A stretch of 64,000 nt of DNA from Nitrospirota bacterium (GCA_963737155.1 CAVTRN010000002.1:1472001-1536000); one strand, 5' to 3'; shown: positions 1 through 64,000, counted from the stretch's first letter. Translations and numbers: made by a program. Notes: generated from the letters alone by a model not told the origin.

Positions 1-2
1 AG

Positions 3-3000
3 ATTGCGACTCCGGATTACGATATTGTTGCAGGCCTCTGCTATGCAGTTGCTCGGAATTTCAAAGCGACCATCGGCAAAGGGAAAAAGTTTCCCGCCCC
101 GGTTTTGTTTCAGGGAGGTGTCGCGGCGAACCTCGGTATGCGCAGGGCTTTCCGCGACGTGTTGAAACTTTCGGAGCAGGAGATGAAGATTCCCGACCAC
201 TTCGCAACGTCGGGTGCAATCGGGGCCGCGTTAATGGCCCGCGAGCAGCGCGGAGAGGTGGCCGTCTACCTCGGGGCTCCGGCGATTGCGACGGTGCTTG
301 CAGGAGGCGTAGGGTGGGCGGAGAGCGGCATGGCGCGTCTTTCACAGCCGATGGGTATCATGCCGAATCCTGACCAGGACGGAACAGCCGTCAGCGACGG
401 GCCCATCGAGGCCTATCTTGGTGTGGATGTAGGTTCCGTATCGACAAATGTTGTGGTCATTGACAAAAACAGGATAGTCCTGTCGAAACGCTATCTCCCT
501 ACGGCCGGGAGGCCCATCGAAGCGGTGAAACAGGGCCTAGCGGAGATCGGAGCGGAGATTGGTGGGAAGTTGAAAATCCTGGGTGTAGGTACTACGGGGT
601 CGGGCAGGTATCTGACCGGCGACATGATCGGAGCGGATGTGGTAAGGAATGAAATTACCGCCCAGGCCACGGCTGCTGCAGCCATAGACCCCTTGGTGGA
701 CACCATTTTTGAGATCGGCGGCCAAGACTCGAAATACATCAGCCTTCGGAATGGTGTGGTTGTGGATTTCGAAATGAATAAAGCCTGTGCCGCAGGAACG
801 GGTTCATTCCTCGAAGAGCAGGCGGAGCGACTCGGAATCAAAATTAAACAGGAATTTGAGGCTAAGGCGTTCTGCGCCGGTTCTCCGTGCCGGTTCGGCG
901 AACGCTGCACGGTTTTCATGGAATCGGACTTGGTCCATTCTATGAACAAGGGCGCCAGCGTTGAGGAACTCACCGCCGGGCTCGCTTACTCCATTGCTTA
1001 CAATTACCTGAACAAAGTCAAGGCGGGTAAGCCAATCGGCGACCGCATATTCTTCCAGGGTGGTGTTGCCGCGAACAAGGCCGTAGTATCGGCATTTGAA
1101 ACCATCACCGGCAAACCCATCACCGTACCGCCCCATCATGAGGTTACCGGCGCCATCGGTGCGGCGATCCTCGCCATGAGCAACTCCAACGGCAGGAGCG
1201 CGTTCAAGGGTTTTGATTTGAACAAACGCGCCTATACCGTTACGACCTTCGAATGCGCGGCATGTGTGAACCGCTGCGACATCCGGCAGGTGAGCTTCGA
1301 GGGTGAGAAGCCGCTCTACTACGGAAGCCGATGCGAAAAATATGATGTCAAGAAAAAGCATTCAGATGCAGGATCTTTGCCCGACCTTTTTTCCGAGCGC
1401 GAACAGATGTTTCTCGCTTCGCCGCTCACACATACCCTCGGCGAAGATGCTCCGGTGATCGGAATTCCGCGTATGCTTTATGTCAATGATTTTCTGCCTT
1501 ACTGGAAGGTTTTTTTCAATGAACTGGGCTATCGCGTCGTATTATCGGAAAGCACAAACCGCTCGCTGATCAATAGGGCGCTCGAAGCGACCATTGCGGA
1601 GACTTGTTTCCCGGCCAAAGTAGGGCTAGGCCATGTCCTCGATCTTCTTGATAAAAAGGTCGATGTGATTTTTCTTCCGAGTTTCATCCGTCTTCCAGTT
1701 TCTCACGACCAAGCAAGAAATACTCAGGCTTGTCCCTATGCCCAGGCTTTTCCCTATGTCGCGAAGGCTTCGATCCGCTTCGGAAAGACGAGGACTGTTG
1801 AGCCCGTTCTTTTTATGCACGATAAGCGTCAGTTCGATAAAAGCATGAAGGCACTCGGCAGGAGTCTTGGGAAGGGCGCGGCTAACGTGGCCTGGGCGCA
1901 GCGCCGCGCCGCTGAAGCATTGGATGATTTTCACCGCGCTCTTGAGCGACGCGGCCGTGAGGTCTTGGCAGCGCTCAAACCGGGAGAGCATGCGCTGGTG
2001 CTCATCGGACGAAATTACAACACCTGCGATACCGGTATCAACATGAACCTGCCGTCTAGGATTCGCGACCTCGGTGTGCAGGCGATACCCATGGATTTTA
2101 TCCCGCTTCATGAGGTAGATCTTTCAGGGCAGGAGCACATGTACTGGAAATCGGGCCAGAGAATCATAGCGGCGGGACGCTTCATCTCTGGCAACCCTAG
2201 ACTGTTTCCACTGTACCTGACGAATTTTGGGTGCGGGCCTGATTCCTTTATCACCCATTTTTTCCGCGCAGAAATGGGCGGGAAACCGTTTCTCCAGCTT
2301 GAAATCGATGAACATAGCGCTGATGCGGGCGCCATCACGAGAATCGAGGCATTCTTGGATAGCCTGAAGAACGTGAAGGAAACACGACCGCGACCGGATT
2401 TCACTATGTTCACTAGGAACAACGGAAACGGATCGCTCCATGGGAAGAAGGTCTATTTGCCGCCGATGACCGATCATGCTCATGCTCTTGCAGCCGCGTT
2501 CAGGGCTTGTAGCGTGGAGGCCGTGGTGCTGCCAGAGTCTGACGAGGAAACCATTAGAATCGGCAGAGAACATAGTTCGGGCCGCGAGTGCTATCCACTG
2601 GCACTCACCGTCGGAGACATGATTAAGGCAACCAGGCGGCCAGGATTCGATCCTAGCCAGAGCGCGTTTTTCATGCCTTCGGGTAGGGGGCCCTGTCGGT
2701 TCGGACAGTACAACCGTTACCACCGCCAGGTACTGGACAAACTCGGACTTGAACGCGTACAAATCATGTCCCCCATGCAGGACGAGTCTCTTCACAACGA
2801 TGTCTGTGCGCTGGACAAGAATTTCGTGCTCATGAGCTGGCGAGGTGTCTTCGCCGTGGACATGCTCCAGAAAGCGCTGCGGGAAACGCGTCCCTATGAG
2901 AAAAGGAAAGGGCAAGCGGCCGGTGTATATCAGAGAGCGCTCGATGCGGTGGTGTTCGCAATAGAAAAGAGAAAAGACCTCGTGCCGGTGCTGTGCGGAG

Positions 3001-3626
3001 CCTATAATGATTTCATGGCGATAGATATAACGGAGAGGTCGAAACCGGTGATCGGCGTCGTGGGGGAAATCTATATTCGTTCAAACAGTTTCAGCAACGA
3101 GGATGTGGTGGGTCAAATAGAGAAACTCGGGGGCGAAGTGTGGGTCGCGCCCATATCGGAATGGCTGCTTTACGTTAACACCACGGCCAAGGCATCTGCC
3201 CTGATGAACCGCTCCTGGAAAAAGCTGCTGAAAGCGTACCTGACCGCGTGGGTTCAGCGTAAGGATGAGCAACGGCTCCTAAACAGCTTTAATGGATCGT
3301 TGCGGAGTCTTCATGAACCGAGCATCGACCAGACACTGCGCTCTGCCCTACCTTATATTCACCATTCCTTCGAAGGCGAGGCTGTTCTTTCGGTTGGCAA
3401 GGCCATTGATTACATCAACCGCGGTGTTTCGGGCATTGTGAACGTGATGCCCTTCACCTGCATGCCCGGCACCATAGCGACGGCAGTGCTCAAACGCTTA
3501 AGGGAAGACCATCACAATATCCCACTCCTCAACATAGCCTATGAAGGTCAGGGAGCTTCCCAGACACTTACCCGACTTGAAGCCTTCATGCATCAGGCGC
3601 AAGCGTACGATCCACCGAGAAAGTAG
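3..3626 (+). CDS. Acyl-CoA dehydratase activase-related protein (BadF/BcrAD ATPase domains + DUF2229-type C-terminal region), 5'-truncated by window edge
   Basis: Motifs YLGVDVGSVSTN, GTTGSGR, FEIGGQDSK, MNKACAAGTGSFLEEQA, CTVFMESD; later GCGPD and MPFTCMPG motifs; frame open from window start. Confidence 0.88.
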   Translation: MATPDYDIVAGLCYAVARNFKATIGKGKKFPAPVLFQGGVAANLGMRRAFRDVLKLSEQEMKIPDHFATSGAIGAALMAREQRGEVAVYLGAPAIATVLAGGVGWAESGMARLSQPMGIMPNPDQDGTAVSDGPIEAYLGVDVGSVSTNVVVIDKNRIVLSKRYLPTAGRPIEAVKQGLAEIGAEIGGKLKILGVGTTGSGRYLTGDMIGADVVRNEITAQATAAAAIDPLVDTIFEIGGQDSKYISLRNGVVVDFEMNKACAAGTGSFLEEQAERLGIKIKQEFEAKAFCAGSPCRFGERCTVFMESDLVHSMNKGASVEELTAGLAYSIAYNYLNKVKAGKPIGDRIFFQGGVAANKAVVSAFETITGKPITVPPHHEVTGAIGAAILAMSNSNGRSAFKGFDLNKRAYTVTTFECAACVNRCDIRQVSFEGEKPLYYGSRCEKYDVKKKHSDAGSLPDLFSEREQMFLASPLTHTLGEDAPVIGIPRMLYVNDFLPYWKVFFNELGYRVVLSESTNRSLINRALEATIAETCFPAKVGLGHVLDLLDKKVDVIFLPSFIRLPVSHDQARNTQACPYAQAFPYVAKASIRFGKTRTVEPVLFMHDKRQFDKSMKALGRSLGKGAANVAWAQRRAAEALDDFHRALERRGREVLAALKPGEHALVLIGRNYNTCDTGINMNLPSRIRDLGVQAIPMDFIPLHEVDLSGQEHMYWKSGQRIIAAGRFISGNPRLFPLYLTNFGCGPDSFITHFFRAEMGGKPFLQLEIDEHSADAGAITRIEAFLDSLKNVKETRPRPDFTMFTRNNGNGSLHGKKVYLPPMTDHAHALAAAFRACSVEAVVLPESDEETIRIGREHSSGRECYPLALTVGDMIKATRRPGFDPSQSAFFMPSGRGPCRFGQYNRYHRQVLDKLGLERVQIMSPMQDESLHNDVCALDKNFVLMSWRGVFAVDMLQKALRETRPYEKRKGQAAGVYQRALDAVVFAIEKRKDLVPVLCGAYNDFMAIDITERSKPVIGVVGEIYIRSNSFSNEDVVGQIEKLGGEVWVAPISEWLLYVNTTAKASALMNRSWKKLLKAYLTAWVQRKDEQRLLNSFNGSLRSLHEPSIDQTLRSALPYIHHSFEGEAVLSVGKAIDYINRGVSGIVNVMPFTCMPGTIATAVLKRLREDHHNIPLLNIAYEGQGASQTLTRLEAFMHQAQAYDPPRK

Positions 3627-3740
3627 CGCACATGGCCGGTTGTACAGCGTAGTCGTGATACTATCCAATGTGGGCTGATCGAAGAACCGCAACGGACCGC
3701 TGTTTACGCCTGATTATGATGCTGCCGGAAACCTACAGAC

Positions 3741-5318
3741 ATGTCACTTAAGAAAAAAATCACGCTCAGTTTTTTTATCAGTGCCTTCATAATCGCGATC
3801 CTCGCTGATTTCGAGTATGTTAATTTCGTCGAACTCAGGAAAGAAATCCGATATCTTGAGATTATTGACATGGTGAGCCGTAAAGCGGTCCAGCTCAGGC
3901 GCCATGAAAAGAATTATTTTCTTTATGGCCCGAAACGAGGCAACGTTGAGGCCGCATCTGTTTATGATTACCTCAAGCAACTTAAGGATATTCTCGCACA
4001 AAATCCCCATATTGACGAAGCAGACCAGCTTTCTTTGCGCGCTAAAATCATTGAGTATGAACAGCGTTTCACGAAAATCGATGCAGCGTCAATAAGTCTT
4101 ACAGCGGATTTTGAAAAGCTCAGGAAATCTAATCGCAGGGATGATAAATTCATTGCTCTAGTTGAAGACACCTTCCTGGAGCGTCCTGCAGAGTCCGCGG
4201 TGTTTCTGAAAAGCGTATACCGTCTCCCGGAGAGGCATTCTCTTGTTACGAAACTCCAGGCGTTGAATACCGACATCGCGTCTCTGATAAAAACGGGCGA
4301 GGATATATTGGTCATCAAGAGCGACCTCGACAAGGTCAGCCGTGAAAAAGCGGAAACTGTTATCCGTGTTTCGCAGATTGCGATTCTCATATTCTTCCCC
4401 CTCTTTTTCGTGGTTGGCATCGGAATGCTGTTCTTCATCAGCACCAGTGTCGTGAGGAGGCTCATACTTTTGATCAGCGTGGTAGAAAAGACCGGTAAGG
4501 GATCGTATCCCCATCTCACCGGATCAGGTTCGAAAGGCAATCCCGATGATGAAGTAGGAGTGCTGATCGATAAGTTCAACGAAATGGAGGACCAACTCGC
4601 ACTGCGTGAACAGGAGATAGAGCGAAAAAACATGGAACTGATGCAGGCGAAGAAACTGGCTGCTATCGGTACGCTCGCATCGGGCGTGGCCCATGAACTG
4701 AACAACCCACTCAATAATATCTACCTCTCAGCCCAGGTCCTTATGCAAGAAGCGGGTGAAAGCTGCTCTCTTGACGTGAAAGAGGCGGTGAGCGATATCG
4801 TCGGCCAGACGGAACGGGTGAAGCGGATCGTCAGTGACCTTCTGGAATTTGCCCGCGGCAGGGAGCTTCGGCTCCATGAAGCGGATTTGATCGCGTTGAT
4901 CGAAGACGCATACCGGAATGCGGGAAGCTCGCGTGACATGAGCGGAATAAGGTTTTCCTTCACTTCCAAACCCCCAGTGTTGCTTGTATCGGCCGATACC
5001 GGACAGCTTGAACAGGTGTTCACCAATCTTTTTATCAATGCCGCAGACGCCATGCAACAGAGGGGTGAGATCATCGTATCGATTAAACAGGTAGCGAACA
5101 ACATTGAGATCGGGATATCCGATACCGGTAATGGTATCCCGGCCGAATCACTTGATAAAATATTCGAGCCCTTTTTTTCCACGAAAGATAAAGGCACTGG
5201 TCTCGGATTGGCGATAGTATATAGTATCGTCAAAAAACACCATGGTGATATAACGGTCAAAAGCGAAGAAGGAAAAGGTACGACATTTACTGTTGCCCTA
5301 CCGGCACATCATGCATAG
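3741..5318 (+). CDS. Membrane-bound HAMP sensor histidine kinase
   Basis: Two TM segments, HAMP (DEVGVLIDKFNEM), H-box AHELNNPL, N/G boxes (DTGNGI, GTGLGL). Confidence 0.95.
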   Translation: MSLKKKITLSFFISAFIIAILADFEYVNFVELRKEIRYLEIIDMVSRKAVQLRRHEKNYFLYGPKRGNVEAASVYDYLKQLKDILAQNPHIDEADQLSLRAKIIEYEQRFTKIDAASISLTADFEKLRKSNRRDDKFIALVEDTFLERPAESAVFLKSVYRLPERHSLVTKLQALNTDIASLIKTGEDILVIKSDLDKVSREKAETVIRVSQIAILIFFPLFFVVGIGMLFFISTSVVRRLILLISVVEKTGKGSYPHLTGSGSKGNPDDEVGVLIDKFNEMEDQLALREQEIERKNMELMQAKKLAAIGTLASGVAHELNNPLNNIYLSAQVLMQEAGESCSLDVKEAVSDIVGQTERVKRIVSDLLEFARGRELRLHEADLIALIEDAYRNAGSSRDMSGIRFSFTSKPPVLLVSADTGQLEQVFTNLFINAADAMQQRGEIIVSIKQVANNIEIGISDTGNGIPAESLDKIFEPFFSTKDKGTGLGLAIVYSIVKKHHGDITVKSEEGKGTTFTVALPAHHA

Positions 5319-5586
5319 CTGCTGAAATATCAAACTCCCTATTAAAGGGAAATAAAGTCTGCGATGGAGTTCCACCGTAGAACAAAGAAATGACACATGG
5401 TTAATTGAAAAGCTAAATTACCATTCTCTGAGGCGCATGTTGCATTTGTGCCAAGAGCCATTTCCACTTTTGATTTGTCTTTGCCCGGGCAAATGAAATT
5501 GACACCGCCCGAGGGGAGTATTATGATGTCTGTGGATGGTCGCACATTCCTGTGACGACCCAATACAGTCGAAAAGAGAACCATTA

Positions 5587-6918
5587 ATGGCATTCAAAAT
5601 CCTTGTAGCAGAAGATGAAGAGATAACCCTGAAGCATCTGATCAATACCCTCGCCAAGGCTGGATATTCAGCGACCGGCACTAAGAACGGCCTCGAGGCG
5701 CTCGAGAAGATAGAAAACGATCATTTCGATTTGCTGATCGCGGACATCAAGATGCCGGGGCTCACAGGCTTGGAACTACTCGAAAAGATTAGGGAGAAAC
5801 AGCTCGAGTCAGAGGTGATCATCATTACCGGCTTTGGCAGTATCAGCTCGGTTGTGGAAGCCATGAAAAAGGGCGCTTATGACTATGTTACAAAGCCATT
5901 CAACCTCGATGAACTGCTTCTGAAAGTTGGGAAGATCCGGGACCAACTATCCCTTAAGAAGGAAAATATAGCGCTAAAAGCCTATGTCAGCGTCGACAAG
6001 AAGGTGTCGATTATTGCTCAAAGCACGAGCATGAGCAACATTCTTGGCATTATAGAAGGCATGCGGGCTTCGGACTGCAATGTGCTGCTGACAGGTGAAA
6101 CTGGTGTGGGCAAAAGCCTTCTGGCCAAGATCATCCATTATACCAGCAGGCGGCAGGATATGCCGTTTCTTTCGATCAACTGTGCCACACTCACTGAGGA
6201 ACTGCTCGCGAGCGAGCTGTTCGGATATGAAAAAGGGGCGTTTACGGGAGCGGTCAAAACCAAGCAGGGTTTGGTAGAAATCGCCGATTCTGGCACGCTG
6301 TTCCTTGATGAGATCGCTGAAATGGCGCCTAGCCTACAGGCCAAACTCCTGAAAGTGATAGAAGAGGGAGAGTTTTACCGGGTGGGTGGAACCAAACCCA
6401 TCAAGGTCGATGTGCGGTTCATCGCTGCGACTAACCAAAATGTGAGGACTGCCATCAGTGAGGGCCGTTTCCGCGAGGATCTCTACTACCGACTGAATAT
6501 CATGGAAATTTTCATTCCGCCGCTCCGTGACCGCCGCGAAGACATCCCTCCGCTTTGCAACTATTTTTTGGGAAAACATCTTCCGAGTTCGCGCAAGAAA
6601 ATCACGGGCTTCACTAAAGAAGCCATGGAGGTACTCATTCACTACAGCTATCCTGGCAACGTGCGCGAATTGGAGAATATTGTCGAGCGCGCAATAATTC
6701 TGGAGCAGACAAGTCTGCTTACTCCGGAAAGCCTGCCTCAAACCATCAAAATGTTCCAAATAGAGGCCATCGAACCGAACAAGATAAAAACGCTGGAGGA
6801 GCTGAGCAAGGATTATGCAGAGCAAGTGATCGAGATTCTTGGCGGCAACAAATCGAAAGCTGCCGAGGTGCTCGGCATCTCTCGGACGAGCCTCTGGCGC
6901 ATTATGAAAGAAGAATAG
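5587..6918 (+). CDS. Sigma54-dependent response regulator (NtrC/AtoC family)
   Basis: Receiver (DIKMPG), Walker A GETGVGKS, GAFTGA loop, FLDEI, Fis-type HTH; start taken at ATG 5587. Confidence 0.95.
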   Translation: MAFKILVAEDEEITLKHLINTLAKAGYSATGTKNGLEALEKIENDHFDLLIADIKMPGLTGLELLEKIREKQLESEVIIITGFGSISSVVEAMKKGAYDYVTKPFNLDELLLKVGKIRDQLSLKKENIALKAYVSVDKKVSIIAQSTSMSNILGIIEGMRASDCNVLLTGETGVGKSLLAKIIHYTSRRQDMPFLSINCATLTEELLASELFGYEKGAFTGAVKTKQGLVEIADSGTLFLDEIAEMAPSLQAKLLKVIEEGEFYRVGGTKPIKVDVRFIAATNQNVRTAISEGRFREDLYYRLNIMEIFIPPLRDRREDIPPLCNYFLGKHLPSSRKKITGFTKEAMEVLIHYSYPGNVRELENIVERAIILEQTSLLTPESLPQTIKMFQIEAIEPNKIKTLEELSKDYAEQVIEILGGNKSKAAEVLGISRTSLWRIMKEE

Positions 6919-7128
6919 AATTTTCCCCGTCTGTGGAGTCAAAGTTCCGGACACCTCTCTTGCCTTCCGTCACTCAATACAAACCGAATTTATACTAACA
7001 AATAATGCGGGAATGATTTTATTGGGTTTATTTCTCGTGCGGCGCGAGGTACCCTTATCAGATCGTATCTCAAGCTACTAAAGTGGCATATAAAAACATC
7101 CGAGAGGAGAGTCAAGCGCAATGGATGG

Positions 7129-7744
7129 TCACAGCATCATAAGCGACGTCATCATGGCGACGGACCAGATGATGTCCGGGGGCAGTTGCAGATCACAAGT
7201 AGAATCAAGGAGCAGGTCGACGCGAGCAGGGAACTCTTCATTCTCGAGCCAAAGCGAGAGGATGACCGGAGTATCTCGGAAATGGCCATAGCTGAATCGA
7301 TATGTCTGCCAAGCTGACGGGCTGTTGGGCGCCAAGAAGAATTCCTCTTTGCATAAACCCCTTTTTGTCATTTCCGTATTTTTCCGCTATTGAATCAAGG
7401 GGCAGAATATGAGATCCTCGGGTAAAAGCTTCTCCGCCGCGAATCTGCTCCAGTTTTGTGAGCCGGCCGGTACAAGTGATATCTTTGACACTCACCAGAT
7501 ACCAGAGAACCGAGAGCCTGAAAAAATAACTTAACCGCTGAAGGAGCGGGGCGCTTCCCTCTGCATCGCTCGTTATTGACCTGTTCTTGGACGAGACTGT
7601 AAAATCCATCCCGAAAGATTTGATCACGTATACGTCGCGCCCGGCGTCGAAGATGGCACCCGAAGCTCTACAGACAAAATCAGGCTGTAGTGATGCTAAA
7701 GTTTCCCACGCCTTATCCTCGCCCGGATTACACGCTGCCGTCAT
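7129..7744 (-). pseudogene. DUF3786-like protein, frameshifted near 7270
   Basis: ORF 7238-7744 ends QLWPFPR; the natural continuation PVILSLWLENEEFPARVDLLLDST lies in another frame ending at 7129; could be a sequencing error. Confidence 0.7.
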
Positions 7745-7892
7745 TTTATTCCCTCAAGTATGACATCCGAAGCTTCAATGGCATGATCCCGTTCCAGAAA
7801 AATAATTAGTTACTGCAATAGAAATGGAATTATCTTCCGCAAATCTTTTTTTGCATCTTACCAGCTTTACAATGAATTTCAAAGTAGTTTTA

Positions 7893-8062
7893 TGTTTCAG
7901 ATTTTAACACAGCGCATTAGAAACCATGTTGTGCATTTAAAATTATAAATGTCTTGATTTGCATAATTTTATATTGCAAATAAAGGTCTTTTGCATCATT
8001 TTTCATTGCCGACCTGTTTTTGATATTACTATGGTGTTTCAGTAGGGTTTAAAATTGAAACA
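7893..8062. promoter_or_regulatory. Two 17-bp near-palindromes, candidate enhancer-binding-protein sites
   Basis: TGTTTCAGATTTTAACA (7893-7909) and GGTTTAAAATTGAAACA (8046-8062) upstream of a sigma54 promoter. Confidence 0.45.
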
Positions 8063-8114
8063 TGAATATAACCGGTATATATAAAAATATGCATAAAAAC
8101 AGTATCTTATAGTA

Positions 8115-8130
8115 TGGCACTTGTATTGCA
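8115..8130 (+). promoter_or_regulatory. Sigma54 (-24/-12) promoter
   Basis: TGGCAC-TTGTA-TTGCA matches the TGGCAC-N5-TTGCW consensus. Confidence 0.8.
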
Positions 8131-8170
8131 TAATAAATATCAGAGTTTCACTCGTATAGGAGACAGATCG

Positions 8171-8671
8171 ATGGGAAAGAGGCAAGTGCTGTTTGTCACT
8201 TACCGTGATGAGAATCTTGAAGAAGGCGTTTCATACGTGATCGAATTGGCCAAGGCGATGTATGAAGACATTACCCTTCTTTTGGTGAGAAAGAAGAATA
8301 ATCTCATGGACAAGCTCGGGAATCTTATGACCGCTGTAAGTTTTGCAAAATCCGATAACCCCGATACTGTAAGAGATACCATGTTTACGGATTCAATTGG
8401 CGCCGAAGACCGATACGAAAAAGTGCTGGCCAATCTCGTCGCGCAGTGCCGAAGGGAGGGCATCCAGATGGGCGTTGAGGATACAGATCTTGATGCCATA
8501 TCAGGAATCCGGACCTTCCTGAAGAAGCACGCTGGGATCGACAAGGTCGTTCTGAGCCCGACCGTGACCGGCAGTGAAAACGTCTCAGCCAAGGATTTGC
8601 ACCGGCTCGTGCGGACGGCATCTCGGCCGATAGTAACCATGACCCGGCAGGCCTGCGACGGGGCATGTTAA
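8171..8671 (+). CDS. Conserved hypothetical protein, USP-like
   Basis: RBS AGGAGA before ATG 8171; alpha/beta pattern ending LVRTASRPIVTM like USP C-termini. Confidence 0.7.
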   Translation: MGKRQVLFVTYRDENLEEGVSYVIELAKAMYEDITLLLVRKKNNLMDKLGNLMTAVSFAKSDNPDTVRDTMFTDSIGAEDRYEKVLANLVAQCRREGIQMGVEDTDLDAISGIRTFLKKHAGIDKVVLSPTVTGSENVSAKDLHRLVRTASRPIVTMTRQACDGAC

Positions 8672-8772
8672 ATAATAGCATCAGAGGTTGTTTGAGGAAA
8701 CAAATCGTTCAGCGCTGAACGGTAAATAGACAGCGGAATTATTCTAAAATCAAGAGAAAAGGAGCAAGCGCC

Positions 8773-8927
8773 GTGTATCCATATACACCAGTATCACTGG
8801 CAAGCACAAAAATTTTAATTCTCGTCGGGCTTGGCAATAGGGCTTCTGCCCGCCTTTTCGGAGCCGGAGGGGGATTTCATTTTGACGCCGCTTCTTAACA
8901 TGTTCGGAATCCTGTCGACTGTTGCTT
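8773..8927 (+). pseudogene. Decayed 5' fragment of the TauE/TSUP gene
   Basis: Clear nucleotide similarity to 11678-11830 (ggagggggattt...gacgccgcttctta.catgttcggaatcc.gtcgac) with indels. Confidence 0.8.
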
Positions 8928-8940
8928 CCGAAAGGAGGAC

Positions 8941-9115
8941 AACATAGAATCAGTTACCTTCGATACCCCATGCCGCTATCAGAGATGAATGGCATGGTAC
9001 ATGGGATCAGCGCTTTATCCTGGAGATTGGTATCATTCTACTACCTCGGGCAGATCGTACGCTGAAACGTAAAAAGCTTGTATAGAAATGTAGCCAGAGC
9101 ACCCGGCGACAGGCC
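8941..9115 (+). repeat. Degenerate ~175-bp repeat, copy 1 (copy 2 at 18135-18305)
   Basis: Shared acatagaatc.gttaccttcgatac and tggaga.tgg.atcatt.tactac.tcgggca.at blocks. Confidence 0.75.
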
Positions 9116-9189
9116 ATTTATTAACACCAAGAGTTACGAAGTAAGGCAATTAGTATTACATAATAATAATTGAAAGGAGATTTTTCACC

Positions 9190-10704
9190 ATGAAAAAGCT
9201 TTTGCAGTTTCCTCATCCCTTTTTTTCCGGACGTCCGACATGGAAATGGTTTATTCTGATCAATGTCCTTATCGGCGCCACAATGTCGGCCTTGGATGTC
9301 AGCATCGTGAACGTCGCAATGCCGACGTTGAAGACTGAGTTCAACACCAGCATGTCCGTCATCGAGTGGGTGGCCATGGCGTATATGCTGACCCTCACCA
9401 TTTTCCTTCCTTTTTTCGGAAGGTTGGCCGACATGTTCGGTAGATCTAAACTTTATAATGCGGGATTTGTCGTCTTTACCGTAGGCTCCCTGTTTTGCGG
9501 AATGGCAACATCGGCATCCTTCATCATTGCCGCCCGAGTCCTCCAGGCGGTCGGCGCCGGACTCCTGCAGGCAAACTCCGTCGCGCTGATCACGCAGGCC
9601 TTTCCCTCAAGTGAGCGTGGTAAGGCTATCGGCATTCAGGGGGCGGTCCAGGCCATTGCCATGGCAGTGGGGCCCTTTGTGGGGGGTATCCTGATATCCA
9701 CGATCGGCTGGCGTGCGGTTTTCTATATTAATATACCGATCGGCATCCTGGGCACAGTCGCAGCACTGTTCATTCTTCCGCCCAACCAGACTACCGGGAA
9801 AAAGGAGTCCATCGACTACCTTGGAACGGTGTTCTTCGCAGCCGGCCTTGGATTTCTTGTGTTGGCCTTCAATGAAGTAGTTAATCTGGGATGGGGTTCG
9901 ACCACCATCTTGGTTTACTTCTTAAATTCGTTCATTCTGCTCGGTTTGTTTGTCCTCACCGAGATGAGGGTAAAGCATCCCCTGATAGATCTGAAACTGT
10001 TCAAGAACAGTACGTTCTTGATTGGCAACTTGACGGGAATGATGTCCTATTATGTGCTGTTTGCTGTCCTGTTCCTGATGCCGTTCTATCTTGAGAAGGT
10101 ACTTAATTTCAGCCCGGTGCTTACAGGCAGCCTGCTCACGCCTATTCCTCTTGCCATGGCCATAGTCGCCCCCCTTGCGGGCCATATTTCAGACAAGTAT
10201 GGGTCGAGGATCATGACGGCCTCAGGGATGTTCGTGTCTGCGCTCGCCTGCTTCTCCCTGTTATTTCTGGGTACGGTCGTGAACCTGCCGCTTTTGATCG
10301 CCGAGCTGGTTCTTCTGGGCATTGGCATGGGCATGTTCACGCCGCCGAACAATAGTGCGATTATGGGCGCGGCTCCCAAGGAAAAACTGGGACTGGCTGG
10401 CGGCGTGTTAAACATGATGCGTTCACTCGGACTTATATTCGGCGTGGACATATCCGGTCTGATATTCAGCAAGCTGGAGCATAAATACCTGGCCGATAAC
10501 GGCTACCCAAATGTGAATCACGTCTTCGCCAACGGCGGCATCCCGCTTCAAATGAAGGATCACGCTTTCATGCGCGGGTTCATAATCGTCGTAGGCGTGC
10601 TGGTTGCGCTTAATCTGTTTGCGGCGGTGCTTTCAACATCCGGTAAGCGCGTTGAGGTGGATGCAGCAGCAATGGAGGCTGCCAAGGAATTTGAAGGCAT
10701 CTGA
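9190..10704 (+). CDS. MFS transporter, DHA2 (EmrB/QacA) family
   Basis: LDVSIVNVAMP, GRLADMFGR motif A, about 14 TM segments. Confidence 0.93.
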   Translation: MKKLLQFPHPFFSGRPTWKWFILINVLIGATMSALDVSIVNVAMPTLKTEFNTSMSVIEWVAMAYMLTLTIFLPFFGRLADMFGRSKLYNAGFVVFTVGSLFCGMATSASFIIAARVLQAVGAGLLQANSVALITQAFPSSERGKAIGIQGAVQAIAMAVGPFVGGILISTIGWRAVFYINIPIGILGTVAALFILPPNQTTGKKESIDYLGTVFFAAGLGFLVLAFNEVVNLGWGSTTILVYFLNSFILLGLFVLTEMRVKHPLIDLKLFKNSTFLIGNLTGMMSYYVLFAVLFLMPFYLEKVLNFSPVLTGSLLTPIPLAMAIVAPLAGHISDKYGSRIMTASGMFVSALACFSLLFLGTVVNLPLLIAELVLLGIGMGMFTPPNNSAIMGAAPKEKLGLAGGVLNMMRSLGLIFGVDISGLIFSKLEHKYLADNGYPNVNHVFANGGIPLQMKDHAFMRGFIIVVGVLVALNLFAAVLSTSGKRVEVDAAAMEAAKEFEGI

Positions 10705-10737
10705 TCAGCCTCATAAACATAAAAAAGCAAAAAGAGC

Positions 10738-10772
10738 AAGCCCTCCGGTTTTATATCCGGGGGGCTTTTTTT
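10738..10772 (+). terminator. Rho-independent terminator
   Basis: aagccctccgg/ccggggggctt stem followed by T-run. Confidence 0.85.
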
Positions 10773-10794
10773 GTGCTGCGGTCTTTTTAATATT

Positions 10795-10935
10795 TTTGAG
10801 ATAAATATATTTTGCTTTTCAACCAAATGTGCTAAAATAAAAAAAATTATGATAGCAATGGGATGCAAATCGTCTGCTTGCGACCTATCCGGTCCTCGTC
10901 GTCCCTGGTACTCAGGGGTACTTTCCTGCAGCGTG
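10795..10935 (+). repeat. Duplicated promoter/leader region (second copy 18853-18985)
   Basis: gagataaat.tattttgcttttcaa.caaat.tg.taaaat and ggatgcaaat...cgtcgtccct...agggg.actttcc shared. Confidence 0.75.
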
Positions 10936-11017
10936 TTGTTTCAGTATGCTTTAGAATATTAAGCAATGCGATACCGACATGTTTTTAAAATATGCATTAA
11001 AATTGTAGGTTATATTA

Positions 11018-11033
11018 TGGTACTGCTATTGCG
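11018..11033 (+). promoter_or_regulatory. Sigma54-like promoter (duplicate of 8115)
   Basis: TGGTAC-TGCTA-TTGCG at the homologous position. Confidence 0.6.
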
Positions 11034-11078
11034 GGCATAATATATATCCCGGAACGGTTTGAAAAGGAGGCAAATCAA

Positions 11079-11500
11079 CAGGAAAGGGGTAAATGCCGTT
11101 TGTCACCTTCCGTAATGAGAATCTTAAGGTAGCGTTTCATCAGCTCTCGAATTGGCCAAGGCGATGTGTGAGGATATTAACCCTTCTGTTGGTTCCGAAG
11201 AAGAATAATTTTAATGGCAAGCTCCGGAGTCTTTTGACTGCCTTAAGCTTTGCGGAAGCCGACGGCTAGGAGACTGCGCGAGGGGTAATGTCCGCAGGTG
11301 CGGCTGACGGCTAAGACTGATATGGGAAAATGCTGGCAAGCCTCGTGGCAAAATATCGAAAGAAGAGCTTCCAGGTGGGTGTTGAGGAAGCGGATCTTAT
11401 CGCTGTATCGGGAATACCTAGTTTCCTGAAAGAATTTGCCGGGATTGGCAGGGTCGTCCTGAGCCTGGCGTAACCGGTAGTGACAATTTCTAAGTCGGGG
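11079..11500 (+). pseudogene. Decayed duplicate of the 8171-8671 gene
   Basis: Shares tttgtcac.t.ccgt.atgagaatctt, gaattggccaaggcgatgt.tga, aagaagaataat, ggtcgt.ctgagcc with stops and indels. Confidence 0.85.
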
Positions 11501-11677
11501 TCTTCACCGGCCTGTGCCGATAGCGGCCCGACCGATTGCATCCATGACTCTGCAGGACTGAGATGGAACATTTTGAAGGGTGGCATCAGTGCATGTTTGA
11601 GAGAACAGACTATTCAGCGCTGGACATTAAATAGAAATCGGCATTACTCTAAAACCAAGAGAAAAGGAGTAAACATA

Positions 11678-12607
11678 ATGTATCTTTATTTACCGGTAGC
11701 ACTGACAAGCATGAATATCTTAATTCCTGTCGGACTTGGTTTGGCGGTGGGGCTTTTATCCGGTCTCTTTGGAGTCGGAGGGGGATTTCTTCTGACGCCG
11801 CTTCTTATCATGTTCGGAATCCCGTCGACCGTTGCCGCAGCAACAGATTCTAACCAAATCGTCGCCGCCTCCACATCAGGTACCTACGCTCACTGGAAGG
11901 TTGGCAATGTGGACTTTAAAATGGGGATTTACCTTCTGGTCGGCGGGTTCGTAGGTGGCATCGTAGGCGTCCAGGCAATCAAGGTCCTGCACGCCATGGG
12001 CAACGCCGATTTCGTGATAAAGATGACCTATGTGCTAATGCTCGGGATTGTCGGCTCCTATATGTTCGTTGAAAGCCTTCAAAGCATGCACAAGAAAAAA
12101 GGCGCGGTAGTTGATAAGGTCAAAACAAGTGAAAAGGAATCGACAGTTGGAAAGTTCATGAAATCTCTGCCGCTTCAGACCCGATTCGAGAAGTCGGGAG
12201 TAACCCACTCAGCCTTGGTGCCGGTGGTGCTCGGTGCATTTGTTGGCGTCCTGGCCGCGATCATGGGGGTGGGCGGTGGTTTCCTGATGGTGCCGGTGAT
12301 GGTGTACATGCTCAGAATGCCGATGCACGTGGTGGTCGGAACTAGTCTGTTCCAGATCCTCTTTACCTGCATCGAGGTTACCTTTCTTCAGGCTTACACG
12401 AACCATAGCGTCGATTTCATGCTGGCAGTGCTCCTTCTAGTAGGTTCGACCCTCGGGGCACAGGTCGGCACCGTGTTGGGGAAAAAGCTGAAAGGCGAAC
12501 AGCTAAAGATTCTGCTCGCCTGTATTGTGCTTGTTGTGACCGTTAAGATCATTTTCGAATTGACGCTGACTCCATCATTATTGCTTTCACAAGTAGGAGG
12601 GCACTAA
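11678..12607 (+). CDS. Sulfite exporter TauE/SafE (TSUP) family protein
   Basis: Two GVGGGFL repeats, highly hydrophobic; RBS AAAGGAG before ATG 11678. Confidence 0.93.
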   Translation: MYLYLPVALTSMNILIPVGLGLAVGLLSGLFGVGGGFLLTPLLIMFGIPSTVAAATDSNQIVAASTSGTYAHWKVGNVDFKMGIYLLVGGFVGGIVGVQAIKVLHAMGNADFVIKMTYVLMLGIVGSYMFVESLQSMHKKKGAVVDKVKTSEKESTVGKFMKSLPLQTRFEKSGVTHSALVPVVLGAFVGVLAAIMGVGGGFLMVPVMVYMLRMPMHVVVGTSLFQILFTCIEVTFLQAYTNHSVDFMLAVLLLVGSTLGAQVGTVLGKKLKGEQLKILLACIVLVVTVKIIFELTLTPSLLLSQVGGH

Positions 12608-12609
12608 TC

Positions 12610-13443
12610 ATGTACCTCCACTTCTTAAGTCCCCTGATCCATTCTCTGAGATTTATCTGCAATGCCAGATTGTTCGGATTCATATCTCTGGCGCTGGTTT
12701 TTTCCGTGCTGCAACTTGCAGACGCCACACCCGCTTCGGCCATGCTCACGGCAACGGCGAATCATGATCACATCAAGATAGATTTCCTTTATCACGGTAG
12801 CAATGTAAGCATAAAGGGCGAATCAGACTCCGGTGTGGATCTGGTCATTAAGATAACCTCACCCGAGGGAGAGCAGACGCTGAAAAAGAAGGGCAAGGTC
12901 GGCGGTATACTCTGGATGAATGTCGGCAAGCTAACATTCGAGAAAACTCCAAATTTCTACGAAGTTTTCAGCACAAAAAATATCGAAGACATCCTGAGCA
13001 ATGAGGAAATGGAAAAATACGTGATCGGATATCCTGCGCTGCAAAAACATATTGAGATAAAACCGGTCGCAAATAACGTGGAGAAGGCCACCTGGTTTAA
13101 CGAGTTCGTTAAATTTAAGGAAAACTCCAAAGTATACGCTACGTCTTCTGGCAAGATAACGACGAAATCGGCCAATGGACGGCAGGAATACTATATTGAT
13201 ACCGACTGGCCTTACCAGGCCGAGCCCGACGATTATCTGATCACGGTCTATGCCGTGAAGAATAGCAAAGTTGTGGAACAGGCAGAGTCGAAGGTGAAAG
13301 TCGAACAGATCGGAGTAGTCAAGACATTGGCGACGATGGCGAAGAACAATGCAGCCTTGTATGGGTTACTTTCCATCGGCATTGCGCTGGGCGCAGGTTT
13401 CGGTGTTGGTCTGGTGTTCGGAAAGGGCGGAGGTTCTCATTGA
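12610..13443 (+). CDS. TIGR02186-family membrane protein (usual TauE partner)
   Basis: Signal-like N-terminus, IKIDFLYHG and KKGKVGGILWMN motifs, C-terminal TM; directly after TauE. Confidence 0.82.
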   Translation: MYLHFLSPLIHSLRFICNARLFGFISLALVFSVLQLADATPASAMLTATANHDHIKIDFLYHGSNVSIKGESDSGVDLVIKITSPEGEQTLKKKGKVGGILWMNVGKLTFEKTPNFYEVFSTKNIEDILSNEEMEKYVIGYPALQKHIEIKPVANNVEKATWFNEFVKFKENSKVYATSSGKITTKSANGRQEYYIDTDWPYQAEPDDYLITVYAVKNSKVVEQAESKVKVEQIGVVKTLATMAKNNAALYGLLSIGIALGAGFGVGLVFGKGGGSH

Positions 13444-14306
13444 TGTATAACTCAATCGTTGTAGGGTTCGACGAGTCTGAGTCAAGCAAAGCGGCGCTGA
13501 AAGAGGCTTCACTCAGAGTGAAAAATCATGGAGGAAAACTCTTCTTGGTTCATGCGGTCTATTTCGACAAGGAAGAGTTCACGACTCTCCCATCTCAAAT
13601 GGAAAAGCGTTTTGAGATCGGCACAAAGGTCTGCCTTGATGCGAGACAGAATCTCCATGATGATTTTGGACTGGACAGTAGAGTCGAGTCGGTCATCTGC
13701 GAGGGAGAACCGTCCGATGTAATCGTGGAAATTGCCCAGGGGAAAAAGGCTGAGCTTATTGCACTCGGTACCTACGGCAGGAAGGGGCTGAAAAGGCTGC
13801 TCATGGGCAGTGTGACGTCGCGGGTCATCCTGAACGCACCCTGCGATGTGCTGGTGGTCAAGAAAACCTGCCCCCAGTGCAGCGGCAGCTACCACTCCCT
13901 GCTAGTTGCTTTTGACGGATCTGAATCTAGCAAGAAAGCGCTGACAAAGGCTTGCGACCTTGCAAAAGTTGACGGCGCGGATGTATCGGTCCAATATGTC
14001 ATCCCCCGCTACGAGGAGATGATGGATTTCTTCAAGACCGAGTCGGTCAAAAAGAGCCTCTTCGAGGAAGCAGAAAAAATCGTAGATGGAGCGAAAAAGA
14101 TCTCGGCGGGCCTGGGGGTTTCAATCAAGACCGTAGTTCAAGAAGGCCACGCTGCTGAAAAGATTGTGGAGTTTGCCGATACAATGAAGCACGACTTGAT
14201 CGTCGTGGGCACCCATGGTTGGCGCGGCGTTAACAAGGCGCTCATGGGGAGCACGGCGGAACGGGTCATTGCTCATGCTTCATGTCCCATACTGATCACG
14301 AGGTGA
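13443..14306 (+). CDS. Universal stress protein (tandem USP domains)
   Basis: Two USP repeats: IVVGFDES...LIALGTYGRKG...GSVT and LLVAFDGS...IVVGTHG...GSTAE. Confidence 0.95.
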   Translation: MYNSIVVGFDESESSKAALKEASLRVKNHGGKLFLVHAVYFDKEEFTTLPSQMEKRFEIGTKVCLDARQNLHDDFGLDSRVESVICEGEPSDVIVEIAQGKKAELIALGTYGRKGLKRLLMGSVTSRVILNAPCDVLVVKKTCPQCSGSYHSLLVAFDGSESSKKALTKACDLAKVDGADVSVQYVIPRYEEMMDFFKTESVKKSLFEEAEKIVDGAKKISAGLGVSIKTVVQEGHAAEKIVEFADTMKHDLIVVGTHGWRGVNKALMGSTAERVIAHASCPILITR

Positions 14307-14311
14307 TTGAG

Positions 14312-14700
14312 TATGAAGGGTTATAGAAAGGCCCTTTATCGCATTAACCGGCTCGCAGGAGGTTCTGAAACAGGGTATCACGCTTGTCTAGGATGGGAAA
14401 ACGCGAATAACCGTCGTAAAGGTGGTCCGGACCCTTATGAAGGGGACCTGAAGGGAATCAAGAACCTGCACGACGTCCTGGATGACAACGGAGCGCGGGT
14501 CCCTTCCGACGTCACAAGCCGAAGGGTGCTCATCAAAACGCGATTTGAGCAGGAAGTGTCGGGAAGAATTGCCGGGATCTTGGAGTAGGGAAAATGCAAT
14601 CTCCTCACTATGGGGTTTAAGATGAAAACATGCATACTGAGTAGGCTCTTCGTCGATCAGATCGTCGAAAAAATCATTGACCCCGCGCCGTGTCTGGTTT
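14312..14700 (+). pseudogene. Decayed second USP-like gene
   Basis: Fragments MKGYRKA, PYEGDL, LIKTRFE and a CNLLTMG-like piece across frames; no intact ORF. Confidence 0.55.
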
Positions 14701-14792
14701 ATGTTATTGTATGGAGGGGCGACGCGCCATCTCCTGTTCGGCGTGCGAACAAAACAGGATATTAAACAATATGCTGATAAAGGGTGCACGTT

Positions 14793-14981
14793 ATGTTTGA
14801 AAGATTGTTGCAGCCAATGCAACTGATTCTTATCCTGTTGATCGTCCTGATCATTTTCGGTCCAGGGAAGCTCCACGAACTCGGCGCAGGACTGGGAAAA
14901 AGTGTTAGAGAATTCAAGAATGCCATGAAAGAAGGTCAGGAGACAGCGGTGATCGAAAATAAAGAAGAGAAGAAAGTCTGA
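14793..14981 (+). CDS. tatA: Twin-arginine translocase TatA/TatE subunit
   Basis: TM helix then IIFGPGKLHELGAGLGKSVREFK amphipathic helix. Confidence 0.92.
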   Translation: MFERLLQPMQLILILLIVLIIFGPGKLHELGAGLGKSVREFKNAMKEGQETAVIENKEEKKV

Positions 14982-15211
14982 TCTGCGCAGTGTGAATGCT
15001 TTAAAAAGCAGTGGATAACGATAGTGGGTTCCCTAAGGAGAATCAATCAACAAGAGAGTTCTGGGGAATTGTTCCGACTGATCCAGATCGTTATCGTTCG
15101 CCCGGCGCTTTTCTCGGGAGGTGCGAAATGCACCATCCCATTTCTTAAGACGCATATATGCGTGCTTGTTAAAAACCGTATTCCACTGATCACAGCACAT
15201 GGTGAAAATTT

Positions 15212-16855
15212 ATGATAAAGAAAAAATTCGGAAGAATTCTGAGACTCAAGATTTTTTCTGAGGACGAACTGGAGAAGTTTGCTGGGGAATCAAAGGCGTC
15301 CGGGGTGCCGCTGGAAGAACTTCTGATCAGCAAGGGCATAAGTAAGCACGAAATTCTGTTCTGTCTATCTGAATTCTATGGACTGCCATTCGTGGAATAC
15401 GCTGAAAGCGTTGTCGCTTCCTATTTCCTGGTTCTGCGGCTTGATCTGGAGCATCTCAAAAAGAACCTATGGTTTCCGCTTTCGGTTCGGGAAAAACAGG
15501 CCGAGGTAATTGCCTATCGTCCTGACGACCCTCGCGTGGAGGAGGAGATCAAGAAAACCCTGGGGGTAGAGCAGGTCAATTTCAGGGTCGCGCTTCCCTC
15601 AGACATCATCCGCATTATAGAGCACAATTTCGATGTAAATCCCTATTTCTGTATTTCCGGCGGTAGAACGCCGCTTGCGCGGGTGAGGACACTGTTCGCC
15701 TACCGGCGGTCCACGTATGCTCATTACCGCACTTTGTTCGCCAAAGGGAGGACTGGTCTCGCTTTTATCAGGACCGGTGTCTCCTTTATCGTAATTGCGC
15801 TTCTATTCATGCGCGTGCTGGGGTTTGGTTTTTACGCCATTCTTGAAACGCCGCTCATGATCGCTGGTCTCATTATGGTTTTCGATGGGACCAAATGGTA
15901 CCTTCCCGCACGGCGGATCGCCGATAAACCAATTGACGCGACATGTACAGAGGCGACCTGGGGTACCCGCGTGTTGAATGCCGAGTTAAACGATGGACCT
16001 CCCAAGTTCAGCCGGACAGAAAAAGTGAAGGGCTCGGCGGAGCTGAGGGCCGATTGGGAAAACCTGTCGCCCGTCATGAGACGCAGGTTCCTTGCAAGCG
16101 ACCGGACTGATATGGCCGAGGAGCGGACCTCACTTGCTGGCCACCGGACAAAACTCGCTAGGGCACGTACCGGCCTCGCTTTTACACGCACCGGTATCGC
16201 TTTCACCGGTCTCGGCATTGGGTTGATGAGGCAGTTTCAAGAAAGCCGATGGACGATCTTGGACGTCGTGCTTATCGTCATCGGAGTGCTCATGTCCGCG
16301 GAGGGATTCCATTGGTACTTCGGTGGCAGAAAGGCCGGAATCGAGGGATTGCGAACTGTGCTCGAAGTGCTGAACAAGGAAACCATCTGGGATTTGGTGT
16401 TTCCTCCAGGGCACAAACGATCTGGGCCCAAAAAGGACAAGGCCGGTCCGGCGGTCACCGCTGACCAGAAACCAGGCATCTGGGCAACAACAGGTCTTGC
16501 TCTCGAACGTACGGTGCTTGCCGACCGGCGGGGCGTTATGGCGAGGCTCCGCACGGTCATGGCGGTGTCGCGGACGGGTTTCTCCTATGTCCGAACCGGT
16601 ATGAGTATAACATCCGTGGGCGCCGGCCTCATGGCATATTTCGGCACAGCCTCCATCGGCTGGACGGTTTTCAACGTACTGCTGATCATCGGCGGTCTCC
16701 TCCTGATTGCGGACGGATATCGTTGGGTCCTACCGGCGGAACGTATGAGAAAAGAATATCCCTATTGTTACGGAGATATGGAAATAACCATTCCCGATTA
16801 TGGGAAACCAGCTGTCGAATGGGGGACGGTTATTTTTAATAACTATGAAGAGTGA
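15212..16855 (+). CDS. GspE/PilB N-terminal (MshEN-like) domain fused to three DUF202-like membrane repeats
   Basis: N-term LEELLISKGISKHEILFCLSEFYGLPFVEY; three RTxLAxxRT...RTGLAFxRTG repeats each followed by two TM helices; no ATPase motifs. Confidence 0.75.
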   Translation: MIKKKFGRILRLKIFSEDELEKFAGESKASGVPLEELLISKGISKHEILFCLSEFYGLPFVEYAESVVASYFLVLRLDLEHLKKNLWFPLSVREKQAEVIAYRPDDPRVEEEIKKTLGVEQVNFRVALPSDIIRIIEHNFDVNPYFCISGGRTPLARVRTLFAYRRSTYAHYRTLFAKGRTGLAFIRTGVSFIVIALLFMRVLGFGFYAILETPLMIAGLIMVFDGTKWYLPARRIADKPIDATCTEATWGTRVLNAELNDGPPKFSRTEKVKGSAELRADWENLSPVMRRRFLASDRTDMAEERTSLAGHRTKLARARTGLAFTRTGIAFTGLGIGLMRQFQESRWTILDVVLIVIGVLMSAEGFHWYFGGRKAGIEGLRTVLEVLNKETIWDLVFPPGHKRSGPKKDKAGPAVTADQKPGIWATTGLALERTVLADRRGVMARLRTVMAVSRTGFSYVRTGMSITSVGAGLMAYFGTASIGWTVFNVLLIIGGLLLIADGYRWVLPAERMRKEYPYCYGDMEITIPDYGKPAVEWGTVIFNNYEE

Positions 16856-18086
16856 GTTGATGAACGGCGATCTCGCGGATGATGTGGTGCGGCAGAGTTC
16901 GGAATTTTCGATCCTGGTAGAACGGGGGATTCTGAGCCAAGCGGAACTTGAGGAGGCGATAAGCACGGCTCAGGCTCGCGGGATCGAACTCGAAAAAGTC
17001 CTGCTCAGTGAATTCAGCGTGGCGAAACGGCATCTGCTTGATGCGCTGGCCGCATACTATCGCTGTGATTCCATCGAATACGATGAGCGTCTGCCGATTC
17101 CACCTGAGCTTCTGGCTATGCTCGACCAGGATTCACCTTCTTCATACCAATGGATGCCAGTGATGAAAGACAAATCAGGAACCGTGGTCATTGCAGCGAG
17201 AAATCCCGAAAGTCCCGAGATGCGTGAGGAGGTCAGAAAATATGTGATAGCGGACCGTTACGAATTCCGGGTCTCCCTTGATGCCGACATCCAATGGTAT
17301 ATCCAGGATTTCCTCCATGACAAGGTGGGACTTTTGATAGGAACGGAGCGCACCGGGTTGGCCTATTGGCGAAATACCATGGCGCAGTGGCGCACGAGGA
17401 TGGCCTGTTACCGGACGGATCTCGCGAATGCACGAACTGGCTTGGCCTTCCTCCGATGGGGTCTGGGGACAATCGCATTATCGAACGCGCTCCTGAAATC
17501 CAAAAACATTGCATACCATCCTGTTGTCTATTTCTCAGTTCTCACCGTCGGGATCGTTATCGCTTTTTACGGGCTGCCGATCTATTTGAATATTCGGAAA
17601 TCCCGATTGACTCCGCCCGGGCACCAGACGCTGGTGGAGGTAACGGCGACAACGATCCAATTCCTTGAGAATTATCATTTTATCGAGAACACAGGGGGTA
17701 AACAGGAGATGCAGGGGACGATGCTTGCGAGGATGGGTGATTATCTTGCCGATTACAGCACCTATCTAAACCCGACTCCATCCTCCAAGACCCGCACGAT
17801 GTTCGCGCGCGAACGGAACGTTCTGGCCGCCCAGCGGACGATCGCGGCCTGCTACCGGACCATCTATGCCCGCGCACGAACTGGGCTGGCGTTTATCCGG
17901 ACCGGCATTTCCTTTCTGAGTATCGGTATTGGTATCCTGGGGTATTTCGGGTTCGGTTTGCTTACGTCCTTCAACCTCTGGCTTATGGCCGCTGGCATTC
18001 TGATGCTCGTAGACGGAGTGCTCTGGTACTGGCCGGTTCGGAAGGAACAGGGTGAAGCACCGAGGGGCATCGCATATCCGGAATGA
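16845..18086 (+). CDS. GspE/PilB N-terminal (MshEN-like) domain fused to two DUF202-like membrane repeats
   Basis: ILVERGILSQAELEEAI...LLDALAAYYRCDSIEY; two RT-heptad/RTGLAF repeats; start overlaps previous stop. Confidence 0.75.
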   Translation: MKSELMNGDLADDVVRQSSEFSILVERGILSQAELEEAISTAQARGIELEKVLLSEFSVAKRHLLDALAAYYRCDSIEYDERLPIPPELLAMLDQDSPSSYQWMPVMKDKSGTVVIAARNPESPEMREEVRKYVIADRYEFRVSLDADIQWYIQDFLHDKVGLLIGTERTGLAYWRNTMAQWRTRMACYRTDLANARTGLAFLRWGLGTIALSNALLKSKNIAYHPVVYFSVLTVGIVIAFYGLPIYLNIRKSRLTPPGHQTLVEVTATTIQFLENYHFIENTGGKQEMQGTMLARMGDYLADYSTYLNPTPSSKTRTMFARERNVLAAQRTIAACYRTIYARARTGLAFIRTGISFLSIGIGILGYFGFGLLTSFNLWLMAAGILMLVDGVLWYWPVRKEQGEAPRGIAYPE

Positions 18087-18134
18087 GTGCAGTTTAGACT
18101 GCACTGAATTATATAAAAAAAGCAAAGAAGGACG

Positions 18135-18305
18135 ACATAGAATCGGTTACCTTCGATACTCATGCTACTAAAAGATATGAATGTAATGGCTCATGGTTTC
18201 GGATGCTTTAGGTTTGGAGACTGGAATCATTTTACTACTTCGGGCAAATTGGACTCTGAAACCCAAAAGCACTTATCGGAATGTATTCAGGGTGCCTGGC
18301 AATAG
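18135..18305 (+). repeat. Degenerate ~175-bp repeat, copy 2
   Basis: Similar to 8941-9115. Confidence 0.75.
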
Positions 18306-18473
18306 GTATTTTTTTAGCCAATAACTCCGCAACAATTTTATCTCCCCTTGAAAACTAATTAGAAAGCTGATAATTATCCCCTCTATTGCATCCTGAACAA
18401 TTCGCATTCAATAAAGTGGTCGATTTTGTGTTAAAACTTATATGGAAATATATAAAAGATAGAAGGTACAGCA

Positions 18474-18786
18474 ATGAAGCACCGTAGTGCTCTGCCACAA
18501 TATGAGTGGAGGTGCTGATCTAAATCAGCTCAAATAATTCACGACAAACCACAACTTGTTGGTAGCCTGGTGGAGATGACCAATATGTGTGGAAAGCCCA
18601 AATGCAAATACACGAACAGCAAGAAACACAGATCGTAGTGCATTGCGGGACGGCAGGAAAAAAACGAAAAATGATTCATATCCGGCATTGGCTGAAAACG
18701 CTGATTTCCAGGGGCTAAGGGTCTATCAGGAGCCTGGGGAGCAGATGAAAGCCATCAATCAAGCCTTCCGCGTATTCTTCCGATGA
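18474..18786 (+). pseudogene. DUF6788-like transposon accessory gene remnant
   Basis: Reads LVGSLVEMTNMCGKPKCKYTNSKKH (cf. GSLxxxxxxCGKPxCxC..H) with in-frame stops. Confidence 0.55.
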
Positions 18787-18982
18787 AACAAAGCAAGCGG
18801 GTAGACATTCTCCGGAGACTATTTATTACGCCAACAAGGTGTTGAATAGTCTTGGAGATAAATTTATTTTGCTTTTCAAACAAATATGTTAAAATGAGCT
18901 ATCATGAAAGCGATAGGATGCAAATTGCCATTTTGCGAGTAGTCCGATATCCGTCGTCCCTCATTGAGGGGAACTTTCCAGC

Positions 18983-19486
18983 ATGGAGTTGTGGCTCATC
19001 AGAATGAAATGCTCGATAGTACAGATATTGGGATCAGGCATCAGTCAGATCGAAAACAACAAGATTGTAGCCATTGTTCCGAAAGAGGAGATACGACTGA
19101 TCAAACTTTCCCATGATTCACGATCCCGCCACCCCTTTCTGCGGTTTCTCGCAGGGTTTGTCCTGATGGTGACGGGGCTGATCCTGCTCCTAGCGGAGTT
19201 CATTGTCGCAGAAGGCGGTATCGTGTTCCTTCAGATGAAATCGTTTGTCTTCGGTTTTCCCATCGTACCCATCCTTCTCTGGACCATGGTTGGCGTGGGT
19301 GCCTGGCTCTTGATCGGGGTCTTCCGTGGACGATACAATTTTCTAATCAAGACCGATCGGGGCATGCGGAAAATATTCTTCGAGGAGTCGGCCGATATCC
19401 GGGAGATTCGGGAAATCATCACCAGAGCGAAGAATGAGTTCGGGTATGATATCGATGTCACGCTCTTGGATTCCATGCATTTTTAG
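18983..19486 (+). CDS. Hypothetical membrane protein
   Basis: 167-aa ORF with two hydrophobic segments upstream of the kinase gene. Confidence 0.7.
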   Translation: MELWLIRMKCSIVQILGSGISQIENNKIVAIVPKEEIRLIKLSHDSRSRHPFLRFLAGFVLMVTGLILLLAEFIVAEGGIVFLQMKSFVFGFPIVPILLWTMVGVGAWLLIGVFRGRYNFLIKTDRGMRKIFFEESADIREIREIITRAKNEFGYDIDVTLLDSMHF

Positions 19487-19542
19487 AATGTATCGGATAG
19501 GCAGGTCTCCGGCAAGGGAGTTCGACCCGGGTTTATCAACGA

Positions 19543-20976
19543 ATGAAAATCGAAAACAAACTGTTCATTTCGAACATCATCAACGGGGCATTCATAATAC
19601 TGATCGGTCTGTTTGCGTTTCAGAACATGAATCTCGTTCTAACGAAACTCAGATTTGTGGAAATCGCCGACGACCTGAATGCATCGTTTCTGACCATGCG
19701 GCTCTCGGAAAAAAACTATTTTCTCTACCACGACCGTAAAGCGCTGTCGGAGATACGCGAGAAGATCTCAACGACCTTGGAAACCATCAGCAGTGTACGA
19801 GAGGATATTTTTCGAGCAATAGGCGAAACTGACCTCAATAACTTGGTGACACGTCTGACGGTCTACTCAACGGTTGTCGAACAAACACGAAAGGAGAATA
19901 ACTGGGATCCGCGTATGGAGGCGCGTCTCAGGGAGGAGGGGAAAAAGTTAAGGGAATTCTCCGATTCCATCACGCACCTCGAGCGCAGACGCGTAAACGA
20001 CATCATCCTGAGTTCGAAACGGATTCTGCTATATTCCTTCTGGGCCATACTGGCATTGGCGCTTTTTATAAGCCGTTTTATTTCGGAGAAAATTGTCCGC
20101 TCTCTCCGCGCAATTGAAAAGATGACCAAATCCATATCGGAAGGGAATTTTCATCGGATAGGAGGGCACCGGACGAGGGACGAACTTGACTCGGTCATAA
20201 CGGCAATCAACTCCATGTCCGAGGAGCTTGCGCACCGCGAGGAACAGATTATACAGTCCAAGAAACTTGCCTCGCTCGGCATACTGACAGCGGGCGTGGC
20301 CCATGAAATCACGAACCCGCTGAACAACATCTCCATGATTGCACAAACCTTTGATGAACTGTACGCGCAATTGAACGAGAAGGACCGCCGCGAATTCATG
20401 AGCAAGGTGGACGCGGAAACGGAACGCATCAGAAAGATCGTGAAGAACCTACTAGATTTTTCTAAACCCAAGGATTCGATTCTGAAAGAAGCGGATATCA
20501 ACAAGGTGATCCAGAAGGCCCTTACGCTGGTTCAGAACATGATCGACGTGCAGAATATCAGTACAACAGTGACGCTTGGAGACGGCATTCCCCATCTCTA
20601 TATCGACGAGGACCAGATCCAGCAGGTGCTAGTGAATCTCGTGACGAATGCGATCCAGGCTATGTCGTCAGGCGAAAGGCTGTTTATCGCATCGAGGCTC
20701 GGCAAAGACCGGGATTCAGTCGAGATTTCGGTGATGGACACGGGCAAAGGCATAACTCCTGAGTTTCTTCCCCATATTTTCGATCCTTTTTTCAGCACCA
20801 AGGGCGAGGGGGGAACCGGTCTGGGACTTTCAGTTAGTTATGGTATTATTAAACATCACAAGGGCGAAATCAGGGTAGAAAGCAAAGTGGGGGTCGGCAC
20901 GACCTTTACTATAGAATTGCCGAGCTATCATCCAGAGGAGAATAATGATGGACAAACACAGAATCATGATCATTGA
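19543..20976 (+). CDS. HAMP sensor histidine kinase
   Basis: TMs, HAMP (RDELDSVITAINSM), H-box AHEITNPL, GGTGLGL; shares EKNYFLY sensor motif with the 3741 kinase. Confidence 0.95.
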   Translation: MKIENKLFISNIINGAFIILIGLFAFQNMNLVLTKLRFVEIADDLNASFLTMRLSEKNYFLYHDRKALSEIREKISTTLETISSVREDIFRAIGETDLNNLVTRLTVYSTVVEQTRKENNWDPRMEARLREEGKKLREFSDSITHLERRRVNDIILSSKRILLYSFWAILALALFISRFISEKIVRSLRAIEKMTKSISEGNFHRIGGHRTRDELDSVITAINSMSEELAHREEQIIQSKKLASLGILTAGVAHEITNPLNNISMIAQTFDELYAQLNEKDRREFMSKVDAETERIRKIVKNLLDFSKPKDSILKEADINKVIQKALTLVQNMIDVQNISTTVTLGDGIPHLYIDEDQIQQVLVNLVTNAIQAMSSGERLFIASRLGKDRDSVEISVMDTGKGITPEFLPHIFDPFFSTKGEGGTGLGLSVSYGIIKHHKGEIRVESKVGVGTTFTIELPSYHPEENNDGQTQNHDH

Positions 20977-21316
20977 TGATGAGAAGATCGTGGGTGACAT
21001 GGCGAAAATGTCGCTCGAACACGAAGGATACGAAGTGGAGACCTTCCTGAACGCCGAGCCGGCGCTTGCACGGCTCAAGGAACAGAAATTCCATGTTGTC
21101 GTCACCGATTACAAGATGAAGGGCATCGACGGAATGGAGGTGCTCAAAACCGTGAAAAAAGAGTATCCCGGTACCACAGTGATTATGATTACCGCTTTCG
21201 CGAACCTCGATGCGGCAATCGAAGCGCTGCGCGGCGATGTGCACGATTTTTTCCCCAAGCCGGTCAAGATCAAGGAACTGAAGGAGTCTATCCGGCGGGC
21301 GCTGAGCAAGGCATGA
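20948..21316 (+). CDS. Single-domain response regulator
   Basis: IMIIDDE, TDYKM, ITAF, KP receiver motifs; overlaps kinase end. Confidence 0.93.
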   Translation: MDKHRIMIIDDEKIVGDMAKMSLEHEGYEVETFLNAEPALARLKEQKFHVVVTDYKMKGIDGMEVLKTVKKEYPGTTVIMITAFANLDAAIEALRGDVHDFFPKPVKIKELKESIRRALSKA

Positions 21317-21384
21317 CGTCAATTTGTAAAATAAGACTTCTTACAAGAACATCATCAATGGTGTCTTTATTATTTTAAGGAACC

Positions 21385-23976
21385 GTGAAACAGCCAGTGC
21401 GCATACAATCATTCTTTTCCTCTCTGTTACGAACGTTTTCGCGCAGGAAAACCATGGGCAGCCGTGAGGAATTCAAAGCAGCCTTCGAGCGTTTTAAAAG
21501 TGTACTCGACAGCAACAACCGGGCCTTGGAAACCATAACGGATATGGGAGAAAAACTGGGCGGAGACTATCTTTTTGACATTGTTTACCTCAAAAAAGCC
21601 TATACTCGCCTGAAAGAAGACATGACGTTCTCCCTCAGAAGCTTCGATGAACTCACGCAGAACCGCTATCAGCGGCTGCATGATGTATTCGGCTACCTCG
21701 ATTCCCTGGTCATGCGCATGGTGGATGAAACGCCGCTCCCAGCCCCGCCGTTGGTGCTGTCTCTTGAAAGTATTTCCTGGGGAACGCCGCACGACGTGGG
21801 CGGCAAAAACGCGCATCTTGCGGAGGTGAGAAACCAGCTTGGCCTCAACGTCCCCGATGGTTTTGTTGTTACGACGTCTGCATTTGACGCGTTCATTAGA
21901 TTCAACAACCTGGAAAGTCATATTGAAAGAATTAAACAAATAGCCGCTACCAATGATGCAGGTCTCCAGGAACTGCAGGAGCTCATCCTTCAAGGCCCCT
22001 TCCCGCCTGAGTTAAGTCTTACCATGAAAAAAGCCCTGGAAGTGATCAAGTCACGTTATGGAGAATGTTTTCTGGCGATCAGGAGCAGCGCCGAAGAAGA
22101 AGACAGCGGCAGCTCCTTTGCCGGCCAGTTTAAAACCATCCTGAACGTCCCACTCTCGCAGGAATCTGTGGAGCGGGCATACCGGGAGGTGATCGCAAGC
22201 CTCTTTTCGAGCAAGGCTGTTTCTTATCAGCGGCAGACCGGTTATGACATTGGGTCATTTAAAATGGCCGTCGGCTGTCTGGTCATGGTCGACTCGGCTT
22301 CGAGCGGCGTTGTTTATTCGACAATGCCGGAAGGGGACAACGGCACACTGATCATCAGCGCAGCCTGGGGCTTGGGGGAAGCCATTGTCGAAGGGAAAAT
22401 CGAAACCGACATCTCCATCGTTCGGAAGGAAAAGAAACCAGTCCTGCTCCAAACAGCAACGGGAAACAAGAGTACCATGATTGTCGGGAACGTGAAAGGC
22501 GGGATCATCGAGGTCAATACCCCTGAGGACCTCAGGCAGAAGCCATGCCTTTCGTCTGAGCAAGTAACGGAGCTCGCCACACTGGCGATAGCCATCGAAC
22601 GTTACTTCGGCTCTCCGCAGGACATAGAATGGGCCATGGATAAGAGGGGCGCCCTTTTCATTCTCCAGGCACGGCCGCTGAAAGTGAAGGCAAAAAGCTT
22701 GCAATCCGAAGATATTCTGACAGAGAATTCCGTTTCAGATGCCATACATCCGGCAATCCTGCGCGATCAAGGGTTCGTGGTTCAGAGAGGCGCGGGAGCA
22801 GGAAAGATTTTCGTCGTAACAAATCCCTCTGACAGCATGATACTGCCAAAAGGTGCTGTTCTGGTAGCGAAACACGATTCATCGCTCTTTGTCAGAATAA
22901 TGCCTTACGTATCGGCGATCATCACGGAAACGGGCTCGCAGACCAGCCACATGGCCGCGCTCTGCAGGGAGTTGAAAATTCCGACAATTGTAAATGTTCC
23001 GAACGCGATGGAGATCCTGAAACATGGACAGGATATTACCGTCATCGCTGGAAACGACAACAAAATGTCGGTATACCGTGGAATTATCCGAGATGTACTC
23101 ATGAAGTCGGGACAGGATTTTAGCCGGATGGAGGACGTCTATGAGTTTCGTAAAAAACGGTATATGCTGAGATATCTTTCTCCCCTGAACCTTATTGATC
23201 CGCTCATGGATGAGTTCACCCCCGAGCGCTGCAGAACCATGCACGACATCCTCCGTTTCATGCATGAGAAAGCCGTAGCCGAACTGGTGGAGCGCGCGCG
23301 GGGAGGAAGTGCAACCCTCAAAAAGCGCGGCGCGGTCACGCGGCTTGACCTTCCCGTGCCAGCGGGGATTCTTGTCATGGATATGGGCGGCGGCCTGGAG
23401 CTGAGCGGACGAGATGGAGCGGCGACCTTCGACCAGATCACCTCGATTCCCTTCCGGGCGATCATAGGGGGAATGATTCGTCCGGGTGCATGGCATTCCG
23501 ATGCCGTAGCACTCAAAACGAGTGATTTTTTATCGAGCATGATGCGGATGCCAGACATTACGAATACCACAGACAGTACGGCGGGATACAATGTAGCGAT
23601 TATCTCACGGGAATATGTGAACATGAGCATCAGGTTCGGATACCATTTCAACATGGTGGACTGCTATAGCAGCGAGACGACGAAAAACAACCACATATAT
23701 TTTCGTTTTGCCGGAGGGGCAACGGACTTGACAAAGCGGTCGAGGAGGCTAGAACTCATCGCACGGGTTCTCACTTCATACGGTTTCAATATTAAAATAA
23801 AGGGAGACCTTCTAATTGCCCGACTTGCTGGGATCAATCAGACGGAAATGGGAAAAGTGCTCGACCAGACCGGTCGTTTAATTGCCTTCGCCCGTCAGCT
23901 CGATGCCGTGCTTCATGACGATGCCGCTGTCGAACGGTATGCTAACAATTTTCTTGACGGCACTTATGAATTATGA
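21385..23976 (+). CDS. PEP-synthase-like protein (PPDK N-terminal ATP-grasp + His swivel domain + non-canonical C-terminal domain)
   Basis: VGGKNAHL, AIRSSAEEED...SFAGQF, PQDIEWA, ILQARPL, TGSQTSHMAALCREL. Confidence 0.88.
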   Translation: MKQPVRIQSFFSSLLRTFSRRKTMGSREEFKAAFERFKSVLDSNNRALETITDMGEKLGGDYLFDIVYLKKAYTRLKEDMTFSLRSFDELTQNRYQRLHDVFGYLDSLVMRMVDETPLPAPPLVLSLESISWGTPHDVGGKNAHLAEVRNQLGLNVPDGFVVTTSAFDAFIRFNNLESHIERIKQIAATNDAGLQELQELILQGPFPPELSLTMKKALEVIKSRYGECFLAIRSSAEEEDSGSSFAGQFKTILNVPLSQESVERAYREVIASLFSSKAVSYQRQTGYDIGSFKMAVGCLVMVDSASSGVVYSTMPEGDNGTLIISAAWGLGEAIVEGKIETDISIVRKEKKPVLLQTATGNKSTMIVGNVKGGIIEVNTPEDLRQKPCLSSEQVTELATLAIAIERYFGSPQDIEWAMDKRGALFILQARPLKVKAKSLQSEDILTENSVSDAIHPAILRDQGFVVQRGAGAGKIFVVTNPSDSMILPKGAVLVAKHDSSLFVRIMPYVSAIITETGSQTSHMAALCRELKIPTIVNVPNAMEILKHGQDITVIAGNDNKMSVYRGIIRDVLMKSGQDFSRMEDVYEFRKKRYMLRYLSPLNLIDPLMDEFTPERCRTMHDILRFMHEKAVAELVERARGGSATLKKRGAVTRLDLPVPAGILVMDMGGGLELSGRDGAATFDQITSIPFRAIIGGMIRPGAWHSDAVALKTSDFLSSMMRMPDITNTTDSTAGYNVAIISREYVNMSIRFGYHFNMVDCYSSETTKNNHIYFRFAGGATDLTKRSRRLELIARVLTSYGFNIKIKGDLLIARLAGINQTEMGKVLDQTGRLIAFARQLDAVLHDDAAVERYANNFLDGTYEL

Positions 23977-24240
23977 CTTGGCGAATGCCCAACACACCCA
24001 TCCTTAATATTCCGAAACGCTATGCTGCACGCACATAGAGAATCCAGACTCCCTCATGACAATGTGTGGATAAGTCAATGAGATTGGAAGTAATCGCAAA
24101 TGTTTTTCTAAGAGTTTTAAGATATATTGAATATGGCAGTCCAGTTATGGTATAGTTGCTTGTCCTTGCTAGACTCGCTGTTCTTGTTTGCTTCTTTATA
24201 GGGCAAGACACAGGAATTAGAGGCGGGATAAAAACTATTT

Positions 24241-24618
24241 ATGATGGAACACCCGAAAAATATACTGGTTGCGGATGATGAAGCCGGCATTCGCGAGTTT
24301 CTCACTAAGACCCTTAATGAGAATGGTTTTCATGCAATCGCGGCAAAGGACGGAGTGGAAGCATTGCGACTGGTGGACGCTTCGGAGGAGCCAATCGACG
24401 TTTTGATTATTGATGTAGTTATGCCTCGCTTGAACGGAAAGGAACTGGCCAGCACCATACAATCTCATCATCCAGAGATGAAAATAATTCTGATATCGGG
24501 ATACCCGGATGATTTTCTTGCCCGATACGGAGTTCCAACCGAAAGAATCCGTTATCTGAAAAAGCCCTTCACTGCGACCACCTTACTGGAAACGGTTCGC
24601 GATGAACTCAATCGATAG
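24241..24618 (+). CDS. Single-domain response regulator
   Basis: ILVADDE, IDVVMP, ISGY, KPF. Confidence 0.93.
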   Translation: MMEHPKNILVADDEAGIREFLTKTLNENGFHAIAAKDGVEALRLVDASEEPIDVLIIDVVMPRLNGKELASTIQSHHPEMKIILISGYPDDFLARYGVPTERIRYLKKPFTATTLLETVRDELNR

Positions 24619-24763
24619 AATGGTATCCTACCGAACCGAAGGGATTGAAGGCAAGCCGAAATATTCAAATTTGTGTGAATTCTCAATTAAGGAAGGCCTC
24701 CCTTCGATTCACGGAAACAAAGTAACCTCCAACTAGGAGTCCATTCCCAGGAAGAGTGACAGT

Positions 24764-25165
24764 ATGCAAAACAAGATTGTCGTGCGTTATCAGGACGGCC
24801 GCTTGCTTAAAGGGTTCACTGCTGATTTTATGCCGTCGAAGGATGTTTTCCACATAGTTCCGACGGATGCGCCTCTTGGCGCTAAACCCATGACCATCAA
24901 TATGCGCGAGTTAAAAGCGGTCTTCTTCGTGAAGGATTTCGTTGGAAATTCACTGTACGATGATAAAAAAGACTTCGATCCCGCTAAACCGGTTTCTGGC
25001 AAAAAGATTAAAGTGGCATTCAGAGACGGTGAAACGCTGGTCGGCACGACCCAAGGGTACCAGCCCGGGAGGCAGGGCTTCTTCGTTTTTCCCGCTGATA
25101 CGCAATCCAATATAGAAAGATTTTACGTTGTTACCCAAGCCACAAGTTCGGTCTCATTTCTTTAA
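24764..25165 (+). CDS. DUF6982-like protein with internal two-fold repeat
   Basis: KIVVRYQDGRLLKG and KIKVAFRDGETLVG repeats. Confidence 0.75.
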   Translation: MQNKIVVRYQDGRLLKGFTADFMPSKDVFHIVPTDAPLGAKPMTINMRELKAVFFVKDFVGNSLYDDKKDFDPAKPVSGKKIKVAFRDGETLVGTTQGYQPGRQGFFVFPADTQSNIERFYVVTQATSSVSFL

Positions 25166-25524
25166 TTCCGGCCGGGTCTTTTTTCTTCGGCGACTGCGAG
25201 TAGAACAACCAGAAGTCGTTACCCGCTGGTGTTCGAAAAATACCAAGTGCATTCTAATCCTTCCCCATGCCTCAGCATTCTACCTTTTCCCAAAACAAGA
25301 GACTCTTTACAAGGGGAATATTCTTGCAAAAGCCCTCCACCGTGATCGACTCAGCCCTAAAGGCCCGACATCGTGATCTATTGGAATGTCGTCATGCGAC
25401 GATCAGCGAACTCTCCTTGGAGACCGAACTGACCCGAGAGAAAGCGAGGAGAGCCACCTTTGGCCGGTAACGACGATGTCGAACAATATGTTTCAACGAT
25501 CATTGCCCACCGACGTCTGTTGCT

Positions 25525-25560
25525 AAAAAAGGGCCGGGAAGAAAGGTCCTCCCGGTCCTT
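25525..25560 (-). terminator. Rho-independent terminator of the OmpA gene
   Basis: Minus strand aaggaccgggagg...ttcccggccctt followed by T-run. Confidence 0.7.
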
Positions 25561-25575
25561 CGTTGATGCGCGTGT

Positions 25576-26361
25576 TCACTGTGTTACGGTTTCTATGACT
25601 GCTTCGATGCGTCGATTTTTCTGTCGTCCTTCGGCAGTTGTGTTATCAGCCACAGGCAGCGATGAACCGAATCCCTTGGCACTTAAGCGCTCAGGGGCAA
25701 TTCCAAACTTTTGGATCAGGTAGGTCCTGACGTTTTCCGCGCGTTGCGTTGAAAGTCGAAGGTTGAATTTTTCTTTTCCCACATTGTCCGTATGACCTTC
25801 TATCATCGCTTTGGTCTGTGGATAGGCATTCATGAAGTCGGCCACCTTTTTAATTATTTCGTCATACTGGGGTCTAATGTTAGCTTTCCCGGAATCAAAT
25901 TCTATTTCCAGAGTAATACTGACTTTTTTCGGGGCTGGTGCGACCGGGGCTGGTGGAACAGGTGCTTCAACGACCGGCGCTTTTTCCGGAATAATTACTT
26001 TCTCTTCAACCTTCGGTGCAGGTGGTGCCTCAGTTACTGGTTTCGCAGGACAAAGAGCCTTGATTTTTACGATTGCATCTTGAGCCAGATTGATCGCTTC
26101 TTGCGTATGACATGCCTCGTAGACCTGGTATGCCTTGTCTACTATATCTTTTGCAGCATCAAATTCTGCCGGACATTCCTTGTCTTTGCCCGCCATGCGA
26201 GCTTCATCCAAGGCCCGAGATGCTTCCGGTAGCGGCTTGTGATAGTAAAGCCATTTATTCCTGCCCTGCGGTCCCATTTCCAGGGAGGAACAGCCAATTA
26301 TCAATGTCATAAGGAACATGACAATTACGCCTGTGAACATACTTTTTGTTATTGTTCCCAT
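25576..26361 (-). CDS. OmpA-family lipoprotein
   Basis: Lipobox IIGC, Pro-rich linker, IEGHTDN...NLRLSTQRA...NRRIE; RBS GGAGGGG before ATG 26361. Confidence 0.9.
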   Translation of the reverse strand: MGTITKSMFTGVIVMFLMTLIIGCSSLEMGPQGRNKWLYYHKPLPEASRALDEARMAGKDKECPAEFDAAKDIVDKAYQVYEACHTQEAINLAQDAIVKIKALCPAKPVTEAPPAPKVEEKVIIPEKAPVVEAPVPPAPVAPAPKKVSITLEIEFDSGKANIRPQYDEIIKKVADFMNAYPQTKAMIEGHTDNVGKEKFNLRLSTQRAENVRTYLIQKFGIAPERLSAKGFGSSLPVADNTTAEGRQKNRRIEAVIETVTQ

Positions 26362-26718
26362 CTTTACCCCTCCGGCAGAATTTAATGATGAACATATTGT
26401 TTTCATGGTATGGGCTCCTTTTCTTGACATTATGTTCGGTTGATAATCTATTGGGCTACTAAGCTCCGCAGTCTTGAAAGTTTCTGATCGCGCAACTGCG
26501 ATTGTGGTCACATGTAAAAAATGGATGAGCCCCCACCTATCTTGTAACCGCTAACCAACCCAGGTTCACACAAAATTATTAGTTCCATCTCAACTATTCA
26601 CAACATATGATCATCCTCTCAATCTACCCCTTAGATTCACTTCCGGCTAGCGCATACTAACATCTGCCAGGGGCGAGCTGGTAATCCCGTCGTCCTTTAT
26701 AAAAAACATCCTTGAATA

Positions 26719-27276
26719 CCCAGCAGCTTGCTGCTGGGATGAAAAGGATATCCTGACGAAGTCAGGATGATTTTCTGATACAATACGGGTCATGAGCCCA
26801 TTGAGAAGAAGCAGACATTGTGTCTATGATCTCAAGTACCATTTCGTATGGATACCGAAATATCGTAAAAAACTGTTCGACGATCGCATGACGAAACGAT
26901 TGAAAGAAATCTTTCGTGAGATAGCTGAACAGTACGATTTGGAAATAGATACGATTGAAGTCATGGATGACCATGTACACTTGTTTTTGGTTGTTCCCCG
27001 AAGTATGCGCCTGCGAAGGTAGTACAAATGATTAAAAGTATCTCCGCCAGAATAATGTTCCAAGAGTTCCCGGAGATAAAGAAAAAGCTCTGGGGAGGGG
27101 AACTGTGGAACGATGGTTACTTTGTCCGTTCGGTTGGCGACAAAATAACGGCGGAAGTGATTAGAAACTATATTCGGTATCAGCATGATGAGCAAATAGG
27201 TTTTAGATTCTAGTCAAAATGCCTCGCAGCTTGCTGCGGGGTTATTTACTTGTATTCCCCGCAGTTTGCTGCGAGG
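26719..27276 (+). mobile_element. tnpA: IS200/IS605-family element with frameshifted tnpA (26792-27213) and terminal hairpins
   Basis: YHFVWIPKYR, HUH motif DHVHLF, LWNDGYFV, YIRYQ split over two frames; GCAGC-TT-GCTGC hairpins at 26719, 27222, 27257. Confidence 0.9.
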
Positions 27277-27590
27277 TATTGATTTTCTCGATGTCTCTAG
27301 AGATTCTCTTTGAACCTTCTCACCGTTTAAGTTCTCGACGAATATAGCGGCTAGATCTTTTGATCACGTTCACGAAAATTATTGAATGGTTTATGAATGA
27401 AATAGGTCCCGTGCGGTAATGGGGACTTAATTGAAACATGCTTAATTATAGCGCAAGTACATGTCTTGTTTGATATGAATAGAAGAGTAAAATTCCCCCA
27501 AAAGGGATAAATACTACTTTAGTACTCTTTATTCAGGTTGCTTTTACTGCTTGTAGTTGTACTCAACCACTAGTAGCTTATTCATAACCC

Positions 27591-27938
27591 CTATCCTGGA
27601 GATTGGCCTGCTTCGAGTAGGCTGATGATAGGTTCATCAGGATGGGGGAGACCGGCTATCTTCCATGCTACCAGCGGGTTGAAGAATTTCTCCGATATGC
27701 AGTCCTTTGGAGCATGGATATTCCTGCAGATCGAATGAACAATGGGGAAGAAGTTGTAGGTTTTGTAGTGGTCACGGATGAATTTCAGCATCGCAATGTT
27801 TTCAGGGCTCAAGTTCATAATCCCTGCTCTTGCCGCCAGTTCACGCGCCACTTTTTCATCCCAGTCGTTCAAATTGACAAGATACCCATCGTTATCTACG
27901 GCGATTATTCTCTCTTTATCATGTTTCACTACAGTCAT
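27591..27938 (-). CDS. TusE/DsrC/DsvC-family protein lacking the C-terminal catalytic Cys
   Basis: VDNDGYLVNLNDWDEKVARELA and KIAGLPHP; tail DEPIISLLEAGQSPG instead of PxxCV. Confidence 0.85.
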   Translation of the reverse strand: MTVVKHDKERIIAVDNDGYLVNLNDWDEKVARELAARAGIMNLSPENIAMLKFIRDHYKTYNFFPIVHSICRNIHAPKDCISEKFFNPLVAWKIAGLPHPDEPIISLLEAGQSPG

Positions 27939-27983
27939 AAGCTTACTTACTCCTTCGAATAACTATGAACATCTTTTAATATA

Positions 27984-28012
27984 ATTTTATATCTCATTTA
28001 TGGAGCTGTCAA
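27984..28012 (-). promoter_or_regulatory. Sigma70-type promoter for the DsrC-like gene
   Basis: Minus strand TTGACA-17 nt-TAAAAT. Confidence 0.7.
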
Positions 28013-28050
28013 TGCAGGACAAAGTCTTATAAAGGACATTGTTAGCTGCA

Positions 28051-30306
28051 TTATGTCGTCAACCTCCGATAGATTTCCGTTATCTTGTTCGGCAGCTTGG
28101 ATACGTCATCGATCAGGGTATAGTTAACCTCGCCGTACATGTGCGGAAGATAGGATTGAGCCTCCCTGTCTATGGTAATGCAAAAGGGGTGGATGCCCTG
28201 ATGGCGCGCCTCCAAGAGCGCTTTTCTGGTGTCCTCGATGCCGTACTCGCCTTTATAGGCGTCCCAGTCCTCGGGTTTGCCATCGCTCAGGGTGATAAGA
28301 AGTTTTGTTCTCGCTTCGACCGCTTTGAGAATTTTCGCGGAGTGCCGAATAAAAGGCCCCATGCGCGTGTAGTCCTTGGGCTCTATCCCGGCAATGCGCC
28401 GTTTAACGCTATCTGCATAAGGTTCATCAAAGCCTTTCACCCGGTAAAGATCGCACCGGTTCCTCGTCATTCCCGAGAACCCGTACACCGCGTAGCGGTC
28501 TCCGAGCGTCTCAAGCGCTTCGGCCATTAGAACCAAGGACTCCTTCTCTGCTTTGTTTACCCATCCCTTGGTGGATCCACTCATATCGATGAGGAAGAGC
28601 ACCGCGATATTCCGCTCAGACCGGTCGAGTCTGGTAAAGAGATTCTCCGTCGGCGATATGCCTGCGCGCGCGTCTGAGAAAGCTTCAACTACTGCATCAA
28701 TATCGATGTCGTGGCCGTCTTTCTGCCGGCGCTGGTTCTGCGGTTCCTGCTTCAGGTACTCGAACTTCTTGCGGAGAATATTTACATATCCGCCGTACCG
28801 CGTGAGCGTCTGTTCCACAACCGGTTCATGCCCAGGATGAATGATGTGCTCATAGAGGCTGCACCAGTTTTTTTTATAACCTCCCCGTTTGTAGTCCCAT
28901 TCATCGTATTTGATTCCGCTACTTTCTGTCCCTGCAACTTCTTCCTCTTTGATGAGATCAATGAGTTTTGATGGGCTGTAGCCGCTCAACTCGCTCCCCT
29001 TGACCAGTATGCCACCGGGGACGCCTCCGCGCTTCTCGATTACCCGTTTCAGTTCCTCATCCAGTTCTATCAGCCTTCCCTTGATCAGGAGATATTCCTT
29101 CTTCGCATCAGGCATGCTCTTCTGGGTAACAGGATCTGCGGACCGCCAGTCCCGCTGGACGGGATCTGGCAAATCAATCAGCTTCGTAATCATGGCATCG
29201 AGCTTGGTGTGGAACCTCTGCTTCTGCTCGTCGAGCGTACGTGATACCTGTTCCGGATGTATTCTTCCGAAAAATGGAAGGGGCTGTCGCGGCTGATAAT
29301 CACCGGCAAGGCACGTCGCTGCGTTATACAGACGCATTAGGCTTTCAAGGCTATTATCAAGTCCGGTGCCATAAGCTGGGAATTGAAGTATTCCGATGGA
29401 ATTCGTGAATGCTGGGGGAACCACTCCTTTAGACCAAGATCCAAAGAAATGCTGGTAAAGCGCTTCCACGAATGTTTCTTTTTCGGATAAGGCGTCAAGT
29501 GCGGGCCTATTCTTCGACAGGGCAGACAGAACTATGTCAATCTGATTCATGAGTCCGGGAAGCTCTTTTCTGAGGAACTGATTAAGCCTGAACGCCTCTA
29601 TTATCGTATATAGGTCTACGGCCAGATCATGGTCGGGAAATAGAGAAAAAAAGATGTTAATGTCGGGGTGGTCCAGGGGATAGTCCTTAAAACAACGCGT
29701 AAGCACTGTAACATCTACGTCCAGAGTAAGAGTGCCCTGGGATATTTGCGCCCATGCATATGCTGCAGAGAGCTTGTAAACAAGGATATTTTTCGATTGA
29801 TCTCGAAATTGATTCACGACACAAGGGAAAAAAACGGTAGCGGTGTTCGTGTACTGTTCTCGGTCGCAGGAAACCTTGAGATCAATCCCCGACATTCCTC
29901 GCAGGAACGTCCCGAGCATTGCGGCCACTTCGATAAAATGAACTCCTTCCGGGGATATGAATGCTGCGAGCTCTGCATCGTCCGTCTTCCCGAGGAAGGT
30001 TAGAGCGTGGTCGATTCCCTGTGAGTCTAGCAGGTCGAAGGCCGTACTCACCCATTTGTCCAGTTCTTCGAGCGCCAGATACGTTCCGGCTTTTCTGAGG
30101 TGGGAGAGAACTCGGGGTACTAGTGAAGAACTGGCGCTCGAAAGGGCAAGACAGAGGGCGAGCACCTTCTGTTGAGCTGGTTGTTCGAAGGTGTTAATCT
30201 CCCTGAGGACATTCTGGATCTCCTCCTCTTCAAAGAAGTCGAGTCCTAAGTTCCTGACGAGACCCGCGCAGAGATCCCTGGTTTGTTTATCGGAGATGTG
30301 TTTCAT
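28051..30306 (-). CDS. NorD/CbbO-type VWA-domain adaptor protein
   Basis: YDEWDY, MIDAS DMSGST, YTRMGPFIRH, LSDGKPED; start taken at ATG 30306. Confidence 0.9.
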   Translation of the reverse strand: MKHISDKQTRDLCAGLVRNLGLDFFEEEEIQNVLREINTFEQPAQQKVLALCLALSSASSSLVPRVLSHLRKAGTYLALEELDKWVSTAFDLLDSQGIDHALTFLGKTDDAELAAFISPEGVHFIEVAAMLGTFLRGMSGIDLKVSCDREQYTNTATVFFPCVVNQFRDQSKNILVYKLSAAYAWAQISQGTLTLDVDVTVLTRCFKDYPLDHPDINIFFSLFPDHDLAVDLYTIIEAFRLNQFLRKELPGLMNQIDIVLSALSKNRPALDALSEKETFVEALYQHFFGSWSKGVVPPAFTNSIGILQFPAYGTGLDNSLESLMRLYNAATCLAGDYQPRQPLPFFGRIHPEQVSRTLDEQKQRFHTKLDAMITKLIDLPDPVQRDWRSADPVTQKSMPDAKKEYLLIKGRLIELDEELKRVIEKRGGVPGGILVKGSELSGYSPSKLIDLIKEEEVAGTESSGIKYDEWDYKRGGYKKNWCSLYEHIIHPGHEPVVEQTLTRYGGYVNILRKKFEYLKQEPQNQRRQKDGHDIDIDAVVEAFSDARAGISPTENLFTRLDRSERNIAVLFLIDMSGSTKGWVNKAEKESLVLMAEALETLGDRYAVYGFSGMTRNRCDLYRVKGFDEPYADSVKRRIAGIEPKDYTRMGPFIRHSAKILKAVEARTKLLITLSDGKPEDWDAYKGEYGIEDTRKALLEARHQGIHPFCITIDREAQSYLPHMYGEVNYTLIDDVSKLPNKITEIYRRLTT

Positions 30307-30456
30307 CGAATAATAATTTGCCGAGAAAGCATCAAGGCACAGAAAAAATGCCACCGTGAAAATTGCCTTGGATAGGACAGAATGTATGGCCCTGGAACGT
30401 AAAAGACGCAGTATTCCCCTCTGTATTTAAGCATCGAGGCATGCCCCCAGGAAAAA

Positions 30457-31269
30457 TCAATACAGCGAACTAATGATCTCCGCAAGCGACCCTAGCATTT
30501 CATGGTCGTCAGTGAGCGGTTCGGCTACGGCCGCTTCGCAGGCTTTTTGTGGCTCGATACCGGCTGTGATCAGTTTCCCCGCGTGGATCAACAGCCGTGT
30601 GCTTGCCCCCTCGGTCAGCCCTCGGTCCTTGAGATTCCGCGTCTTTTCGGCAAAGCTCACGAGCCGTTTCGCTGTGTCCTCGTCCACATCGGACTCGTGC
30701 ATCACGATTTCAGCTTCAAGTTCCTTGTGGGGATATGTAAACTCCATGGCGAGGAACCGCTGGCGGGTACTCTGTTTCAGGTCCTTAAGCGCGCTCTGGT
30801 AACCTGGATTGTAGGAGATAGCGATCAAAAATTCGGGCGGTGCGTGCAGAACTTCGCTCTTCTTCTCAATAGAGAGAATTCTTCGGTCGTCGGCCAAGGG
30901 ATGGATGACCACGGTTGTATCTTTCCGCGCCTCCACGATTTCGTCGAGGTAGCAGAACCCGCCCGCCTTCACCGCCGTCGTGAGGGGGCCGTCCATCCAG
31001 ACCGTTTCCCCACCGTGTACGAGGTAGCGGCCCACGAGGTCCGAGGCCGTGAGATCGTCGTGACACGAGACAGTTATGAGTGGACGCCTGAGCTTCCAGG
31101 CCATGTGCTGCATGAAACGCGTCTTACCGCAGCCCGTGGGCCCCTTCAGGAGCACGGGGATCTGGTGCCGATACGCCGATTCAAAAAGTGCCACTTCCTT
31201 CCCTACGGGAAGATAAAAGGGCTCTTCCGTGATTAGATATTGCCGGAGTTTTGACTTGATTGTCTTCAT
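30457..31269 (-). CDS. CbbQ/NirQ/NorQ-family MoxR AAA+ ATPase
   Basis: LKGPTGCGKTRF, DLTASDLVGR, YLDEIVEARKD, SYNPGYQS, LKQSTRQRF, STRLL. Confidence 0.95.
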   Translation of the reverse strand: MKTIKSKLRQYLITEEPFYLPVGKEVALFESAYRHQIPVLLKGPTGCGKTRFMQHMAWKLRRPLITVSCHDDLTASDLVGRYLVHGGETVWMDGPLTTAVKAGGFCYLDEIVEARKDTTVVIHPLADDRRILSIEKKSEVLHAPPEFLIAISYNPGYQSALKDLKQSTRQRFLAMEFTYPHKELEAEIVMHESDVDEDTAKRLVSFAEKTRNLKDRGLTEGASTRLLIHAGKLITAGIEPQKACEAAVAEPLTDDHEMLGSLAEIISSLY

Positions 31270-31532
31270 GACATCATTATAACGCAGCAGGAGGGGGGAC
31301 GTAAACTCATAAGAGCAAAGGTGAGATCTGCCGGATAGTGAGGATTGGACGCATCGTTGGCGGAGAGGGGATGCGATTCCAACTAAGAGAAATGGCTTGT
31401 ATGCTTTCCATGTAGCTTCATATAAGATGCGCTCTATGCGCCGTAGGTAACGACCAAGAAAGATTAGGACAGAAAGGAGTATGGTAGCGAAATATAATCC
31501 TAAAAAGAGCAGTTACCCTCAATCAGAGCCAC

Positions 31533-33137
31533 TTATCCACACCATAACGGCAGAAGTTCAGGCGCCTGCAACGGTTTTCCACCCAGCAGTTTGAAAAATG
31601 CACGGCTCAAGATACGTCGCCACCGTTCACCTGGAGTCAACTGCTCCGCAGTTGTTTTCAGGATGGCTAGAAAGCGGGATATCTCATCGAGAATGCGTTG
31701 AACTTTTCCAGAGCTTGCGTGCGCACTCGTGATGGTCATCATGGTCTGCCCTTGATGGCGTGTTTGTTTGCCAACCGCATGCAGAAGAAGTGGACGACTC
31801 GTAATTGCCTCCAAGTGTTTGTCCGGATGAGCAAGCCTCACGAAGAGCGACCACCAGTTGTAAACTAATGCTACGGTCCGCGCCATGAAGCCGCAGCGCT
31901 TAAGGTCCCGGGTCGTATATCCGCCCCACCCCCACTGATTCTTCAACTCGTCAAAAATATTCTCTGCATCCGCACGATCACGGTAGTGTTGGGCGATTGT
32001 GAGAATCTCGTCTTTGAGGGTGGTGGCTAGTACTGCATACTCATATCGCTTGGCAACTCCGGGCGCTTCCACAAACCCAAGTTCCATCTGATCCTTCTGC
32101 TGCAGGCTTATTGCTACGTCTCCCGTGAGCACTCGTCGAAGGATAATAACGCGACGAGATTTCTGCCATCCCATGAGTTGAAGGGATTCTTCCACACCCT
32201 CCCAGCCCTGTCCGGCATCTACCCAATCGTTACTATAGAATGCCTTCTCAATAAGCCTCCGCACGTTCTTCGTGAGGCGTAGCTTCACGAGATAGGGCAA
32301 TTCTTTTTCTTCTGCCTGACTCATGAAGCCGTCCGTGCCCCAGCCTGAATCCCCCCGGAAAAAGGCAGGCCAAAAGCGACGCGGGAGTCGTTCCAGAAGC
32401 TGCCATAACCCCGGGGTGCTGTAACACGTTGCTGTTTTGTTTCCGGCCTGCACCTCAACATCCAAAACAAGCCGGGTATTGGCCATCAGGTAACTGTGAT
32501 AGGTGTGAGACGGCCTGCCGGGCTTATGCGGGTTGTAACCAATGACCGCGCCCTCTTGTTTTCCGTACAACGGTTTGACTGTCGTATCTCCGTCCATAAT
32601 CCATGGCATGCACAGGAGGGATTCATAACATCGCCTCATGTGCTCAGTAAGCCATGAGATGCCGGCATGCTCATCCATCTGCTTAAATCCCCGCCGTACG
32701 GTGTCTTCGCTCACGACCTTCGTCATGCCGAGTAGTGCCGGGTTGACATTATCGCTTCGAACGCTCGTCATGTGGGAATAACGATGGTGACCGGCTAGAA
32801 CGGACAACAGGACTGTACCGAGAAGATCGCGCTTCTCGGGTGCGTTAGGACTCGTGTAGTGCAGTGGACAGTCTGCTACCCATGGTTCGTAGATTCCACC
32901 CGTCTTCAAAAAATCGATGAAGAACGCCAGCTGGCCCATTGGCGTAACGGCTGCTGTTGAATCCCATTCAACATGCACTTTTCCTGCAAAGGTATCGACT
33001 GCAATTCTATCTGTTTTATCTGTAGGTGGAGATGAAATCGAGTCACCCATTGGGTGAGACCTCCTTGTTGAAAGAAGTATCATAGTATCCAATAGTTAAC
33101 TCAGATTTGCAAGGCCCAACTGCCGTTTATAGGATAA
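31533..33137 (-). mobile_element. IS1380-family element; transposase CDS 31533-33092
   Basis: MDGDTTVKPLYGKQEG, GYNPHKPGRPS, FRGDSG, YRDRADAENIFDELKNQWG; imperfect ends TTATCC..AACGGCAG. Confidence 0.85.
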
Positions 33138-33259
33138 TGAATTAAATGATTGCTCATTGCAACCTGAATGATGGGGGCTATTCACGATATAAATAATTGC
33201 GTTTGATATTGTATCCAGCATGCAGTACTAATGGACGCTATCTTTCCCGGGTTCCTTGA

Positions 33260-33741
33260 CGTCCAAACAACATCTTCCAGAACGATCTATGGCTGAAGTC
33301 GGCAATTATGCAGTACAGCCTCTATCCCCAGCCCATCGGCCAGAAAGGACTGAACCGGGTCGATGTGCGCGACATCGCCGACTGTGCAATTAACGCTCTT
33401 ATGAAATCAGGGCAAGAGGGGGGGACGTATGAGGTCCACGGACCCGAAACTCTGACCGGCGAAGGGATCGCCAAGGCCTATACAAAGCATCTGGGACGCG
33501 AGATCCGCTACAGCGGGGACGACCTCGATGCCTGGGCAGAAAAATCAAAAGGTATGATGCCGGAGACCTGCTTGCCGATATGCGTATCATGTATCAGTTC
33601 TTTCAAGATAACGGAATGATCGCGGCGAAGGACGACCTTGAAAAGATAGAGAAGCTCCTTGGACGCAAGTCCCGCAGCTTTGACGACTTCGTTAAGGAGA
33701 TTATCTTGGAGTGGAGGAGCAAGGTGGGAAAAGCCGCGTAA
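33260..33741 (+). pseudogene. NmrA-family NAD(P)-binding protein, 3' fragment with frameshift
   Basis: RPNNIFQND, VDVRDIA, GPETLTG, LLGRKSRSFDDFV; N-terminus missing. Confidence 0.75.
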
Positions 33742-34021
33742 ATGAATCGCTGCCGGAGGCCGTCATGACGGTATCCGGCTTTATTTGTTTGGCATAGTAA
33801 TAATGCCCGTTTGGTTACAAAATATTCCAAATGTACTTTTATTAGATACTGCACCTTCTGCATCAACAAATTCAGCTTTTATCTGATCCATTTCTTATTA
33901 AGCGTTATACGGTACGAGTTTTTAACTTGCAATTCCTGTAGCTTGCTACAGGTTGCCGCATAGACGGAAGAGTTTGGCAAACCGCAGGTTTCTAATAAGA
34001 TAATTGGCTTTCTTTTTATAG

Positions 34022-34053
34022 ATACTCCGCAGCTTGCTGCGGGAAGGTTCATT
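34022..34053 (+). repeat. Solo copy of the IS200-associated hairpin
   Basis: atactccgcagcttgctgcgggaaggttcatt matches hairpins at 26719/27222/27257. Confidence 0.8.
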
Positions 34054-34080
34054 ACTTATTCTTTGAATTTAAAGAATAAT

Positions 34081-34104
34081 TGGCGGGAGAGCATGAGAAT
34101 CGAA
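34081..34104 (-). repeat. att-like duplication of the tRNA-Sec 3' end
   Basis: tggcgggagagcatgagaatcgaa identical to 45263-45286. Confidence 0.9.
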
Positions 34105-34183
34105 ACCGCTTTATGCTTAGCTTAATTGAAGCAAAGGCTTACATCTACGTGCCGTATGATTGCTGTACAGAATTATATGGTTA

Positions 34184-34480
<297 letters not shown>

Positions 34481-34840
34481 TTAATTGTCCACCATCTCAT
34501 CGTGTGCATTGTGCCGCGATATCAGCTTGACTGTAACAAGAAACGTTGTATTATTAGTGCTCGTAATTAAAACCAAGATCCCTTCCTTTGCGGGGTCGTA
34601 TTTGCTTAAAAGCGCAGATAGGCTGGCTTTAGAGTCTATGCCATCAATTATATCAAGAACATCGTTTTTGGTTGTGTAATCATACTCAGTGGGAATTTTA
34701 CCATTTATTACTGAATCCGCATAAACAAGAAGCGCACCCCTTCCTTCTGATAAATAACATTCTCTGTACACCATAGAAATTTCGGGCAAAAATGGGTCAA
34801 GTACTGATAAAGCCTTATCTCTTTCTTCTATTGGTGTCAT
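34481..34840 (-). CDS. Hypothetical protein
   Basis: 119-aa ORF with ATG and plausible composition. Confidence 0.55.
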   Translation of the reverse strand: MTPIEERDKALSVLDPFLPEISMVYRECYLSEGRGALLVYADSVINGKIPTEYDYTTKNDVLDIIDGIDSKASLSALLSKYDPAKEGILVLITSTNNTTFLVTVKLISRHNAHDEMVDN

Positions 34841-35857
34841 TAAAATTTATCTCTGTTTCTTCTATTGAGAAGTCGGTGGCCCCATTGTTTAGATTATGAT
34901 TTCATTAACATCTTCTTCGTTTAGACCGAGTTTATCATTCATCAGGACAGTTTCTGCCTTTGCCTTGATAAAGCCGCAATAAGATCCATAGTCCATCTTA
35001 TAAAATCAGGGTTCATCCTCAACGGCAACGCATACGATAACAGCTCCTTCTTTGTTGCGTTCGGAATTATGAACAAAATATGCTATCCGTCTACCTTTAA
35101 AAGCAGCCTCTACAAAATCTGTCACTTGATTGCTCAAATCAAGTTATTCCTTTGCTATAGTGACAGACTTTCTCTTTGAGGGGGATATAGTCTTATTCTT
35201 TGCTATAGAGGCAACCATTATCTTTGATGGGGATACAGCCTTGGCTATCATTTATAACCTCCGAGTTTATTTGTATGCAACTATTTTAGAGTTATTTTGT
35301 AAGAAGTGCAAGTAGGCCGTGAAATACGGTGAATCTGAGATACTATTTCTACCTCAAGCCTATCCCTGACCACACCTTACGGTTTACCAGAAACCAGAAT
35401 CCTGCATAATCACCATAGTATGATACTATCCCCTTAAGAACAACCAGCCGACAATATGGGGCATCTCGTAGGAAAAAAAGAGAATCACATGCCTGACATA
35501 GACAAGATTAAATAATAGACATTCGAGATCGTATTAACCTTGTGACATTAATCACAAAACATATAATACTATTGTGATATTCTCTTTTTTGCAATAAGGT
35601 CCCTCATCCGAAATAAGACTTCTGATAAAGGTAAATCAGGGGAAACCCTGCGATCGCAAGTTGTTGAAATTATCATTTCTCTAAATTCATAAAGTTGTAA
35701 TTTGTACTCGACACTATTTCCCCAATACCATTATAATAAACTGGAGATTTACATGGTATTAATCGGTGTTTCTAACATGCTTAGTGACATCTATGAGTGC
35801 GTAAACTTGCAGCGTAATTGATATAGGCTGTTTTTGCACTGAAAGGGAGGTTTGGGC

Positions 35858-36037
35858 ATGAATATTCAGGAAGTCAGAAGCATAGCAAGAAAAATGGGGA
35901 TTGACACAAGGAAGGTGACTATGGCAGACCTTATCAGGGCTATTCAAAAAGCAGAAGGGTACAACCCTTGTTTTGCCACCTCCTCTGTTCAGACATGTGG
36001 CCAAATGAATTGCATGTTGCGTTCATATTGCAAGTAG
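35858..36037 (+). CDS. Small Rho-N/SAP-like protein with four Cys
   Basis: MNIQEVRSIARKMGI...DLIRAIQKAEGYNPCF..C....C.....C; RBS GGGAGG. Confidence 0.8.
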   Translation: MNIQEVRSIARKMGIDTRKVTMADLIRAIQKAEGYNPCFATSSVQTCGQMNCMLRSYCK

Positions 36038-36350
36038 GATATTAAAATCAGATTTAATATAAGTTGATCTCATTCCTTCCGTGAGAGAGCATCACCTGTT
36101 CTCTCCGATTGCCCTATTTCAAATCTTATCGACCGAAAAAAATGCTTATTTATATTTCCTCCCCAACAGGAAACAACTCGTTTTTTTATCGAAAGTTTTT
36201 TTATTGGACAACACCAGCTACTTACTTCGATTATGGTATAATTATTTTTGGCGGCAAATTCCTACACGCATTGAATGAACCTATAGGGTTGCAATGAAGA
36301 TTATAGACATTAAAGAAGCTGCAAAAAAGAAGGAAGCGCGTGGCAATATA

Positions 36351-36540
36351 TTGAAAAAACTTCAGGAAGTCAGAGCCATCGCAATAAAAAATGGGAATTG
36401 ACACAAGGAACGTGACCAAAGCAGGGCTTATTAGAGCAATCCAAAGAGCCGAGGGTAACAACGATTGTTATATGTCTGCTCAAGTGCTGACCTGCGAGCG
36501 GACGAATTGTCTTTGGCGTGAGGACTGTGCATTATGCTGA
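36351..36540 (+). pseudogene. Frameshifted paralogue of the 35858 gene
   Basis: KLQEVRAIA (+1 in A-run) MGIDTRNVTKAGLIRAIQRAEGNNDCY...CERTNCLWREDC. Confidence 0.75.
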
Positions 36541-36779
36541 GGCTGTTTTAATAGACTTTTTCGATGAAAGTCTGGGTAGGTAATAAATGACTTAGGGTTT
36601 TTCATTGTTCAAGTCTTTCCGCCATCCTCACCTCTTTTCCATTCCGTACCAGTCTTTTATCGGTAATCTGGCCATGACCGGCGACCCCAAATGCTGCCCG
36701 CTGCTTGGGATGATAAAATGTCGAACCTTTCCATACTGGACAGCCCACCTTGAAATCGTGAATCATAGGAGTTACTCTT

Positions 36780-37328
36780 ATGTCAAAACCGATAACCGTT
36801 ACCTTCGAAGGCAATGAATACCTGTGGGATGGTAAAAAGTGGTTTGACAGAAACACGTTCCTTGAACCACCAAAAGCCATTGTATCAAAACTCCACGCTT
36901 TATCTGCAAACCAGTTATCTGCTCAGGATGAAACAATTACCGACATCGATGAACTATTGCGACGAGCCAACCACGCGCAAAAGCATGGACAAATCAAGAG
37001 AGCCTTGAAATTAGCTCGCCTAATTCATGCCCAGAAACCAAAGCATATAGAAGCAGTTGCTATGCTTTGTGGTATCCTCAGAACTGTAAATCAACCTGAA
37101 AAAGCTTTGTTGTTGGCAGATAGATTCCGTTACTCAAATTATTCCCCCATTCTTACATCACGTGCTTCTGCACTCTGTGATTTAAACCGTTGGGAAGAAG
37201 GGCTTAAACAGATTCAACAGGTTATTGCTATTGAAATGAAATCAAAAAAGAGTAGCGGAAGTCCACAAGCTTTATCGGTCTATAGCAGAATCAAGGATAA
37301 TGCACCGGATTTGTTTGATCAAAACTGA
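36780..37328 (+). CDS. Hypothetical protein with TPR-like helices
   Basis: 182-aa ORF, RBS AGGAG, RASALCDLNRWEEGL TPR-like pattern. Confidence 0.7.
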   Translation: MSKPITVTFEGNEYLWDGKKWFDRNTFLEPPKAIVSKLHALSANQLSAQDETITDIDELLRRANHAQKHGQIKRALKLARLIHAQKPKHIEAVAMLCGILRTVNQPEKALLLADRFRYSNYSPILTSRASALCDLNRWEEGLKQIQQVIAIEMKSKKSSGSPQALSVYSRIKDNAPDLFDQN

Positions 37329-37841
37329 TTGATGGAGGGGTTAACGGTGAAAGGAGAATAGCGGGACATGTATGTAAAGCTTTGCGATAATAGTCACTTC
37401 AAAAGTTACGGTACCACAATAATTAAGAAGCCACCAATCTCATAAAGAAATTTGGGTCTTCTGGGTTTTGTGTGGGTGCTTTTTAACCCCATTTGGCCCA
37501 GAACCACATTTCGCAACGAAATTTAGAGCTGTCATTATTGGCAAATATGGATGTTTCCTAGGTCAAACGATTATACATTTTCATTAATTGCCAGCATTTG
37601 ATTTGGGTCAAGTTTTATGGCGGTACAAATGCCATAAAACGCCTGTCAATTAAGGATAGAATCGCTTTCTGGCTGCAATTTATACCCACAGGAAAGCCGG
37701 AAGAGCCAGAAACTTATTATAACATGCCGACCACGGGATAATACGTAATATGCCAAGCGTAAAAAGTGCACGCCAAACCATCCTATTGAGTGGCTGAAAA
37801 CAAGGATTGAAAACAACCAATAGGGGATACAAGGACAGCGG

Positions 37842-38336
37842 TTATTTCAATGAATGCAGCCCAAACATATTTCCTTCAGTATCATAAACGAGGGAGATAA
37901 ATCCGTACTCACCGATGGAAAATTTCTTTTTCTCAATACTCCCTCCATTTTTCAGCACTCGATTTTCCTCAATTGAGCAATCTGCACAACTGAAGTAAAC
38001 AATGGTGCCATTACCACCAGAGGAAACGCCATCCATTTTAATCAAGGCTCCGCTAGCACCCCAGCCATCTATCTCCATTGGAAAGCCCCATATTTCAATT
38101 TTTGGGTTATTTAATCTACTCAACTTGACTTGAAAGACGGATTCGTAAAATTTCTTCGCACGTCTGAGGTTTTGCACATAGATTTCAAACCAGCCAACGG
38201 GATTGTATTTCACCGGAGTTTCCTTATTGGTTACTTCTCCGATGAACTCCAATAATTCGGCGGCTGCCTTCTTGGTTATTGATGCCTTTTCCGCAACCTG
38301 AGCTACCAATTGAGTTTTCGTCATTGCTTTTGCCAT
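37842..38336 (-). CDS. Chimera of HU N-terminal helices and a VOC/glyoxalase domain
   Basis: First 40 aa closely match HU at 47959-48246; rest NPVGWFEIYV...AKKFYESVF...DTEGNMFGLH is VOC. Confidence 0.8.
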   Translation of the reverse strand: MAKAMTKTQLVAQVAEKASITKKAAAELLEFIGEVTNKETPVKYNPVGWFEIYVQNLRRAKKFYESVFQVKLSRLNNPKIEIWGFPMEIDGWGASGALIKMDGVSSGGNGTIVYFSCADCSIEENRVLKNGGSIEKKKFSIGEYGFISLVYDTEGNMFGLHSLK

Positions 38337-39014
38337 TTATCCCTCCATTTTAATTGAACGCATTGTTCTATTGTCAAGAATAGTCAAACCAACTGCAAGT
38401 TGATGTGAGGCCTGTACCAATGCAGATGCTACCTGAGAAGCCTGTACACCCGCCAAAAATGATGGAAAGAGCCAGGTTATCTTCTTGGCGATATGTTCCC
38501 CAAGCCGGTATTCCTGTCTGTCGCCCAGTAGCATGGATGGACGAGCTACCGTAACAGAAGGATACCCAAGTGTCAGGATAGCGTCTTCCAACTCACCTTT
38601 TATGCGATTATAAAAGAACCGAGAGCGGGGATTTGCACCAATGGCACTTACCAGTAGGAATTGACGGGCACCCTGTGAGCGAGCAAGTTTGGCAACTGTA
38701 AGGGGATAATCGAAATCCACTTGTCTGAATGCCGTCTGTGTCTTTGCGTTAGCTATTGTGGTACCAAGAGCACAGAAGACCATATCAACCTCAAACCATT
38801 CAGAGTGTTCCTGTAGCTTTTCAAAATCAGTTATGAGCTCTTTAACAACAGGGGATTTGTCCTCAGACGGCAATGAGCGTCTTGTCAGAGCGCGAACCTC
38901 ACCTATTGTGCTATCCTGAACAAGTAGGTGAAGGATATTCTGCCCTACAAGGCCTGTAGCTCCTACCAACATGGCACGTTGCTTTGTATTTGTCTGATTG
39001 TCAGTCATTGTCAT
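38337..39014 (-). CDS. NAD(P)-binding protein, YraR/HTATIP2-like
   Basis: GATGLVG, FCALGTT, VDFDY, FYNRIKGELE, RPSMLLG. Confidence 0.88.
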   Translation of the reverse strand: MTMTDNQTNTKQRAMLVGATGLVGQNILHLLVQDSTIGEVRALTRRSLPSEDKSPVVKELITDFEKLQEHSEWFEVDMVFCALGTTIANAKTQTAFRQVDFDYPLTVAKLARSQGARQFLLVSAIGANPRSRFFYNRIKGELEDAILTLGYPSVTVARPSMLLGDRQEYRLGEHIAKKITWLFPSFLAGVQASQVASALVQASHQLAVGLTILDNRTMRSIKMEG

Positions 39015-39154
39015 ATAGGCTTGATGTTATCAGGCTGGTAATATTTGAATGAGTTCATCTTGGGCGTGACTCGGTATGCTTCAAGTTCCTCCGAAGGGAA
39101 AGGCTTGAGACCGATTATTTCAATGGCACTGTGTATGTCAAGGCATCCGCACAT
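39011..39154 (-). pseudogene. SRAP gene with large in-frame internal deletion
   Basis: MCGCLDIHSAIEII joined directly to LKPFPSEELEAYRVTPKMNS, the two ends of the 49375-50048 copy. Confidence 0.85.
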
Positions 39155-39530
39155 AGGAGAACCTCTGCTAATATTATAGTTGAATTGTTGATGCGTGGAG
39201 TTGATATTCTGCATATCAATCCAGACCTATACTTTACTTCCAAACATATGAATTTCAAGTTGTATTCTGCATTGATAATTCGTCAACCCCGCTACAAGTT
39301 ATAGTATGTAGGTGTTGTTCGCAGAGAGCCGAGTTTAGTAGAGATGAAGTTTATCGGTCGAAACTCATAATGTGTCAACGTGAATACTGAAGTGCCTACA
39401 CATAAGATACCCATAAGGGCATCTCATACTTTTGACTGGTGTGCTGTGCGCTATAGACACGAGTCCTCAAAATAAGTATTATGGAAACATAAAGGGATAT
39501 GAATGTCAGGAATAGGCCACGAAGGCATGC

Positions 39531-42182
39531 ATGAGCACTGATCATATAAAGGATAAATTCATGGACACTGTAGATTATTTCCAGGCGATCTTCGAAGGCA
39601 GCCCGCAACCGATGTGGGTCTATGACCTGGAGACCATGAAGTTCCTTGCGGTGAACAAAGCAGCCGTGGAGCATTACGGGTATACACACGAAGAATTTCT
39701 TTCCATGAACATCAAGGCGATTAGACCTCCCGAGGAAGTGCCCCGCCTTGTCAATATGATCTCGCAACTCGGCCTCGGGGTGCAGCACTTAGGCTCTTGG
39801 AAGCACTGCAGAAAGGACGGTTCTCTCATGTATGTGGAGATATCGTCCCATGGTATCCTCTATGGAGGACGGAAGGCGCGATTTGTTATCGTCCTGGATG
39901 TCACCGAGCACAAGCGGACCGAAGATGCCCTAAAAGTAAGCGAATTTTTCTTCAAGGAATCGCAGCGTGCGGCAGCTATAGGTTCATATAAAACTGATTT
40001 CATCGCCGGTGTTTGGGAATCCTCTGAAGTCCTGGATAAGATTTTCGGTATTGGCAAGAATTACAACCGTAATATTCAAGGTTGGCTGAATATTGTGCAC
40101 CCCGATGACAGTGACATGATGGACCAATATTTAAGAGAAGAGGTCATAGCTAAAAGAAAACCCTTTTCAAAAGAATATAGGATAATTCAAAAAAATAATG
40201 GAGAAACAAAATGGGTATATGGTTTGGGTGAAGTCAAATTCGATACCAATGGTAAAATCTTATCCATGATTGGAACTATCCAGGACATCACCGAGCGTAA
40301 AAAGGCGGAGGAGGCACTACGCGACAGCGAGAAAAAGTTTCGGGACCTCTTTAACAACACCGAAATCGCCATGTTCAGGACAAAGCTTGACGGATCTGAG
40401 GTCCTGGATGTGAACCAGAAGTTTCTTGATCTCGTCGGGATGACGCGGGAGGAGACGTTGGGAAAACCCTCAGTGGTACTTTGGGAAAACCCGAAAGAGC
40501 GCGAAAAGATGTCCAGAATGCTTATAGCCGACGGCAGCGTGTCGAATTTTGAATTCAAAATGCTGAACAAAAGGAAAGGCGTAAGAAACTGTATTACATC
40601 GCTGAGGGTCTACCGGGAACAGGGTATCCTCGATGGGTCCGTTGCTGACATCACTGAGCAGAGACAGGCGGAAGAGGCCCTAAGAAAGTCCTTGGCGAAG
40701 TATCGTGACCTTTTTGAGAATGCCAACGATGCGATCTTCATCGTCAGCTCTGACTTCCGCTATCTCGATGTGAACAAGAAGGCAGTGGAGGTCCTGGGAT
40801 ATACCAAGGAAGAACTGCTGGCCATGAAGATAACCGACCTTATTCCCTCTGATCAGGTCCCGCGGTCATTGGCCGAGTTCAAAAAACTGAATGAGCGCGG
40901 TTCCTACGAGAATTTTGTCGGCAAGGTCAGGACTAAGGAAGGCCAATGGCTCGATGTGGAGGTCAGCTCATCAGCTATCATTGAAGATGGAAAGATCATC
41001 GGTTCGCGTGACATCCTAAGGGACATTACGGACCGTAAGAAGATGGAGGCGGAGCTTCTTAGAGTTCAGAAGCTGGAGTCCCTCGGCACCCTTGCAGGCG
41101 GCATCGCTCACGACTTCAACAATCTTCTCCAGGGTGTCTTTGGCTATATATCCATGGCGAAACTGACCTACGATAAGAGAGATAAATCGCTCACCATGCT
41201 CACGCAGGCAGAGAAGGCCTTGCACCAGTCCGTGAATCTAACCACACAGCTTTTGACTTTCTCGAAGGGTGGCAAGCCGGTAATTAAACCCACCCACGTT
41301 CGACCATTAATAGAGAATGCCGCCAAGTTCGCCCTGAGCGGGTCACGTTCCGAGTGCCGAATTGCCGCTAACGACGCTCTCTGGCAGGTGGCGGGGAACG
41401 ACGGCCAGATTGCCCAGGTGATCCAAAATATTGTTCTAAACGCCGATCAGGCCATGCCGGAGGGCGGACTGGTCGCGATCAGGGCGAAGAATGTGCAAGT
41501 TATCAACCAGTCTCCCGATCTCGCCCTCCCGAAAGGCAGATACGTGGTGATCGTTATCAAGGACAACGGCATCGGCATTCCGGAAGAGCACTGTACGAAG
41601 ATTTTCGACCCCTATTTTACGACAAAGCAAAAGGGCAGCGGTTTGGGGCTTGCGACTTCCTATTCGATTATCAGGAACCATGGCGGCTTGATCAAGGTAA
41701 ACTCTAAGGTAGGCAAAGGCAGCACTTTTTATATATACCTGCCCGCGTCAGGAACACAGGAGAAACTTGAATCCTTGCAAGCGGAGGTCGTCGCAGCACC
41801 GCGGCGTGCCACCAGAATATTGGTCATGGATGATGAAGAAGTCATTAGGAGTCTGAGCATCGATTTACTCGACGCGCTAGGACATACTGTGGAGGTTGCA
41901 GAACACGGCCAGGAGGCCGTGGAAAAGTATCAGAATGCTATGACCGCAGGCAGGCCCTTTGACATCGTCATCCTCGATTTAACTGTTCGGGGTGGTATGG
42001 GGGGATTAGAAACTATACAAAAGCTTCTCCAGATTAATCCTGCTGTGAAAGCAGTCGTGTCGAGCGGGTATTCCGATGATAGCGTCATGTCGAATTATCG
42101 CAAGCAGGGTTTCCAGTCCTGCCTCAATAAACCCTATGATGTAAAAAGTCTACAGAAGACATTGGATTCATTGATTGCATGA
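39531..42182 (+). CDS. Cytoplasmic multi-PAS hybrid histidine kinase/receiver
   Basis: Four PAS/PAC repeats (DVTE, DITE, DITD), AHDFNNLL, GSGLGL, C-terminal receiver. Confidence 0.95.
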   Translation: MSTDHIKDKFMDTVDYFQAIFEGSPQPMWVYDLETMKFLAVNKAAVEHYGYTHEEFLSMNIKAIRPPEEVPRLVNMISQLGLGVQHLGSWKHCRKDGSLMYVEISSHGILYGGRKARFVIVLDVTEHKRTEDALKVSEFFFKESQRAAAIGSYKTDFIAGVWESSEVLDKIFGIGKNYNRNIQGWLNIVHPDDSDMMDQYLREEVIAKRKPFSKEYRIIQKNNGETKWVYGLGEVKFDTNGKILSMIGTIQDITERKKAEEALRDSEKKFRDLFNNTEIAMFRTKLDGSEVLDVNQKFLDLVGMTREETLGKPSVVLWENPKEREKMSRMLIADGSVSNFEFKMLNKRKGVRNCITSLRVYREQGILDGSVADITEQRQAEEALRKSLAKYRDLFENANDAIFIVSSDFRYLDVNKKAVEVLGYTKEELLAMKITDLIPSDQVPRSLAEFKKLNERGSYENFVGKVRTKEGQWLDVEVSSSAIIEDGKIIGSRDILRDITDRKKMEAELLRVQKLESLGTLAGGIAHDFNNLLQGVFGYISMAKLTYDKRDKSLTMLTQAEKALHQSVNLTTQLLTFSKGGKPVIKPTHVRPLIENAAKFALSGSRSECRIAANDALWQVAGNDGQIAQVIQNIVLNADQAMPEGGLVAIRAKNVQVINQSPDLALPKGRYVVIVIKDNGIGIPEEHCTKIFDPYFTTKQKGSGLGLATSYSIIRNHGGLIKVNSKVGKGSTFYIYLPASGTQEKLESLQAEVVAAPRRATRILVMDDEEVIRSLSIDLLDALGHTVEVAEHGQEAVEKYQNAMTAGRPFDIVILDLTVRGGMGGLETIQKLLQINPAVKAVVSSGYSDDSVMSNYRKQGFQSCLNKPYDVKSLQKTLDSLIA

Positions 42183-42573
42183 TACAATCAAAAATACTTT
42201 ACCCTTGTCACAAAATTGACCATGCAGACTCGTAGGTGAAGGCAAGTTTCATATAATATTAGCTTAGGTGCAGAAATCATTTTGTATCATTGAGTTTTGT
42301 GATAAAGTAATCTGTCGGCAAGTACATCTTCCTGAAGTCTTAGAGTTGTCTATCCTCGCAACAACATAAATAATCATCTTGAATTCTTCGACGTGCTGTT
42401 CGGCAAATACCCTATCAGCAGCATTGACACTAGCGTGGTTCAGACATATATTCGCGACATAATGCAACATTAATATGCCGGTTATTTTGCTAATCAAACC
42501 AACAACAGCTCTTCCAAAATGACAGTTACTGTTTCCGTCCTATCAGACGCTGGTTGTGTCAGATTAATCGAAT

Positions 42574-42840
42574 ATGAAAGAGAAGTTAGCTTCCTCAATG
42601 ACTTTCTATTATAAAGTGCTATTTCCCTTTCTCTGGTTTACAGGATTCGGAGCAGGCACAATTGCGATGTGGCTTGGCAGACTCAACCAAGCATCGCAGT
42701 CCTCGGACGATCCGAGATTGATAATTTTAGTTGCTTGGATAGCAGTCTCCTTATTCCTGCTGACGTATACTATTTGTCTAAAAGTAGTGTCCCTGGATAA
42801 AGACGTTTTGGTTATCAAAGATTTTCGTGAAAGTAATTAG
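42574..42840 (+). CDS. Small membrane protein, possibly truncated
   Basis: Two hydrophobic segments in an 88-aa ORF. Confidence 0.5.
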   Translation: MKEKLASSMTFYYKVLFPFLWFTGFGAGTIAMWLGRLNQASQSSDDPRLIILVAWIAVSLFLLTYTICLKVVSLDKDVLVIKDFRESN

Positions 42841-43177
42841 AGAAATTCCCCTGGCGAGCAATACGACGATTGGCGTCCTGGCTCGATACTATATTAGTAC
42901 TATTTTGGGTGCTGCTGGTATGTTTATTGGGTATCACTTCTAGTGGTTATATGGAGTGTTCATAAAATGCCTTTGGGGATAAAAATATATAGCATACTCT
43001 CGGTGATTTAGGTAAGTTGGAATAACATTTTTTCATTACTGTGTTCACGGCGTCCAGTCGTAAAGATAAAAATATTTAATTCCAGTTGACGCCGATATTC
43101 CTGATGAAAAAAGACTTTTAAAAAGAACTGTAGCTAAAGACATCGGGAGAATACATTGATACGGGAGGAGATGGAGC

Positions 43178-44074
43178 ATGCGAGTCGGATTCATTGGCTT
43201 GGGGCGTATGGGGTTTCCCATGGCGCGGAATCTTATCAAAGCGGGGCATTCGGTGGTGGCGCATAATCGCAGTCGGGGTCCCGTTGACCGGCTCGTCGCA
43301 CTCGGCGCCGTGCCCGCTGCGACACCCGCGGAAGTCGCGCGTTCCGTGGAGATCGTCGTGTCCTGCGTCATGACGCCGGAACAGGTGGAAGACATATACC
43401 TCGGGCCGGAGGGTGCGCTCAAGGGCGCGCGTGCCGGCCAGGTGTACATCGACACCAGCACGATCGACCCTATGACCACCAGAAAAATCGGGGAGGCGCT
43501 TCGTGGCAGAGATGTTGCCTTCATCGACGCCCCGATCAGTGGGGGGCCGCTGGGGGCGGAAAACGGAACGCTCAGCGTCATGGTTGGCGCCGATGCCGCT
43601 GCGCTGGAGAAGGCGCGTCCGGTGCTGGAAGTGTTCGGCAAAAACATATTCCACATGGGGCCGATAGGCGCTGGCTGCTCAACCAAGATCTGCAACCAGA
43701 TGCTCACCGGAACAGCGCATGTCTTGGTGGCGGAAGCGATGGTGCTCGGAGCGAAGCTCGGGCTCGACCCGCAAAAGCTTTTCGACGTGCTGCACGTCAG
43801 CTCCGGGCAATGCAGGGCGCTCGACCGGGCTGTCCCCGAAGCCATCCTGCCGCGCAACTTCGCCGCGGTCTACACGGTCGAGGGTATGATCAAAGACCTG
43901 GAGTGTACCATCCGGACGGCTCGGGAGAACGGAGTGAGGCTCTTGTTGCCCACCGTAGCGCAGCAGATATACCAGGAGGCACGAGGCTTGGGCCACGGCG
44001 GCGAGCACCTGGCTGCGGTGATCATGCCCATGGAGAAAATCGCCGGTGTCGAGGCTGACAAAAAGAAACCGTAG
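43178..44074 (+). CDS. Beta-hydroxyacid dehydrogenase (3-hydroxyisobutyrate DH / tartronate semialdehyde reductase family)
   Basis: GFIGLGRMG, DAPISGG, GTLSVMVG, KICNQ, KDL. Confidence 0.93.
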   Translation: MRVGFIGLGRMGFPMARNLIKAGHSVVAHNRSRGPVDRLVALGAVPAATPAEVARSVEIVVSCVMTPEQVEDIYLGPEGALKGARAGQVYIDTSTIDPMTTRKIGEALRGRDVAFIDAPISGGPLGAENGTLSVMVGADAAALEKARPVLEVFGKNIFHMGPIGAGCSTKICNQMLTGTAHVLVAEAMVLGAKLGLDPQKLFDVLHVSSGQCRALDRAVPEAILPRNFAAVYTVEGMIKDLECTIRTARENGVRLLLPTVAQQIYQEARGLGHGGEHLAAVIMPMEKIAGVEADKKKP

Positions 44075-44107
44075 GTCTGAGATGCGGCGGGCTCAAGGAG
44101 TCAGATC

Positions 44108-44270
44108 ATGAAAGTGGTCATCATTGGGGATTTTACGGGCAGTTCAAAGAAAAGGATCGGTGAACAGTTTCTGTCCGATTGGGAGGATTGCGATCGTATC
44201 TGTCGCGGTGATGGACGCCGAACTGACCGACGCGGAAGTCATCATCCCGGAACACGTCATCGTGGACTGA
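44108..44270 (+). pseudogene. 5' fragment of a probable 2-hydroxyacid dehydrogenase
   Basis: RBS AAGGAG, MKVVIIGDF..., then ELTDAEVIIPEH in another frame; ends abruptly. Confidence 0.45.
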
Positions 44271-44554
44271 CCGTTCTGGATATAGGAAATTCCGTTCCCC
44301 ATCCCCGCGTTCATTCACCTGTTTTCATACCATGTCAATGACATAAAAACCCTTATCGGTAGTGACTTCATTGAAAAATCATTGACTCATGCGTGTAAAC
44401 TGATATAACTCAAGTTCTTTGAGAGAATTTTGCACTTGGAGTCTATAAACTGATAGTAACTGTCATTTCAGTATTTTGACGCTTTGTCTATTTGCATAAA
44501 ACACAAAAAATAATAAATAAGTTTATTAACCTAATGATAAATAAAAACGGCAAA

Positions 44555-44619
44555 ACCTAACATCAAGCTCGAGCGCGACAGCCGCTAAATAGCGGCTGTG
44601 GCTCAACATGGCGTTCATG
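44555..44619 (+). other. Integron attC-like site
   Basis: ACCTAAC (R''), TCGAGC..GCTCAA (L boxes), hairpin ACAGCCGCTA-AA-TAGCGGCTGT, degenerate GCGTTCAT (R'). Confidence 0.65.
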
Positions 44620-44729
44620 TGTAAGTTCCTACCAATATTCTGCATAGAGAAATCGTCAACACGACTGCAAGATGGCAGATGTATTTGGTACATCCTTCCC
44701 ACTCGTTATCATGCTTATCTACTGATTGA

Positions 44730-44788
44730 ATCATAGTATCCAATAGTTAACTCAGATTTGCAAGGCCCAACTGCCGTTTATAGGATAA
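44730..44788 (-). mobile_element. Isolated 59-bp end of the IS1380 element
   Basis: Identical to 33079-33137. Confidence 0.9.
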
Positions 44789-45152
44789 GGGAGAACCATA
44801 CGTTGCCGCTGCTGACGTATATGCGGTCGTTCCGCACATGGGGCGGAGTGGATGGACTTGGTACACCGGATCGGCTGGGTGGATGTACCGACTTATTGTA
44901 GAATCACTTCTGGGACTGCGGCTTGAAACAGACAAACTGCGCTTCGAGCCGTGCTTGCCCGCGGAGTGGGATTCATTCACGGTGCACTATAGGTACCGGG
45001 AAACCATCTACCATATCAGCGTTCGGCAAATGAGCGACAACAGCGAGGCGAGCGTGACCATCGATGGCGTTGAGCAGAGCGGCAATACGATTTCCCTTGT
45101 TGACGACCGTCGTCGGGAGCACGCGGTCGAGGTGAGAATTGCAGCGAGGTGA
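44789..45152 (+). pseudogene. GH94 (cyclic beta-1,2-glucan synthase/cellobiose phosphorylase) C-terminal fragment
   Basis: GEPYVAAADVY, GRSGWTWYTGSAGWMYR, PCLPAEW; begins at the IS end. Confidence 0.85.
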
Positions 45153-45262
45153 GTGATAGTATCGGTGTCGCTTTTAGAACAATCATCGACTAATATGCGG
45201 AGTGCGGGGAGAGTTTTTTTTGATAAAAAAACATATAAGTAGTTGAAATATATATTAAATAA

Positions 45263-45361
45263 TGGCGGGAGAGCATGAGAATCGAACTCACCTTTCCTGA
45301 CCAAAGCCAGGAAACAGCGGATTTGAAGTCCGTGACTAGCACCAGCTCAGTAACCTCTCCC
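45263..45361 (-). tRNA. selC: tRNA-Sec (anticodon UCA)
   Basis: Minus strand GGGAGAGG...CGGA-CTTCAAA-TCCG, 9-bp variable arm TTTCCTGGC/GTCAGGAAA, GTGAG-TTCGATT-CTCAT, ends CTCTCCC-G-CCA. Confidence 0.9.
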
Positions 45362-46062
45362 TTATTTTTTATGTAATTATTATATAATTTCCTATACTTA
45401 ACATTTTCACTTTACCTCATCGAGTATGTTACAGTCCTGCCGAGATCACTTTAGGGTACACATACATGTTAAGATCAACTGTTTTCGTAAATAATTGTAT
45501 AACTATTGATAATTAATGTCTTTATTATTTGATTACAGTTCTATAAGCTCTTTCCCTGATGCTGCATTTTGGTGATACCTACTCCAAATTCCATTATGAC
45601 CGTTACAAAAATAGTTACAATTTTGGATTGCCTTTAGAGTGTTGTCTGCAGTCGTATTGCACGGTTTTTTTTGATGCTTCCTTCAAATGTGATTCACTTC
45701 TCAAAAAAGTTAATAATAAATGGATCACATTTATACGGGAATAATACCATAAATATTCTCATCACCCGCTTTGTTGAGTAAAAAAAGATTTTACAAGCTT
45801 TGGTTTTGTTTTTGAAGTCGACTCTTTCAAAAAAAGTAGATTTTTATGCGTTCGGCAAATCCTCATTGAAAATTAATTTATTCTACACGAATTGTTCTTA
45901 TTTGAGAACAAGAAAAATAGAGTATGCGTGTTCATAAAACCTTTACCCAAATCTTCCCAAAAAAAATCAAATTTCTTGAAAATGAGTATATAGAAAAACG
46001 TTCGTAAATGATTTCATTTATGAACAATATTTGCGGATACTCTCGTTGGATATAGCGAGTGC

Positions 46063-47587
46063 GCAGGTTATACTGTTTTTAGTTGAAATTGAAAAGAGTG
46101 GCTCCCCCGTGGCATAATCCACGGTAGAGAGAGAAAAAAGAAAGGAGCCACTCAATGAAGGATACCACAAGGAAGAGAAAAAAGGCAATACGAGGAATTG
46201 AAGAGGCATACGGAAGGCGGGAGATCATCGAACAGATGTATTGTGTCTTCGCAAAAGGGAAACAGGGTTTTGATGAATGCATGAAGGAAATGGGCAGAAT
46301 GATGGCAGAGACGATCATGTACATCGAGCGGGAGGAGATTGCCGGCCCCGACTACCAGCCTAACAGTCCCGATCTGCGGAAGTGGGCTAGCCAGGGCGGT
46401 TCCGTCTATATCGGCGATCAGAAGATCCCGGTGACCCACCCTCGGCTTCGAGGTCCGGCGGGTGAGATTGTACTGCAGAGCTATCAGAAGATGAAAAAAC
46501 CGGAAGTCTTCGCAGAAGAATTGCTTGGAAAGGTGCTTCGGGGCATATCATGCCGGAAGTATGCGGAGACAGTTGTAGATACGGCACGAGCATTTGGAGT
46601 GTCCGCCAGCACGGTATCGAGCCATATCGTCGCGGCAACAGCAAAACAGCTTCAGGAGTTTAAGGAACGGTCACTCACGTCATTCGTTCCCTTTGCGGTC
46701 TTTTTAGACACTGTTCACCGCGGCGGAGAGGCATTCATCGTGGCGCTGGGGCTTGATATTGCCGGAAAGAAGCAGACATTGGGGTTCTGGCAGGGGGCGA
46801 CGGAGAACCATGAACTGTGTGAAGAGCTGTTTTCTGATATAGAGCGGCGGGGTCTGATACTTTCACGACGAATCATCTGGGTTACCGATGGCGGCAAGGG
46901 CGTAATCAAGGCACTCCGGGATCGCTTCGGTAAGAAACTCATCCATCAGCGGTGCACGATCCACAAGGACCGGAATATACAGCATCATTTGCCGAAGAAA
47001 TACCGGAAAGGCGCACACTGGAGGTTCCGGACAGCCCTGGAGCAGAATAATTACGCGGACGCTCGTCAGATGCTTCTGGACATGGAGAAATGGCTTCGGG
47101 GCATTAATGAGTCGGCGGCTGATTCGCTCATGGAAGCGATAGAAGACATTCTCACCCTTCATCGATTGAAGGTCCCCGCTCTCTTGAGGAAGACGTTGCA
47201 TTCTACCAATCCTATCGAGAGCATGTTTTCCACGGTGAGAAAAGCAGAAGGCAATATAAAGCGCTACCGCGACAGCAAGATGATGCAGCGCTGGCTCGCT
47301 TCTGTCCTCTTATATGCTGAACAAGGATTCAGAAAGATCAAGGGCCACGCCTTCATCGCGGACGTGATGAAACGGATCGAAGCGGAAGAATTAAATGACC
47401 TAACAGTCAAAGAGGCTGCGTAAAGGGGGATGGTTAGGTATGGCTCGGCCTCAGAAAACTCACATATGGCGATCCTACGAATCCGATTTTATAAACAGCG
47501 ATGATTTACACCGTTGAACCGATAAAAATACTTTAGCCGAAGGGAACGGGCCACTCAGATAATTTCAACTAAAAGCTTGACCTCGTC
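46063..47587 (+). mobile_element. IS256-family element; transposase CDS 46155-47423
   Basis: VFLDTV, VTDGGKG, QRCTIHK, STNPIESMF; IRs sharing TTTTAGTTGAAATT; 8-bp target duplication GCGAGTGC (46055-46062, 47588-47595). Confidence 0.93.
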
Positions 47588-47768
47588 GCGAGTGCGACTG
47601 CATAGTACATATCGTAATAATGCATTCAACAAAAATATATCAGTCGCGCGTGGACTGCAATTAGGATAATTATGAATGAAGAAGAGATTCTGGAAACATA
47701 TAAAGCACACGAAGACCTTTATTTACACGGTGATACTCGGTCAAGACACGAGAACGTTCATGGGTGGG

Positions 47769-47848
47769 GTGCGGTTCTGAGCAGGGAAGGTTGACGGCAG
47801 CGTGACGCGGAATCCGAGGTTCTGCCGATGACGTTAACCTATTGTAAA
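47769..47848 (+). other. Possible group II intron 3' remnant (half of domain V + domain VI)
   Basis: GTGCGGTTCTGAGCAGGG followed by aggttgacg...cgttaacct hairpin and A-TTGT-AA. Confidence 0.4.
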
Positions 47849-47896
47849 TTTTAAAGGGAACAGGGGGTAGTCCTAGCTCTCCTTTTTATTGTTCAG

Positions 47897-47930
47897 AAAA
47901 ACAAAAGCCCACTCGGTGAGGAATGGGCTT
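47897..47930 (-). terminator. Terminator of the HU gene
   Basis: aagcccattc/gagtgggctt stem plus T-rich tail on minus strand. Confidence 0.75.
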
Positions 47931-47958
47931 GGGTTAACAGAACAGATAGGATAAGGGA

Positions 47959-48246
47959 TTACTTCTTGCCGAGGATTGCATCCTTTGCGGCTTTGGCAAC
48001 TCTGAATTTGACAACCTTTTTCGCGGGTATCTTGATGGCTTCCCCGGTTCCGGGGTTCCTGCCCATACGGGCTTTACGCTGAACAAGTACGAGTTTGCCG
48101 AGTCCAGGAAGCGTGAAGGTGTTCTTGGCTTCCTTGTAAGCGATTTCTGCGATAAAATTGAGAATCTCAGCGGCTGCCTTCTTGGTGATAGATGCCTTTT
48201 CCGCTACCTTTGCTACCAACTGCGCTTTGGTCATTACCTTTGCCAT
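47959..48246 (-). CDS. hup: DNA-binding protein HU
   Basis: MTKAQLVAKVAEK, LPGLGKL, RKARMGRNPGTGEAIKIPAKKVVKF. Confidence 0.95.
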   Translation of the reverse strand: MAKVMTKAQLVAKVAEKASITKKAAAEILNFIAEIAYKEAKNTFTLPGLGKLVLVQRKARMGRNPGTGEAIKIPAKKVVKFRVAKAAKDAILGKK

Positions 48247-48627
48247 GAATGCCCCTCCTATGAAGTAGAATGGTGATTCGATGCTGCAAATATAGTCGAA
48301 TGTAAGAATATTGGCAAGAATTATTAGACCAATCTATCTTTCGTGAAATTTATATGTTATGAAGGCAATTAGTGCCCCGATACATCCGGCACCCAATGAT
48401 ATTACAAGTAGAGTATAAGGCGAACTGATAAAGCGACTCATTACAATGGTACAAACTGGACTAAAAATCACAAAACTGTTAAACATGATAACAAATAACC
48501 GCTTTTTCTCTGACTTGACCCACTTAAACTGCCATCGAGTAGATAATATTATAGATAAAAGAGAGAGTAGAATTATTATAATCGCAGCAAAAAATCATCT
48601 TTGATTTATCATATTGGGTGGTTGACG

Positions 48628-49378
48628 TTACTTTAATGAATGAAGCACAAACATATTTCCTTCAGTATCATAAACGAGGGAGATAAATCCGTACTCACCA
48701 ATGGAAAATTTCTTTTTCTCAATACTTCCTCCATTTTTTACCACCGTTTTTCCTCAATTGCGCAATCTGCGCAACTGAAGTAAACTACGGTGCTATCTGA
48801 GAAGCCTGTACGCCTGCCAAAAATGATGGAAAGAGCCAGGTTATCTTCTTGGCGATATGTTCCCCAAGCCGGTATTCCCGTCGGTTGCCCAGTAACATGG
48901 ACGGACGAGCTATCGTAACAGAAGGATACCCAAGTGCCAGGATAGCGTCTTCCAACTCACCTTTTATGCGATTATAAAAGAACCGAGAGCGGGGATTTGC
49001 ACCAATGGCACTTACCAGTAGGAATTGACGGGCACCCTGTGAGCGAACAAGCTTGGCAACTGTAAGGGGATAATCATAATCGACATGCCTAAATGCCGCC
49101 TGTGTCTTTGCCTTAGCTATTGTGGTTCCAAGTGCACAGAAGACTATGTCAACGTCAAACCATTCGGCGTGGTCCTGTAGCCGTTCAAAATCAGCGATTA
49201 GTTCCTTGACCACAGGAGATTTGTCCTGAGATGGCAATGAACGTCTTGTCAGAGCGCGAACCTCAGCTATTGTGCTGTCCTGAACAAGTAGGTGAAGGAT
49301 ATTCTGCCCTACAAGTCCTGTAGCTCCTACCAACATGGCACGTTGCTTTGTATTTGTCTGATTGTCAGTCATTGTCAT
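48628..49378 (-). pseudogene. Truncated YraR-like duplicate joined by deletion to the 3' remnant of the VOC gene
   Basis: 48795-49378 parallels 38430-39014; 48628-48792 parallels 37842-38008. Confidence 0.85.
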
Positions 49379-50048
49379 ATTGGCTCGATGTTATCAGGCT
49401 GGTTATATTTGAATGAGTAATGAGTTCACCTTGGGCGTGACCCTGTAAGCTACGAGTTCCTCCGATGGAAAGGGCTTCAAAAGGGGCAGAAGGACACCTT
49501 TATCGTGTTCATTGGGATTAATCCAAAGTTTGAAATCATCTTGGTGAAGAATCACAGGCATTCTATTGTGGATTGGCTTCATAAGTTCATTTGCATCGGT
49601 CGTGATGATTGTTGAGGTACAGAGTTCCTCACCTTCTGGTGATTTCCAATTATTGAAAAGACCCACGAAGCCCATAGGGTTCTTTGACTTGAGCCGCGTG
49701 TAGTATGGAATCTTCACCTTGTCTTGTTTCTGCCATTCATAAAATCCATCAGCAACAACAAGACAGCGGTGATTAATGAAAGCATCCTTGTATGAACGAC
49801 TGGAATCTACAGTTTCCGACCTTGCGTTTATCATCGAGTATGCACTTTGTTTTTCCTTTGTCCAAAATGGTAAGAATCCCCAATGGCTTGAGATTAGGAT
49901 GTTCTTCTTGCTGTCATTGATGACAATGGGGATCATCCTGCGTTGGAGCCACGTTGTAACTGGGGCGGATGTTAAAATTGATAATGTCTATTTGAAAAAT
50001 CATTGCGATGATGTCAATGGCACTGTGTATGTCAAAGCGTCCGCACAT
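49375..50048 (-). pseudogene. SOS response-associated peptidase (SRAP/YedK), frameshifted
   Basis: MCGRF N-terminus, YNVAPTQD (frameshift), INARSET, GFYEW, IHNRMPVIL; 7-bp duplication aatgagt shifts the 3' end. Confidence 0.88.
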
Positions 50049-50399
50049 GGGGAACCTCTGACGATTATTATAACGGAAGAAATCCAGATTTACGAACCTA
50101 ATGTAAATTTCTGACGGAAGAATGTGTGAGGTTATGTCTTTTCTTTTTTGAGGACGCCTTGCGAGTTTTAGGGCTGGTGGTGACTGTCGGCTTTTTAGCT
50201 AGATTACTGATTATACGGGATAACGGGACATCGAGGGCTTTTGAAATAGCGTAAAAGCTTAGGATGGAACCGTTCAGCTAACCGTTCTCCAAATTCGATA
50301 TGAAGGTTGGATGCTGGCTAGACATTTTAGCAAGTTTCTCCTGGGAAAGCTTTTTCGATGTTCGGATGACCCGTTCCGCCAAGGTTCGGCAGACTGGAT

Positions 50400-50911
50400 G
50401 AACCAGAGATTGACCCCAGAGAGAAAGCAGAGGCGCATAAGCGGCCCCATTCCTCGTGGAACTTCCGAAGAAGGCGATTTCATTGTCTATCTGAAGATTC
50501 TCGAGGATGCCCATGCGCTGCCAGACCGAAAAAGAACGATATACACTGTCGCCAAAATCGCCCGATCGAAATAGCTCACTTGGACGCGAGTGATTTTCTC
50601 AGAGGGAGCGAAAGGACCGATTATGGCCGAAGTTGTCCTCCTCAGAGTCTATCCCATCCAGGACGACCGTCCCAGGGAGTCCGAAGGCTGGCTTTTCTTA
50701 AGACGCAAGGCTACGTTTAAAAAAGCCGCGGCACTGACACTGTCGCAAGCGAGATTATTGATTATGGCTGTACTGCCGTGTGCAATGATAACGCCCACGC
50801 ATGTTATTGAGATCGTAGATTATCATAGAAAAAGAAATTACATTGCATATCGATCACACAGAAAAAAGAAACTTATGATGTTGGTAAGCAATAAAAGTCC
50901 GCTGTAGTAAT
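50400..50911 (+). mobile_element. IS701-like transposase remnant
   Basis: RVYP...WLFLRR and LTLSQARLL...IVDYHRKRNYIAYRSHRK; ends ...gctgtagtaa. Confidence 0.6.
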
Positions 50912-50946
50912 AATGAGAACGAGCCTTTCTATCGGTAGGTAGTAGG

Positions 50947-51396
50947 TCATAGCCTCACGATGAGCACGGGGATTTTCGTATCCTTGTGCATTACGCCGTA
51001 CGTTACGCTGCCGAGGACGGCCGCTTTAAGGGCGCTTTTGCCATGGGAGCCTACAACAATCAGGTCAACCTTCGATTTAGTTGCCTCATTCACAATTTTT
51101 TCCACAGGATGTCCTGTCCTTATTACCGCTTTGTATTGAATATGATTCCATTCGCAAACCTTTGCTGTTTCATCCGTAGAGGATTGCGCTGATTGCTTCA
51201 GATTATCTGCGACAGACTCTTTTAAATGGGTCGGTGATGCAGAAGCCGAAGCCGACTGGGCGACTATGAAGCGGTTATCTATAACACTAAGCAGCGTCAA
51301 AGATGCGCCAGTCTGTTTCGCGAGCTCGACCGCATATTTTGCCGCCTTCCGTGACACTTTTGAACCGTCTATTGGTACAAGAATCTTTGAAATCAT
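50947..51396 (-). CDS. Universal stress protein
   Basis: KILVPIDGS, GHPVEKI, DLIVVGSHG, LGSV, IPVLIVR. Confidence 0.95.
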   Translation of the reverse strand: MISKILVPIDGSKVSRKAAKYAVELAKQTGASLTLLSVIDNRFIVAQSASASASPTHLKESVADNLKQSAQSSTDETAKVCEWNHIQYKAVIRTGHPVEKIVNEATKSKVDLIVVGSHGKSALKAAVLGSVTYGVMHKDTKIPVLIVRL

Positions 51397-51871
51397 AAAA
51401 CCTCCACTTTTTTATGATTCACGAAGTAATCAAGCCGATGTTCTTTTGCATTAATGACTGGTAAATCGTTATGTTGTGAATTTCTTATAAGCCGTACATT
51501 TGTTGTCCATTCCCTTCTTTCGAGTATAGAGCACTGTTCGTATTGTTTCAAGGTCAGAGACTCGATAAAAGGTGTAATTCAAATGCCGGGCGCATGTAGC
51601 AAACTGAGATCGACACACAAATCGTTCCGTACTATCAATTAGTAACGAAAAATGTGCTACACTTTAATATACAAACATATTGATTGACATGGATTATTCT
51701 CGGTCATAATTTGTTAGCATTCTATGGGTATATAAGCCGTGATGTTGGGTTGGATATCCGCGACTTACATGAGAAGATCTGCGTTTTTTATGAATGAGTG
51801 GCGGCGGCTAAAGGAGTCCTTAGGAGGAAATTTATCCGACCCGAAAGAAACAAAGAAAGGATGACAATATT

Positions 51872-52024
51872 ATGAGGAAAAAAATTAGACTATTGATAAT
51901 CGGGGTCATGTTGGTCGTGTCCAGCAATAGTTTCTGGGGCTGCCGTAGAGGATCTGAGGGCGACCACCACCATGATGAACATCATGAAGATCACGGCGGT
52001 GATGAGCATGGGGATCACCATTAA
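51872..52024 (+). CDS. 50-aa His/Asp/Glu-rich predicted lipoprotein (not in ORF track)
   Basis: MRKKIRLLIIGVMLVVSSNSFWGCRRGSEGDHHHDEHHEDHGGDEHGDHH; RBS AAAGGA; paralogue at 60426. Confidence 0.72.
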   Translation: MRKKIRLLIIGVMLVVSSNSFWGCRRGSEGDHHHDEHHEDHGGDEHGDHH

Positions 52025-52408
52025 AATGCTGCCGGGTCCGGTCAAGTTAAATTAGGTTAGCGATTTACTTGATTCAACCTGTTACAATATATATGGAAGA
52101 CGTAGTTCGTCGGCGTTTCGCTGAGGGATCAACGATCTGCCTGTAAAACAAGCCATTTGCGGCAATGCTGCGATATTCGACAATCATAAGAATTCAAAAT
52201 ACATAGAGGGTCGGGTGATGTAATTACCCCATGTTCCTTTTACCTTAAAAGGTTCGTATCCAGATAAAAGACAGCAGATTATAGTAAGTGATCCTTCTGT
52301 ATTTAGCAAAGAGGCGCAAGTTCATGGCGTGCCAAGGCGTGTGTGCAACCTGAAGGTCTTATAGTCCAGTTGCCTATCTGGCTAAAGTATAATGCCGATC
52401 CAGAAAAT

Positions 52409-54136
52409 ATGAAAAACCCCTCTTTATCGGACAGACAGAATGATAGTCTCGGCTCCCTTCGCCAGGAGGCCGAAAAAAAGTTGCGCACGCAGCTTGAGAG
52501 GCTGCAAAAACTCTCTGCCCAGGACATTCAGGAGCTTGTCCACGAGCTTGGGACGCACCAGCTCGAGCTGGAGATGCAGAATGAAGAACTGAGCAAGGCC
52601 CGGGATGAACTGGAGTCATCGAGGAATCAGTACGCCGAATTATATGACTTTGCTCCTGTCGGCTATTTTACCATTGATGCACACGGACTGATAGAGGGAG
52701 TAAATCTTACCGGCGCGCGTTTGCTGGGAATCGAGAGGGGATTGCTGCTTAAGAGGCCCTTTACCAGTTTTATCGCAGAAGCGGCGGAAAGGGAGATTTT
52801 TTCGAAACATCGCGAAGAGGTTTATCAAAAACAGGGCAGCCACATATGTGAAATCAGGCTTAGGAAAAAAGAAGGCGCGGCATTTTATGCGCAGCTCCAT
52901 AGCGTAGCGAAGGGAAATATCAACGACGAAACCGGCTATATCCTTACCACGATCATCGACGTCTCCGATCGCAGGAGGGCAGAAGACGCGCTTCAAAACG
53001 CGTATGGCGAGCTTGACGTGAAGGTAAAGGAACGGACAGGAGAGTTGATTAGAGTAAACGAGCTGCTCATGAAGGAAATAGATGAGCGAAAGGGATCGGA
53101 AGAGTCGCTTCGGAAAGCGTATTCGGAAAATGCGCACTTAAAGGACCGGTTCCAGGCCGAGAATATCTATCTTCACAAAGATATAGACAGGGAGTTCAAC
53201 TTCGGTGAAATCATTGGGCGTAGCAATGCTCTCGAGTATGTGTTCTTCCGGGTCGAACAGGTGGCTCCCCAGGATGCGACCGTTCTCCTCCTTGGCGAGA
53301 CCGGGACGGGCAAGGGAGTGGTAGCGCGCGCTATTCACAGCAGGAGTAGCCGCAAGGACCGGATAATGATAACGGTCAACTGCTCGGCACTTCCGACGAA
53401 CCTCATTGAAAGCGAGCTTTTCGGTCGGGAAAAGGGCGCGTTCACCGGCTCCAATGAACGGCAGATGGGGCGCTTCGAACTTGCTGACAACAGTACCCTG
53501 TTTCTCGACGAGATCGGCGAAATGCCTATGGATCTTCAGACCAAGCTGCTCAGGGTCCTCCAGGACGGTGAGTTTGAGCGTCTGGGCGGCCCAAAGACCA
53601 TCAAGGTCAATGTGAGGATCATCGCGTCCACCAACCGGAATCTGGAGGATGAGATCCGGAAGGGCAGGTTCCGTGAAGACCTGTTCTACCGGCTGAATGT
53701 TTTCCCCATCACGATCCCGCCGCTCCGACAGCGCAAGGAGGACATCCCGCTTCTTGTCGATTATTTTGTCGCCAAATTCAACAAGAAAACAGGAAAGAAG
53801 ATCGAAACAGTGTCGAAAGACACCCTGAACGTTTTGCAGGAATACCATTGGCCGGGCAACGTGCGCGAGCTGGAGAGTATCATCGAGCGGGCAGTGATCA
53901 CGAGCCAGGGATCTCGCTTGCAGATACTGGACCGGTTCGAGAATTCCCTGCGGGCTGGAGAACAGGAGGCGCACCAATACAAGGCCCTTGTTGATCTCGA
54001 ACGTGACCATATCCTTCAAGCGCTCGAAAAAACAGGGTGGAGGATCGAAGGGAAAAAAGGCGCAGCGTCGTTGCTTGGTCTCAACCCCAGCACGCTTCGT
54101 GGCCGGATGCGGAAAGGTGGCATCCGCCGATCATAA
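52409..54136 (+). CDS. PAS-domain sigma54-interacting activator (FhlA-like)
   Basis: [12 protein letters not shown] coil, PAS (YDFAPVGY), [32 protein letters not shown]. Confidence 0.93.
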
Positions 54137-54720
54137 GAACGGTTCCATTCTGGAAAGAATATTTGGAAGCGGATTTATCAAGACTACGAACCCGTTGCAC
54201 AAATGCCTGGGCAGCCGCTTAGATCGCCTATGTGGGACGGTGACAGGCTGACATTATTGTATCGGCGAAGCACACGGCATGAAAGAACAATCGCGTTGGT
54301 TCTTTATGTCGTCATCTGAGGCGCGATCCCTTTGCCGCTTCGCCAAAGCTTCAGCAGATTATGTTACGCAGAGTAAGTTTCCATTCCTGCTAGAATGCAT
54401 CAAGCCCCCGGCGCAGATAGTATCGTATTCCACGATTATCTTTGACCTGACCAAATACCGTTTCGACAGTCTGGCCTCGTTTCTATTGTTTTAGGAACGG
54501 GAAACGTCTCCTTAGTTCTAAACTGCTCAGGTCAAAAAAGGGACAAGAAAAAACTTCGCACGCAAAGCCTATAGTTCAAATTGCATAGGATCCGTTCTGG
54601 ACGGAAAAATCGCGCAAACATTTTGCTTCTTGTCGACCATTCAGCTTTTCTTTGTGTCGAGGAGCCTGCCTTTGCACGGATATATTATTAAAGACTTTTA
54701 TATCGGGAGCTGAGAAGTTT

Positions 54721-54960
54721 GTGTGCCAAGCAAGCTTGTCTATTCAAGCCGGTGAAAGTCCGGCCTGGGCAAAGGCTCACTGCCAGCCCAGTACCAAATC
54801 CCGCATGCAGTGAGGTAACGATCTGCATGAAGTCGGGAGGTATCGGGCTTCAACGCAATTGAAGTTATTGAGCCCCCAAAATCTGCTTACTCACAGAGGC
54901 CGACATGCTAAACTTCCATGGAAGGCACGGTTCCGTGAGGGGCATGATATACCTCACATG
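54721..54960 (+). mobile_element. Group II intron 5' fragment (domain I), no RT ORF
   Basis: Starts GTGTGCC (GUGYG), ccggtgaaagtccgg, gcagtgaggtaacgatctgc-atgaag, gagcccccaaaat, gaggccgac...ggaaggca. Confidence 0.7.
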
Positions 54961-55239
54961 GTTGAATGATGTGGCACTCCTCCTACCGAAAGGTACGAGA
55001 AGCGGAGAACATAAACCAAATCTAGGTTAGACACAGGACATGTATACTCGACCAATAAAGCACAATAAATACGGCAAAAGAAACACAGAAAATTTCTCAC
55101 AAGACGGCCGTCACATTTGGCGGTTCTGTTAAATGCGACGGCCTACCGTGATGGTTTTTTCTTTCCCACTGCATCTTACATTCCATATTAATTCAAGACA
55201 ATCAATGTATTATTCCTTTCAATAACTATAAATATATCC

Positions 55240-55255
55240 CGGCATGATAGTTGTA
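55240..55255 (+). promoter_or_regulatory. Candidate sigma54 promoter for the stress cluster
   Basis: CGGCAT-GATAG-TTGTA downstream of a sigma54 activator gene. Confidence 0.45.
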
Positions 55256-55297
55256 ATATTCATGATTGTTCTATTCTTTATCAGGATTTTATACCGT

Positions 55298-55540
55298 CAA
55301 AAGGTTTATGAAAACCAGAGAGGCGAGTGTGAAATCATAGAGGGCGCAGAGAAAACTGGTTAATGCCTGTGCCTAATTTTTCAGTAAGATACTCTGTGAT
55401 CTCGTAGTTGATCCATCAAGAGAAGGACGAGGAACGCTGGTAATAAGGAGGGCATAGGGCGGGGAGAAATGCTAGTGGCTGATTGACTGACTGAATTCAA
55501 TATGTTCTCTGTTTTCTATGCCTAATAGTTTGACAATACG
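55298..55540 (+). repeat. ~240-bp non-coding repeat (second copy 61912-62155)
   Basis: Shared tttatgaaaa.ca.agaggc.agtgtgaaa...ctgaattcaatatgttctctgttttctatgcct.atagtttgacaatacg. Confidence 0.85.
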
Positions 55541-55565
55541 CAAGATTTATTTACGAGGTAAAAAA

Positions 55566-56243
55566 ATGAAAAAGTTTTGTTTTGGTATATTGATTTTGGC
55601 TCTGCCAATTGTCGTCCCTGTTCCAACGATGGCAGGGGTAGATGTAAACGTCAATATTGCTCTGCCACCACCAATCGTATTTTCCGCACCACCAGCGCTG
55701 ATAGTACTGCCTGAGACGTATGTCTACGTCGCTCCTGACGTAGACACGGACCTCTTCTTCTACAACGGTTGGTGGTGGCGTCCGTGGGAAGGACGTTGGT
55801 ATCGCTCACGGAGTTACAACTCAGGCTGGGCCTACTATCAAAGGGTTCCATCTTTTTATTCAGGAATACCCTCAGGTTGGAGGAATGACTACAGGGATCA
55901 TAGTTGGAATGGGCATGAGTGGAACTACCAGCGAATACCTCAGCAGCAAGTTCAACAGAACTGGAAGGGCTGGCAAAAGAGCAACTATTGGGAGAAGCAA
56001 CAATCTTGGGGTGTGAAAGGTTTGGAACCCCGCACGCGATCACAACAGCCGTCTCAAACAGTCCGAGCAAAAGCTAAGGCAAAACCGCAAGTTAGAAAGG
56101 CAGTGCAACCACAACAATCGCGACCGAGATCCGGAGAGATCCAACCACAGCACCCACAGCAACAACACAAGGTGACACCACAAGCATCTAAACCTCAAGC
56201 GGGAAAACCTGAAAAAGGGGAGGAAAGAGAGGATAAAAAGTAG
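55566..56243 (+). CDS. Secreted Pro/Trp-rich protein with Gln/Lys low-complexity tail, copy 1
   Basis: Signal peptide, VDVNVNIALPPP, FFYNGWWWRPWEGRWY; mature core identical to 60909 copy. Confidence 0.85.
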   Translation: MKKFCFGILILALPIVVPVPTMAGVDVNVNIALPPPIVFSAPPALIVLPETYVYVAPDVDTDLFFYNGWWWRPWEGRWYRSRSYNSGWAYYQRVPSFYSGIPSGWRNDYRDHSWNGHEWNYQRIPQQQVQQNWKGWQKSNYWEKQQSWGVKGLEPRTRSQQPSQTVRAKAKAKPQVRKAVQPQQSRPRSGEIQPQHPQQQHKVTPQASKPQAGKPEKGEEREDKK

Positions 56244-56428
56244 GATGATAAAAAGTTTACCCAACTTATGTGAAGATGACGCAGGTGAGCAGTTATATGA
56301 TGGACAGGGTACATTCACCTCCTGCTGATAATTACTATCATCGTTTTGGTCGCGTTCCTTCAAGGGTGCAGTTGGAGTTAGGTTGCGGTAGGTCATAAAC
56401 TTAAATGACGATATGAAGGAGGCACGAA

Positions 56429-56650
56429 ATGAAAACGAACACGCTGTTAGGAATCATTCTCATTGTTGTAGGGATTGTGGCCTTCGCGTATCAGGGCATT
56501 ACCTACACGACCAGAGAGAAGGTTGTCGATCTCGGTCCAATGCACATGACGGCTGATAGGACGAGGACGATTCCGCTCCCTCCGATTGTGGGCGCTATTG
56601 CGCTTGTAGGCGGCATTGTGCTGGTCTTTACGGGGAGCAAAAAAAACTGA
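56429..56650 (+). CDS. Small two-TM membrane protein (DUF3185-like)
   Basis: RBS AGGAGG; GITYTTREKVVDLGP...IPLPPIVG. Confidence 0.8.
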   Translation: MKTNTLLGIILIVVGIVAFAYQGITYTTREKVVDLGPMHMTADRTRTIPLPPIVGAIALVGGIVLVFTGSKKN

Positions 56651-56906
56651 GAAAAGTCACTCAGTTAAATTCAAGATGATGGTGACGACTACACAGTAGG
56701 ACGTTCTCTTGCAGAGTTCTGTGAACAGCAGAGAGACCGAGGAACGGCTTGTAACAAACCCCGGGGAAATCAAGGGTGTGAAATCCGTGAAGGTCTTTTT
56801 AAGGAGGAAGAGAGAAAGTAAGTCTTCTCAGGCAGCATTTAGATAAAGGAGTTAACTGCGGCTAAAGCACTAGCAGCTCAATCGAAATCTTTAAGGGAGG
56901 AACTCT

Positions 56907-57092
56907 ATGAAATCCAGCATGCAGGACACAGCGAAAGGCTCGTATCACGAAGCAAAGGGTAAGGTCAAGGATATGGCCGGGGAAATCACTAATGATCCAA
57001 GGTTGGAGGCCGAAGGAAAAGACGAAAGGATAGCAGGTAAAGTGCAGAAAAGGCTCGGTCAGACCAATAGGCTCTTTCGGTCAAGTCAATAG
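56907..57092 (+). CDS. csbD: CsbD-family stress protein
   Basis: AKGKVKDMAGEITNDPRLEAEGK..IAGKVQ. Confidence 0.85.
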   Translation: MKSSMQDTAKGSYHEAKGKVKDMAGEITNDPRLEAEGKDERIAGKVQKRLGQTNRLFRSSQ

Positions 57093-57192
57093 GCTCTTGG
57101 GGGAGTAGTGAGAACGGCGTATCCGGGGTCGGCGTATCCTTGGGCGACAGCTGCGATTGTATGTTACACCACTAGCAGGACGCTGAAAGTCA

Positions 57193-57337
57193 CTAGTGTA
57201 GTGCGTCATAAATCCCTTTATATCGGCTGCCAATTCTGAGCGAAGTGAAGAATCCCGCTTTTCCAAATACTTGAGACTCTTCACTTTGTTCAGGGTGACA
57301 GTGCTAAAGTCAAGAAGCGTTGGACGCATTACACCAG
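57193..57337. mobile_element. MITE-like insert containing an internal palindrome
   Basis: Inverted ends CTAGTGTAGTGCGTC / GACGCATTACACCAG; inner ctgagcgaagtgaagaatc...gactcttcactttgttcag; absent from the paralogous csbD-BON spacer. Confidence 0.65.
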
Positions 57338-57396
57338 GTCTTCGGAGTAAAAGAGTTTAAAAAACAATAATAACAGCAAGAATAGGAGAAGATACA

Positions 57397-58152
57397 ATGA
57401 AAGAAATATATTCTGTAGTTCTGATGGTGGCAGTAATGGCTATTGCGACGATCGATGTGCCTGCGTATGCGACCAAGATGGATAATCGCATCGAATCATC
57501 AGCAAAGCAGTCGTATGTGTTCAAAACCTATCTCAAGAACGATGATATTAAAATAGAGTCTAATAACGGCGTGGTCACCTTGACAGGGACTGTCTCAGAG
57601 GGATACCACAAATCATTGGCCCAGGAGACCGTGGCGGGTCTGCCCGGGGTCAAAAGCGTCGACAACAAACTGGAAGTCAAGGGGGAACACCCCGCTGAGA
57701 ACTCGGATGCGTGGCTAACTGCAAAAGTGAAAGCAACGCTCCTGTTTCACCGAAGCGTGAGCGCCATGACGAAAGTTACCACTAAAGATGGAATCGTGAC
57801 CCTCCAAGGCGATGCAACGAGCCAAGCGCAAAAGGAATTGACGACTGAATACGCCAAGGATATCGAAGGGGTCAAAGACGTCAATAATGAGATGACCGTG
57901 TCTCAGACTCCTAAAAAGGCACCCCAAACAACGGGTGAAAAAATAGATGATGCTTCCATTACTGCCCAGGTCAAGATGGCGCTGCTGTTCCATCGTTCGA
58001 CCAGCGCCCTCAACACCACGGTAGCGACAAAGCGCGGCGTAGTCACGGTGGGCGGTAAGGCTGGGAATCAAGCCGAAATAGACCTGGTGTCCAAACTCGT
58101 CAACGACGTAAAGGGTGTGAAGAGAGTAAAGAACCGGATGACTATAGAGTAG
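57397..58152 (+). CDS. Periplasmic triple-BON (OsmY-like) protein, copy 1
   Basis: Signal peptide; three GVVTLxG...GVKxVxN repeats; DDASITAQVK. Confidence 0.92.
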   Translation: MKEIYSVVLMVAVMAIATIDVPAYATKMDNRIESSAKQSYVFKTYLKNDDIKIESNNGVVTLTGTVSEGYHKSLAQETVAGLPGVKSVDNKLEVKGEHPAENSDAWLTAKVKATLLFHRSVSAMTKVTTKDGIVTLQGDATSQAQKELTTEYAKDIEGVKDVNNEMTVSQTPKKAPQTTGEKIDDASITAQVKMALLFHRSTSALNTTVATKRGVVTVGGKAGNQAEIDLVSKLVNDVKGVKRVKNRMTIE

Positions 58153-58230
58153 TTGATTTCAGGTACGCATAGATTGCCGGGCCGATTAGCGCGTGGTCAA
58201 TGGGCTTTAGCAATCCGGAAGGAGGACCAA

Positions 58231-58380
58231 ATGCTGTGGACAATCGCTGTGGTATTGCTGGTTCTGTGGGCAGTCGGGCTGGTGAGCAGTTACACGATGG
58301 GTGGATTTATCCATATATTGCTCGTGCTCGCAATTATAGTTATTGTGATCAACCTCATTCAGGGACGAAGACTTGGGTAA
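58231..58380 (+). CDS. lmo0937-family small membrane protein
   Basis: MLWTIAVVLLVLWAVGLVSSYTMGGFIHILLV; RBS AGGAGG. Confidence 0.85.
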   Translation: MLWTIAVVLLVLWAVGLVSSYTMGGFIHILLVLAIIVIVINLIQGRRLG

Positions 58381-58616
58381 ATGATTTAAAGGTAATAATT
58401 GGCGATATTGCATTAAACAAAGAATAAGAGAGTAAGCTTGTACCGCACAATTCGCGAGACACGACTTCGTGGGCGGGGCATTAGATTCTCGTCCTTGATC
58501 AATGGCCTCCGCCTTCGGTCCCGCCGCCGTCGACCCTCGACGGCGCGCGGTTCCCGCACGACGAGCCGTAGGGCGTACTAAGGGACTTGGTCATGTAACA
58601 GGGAAGGAGAAAAAAC

Positions 58617-58769
58617 ATGGGATTAATACTACTTATAATTTTGATCCTCGTGCTTATCGGTGCACTACCTACTTGGCCTCACAGCAGGGGCTGGGGATAC
58701 TATCCAAGCAGCGGACTCGGATTGATCATTGTGATTTTGATCATCCTGTTGCTCCTTGGGCGGATCTGA
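58617..58769 (+). CDS. DUF3309-family small membrane protein (not in ORF track)
   Basis: MGLILLIILILVLIGALPTWPHSRGWGYYPSSGLGLIIVILIILLLLGRI; RBS AAGGAG. Confidence 0.88.
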   Translation: MGLILLIILILVLIGALPTWPHSRGWGYYPSSGLGLIIVILIILLLLGRI

Positions 58770-58829
58770 AAAGGTTCCAGAATAAGAGAAATCATTATGA
58801 ACTCGGCTAAGAGGAGAGGTGCAAGATAA

Positions 58830-58990
58830 AATTAAAGACCTGAAGCAAAACGAGTTGAAACAATTAAGAGATGCAGTTAAACAGTGACGGGGAACGCTCA
58901 CTGACAAAGACATTTATACGGTCGATGGGAACGTGGTTTAGCTGCAGGCATGATACGGATGCACAGGAGAACAAGCAGAAAAGAAGATAG
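58830..58990 (+). pseudogene. Decayed YjbJ/CsbD-like gene
   Basis: KQLRDAVKQ*RGTLTDKD...LQA*YGCTGEQAEK resembles KQxxGxVKQxWGKLTDDD...LQERYG. Confidence 0.55.
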
Positions 58991-59247
58991 CTTTATATTC
59001 CTCAGCAATATGAAACCAAGGGGGAAAAAAACGGTTCAAACAGTATGTGAAACATTCTCAGACTCGACTCCTGAAGAGAGGCCTCTGCTGAAAAATAGTC
59101 TATTAAAGACTAAAGATACAGGAGAGCGGAAGGGGTTATCCACGCAGGTAATGCATTGACACGGCAAACACTGCAGGCAGATTGTGAAGTGGGGCTAGTA
59201 TGGCTATCTTGGACGGAGTAGAAGCAAGGCATGAAAGAAGGGATACT

Positions 59248-59439
59248 ATGCTGTTAACTCATGTAGTCATTATTTTAGTTGTTATTGGGGTGATTCTATG
59301 GTTAGTGAATAGCTACATACCGATGCAGTCTACCATAAAGAATATCTTCAATGTCGTTGTGATTATTGCGGTGATCCTCTGGCTATTGAGTGTCTTCGGA
59401 ATCTTAAGCTCTCTCCAAACGATTCGTGTTGGAAGGTGA
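59248..59439 (+). CDS. Thivi_2564-like small membrane protein
   Basis: VVIGVILWLVNSYIPM..IKNIFNVVVIIAVILWLL. Confidence 0.8.
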   Translation: MLLTHVVIILVVIGVILWLVNSYIPMQSTIKNIFNVVVIIAVILWLLSVFGILSSLQTIRVGR

Positions 59440-59777
59440 AGGATCTGAAAATACACTCAAAGTAGTGAAGACGGAGCACTTGTGCCTGCTATGTGAACAA
59501 TCGTTGTGGTACTTATGGTGCTCTGGTGCTAAGATTTATCGCCGGTAATACGATTAACGGAAAATCCATGTTTTCCTTGTGATCGCAATTCTTGTAGTGT
59601 TGATAAGAGTCATTTAGGGACGAAAGACATGTAGTTGATGGGGGCGTGAGACATGGACGAAGATTATTTCTAGGAAATTCCCTCCAGCCACTGGTGTTGT
59701 TTTTTACACGAGCCGCTGAGCCATTTCGCAAAATTCCTTTACGCCATCAATCGCCTTACATATTAAGGAGATCGGCC

Positions 59778-60098
59778 ATGATCGAAACCACCATTAAGAT
59801 GACGGTGCCTGTTGATAAACGGAAGGAAATCCTTCAAACGGTAAAAGCGATACTTGGCTCAATCCGGAACGAGCGTGGCTGCATAAGCTGCAATTGCTAC
59901 ATTGATGTGGAGGATGAACGCGTCTTATTCTTTGAGGAGGAGTGGAAGACAAAAGAGGACTTGGAAAACCATTTGAGGTCCGACCATTTCGGTGTTTTGA
60001 ACGGAGCAATGAGACTGCTTCTCGAAGAGCCGGACATCAGATTCAATACCATTGCATTCACGGCAGGGCCGGAAGCGATAAAAACGGCGCGGGCGTGA
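59778..60098 (+). CDS. Antibiotic biosynthesis monooxygenase (ABM) family protein
   Basis: IRNERGCISC, FEEEWKTKEDLENHLRSDHF; RBS AAGGAG. Confidence 0.85.
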   Translation: MIETTIKMTVPVDKRKEILQTVKAILGSIRNERGCISCNCYIDVEDERVLFFEEEWKTKEDLENHLRSDHFGVLNGAMRLLLEEPDIRFNTIAFTAGPEAIKTARA

Positions 60099-60425
60099 TG
60101 AGGAAAAAACGAGTTGAACAGGTAAGCGGACAGTATGATCACGGTAATGTTGATGATAACGAAATAGGCGTGTTTATTTGGAACCTAACAAACCTGGCAC
60201 GCTAAAGTAATGGAGGACCAATAAAAAAAAATACGAATTGCATTGCCTTTGCAACATGAAACTAGAGGGGGGAAATCCGCTTCAAGCAGTACGTGGAACC
60301 TTCTCAGAATTGACTCCTTGAAGAAGAGGCACCTGTTGAAAAGAGTCTATTAAAAAAAAACAAAGACGCAACTTTAGTAGAAAATTCATTCGACTCGAAA
60401 GAAACATAGAAAGGATGGAAATATT

Positions 60426-60596
60426 ATGTGGAAAAAAATTAAACTATTGATAATCGGGGTCATGTTGCTCGTATCCAGCAACGGTTGTTGGTGGCGGGGT
60501 GACCATGGAGGACCTGGGGACGGTGGCCATGATGAACATCATGATGAACATCATGAAGAACATCATGAAGACCAAGGCGGTGATGAGCACCATTAA
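60426..60596 (+). CDS. 56-aa His/Asp/Glu-rich predicted lipoprotein (not in ORF track)
   Basis: MWKKIKLLIIGVMLLVSSNGCWWRGDHGGPGDGGHDEHHDEHHEEHHEDQGGDEHH. Confidence 0.75.
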   Translation: MWKKIKLLIIGVMLLVSSNGCWWRGDHGGPGDGGHDEHHDEHHEEHHEDQGGDEHH

Positions 60597-60908
60597 AATG
60601 CTGCCGGGTCCGGTCAAGATTGATTTACCTTCATAGCATTTTATGCAGGAGAAGAAACATCAGGTTAAAATGAAGCTTTCTTACTGCGTCTGACAAACAG
60701 ACGCAAATTCACGACTCGACGAGGCACACGTGCAACCTGATGGTCTTTCCGTCGTTCTTAGGGAAGGGAAATATTCCATGGTCAGGTGTGTCTGTATTGA
60801 TATTATTGACACATTGGAATAAAGCTATAATGCGGATCGCTCGGCACGATTGTTGTAATTCTTCTGTGTGTCAGGTCATCAGGATTGATTTGTATAGGAG
60901 GTAACAAA

Positions 60909-61586
60909 ATGAAAAAGTTGTTTTTGGGGGCATTGGTTTTAGCTATGGCATTTGTAGCTCCTGTTCCAACGATGGCAGGGGTAGATGTAAACGTCAATAT
61001 TGCTCTGCCACCACCAATCGTATTTTCCGCACCACCAGCGCTGATAGTACTGCCTGAGACGTATGTTTATGTGGCTCCTGATGTAGACACGGACCTCTTC
61101 TTCTACAACGGTTGGTGGTGGCGTCCATGGGAAGGACGTTGGTATCGCTCACGGAGTTACAACTCAGGCTGGGCCTACTATCAAAGGGTTCCATCTTTTT
61201 ATTCAGGAATACCCTCAGGTTGGAGGAATGACTACAGGGATCATAGTTGGAATGGGCATGAGTGGAACTACCAGCGAATACCTCAGCAGCAAGTTCAACA
61301 GAACTGGAAGGGCTGGCAAAAGAGCAACTATTGGGAGAAGCAACAATCTTGGGGTGTGAAAGGTTTGGAACCCCGCACGCGATCACAACAGCCGTCTCAA
61401 ACAGTCCGAGCAAAAGCTAAGGCAAAACCGCAAGTTAGAAAGGCAGTGCAACCACAACAATCGCGACCGAAATCCGGAGAGATCCAATCACAGCACTCAC
61501 AGCAACAACAAAAGGTGACACCAAAAAAATCTAAACCTCAAGAGGGAAAACCTGAAAAAGGGGAGGAAAAAGAGGATAGAAAGTAG
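60909..61586 (+). CDS. Secreted Pro/Trp-rich protein, copy 2
   Basis: Near-identical to 55566-56243; RBS AGGAGG. Confidence 0.87.
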   Translation: MKKLFLGALVLAMAFVAPVPTMAGVDVNVNIALPPPIVFSAPPALIVLPETYVYVAPDVDTDLFFYNGWWWRPWEGRWYRSRSYNSGWAYYQRVPSFYSGIPSGWRNDYRDHSWNGHEWNYQRIPQQQVQQNWKGWQKSNYWEKQQSWGVKGLEPRTRSQQPSQTVRAKAKAKPQVRKAVQPQQSRPKSGEIQSQHSQQQQKVTPKKSKPQEGKPEKGEEKEDRK

Positions 61587-61587
61587 G

Positions 61588-61830
61588 ATGACAAAAAGTT
61601 TACCCAACTATGAAGATGACGCTTCCATTAGCGCACGATTCGAGATGGCACTGCTGCTCCATCGTTTGACCAACCCACTTAACACCAAGGTAGCGACTAA
61701 GCGTGACGCGTACACAGGGGATGTTGTTCTGCAGGGTTTTATGAACGTAGAGATACCGAGGAACGGATTGTAAGATCAGGGAAATCAAGGCCGTAAAATC
61801 TGTGAAGAGTCTCTTGATGGTGGGGAAAAA
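61588..61830 (+). pseudogene. Decayed BON-domain fragments
   Basis: DDASISARFEMALLLHRLTNPLNTKVATKR matches the third BON repeat; GDVVLQGF follows. Confidence 0.6.
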
Positions 61831-62179
61831 AGGTAAGTCTTCTCGGGTGGCAATTTGATGACGGAGTTAACTGCGGCTAAAGTACTTGCAGCCAAATTGA
61901 TATCGATACTGTAAAAAGTTTTATGAAAATCAAAGAGGCAAGTGTGAAACCATAGAGGGCGCAGAGGAAACCGGTTAATGCCGGTGCCTGATTTTTCAGT
62001 AAGATACTCTGTGATCTTGTAGTTGACCCATCAGGATAAGGATCAGAAACGATGGTAATAAAGGGGGCAAAGAGGGGGGAGAAATGCAAGTGGCTGATTG
62101 ACTCACTGAATTCAATATGTTCTCTGTTTTCTATGCCTCATAGTTTGACAATACGTTGATATCTTTAAGGAGGGACTCC

Positions 62180-62359
62180 ATGAAATCCAGCATGAAGGAC
62201 AAAGTGAAAGGCAAGTTTCACAGGGCAAAGGGTAAGGTCAAGGAAATCGCCGGGAAAATCAGCGATAATCCCAAGTTGGAGGCCGAAGGAAAAGGCGAAA
62301 AGATAGCCGGCAAAGCACAGGAAAAGATCGGTCAGGTCAAGAAGGTCCTGGGGAGGTAG
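62180..62359 (+). CDS. csbD: CsbD-family stress protein, copy 2
   Basis: DKVKGKFHRAKGKVKEIAGKISDNPKLEAEGKGEKIAGKAQEKIG. Confidence 0.92.
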   Translation: MKSSMKDKVKGKFHRAKGKVKEIAGKISDNPKLEAEGKGEKIAGKAQEKIGQVKKVLGR

Positions 62360-62452
62360 TGAGGGTGGCGTATCATGCACTGGAGTGTCCTTGGACCGCC
62401 GGCTGCGGTTGCATGATAAACTACAGTAACAACAATAAAGGGAGGACTTGTT

Positions 62453-63211
62453 ATGAAAGCAATATATTCTGTGGCTTTGGTGGTGGCCGCAATGGCCCTG
62501 CTAACGATCGATGTGTCTGCGTACGCGACCAAGATGGATAACCGCATCGAATCATCAGCCAAACAGTCGTATGTGTTCAAGACCTATCTCAAGGACGATG
62601 ATATTAAAATAGAGTCAAGGGACGGTGCCGTCACCTTGACGGGGACAGTCTCAGAAGAACCCCATAAATCATTGGCTCAAGAGACCGTAGCGGCCCTGCC
62701 CGGTGTGAAAAGCGTTGACAACAGGCTGGAAGTTAAAGGGGAACGCCCGGCTGAAAACTCGGATGCGTGGCTCATGACGAAAGTGAAAACAACACTCTTG
62801 TTCCATCGGAGCGTGAGCGGCTTCAAAACGGAAGTTAACGTGAAAGACGGAAACGTCACTTTGCAAGGCAAAGCGAACAGCCAGGCGCAAAAGGATCTTG
62901 CGACCGAATACGCTAAGGATGTCGAAGGGGTCAAAGACGTCAATAATGAGATGACCGTGTCTCAGAATCCGAAAAAGGCACCCCAAACAACGGGTGAAAA
63001 GATCGATGACGCCTCAATTACCGCCCAGGTAAAGATGGCGTTGCTGTTCCATCGCACGACCAGTGCACTGCACACCACAGTCGCGACAAAGCGCGGCGTA
63101 GTCACGGTAAGCGGCAAGGCCAGGTTTGCACCCGAAAAAGACTTGGTGACCAAACTCGTCAAAGACATAAAAGGTGTGAAGAGAGTAAATAACCGTATGA
63201 CCATCGAGTAG
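62453..63211 (+). CDS. Periplasmic triple-BON protein, copy 2
   Basis: Close paralogue of 57397-58152. Confidence 0.92.
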   Translation: MKAIYSVALVVAAMALLTIDVSAYATKMDNRIESSAKQSYVFKTYLKDDDIKIESRDGAVTLTGTVSEEPHKSLAQETVAALPGVKSVDNRLEVKGERPAENSDAWLMTKVKTTLLFHRSVSGFKTEVNVKDGNVTLQGKANSQAQKDLATEYAKDVEGVKDVNNEMTVSQNPKKAPQTTGEKIDDASITAQVKMALLFHRTTSALHTTVATKRGVVTVSGKARFAPEKDLVTKLVKDIKGVKRVNNRMTIE

Positions 63212-63287
63212 TTAAAAAGCAGGTACGCATAGATTGCCGGGCCGATGAGCACGTGGGCACGGGGCCTGAGCAACGAGGTATTTGTCC

Positions 63288-64000
63288 ATGACTGAACAGA
63301 GTAATTCTCAGACGGGGATCCACTTCCTTTTCATCGCGGCCGCGCTTATCATTATCATCTGGGGCATCAATCAGGCACAGTCGGTCCTCGTGCCCTTCCT
63401 TTTCGCCGTTTTCCTTGCTATACTCGGGACTCCATTGGTACTCTGGCTCGAGCGGAAACGCATTCCCTCCGTCGTTGCGGTATTGATCGTGGTAACAGGC
63501 ATGATCACCATTCTACTGATCGTCGGCGGTCTTGTAGGCACGTCCCTCAACGGATTTATCGATTCCCTGCCTTCATATCAACAACGCATGCATGAACAAG
63601 TCTCGTCACTCAAGGCGCTGCTGGCAAATAAAGGTATTCGGGTCACGGACAAGATGCTGTTCGAGTATATCAATCCGAATGCGATGATGAGGATGGCAGT
63701 CGGCATGATCGGGGGGTTGGGCTCAGCGCTCTCGAACATTATCCTGATCCTGCTAACCATAACGTTTATCCTGCTCGAAGCCTCAAGCTTCCCTGTCAAG
63801 CTCCGTGCTGTCCTCGGTGATCCTCAACAGTCATTTCCCCAGTTCACGAGGTTCGTTGATGATATTAAGCGGTATATGATCATCAAGACGGTGATCAGCC
63901 TGACTGCAGGTATTCTGATCGGGATATGGCTTTCTGTCCTCGGTGTAGATTCTCCTGTTCTGTGGGGTTTTCTGGCCTTTTTGCTCCACTATGTACCCAA
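63288..64000 (+). CDS. AI-2E family transporter, 3'-truncated by window edge
   Basis: Open frame MTEQSNSQ...VLVPFLFAVFLAILGTPLVLWLERKRIP...WGFLAFLLHYVP. Confidence 0.88.
   Translation, partial: MTEQSNSQTGIHFLFIAAALIIIIWGINQAQSVLVPFLFAVFLAILGTPLVLWLERKRIPSVVAVLIVVTGMITILLIVGGLVGTSLNGFIDSLPSYQQRMHEQVSSLKALLANKGIRVTDKMLFEYINPNAMMRMAVGMIGGLGSALSNIILILLTITFILLEASSFPVKLRAVLGDPQQSFPQFTRFVDDIKRYMIIKTVISLTAGILIGIWLSVLGVDSPVLWGFLAFLLHYVP

Follow-up and report, generated by a model that had tools for sequence, protein, structure and literature searches.

Two overlapping Nitrospirota genes encode five arginine-laddered DUF202 hairpins predicted to form a pseudo-pentameric ring

In a 64,000-nucleotide stretch of Nitrospirota DNA (the whole of which is here called the window), we found two overlapping genes, DufA and DufB, which encode three and two DUF202 membrane hairpins, respectively, each opening with a long heptad ladder of arginines. 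Computation supports the reading that one DufA and one DufB make up a pseudo-pentamer, and with moderate confidence we favour the view that this predicted 1:1 ring serves as a gated conduit or binding track for anionic cargo. DUF202 is a large family in which, to our knowledge, the VTC polyphosphate channel of eukaryotes is the only understood member, and we know of no assigned function for the bacterial ones. DufA/DufB is a clearly delimited bacterial assembly under strict conservation: two genes between them encode the five modules, the basic positions that line the pore recur as a long ladder, and a dedicated sensor kinase, a receiver and an unusual dikinase accompany the pair. As a way to build an anion path, such a ladder would be unusual, and what bacterial DUF202 proteins conduct becomes directly testable through this pair.

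The gene pair and its conservation

As the sequence-only reading of this DNA had stated, DufA and DufB are overlapping open reading frames on the plus strand (Table 1). From its first ATG, DufB spans 16800..18086 (428 aa). The ATG at 16845, which is the start position in close orthologues, gives 413 aa and an 11-nt overlap with the DufA stop, and an alternative ATG at 16860 lies 4 nt past that stop. A promoter and terminator scan of 14300-24300 was uninformative, with 9 and 15 sites versus expectations of 10.0 and 9.9.

Table 1. Features of the DufA/DufB locus and its surroundings, in window coordinates
Feature	Position	Strand	Description
TauE, Alph_Pro_TM, 2xUsp, TatA	11678..14981	+	Upstream genes; Pfam; frequent, not constant
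DufA	15212..16855	+	547 aa; ORF; MshEN-fold N-domain, then three Arg-ladder DUF202 hairpins; AF2 model
DufA N-domain (aa 1-143)	15212..15640	+	MshE-N / GspE-N1 fold; canonical c-di-GMP motifs degenerate
DufA hairpin 1 (aa 148-237)	15653..15922	+	Ladder Arg 152, 159, 166, 173, 180, 187; helices 152-203 (continuous), 209-237; predicted interface with DufB hairpin 2
DufA hairpin 2 (aa 287-387)	16070..16372	+	Ladder Arg 291, 298, 305, 312, 319, 326; helices 287-341, 348-387; no predicted DufB contact
DufA hairpin 3 (aa 423-515)	16478..16756	+	Ladder Arg 433, 440, 447, 454, 461; helices 423-477, 482-515; predicted interface with DufB hairpin 1
DufB	16845..18086	+	413 aa; MshEN-fold N-domain, then two DUF202 hairpins with Arg ladders; translational coupling to DufA
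DufB N-domain (aa 16-160)	16890..17324	+	Pfam MshEN; aligned to MshE 5htl
DufB hairpin 1 (aa 165-253, 413-aa numbering)	17337..17603	+	Ladder Arg 169, 176, 183, 190, 197, 204
DufB hairpin 2 (aa 313-400, 413-aa numbering)	17781..18044	+	Ladder Arg 317, 324, 331, 338, 345, 352
Membrane-protein ORF between DufB and kinase	18983..19486	+	167 aa; variable insert, no family
Sensor histidine kinase	19543..20976	+	Pfam: two membrane segments, HAMP, HisKA, HATPase_c
Receiver-only response regulator	20945..21316	+	123 aa; Pfam
PpsA-like dikinase	21385..23976	+	863 aa; Pfam PPDK_N ATP-grasp, phosphohistidine swivel, C-terminal 303-aa domain without recognised family

Pfam detected MshEN (PF05157; cut-off 23.1 bits) in DufA (residues 56-141, E 2.9e-11, 43.6 bits) and in DufB (E 4.2e-9, 36.7 bits). 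DUF202 (PF02656; cut-off 23.4 bits) was found in three stretches of DufA (E 9.4e-16, 58.5 bits), the best being residues 312-370 in hairpin 2, and in two of DufB (E 1.8e-7, 31.9 bits). Both proteins therefore score past the cut-off for both families, and the scan gave nothing else: the T2SSE ATPase domain was absent behind both N-domains, and NCBIfam PilB reached 25 bits versus a cut-off of 675, over the N-domain portion only. This agrees with the earlier description of each gene as a GspE/PilB-type N-terminal domain without an ATPase, followed by three and two membrane repeats. When the repeats were taken singly in a six-frame genome scan, four of the five exceeded the DUF202 cut-off and the fifth scored 22.5 versus 23.4. 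No description of an MshEN-DUF202 membrane fusion was found in the literature searched.

Among 8000 candidates scored, 991 were relatives of DufA at E<=1e-3. DufB lay after DufA in all 73 genome loci with room, and the DufA match spanned about 1.5-1.7 kb, the length of the three-hairpin form, across 75 genome loci (two of them cut by a contig end). Within the host's order the distribution was uneven, reaching 31 of 57 genomes and 11 of 18 genera, and every positive genome gave two matches, at a single DufA locus and the adjacent DufB only (in three pieces in G011); the copies in G010, G011, G027 and G040 contained internal stops. Conservation of the 3+2 pair across genomes, which had been put forward as a check on the original proposal, is thus borne out.

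A few relatives departed from this layout. P0132 is a 399-aa A-type protein with only two hairpins, a form present at none of the 75 genome loci; because these loci show the three-hairpin span, we read it as a deletion or an assembly collapse and not as a variable repeat total. P0163 and P0174, each pairing MshEN with a single hairpin, appear to stem from A-type genes that are truncated or frameshifted. P0201 and P0220, with six apparent stretches each, are eukaryote-type coiled-coil proteins with SPRY/Ig and leucine zippers, and were discarded as false positives caused by the profile's heptad part. A search for longer relatives, a weak one, returned no fused A-B proteins at E<=1e-3.

The arginine ladder and the predicted ring

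Before every first membrane helix, 'RT' dipeptides recur exactly 7 residues apart (residues 152-187, 298-326 and 433-461 of DufA; 184-212 and 332-367 of DufB in the 428-aa numbering), and each hairpin opens with five to six R-T-x-L-A-x-x heptads. The AF2 model of DufA (pLDDT 82.2, pTM 0.75) turned the ladder and the first membrane segment of each hairpin into a single continuous helix, and gave two membrane helices per hairpin, with which a hydropathy scan concurred. The long arginine heptad running into two transmembrane helices, noted earlier for each repeat, was thereby recovered.

In alignments of 70 sequences (46-93% identity), the ladder arginines were invariant or at least 90% conserved. 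Heptad composition, computed on 90 hairpins from 18 genomes, revealed Arg in 100% of non-gap cells at position a, Thr in 74% at b, Leu or Met in 77% at d and Ala in 83% at e, and no acidic residues at any of these four positions. The five 42-residue stalks of the window pair hold 38 Lys/Arg and 6 Asp/Glu. Further along, in the membrane stretch, the a face carries Ser, Gly or Ala at profile position 47 and Arg in 42 of the 90 hairpins at position 54, the e face carries Ser, Ala or Gly at 44 and Gly, Ala or Thr at 51, and bulky hydrophobics occupy f and g.

The complex of DufA 145-547 with DufB 160-413 was predicted with ESMFold2, in one 1:1 arrangement and with alignments built for this analysis. 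It scored 0.67 versus 0.00 for the best of three controls, and so passed a mark that 58 of 80 solved complexes attain, as do 2 of 110 mismatched pairs. The runs shared at least 69% of their contacts, with a partner pLDDT of at least 57, and confidence was moderate (pLDDT 58-65). The score may reflect a memorised likeness, because a related hetero-pentamer, VTC, is solved. In the predicted complex, DufA hairpin 1 contacted DufB hairpin 2 and DufA hairpin 3 contacted DufB hairpin 1, and DufA hairpin 2 had no DufB contact. Positions a, b, e and f of DufA hairpin 1 met g, a, d and e of DufB hairpin 2, and the same register joined DufB hairpin 1 to DufA hairpin 3. This register gives the predicted closed ring a single handedness and puts Arg (a) and Ala (e) into both flanks of every helix. 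The contacts fit a closed five-hairpin ring with the arginines toward its axis; together with the constant pairing, they lend support to the earlier suggestion that a 1:1 heterodimer would yield a pseudo-pentamer of 3+2 repeats.

If this prediction holds, the hairpins would be arranged in the order A1-A2-A3-B1-B2, each contributing an outer membrane helix and an inner helix of 52-55 residues, whose heptads lead straight into the first membrane helix. Bundled in parallel, the five inner helices would line the axis with heptad positions a (Arg) and e (Ala/Ser/Gly), creating a positively charged cytoplasmic path of about 60 A by helix arithmetic; the five stalks together carry 29 ladder arginines and a net charge of +32. 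Onward through the membrane, the path would pass a ring of small residues and then, close to the outer face, a second ring that is basic in part. Five arginines per layer might fill the axis instead of leaving a lumen. From this design and its surroundings we infer conduction, the class of cargo, gating and a role for the dikinase: the cargo may be a linear polyanion of the phospho or sulfur type, or else a small oxyanion; the receiver-only regulator would relay control from the adjacent sensor kinase; both MshEN-fold N-domains would be protein-docking modules rather than c-di-GMP receptors; and the PpsA-like dikinase would make or prime the cargo, or phosphorylate a component.

Genomic partners, cargo and alternative readings

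The pair had been placed in a TauE/USP/TatA cluster. These genes do lie upstream, but they are not constant (of 65 loci with room, 38 had TauE upstream in the same orientation). More constant were the sensor histidine kinase, which 53 of 62 loci with room carried downstream in the same orientation, the receiver-only regulator (52/61) and the dikinase (38/52). The 167-aa membrane ORF gave no Pfam or NCBIfam match, and tblastn matched it in 13 of 78 loci. Type II/IV secretion or pilus genes were absent from the 30 of 53 window ORFs scanned, in keeping with the sequence-only reading. Proteins of a sister family consist of a single DUF202 hairpin with a receiver domain fused directly to it; the window receiver is 45% identical over 122 aa to this fused receiver, whereas a control receiver from the window reaches 23%.

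A constant context of kinase, receiver and dikinase is regulatory in character, and the receiver fusion, together with the PP2C phosphatase and Usp proteins that adjoin paralogous dikinases, would also suit an assembly that conducts nothing. The five-helix arginine stalk, its axis perhaps occluded by five Arg per layer, would then be a membrane-anchored signalling or scaffold assembly that binds an anionic ligand or partner, with kinase, receiver and dikinase forming a phosphorylation switch, possibly on the Thr beside each Arg. We regard this as possible, though unlikely. The small or polar a/e face runs on through the membrane helix to the second basic ring, which would be needless for a cytoplasmic scaffold; DUF202 is also fused to an SBF-family transporter (P0244); and the equivalent positions of VTC line a real channel, as passages of PMC9911596 describe.

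We keep to the anion conduit, on whose cargo the dikinase may bear. Across the 57 genomes of the order, 28 contained both dikinase and pair, 1 the dikinase only, 3 the pair only and 25 neither, and the two shared a contig in 24 of the 28 genomes with both. Behind the fusion of receiver and single DUF202 hairpin, a paralogue of the dikinase was present at all 11 loci with room; where genomes lack the pair, paralogous dikinases adjoin ChrB_C, Usp, PP2C and HD proteins. NCBIfam PEP synthase scored 319.7 bits on the enzyme versus a cut-off of 598, over model positions 6-468 of 798 only, and PEP-utilizers_C gave no match even at E<=10. For the C-terminal domain there was no Pfam match at E<=10 and no meaningful PDB sequence match; its model suggests an alpha/beta sheet domain, with low confidence in the first 89 residues, for which Foldseek returned no fold at E<=1e-3 and the best VIA match reached Z 6.2. 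The genuine PPDK of the host is encoded elsewhere in its genome. On contig 1, another DUF202 gene and a PPDK_N gene are 5 kb apart; we dismissed this as a coincidence, the one encoding a canonical 135-aa DUF202 protein and the other the ordinary PPDK.

Polyphosphate, a cargo entertained at the outset, is unlikely if made by known enzymes. The host's complete genome encodes neither PPK1 nor PPK2, and the VTC domain PF09359 had 0 matches in this 100% complete sequence. PPK-made polyphosphate is an unlikely cargo in the order as a whole, because PPK1 occurs in 1 of 57 genomes and PPK2 in 0 of 57. The host genome does encode one Ppx-GppA homologue, a type of enzyme that also acts in (p)ppGpp metabolism. 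PPK1 catalysis itself proceeds through a phosphohistidine.

The retention of Ppx-GppA where the known polyphosphate kinases are missing, the co-inheritance of dikinase and pair, the paralogue behind the DUF202-receiver fusions and the five-unit DUF202 design with VTC-type basic positions would all be accommodated if the five-gene module were a bacterial counterpart of VTC assembled from unrelated parts, in lineages without PPK1/PPK2. Independently of PPK, the dikinase would use its phosphohistidine and new substrate domain to polymerise a phospho-anion or to charge it, building polyphosphate or another phospho-polyanion and feeding it into the arginine-lined stalk as the VTC polymerase feeds its channel; the product would be threaded through the 29-Arg pseudo-pentameric stalk and pore to the periplasm, under control of the module's own kinase and receiver. 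We consider this improbable: polyphosphate in these organisms is hypothetical, the dikinase C-terminal domain has no recognisable fold or family, Ppx-GppA has its (p)ppGpp role too, and the ChrB_C, Usp, PP2C and HD neighbours of the paralogues hint at a regulatory or protein-directed enzyme. If the dikinase does supply the cargo, this would be a new phospho-polyanion route in sulfur-cycling anaerobes without PPK.

Single-hairpin relatives must self-oligomerise, and the complex model covers a single 1:1 arrangement only, so that DufA and DufB might form separate homo-oligomers or a larger mixed ring, 3+2=5 being coincidental. This is very improbable in view of the strict pairing, the overlapping genes, a modelled interface that takes exactly the two free edges of each chain, and the existence of a natural single chain with five DUF202 hairpins (P0193, whose best PDB matches are Vtc1 at E 0.05-0.08).

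With regard to the N-domains, that of DufA matched MshE (5htl_B; VIA Z 14.2, rmsd 3.3, 138/139 residues aligned) and PilF-GSPIIB (Foldseek E 5.8e-5). The c-di-GMP motif of MshEN comprises 24 residues, RLGxx(L/V/I)(L/V/I)xxG..., according to passages of PMC5013675, and tandem motifs of this kind starting with RLG are kept in neither DufA nor DufB. In DufA, KFG aligns with KLG of PilF-GSPIIB, the family consensus does not keep its G, and the second RLG-equivalent site is P-L-E; DufB has S-E-F and E-L-E at the R-L-G sites of MshE (5htl). The replacement of RLG reported earlier was thus real for KFG, but the EFS given for DufB was off by one residue. NCBIfam c-di-GMP_motif scored 25.2 bits in DufB versus a cut-off of 38 and had no match in DufA. 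The canonical motif is therefore lost from both N-domains, justifying the doubt already voiced about c-di-GMP binding and making regulation via the receiver and protein contacts more likely. Gating of the pore by c-di-GMP bound to both MshEN domains, for which the complete fold, the Pfam matches in both proteins and a hydrophobic pattern retained in the first DufB motif might speak, is highly improbable with these motifs degenerate.

Comparison with known systems

DufA shares the entire fold of MshE-N, PilF-GSPII and GspE-N1, but in DufA/DufB membrane hairpins, not an ATPase, are fused behind it, and the c-di-GMP motifs are degenerate. The 863-aa enzyme has the ATP-grasp and phosphohistidine swivel domains in common with PpsA and pyruvate phosphate dikinase, whereas their TIM barrel for PEP/pyruvate is replaced by the 303-aa alpha/beta domain without family.

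The hairpins belong to the same Pfam family as the YidH-type bacterial DUF202 proteins, of which the host encodes one canonical single-domain member of 135 aa beside a MarC-family gene on contig 1. YidH-type proteins are built of one module carrying about two heptads, in contrast to 3+2 modules with five to six heptads each in DufA/DufB; YidH has three membrane helices. Our DUF202/YidH literature search gave no relevant study among the papers listed.

The closest understood system is the VTC channel (three Vtc1, Vtc3 or Vtc2, and Vtc4; PDB 7YTJ, 8I6V, 9UMG). Fold matches listed for the DufA model by Foldseek and VIA did not include VTC, the membrane part resembling generic helical repeats and toroids (Z about 10); as single VTC chains are small, this is no evidence of differing folds. 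A search of PDB sequences at E<=1 with the hairpin profile (alignment A3) returned a single match, to a TetR protein (E 0.27), and VTC chains were missing. The precedent invoked by the sequence-only reading, five subunits each giving one basic helix to the pore, is confirmed in passages of PMC9911596, where the channel is formed by five TM1 helices and lined by two pairs of residues with a spacing of 7, K24/R31 in Vtc1 and K622/R629 in Vtc4. The likeness in build is not complete, since VTC has three membrane helices per module and DufA/DufB two. The five modules of VTC are five chains and those of DufA/DufB are spread 3+2 over two chains; VTC has SPX/TTM polymerase domains, whereas Pfam finds only MshEN and DUF202 in DufA/DufB, whose partners are a kinase, a receiver and a dikinase. 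The ladder, with five to six arginines per helix, extends far into the cytoplasm, compared with two basic rings in Vtc1. Common to both are the DUF202 membrane module and basic residues 7 apart on the first helix of each module, which in DufA/DufB are predicted to face the channel; if the predicted ring holds, five modules round one axis would be a further likeness. By a chain of alignments via Pfam and P0193, R312 and R319 of DufA fall at the places of K24 and R31 of Vtc1.

Organization of the gene pair and its arginine ladder

DufA and DufB are encoded by two overlapping genes, each specifying an N-terminal MshEN-fold domain and a set of DUF202 membrane hairpins (A1, A2 and A3 in DufA, B1 and B2 in DufB, in chain order). 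Pfam reported MshEN with three DUF202 stretches in DufA and with two in DufB, all above gathering scores, and no further domain in either protein. Scored one by one in a genome-wide six-frame scan, four repeats passed the DUF202 cut-off of 23.4 bits and the fifth reached 22.5 bits. These results confirm the two-gene MshEN/DUF202-repeat arrangement, with its 3 and 2 repeats, that had been described from the sequence-only reading. The DufB start was taken at the ATG where close orthologues begin, which gives an 11-nt overlap with DufA, stop codon included; an alternative ATG at 16860 lies 4 nt past that stop, and the genes are coupled with either start.

Genes of the window around dufA and dufB
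Feature	Position	Strand	Remarks
TauE, Alph_Pro_TM, double Usp, TatA	upstream of DufA		Pfam
DufA	15212-16855	+	ORF, 547 aa
DufB	16800-18086	+	ORF; start taken at ATG 16845, 413 aa
Predicted membrane ORF	18983-19486	+	167 aa; between DufB and kinase; no Pfam or NCBIfam family
HAMP histidine kinase	downstream of pair		Pfam
Receiver-only regulator	downstream of pair		123 aa; Pfam
Dikinase (PpsA-like)	downstream of pair		863 aa; PPDK_N ATP-grasp and PEP-utilizers phosphohistidine domain (Pfam)
Second receiver-only protein	24241-24615	+	directly beyond dikinase, with DUF6982 gene
DUF6982 protein	24764-25162	+	directly beyond dikinase, with second receiver
DsrC-like gene	27594-27938		
ORF without Pfam family	28054-30354		767 aa; adjoins CbbQ/NorQ-type AAA gene
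CbbQ/NorQ-type AAA gene	30460-31269		
DDE transposase	31536-33092		
Mutator transposase	46155-47420		

An AlphaFold2 model of DufA (70-row alignment; mean pLDDT 82.2, pTM 0.75) gave each hairpin one continuous first helix of 52-55 residues (152-203, 287-341 and 423-477) and after it a second helix (209-237, 348-387 and 482-515). Since the first helix is unbroken, heptads and first membrane helix make up a single rod in the model, which by helix arithmetic would reach some 45-60 Å into the cytoplasm. The N-domain was a complete MshE-N/GspE-N1 fold (VIA against 5htl_B: Z 14.2, rmsd 3.3 Å, 138 of 139 residues; Foldseek against c-di-GMP-bound PilF-GSPIIB: E 5.8e-5). The fold matches listed by Foldseek and VIA for the membrane part were generic helical repeats and toroids at Z about 10 and included no VTC chain.

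The claim that arginine heptads lead into the membrane helices was borne out. In both proteins the RT dipeptides ahead of each first membrane helix are spaced by exactly 7 residues, and across 70 orthologues of each protein (69 genome loci plus the window; 46-93% identity to the window) each ladder arginine is either invariant or conserved in at least 90%. We then aligned 90 single hairpins, five from each of 18 genomes. Heptad position a was Arg in 100% of non-gap cells, b was Thr in 74%, d Leu or Met in 77% and e Ala in 83%, and no acidic residue occurred at any of these four positions. The pair carries 29 ladder arginines, counting DufA R291, which is invariant and stands one heptad ahead of R298; with 38 Lys/Arg against 6 Asp/Glu, the window's five stalks of 42 residues have a net charge of +32. 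Within the membrane the ladder face of the 90 hairpins keeps small or polar residues: position a is S/G/A one heptad past the last ladder Arg and Arg again in 42 of the 90 two heptads past it, and position e is S/A/G and next G/A/T, while f and g are bulky hydrophobics. The second ring so placed consists, in the window, of DufA R201 and R340 and DufB K218.

Pairing, relatives and gene neighbourhood

With one genome scanned per species, 78 loci were recovered, in Nitrospirota/Thermodesulfovibrionales, Dissulfurispiraceae, Dissulfuribacterales, Desulfobulbaceae including Candidatus Electronema, and others. DufB followed DufA in all 73 loci whose sequence runs on for 1.2 kb or more beyond DufA, the remaining five ending too early; about 1.7-1.8 kb separates the two genes in L020 and L055, and the B gene is cut short in L010. 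Among 57 genomes of the window's own order, each at least 80% complete, the pair was carried by 31, spread over 11 of 18 genera, and every positive genome had one A locus with an adjacent B. Wherever the system is present it is a pair, and the 3+2 arrangement is thus conserved across genomes. Given this distribution and the internal stops in four copies (G010, G011, G027 and G040), the system is accessory and patchy. At one locus (L044:7574-10189) the B-type frame stays open into the region of the histidine kinase, making a single ORF of 872 aa; the genes may be naturally fused there, or the sequence may contain an error.

Hairpin-profile search of 1.84 billion representative proteins returned 3463 matches at E<=1e-3. 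Of the best 150, which were examined, the top 11 had three hairpins; next came two-hairpin B-type proteins of some 400 aa, and after these single-hairpin proteins, some with very long ladders. P0142 (294 aa) places about 17 consecutive RT heptads ahead of two membrane helices, and P0143 (373 aa) is likewise a single-hairpin protein with about 17 or more; very long Arg-lined stalks are implied, if these proteins oligomerise. Other relatives carry a receiver domain C-terminal to one hairpin (P0148), fuse an RT-heptad DUF202 module to an SBF (bile acid:sodium symporter family) transporter domain (P0244, 489 aa), or hold five DUF202 hairpins within one 476-aa chain (P0193). The best PDB sequence matches of P0193 were Vtc1 chains of 9UMG, 8I6V and 7YTJ (E 0.05-0.08); its sequence is Asn-rich, and by composition it looks eukaryotic. 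A search directed at fused A-B proteins gave none, which is weak evidence. An A-type protein with only two hairpins (P0132) was rejected as a genuine variant and read as a deletion or assembly collapse, because the 75 genome loci found with it gave a match of three-hairpin length (about 1.5-1.7 kb) except at two where the contig ends inside the gene.

The pair had been placed in a TauE/Usp/TatA cluster, and these genes do lie there in the window, but TauE was upstream in only 38 of 65 loci; the constant neighbours are those downstream, namely the histidine kinase (53 of 62 loci with room), the receiver (52 of 61) and the dikinase (38 of 52). The 167-aa membrane ORF had a tblastn match in 13 of the 78 related loci. 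Dikinase orthologues, called by their C-terminal domain at 53-100% identity (37% for the best match below these), were present in 29 of the 57 genomes. Pair and dikinase were both present in 28 genomes (on the same contig in 24) and both absent in 25, with the dikinase alone in one (G039) and the pair alone in three (G021, G026 and G053); we read this co-occurrence as a pattern rather than as a statistical result, since kin are not independent.

The DUF202-dikinase link recurs independently in a sister system of Desulfobacterales-type genomes (L081-L091; examples are L081:4983-6089 and L081:6094-8685). Here one Arg-ladder DUF202 hairpin is fused to a C-terminal receiver; 12 loci have this fusion, and a paralogous dikinase (30-33% identity over nearly its full length) directly follows in 11 of 11 loci with room. 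The window's 123-aa receiver shares 45% identity over 122 residues with the receiver of this fusion, against 23% for the control receiver at 24241-24615. The window's dikinase matches PEP synthase models only over positions 6-468 of 798; its last 303 residues had no Pfam match at E<=10 and no PDB sequence relative. Foldseek gave no match at E<=1e-3 to an AF2 model of this C-part (pLDDT 69, residues 90-303 confident), and the best VIA Z for the model was 6.2. In genomes of the order lacking the pair, paralogous dikinases of about 1060 aa (L230:4199-8113; L231:1374-10669, two in tandem) adjoin ChrB_C, Usp, PP2C phosphatase and HD genes, neighbours that hint at a regulatory role.

Ligand and cargo

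Canonical c-di-GMP binding by the N-domains appears unlikely from their residues. The receptor motif is given in PMC5013675 as two copies of RLGxx(L/V/I)(L/V/I)xxG(L/V/I)(L/V/I)xxxxLxxxLxxQ. In the alignment of DufB with MshE, the two RLG sites read S-E-F and E-L-E. DufA, compared with PilF-GSPIIB, carries K-F-G and P-L-E there, and the family consensus does not conserve the G of K-F-G. The NCBIfam motif model scored DufB at 25.2 bits against a cut-off of 38 and did not match DufA, in line with the replaced RLG noticed at first reading.

A cargo of polyphosphate made by the known kinases is unlikely. The window's genome (100% complete, 2 contigs) has one Ppx-GppA homologue and no PPK1, PPK2 or VTC domain. 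PPK1 occurred in one of the 57 genomes of the order (G024) and PPK2 in none, with positive controls detected, and 30 of the 31 pair-carrying genomes lacked both kinases; ordinary polyphosphate is therefore unlikely to be the cargo unless it is made by a new synthase, for which role the dikinase would be the candidate. The boldest reading, that of a phospho-polyanion synthase-translocase fed by the dikinase in PPK-less bacteria, we regard as a long shot. The genome's only other DUF202 gene (L079:8025-8432, minus strand, on contig 1) encodes a canonical 135-aa single-domain protein and adjoins a MarC-family membrane protein; a PPDK 5 kb from it was set aside as an ordinary enzyme, its PEP-utilizers_C domain being present. 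Our literature searches returned no paper covering both DUF202 and MshEN and, among the DUF202/YidH papers examined, no study of such proteins.

Predicted five-hairpin ring and comparison with VTC

ESMFold2 was run on DufA 145-547 with DufB 160-413, using custom alignments. The complex scored 0.67 (0.67, 0.67 and 0.68 in three runs) against 0.00 for the best of three controls, a pass that may reflect likeness to the related complex already solved, VTC, rather than show DufA-DufB binding. Among solved complexes, 58 of 80 attain the score mark, and among mismatched pairs 2 of 110 do; because of the custom alignments these counts are only approximate here. Contact agreement between runs was at least 69% and partner pLDDT at least 57. 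In the prediction A1 (152-202) contacts B2 (313-366) and A3 (429-476) contacts B1 (166-219), while A2 has no contact with DufB. The interface uses positions a, b, e and f on A1 and B1, and g, a, d and e on A3 and B2. Contacts and register match the expectation for a closed ring A1-A2-A3-B1-B2 of one handedness, and since a (Arg) and e (Ala) lie in both flanks of each helix, both would face the axis. Conservation, together with a prediction passing its controls, supports the reading as a pseudo-pentamer; conduction, cargo and gating are inferred.

The precedent invoked for this reading, five subunits each giving one basic helix to a pore, agrees with the account of VTC in PMC9911596. VTC is there a 3:1:1 pentamer of Vtc1, Vtc3 and Vtc4 with three membrane helices per subunit, the channel being formed by five TM1 helices and lined by Vtc1 K24/R31 and Vtc4 K622/R629, each pair 7 apart, and by Vtc3 K694, K698, R705 and R709; the R31/R709/R629 ring is its narrowest point (PMC9911596). 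Through a chain of three alignments (DufA 312-370 to Pfam DUF202 positions 1-63, P0193 252-314 to positions 1-67, and P0193 254-319 to Vtc1 26-90), DufA R319 would take the place of Vtc1 R31, and R312 that of K24. The SPX-VTC-DUF202 architecture is named in PMC12388464. DufA and DufB differ from VTC in being two chains rather than five, in their two membrane helices per unit (three in VTC), in a much longer ladder and in their partners, and by Pfam neither has an SPX or TTM domain. We class DufA and DufB as a candidate five-module conduit of the DUF202/VTC type.
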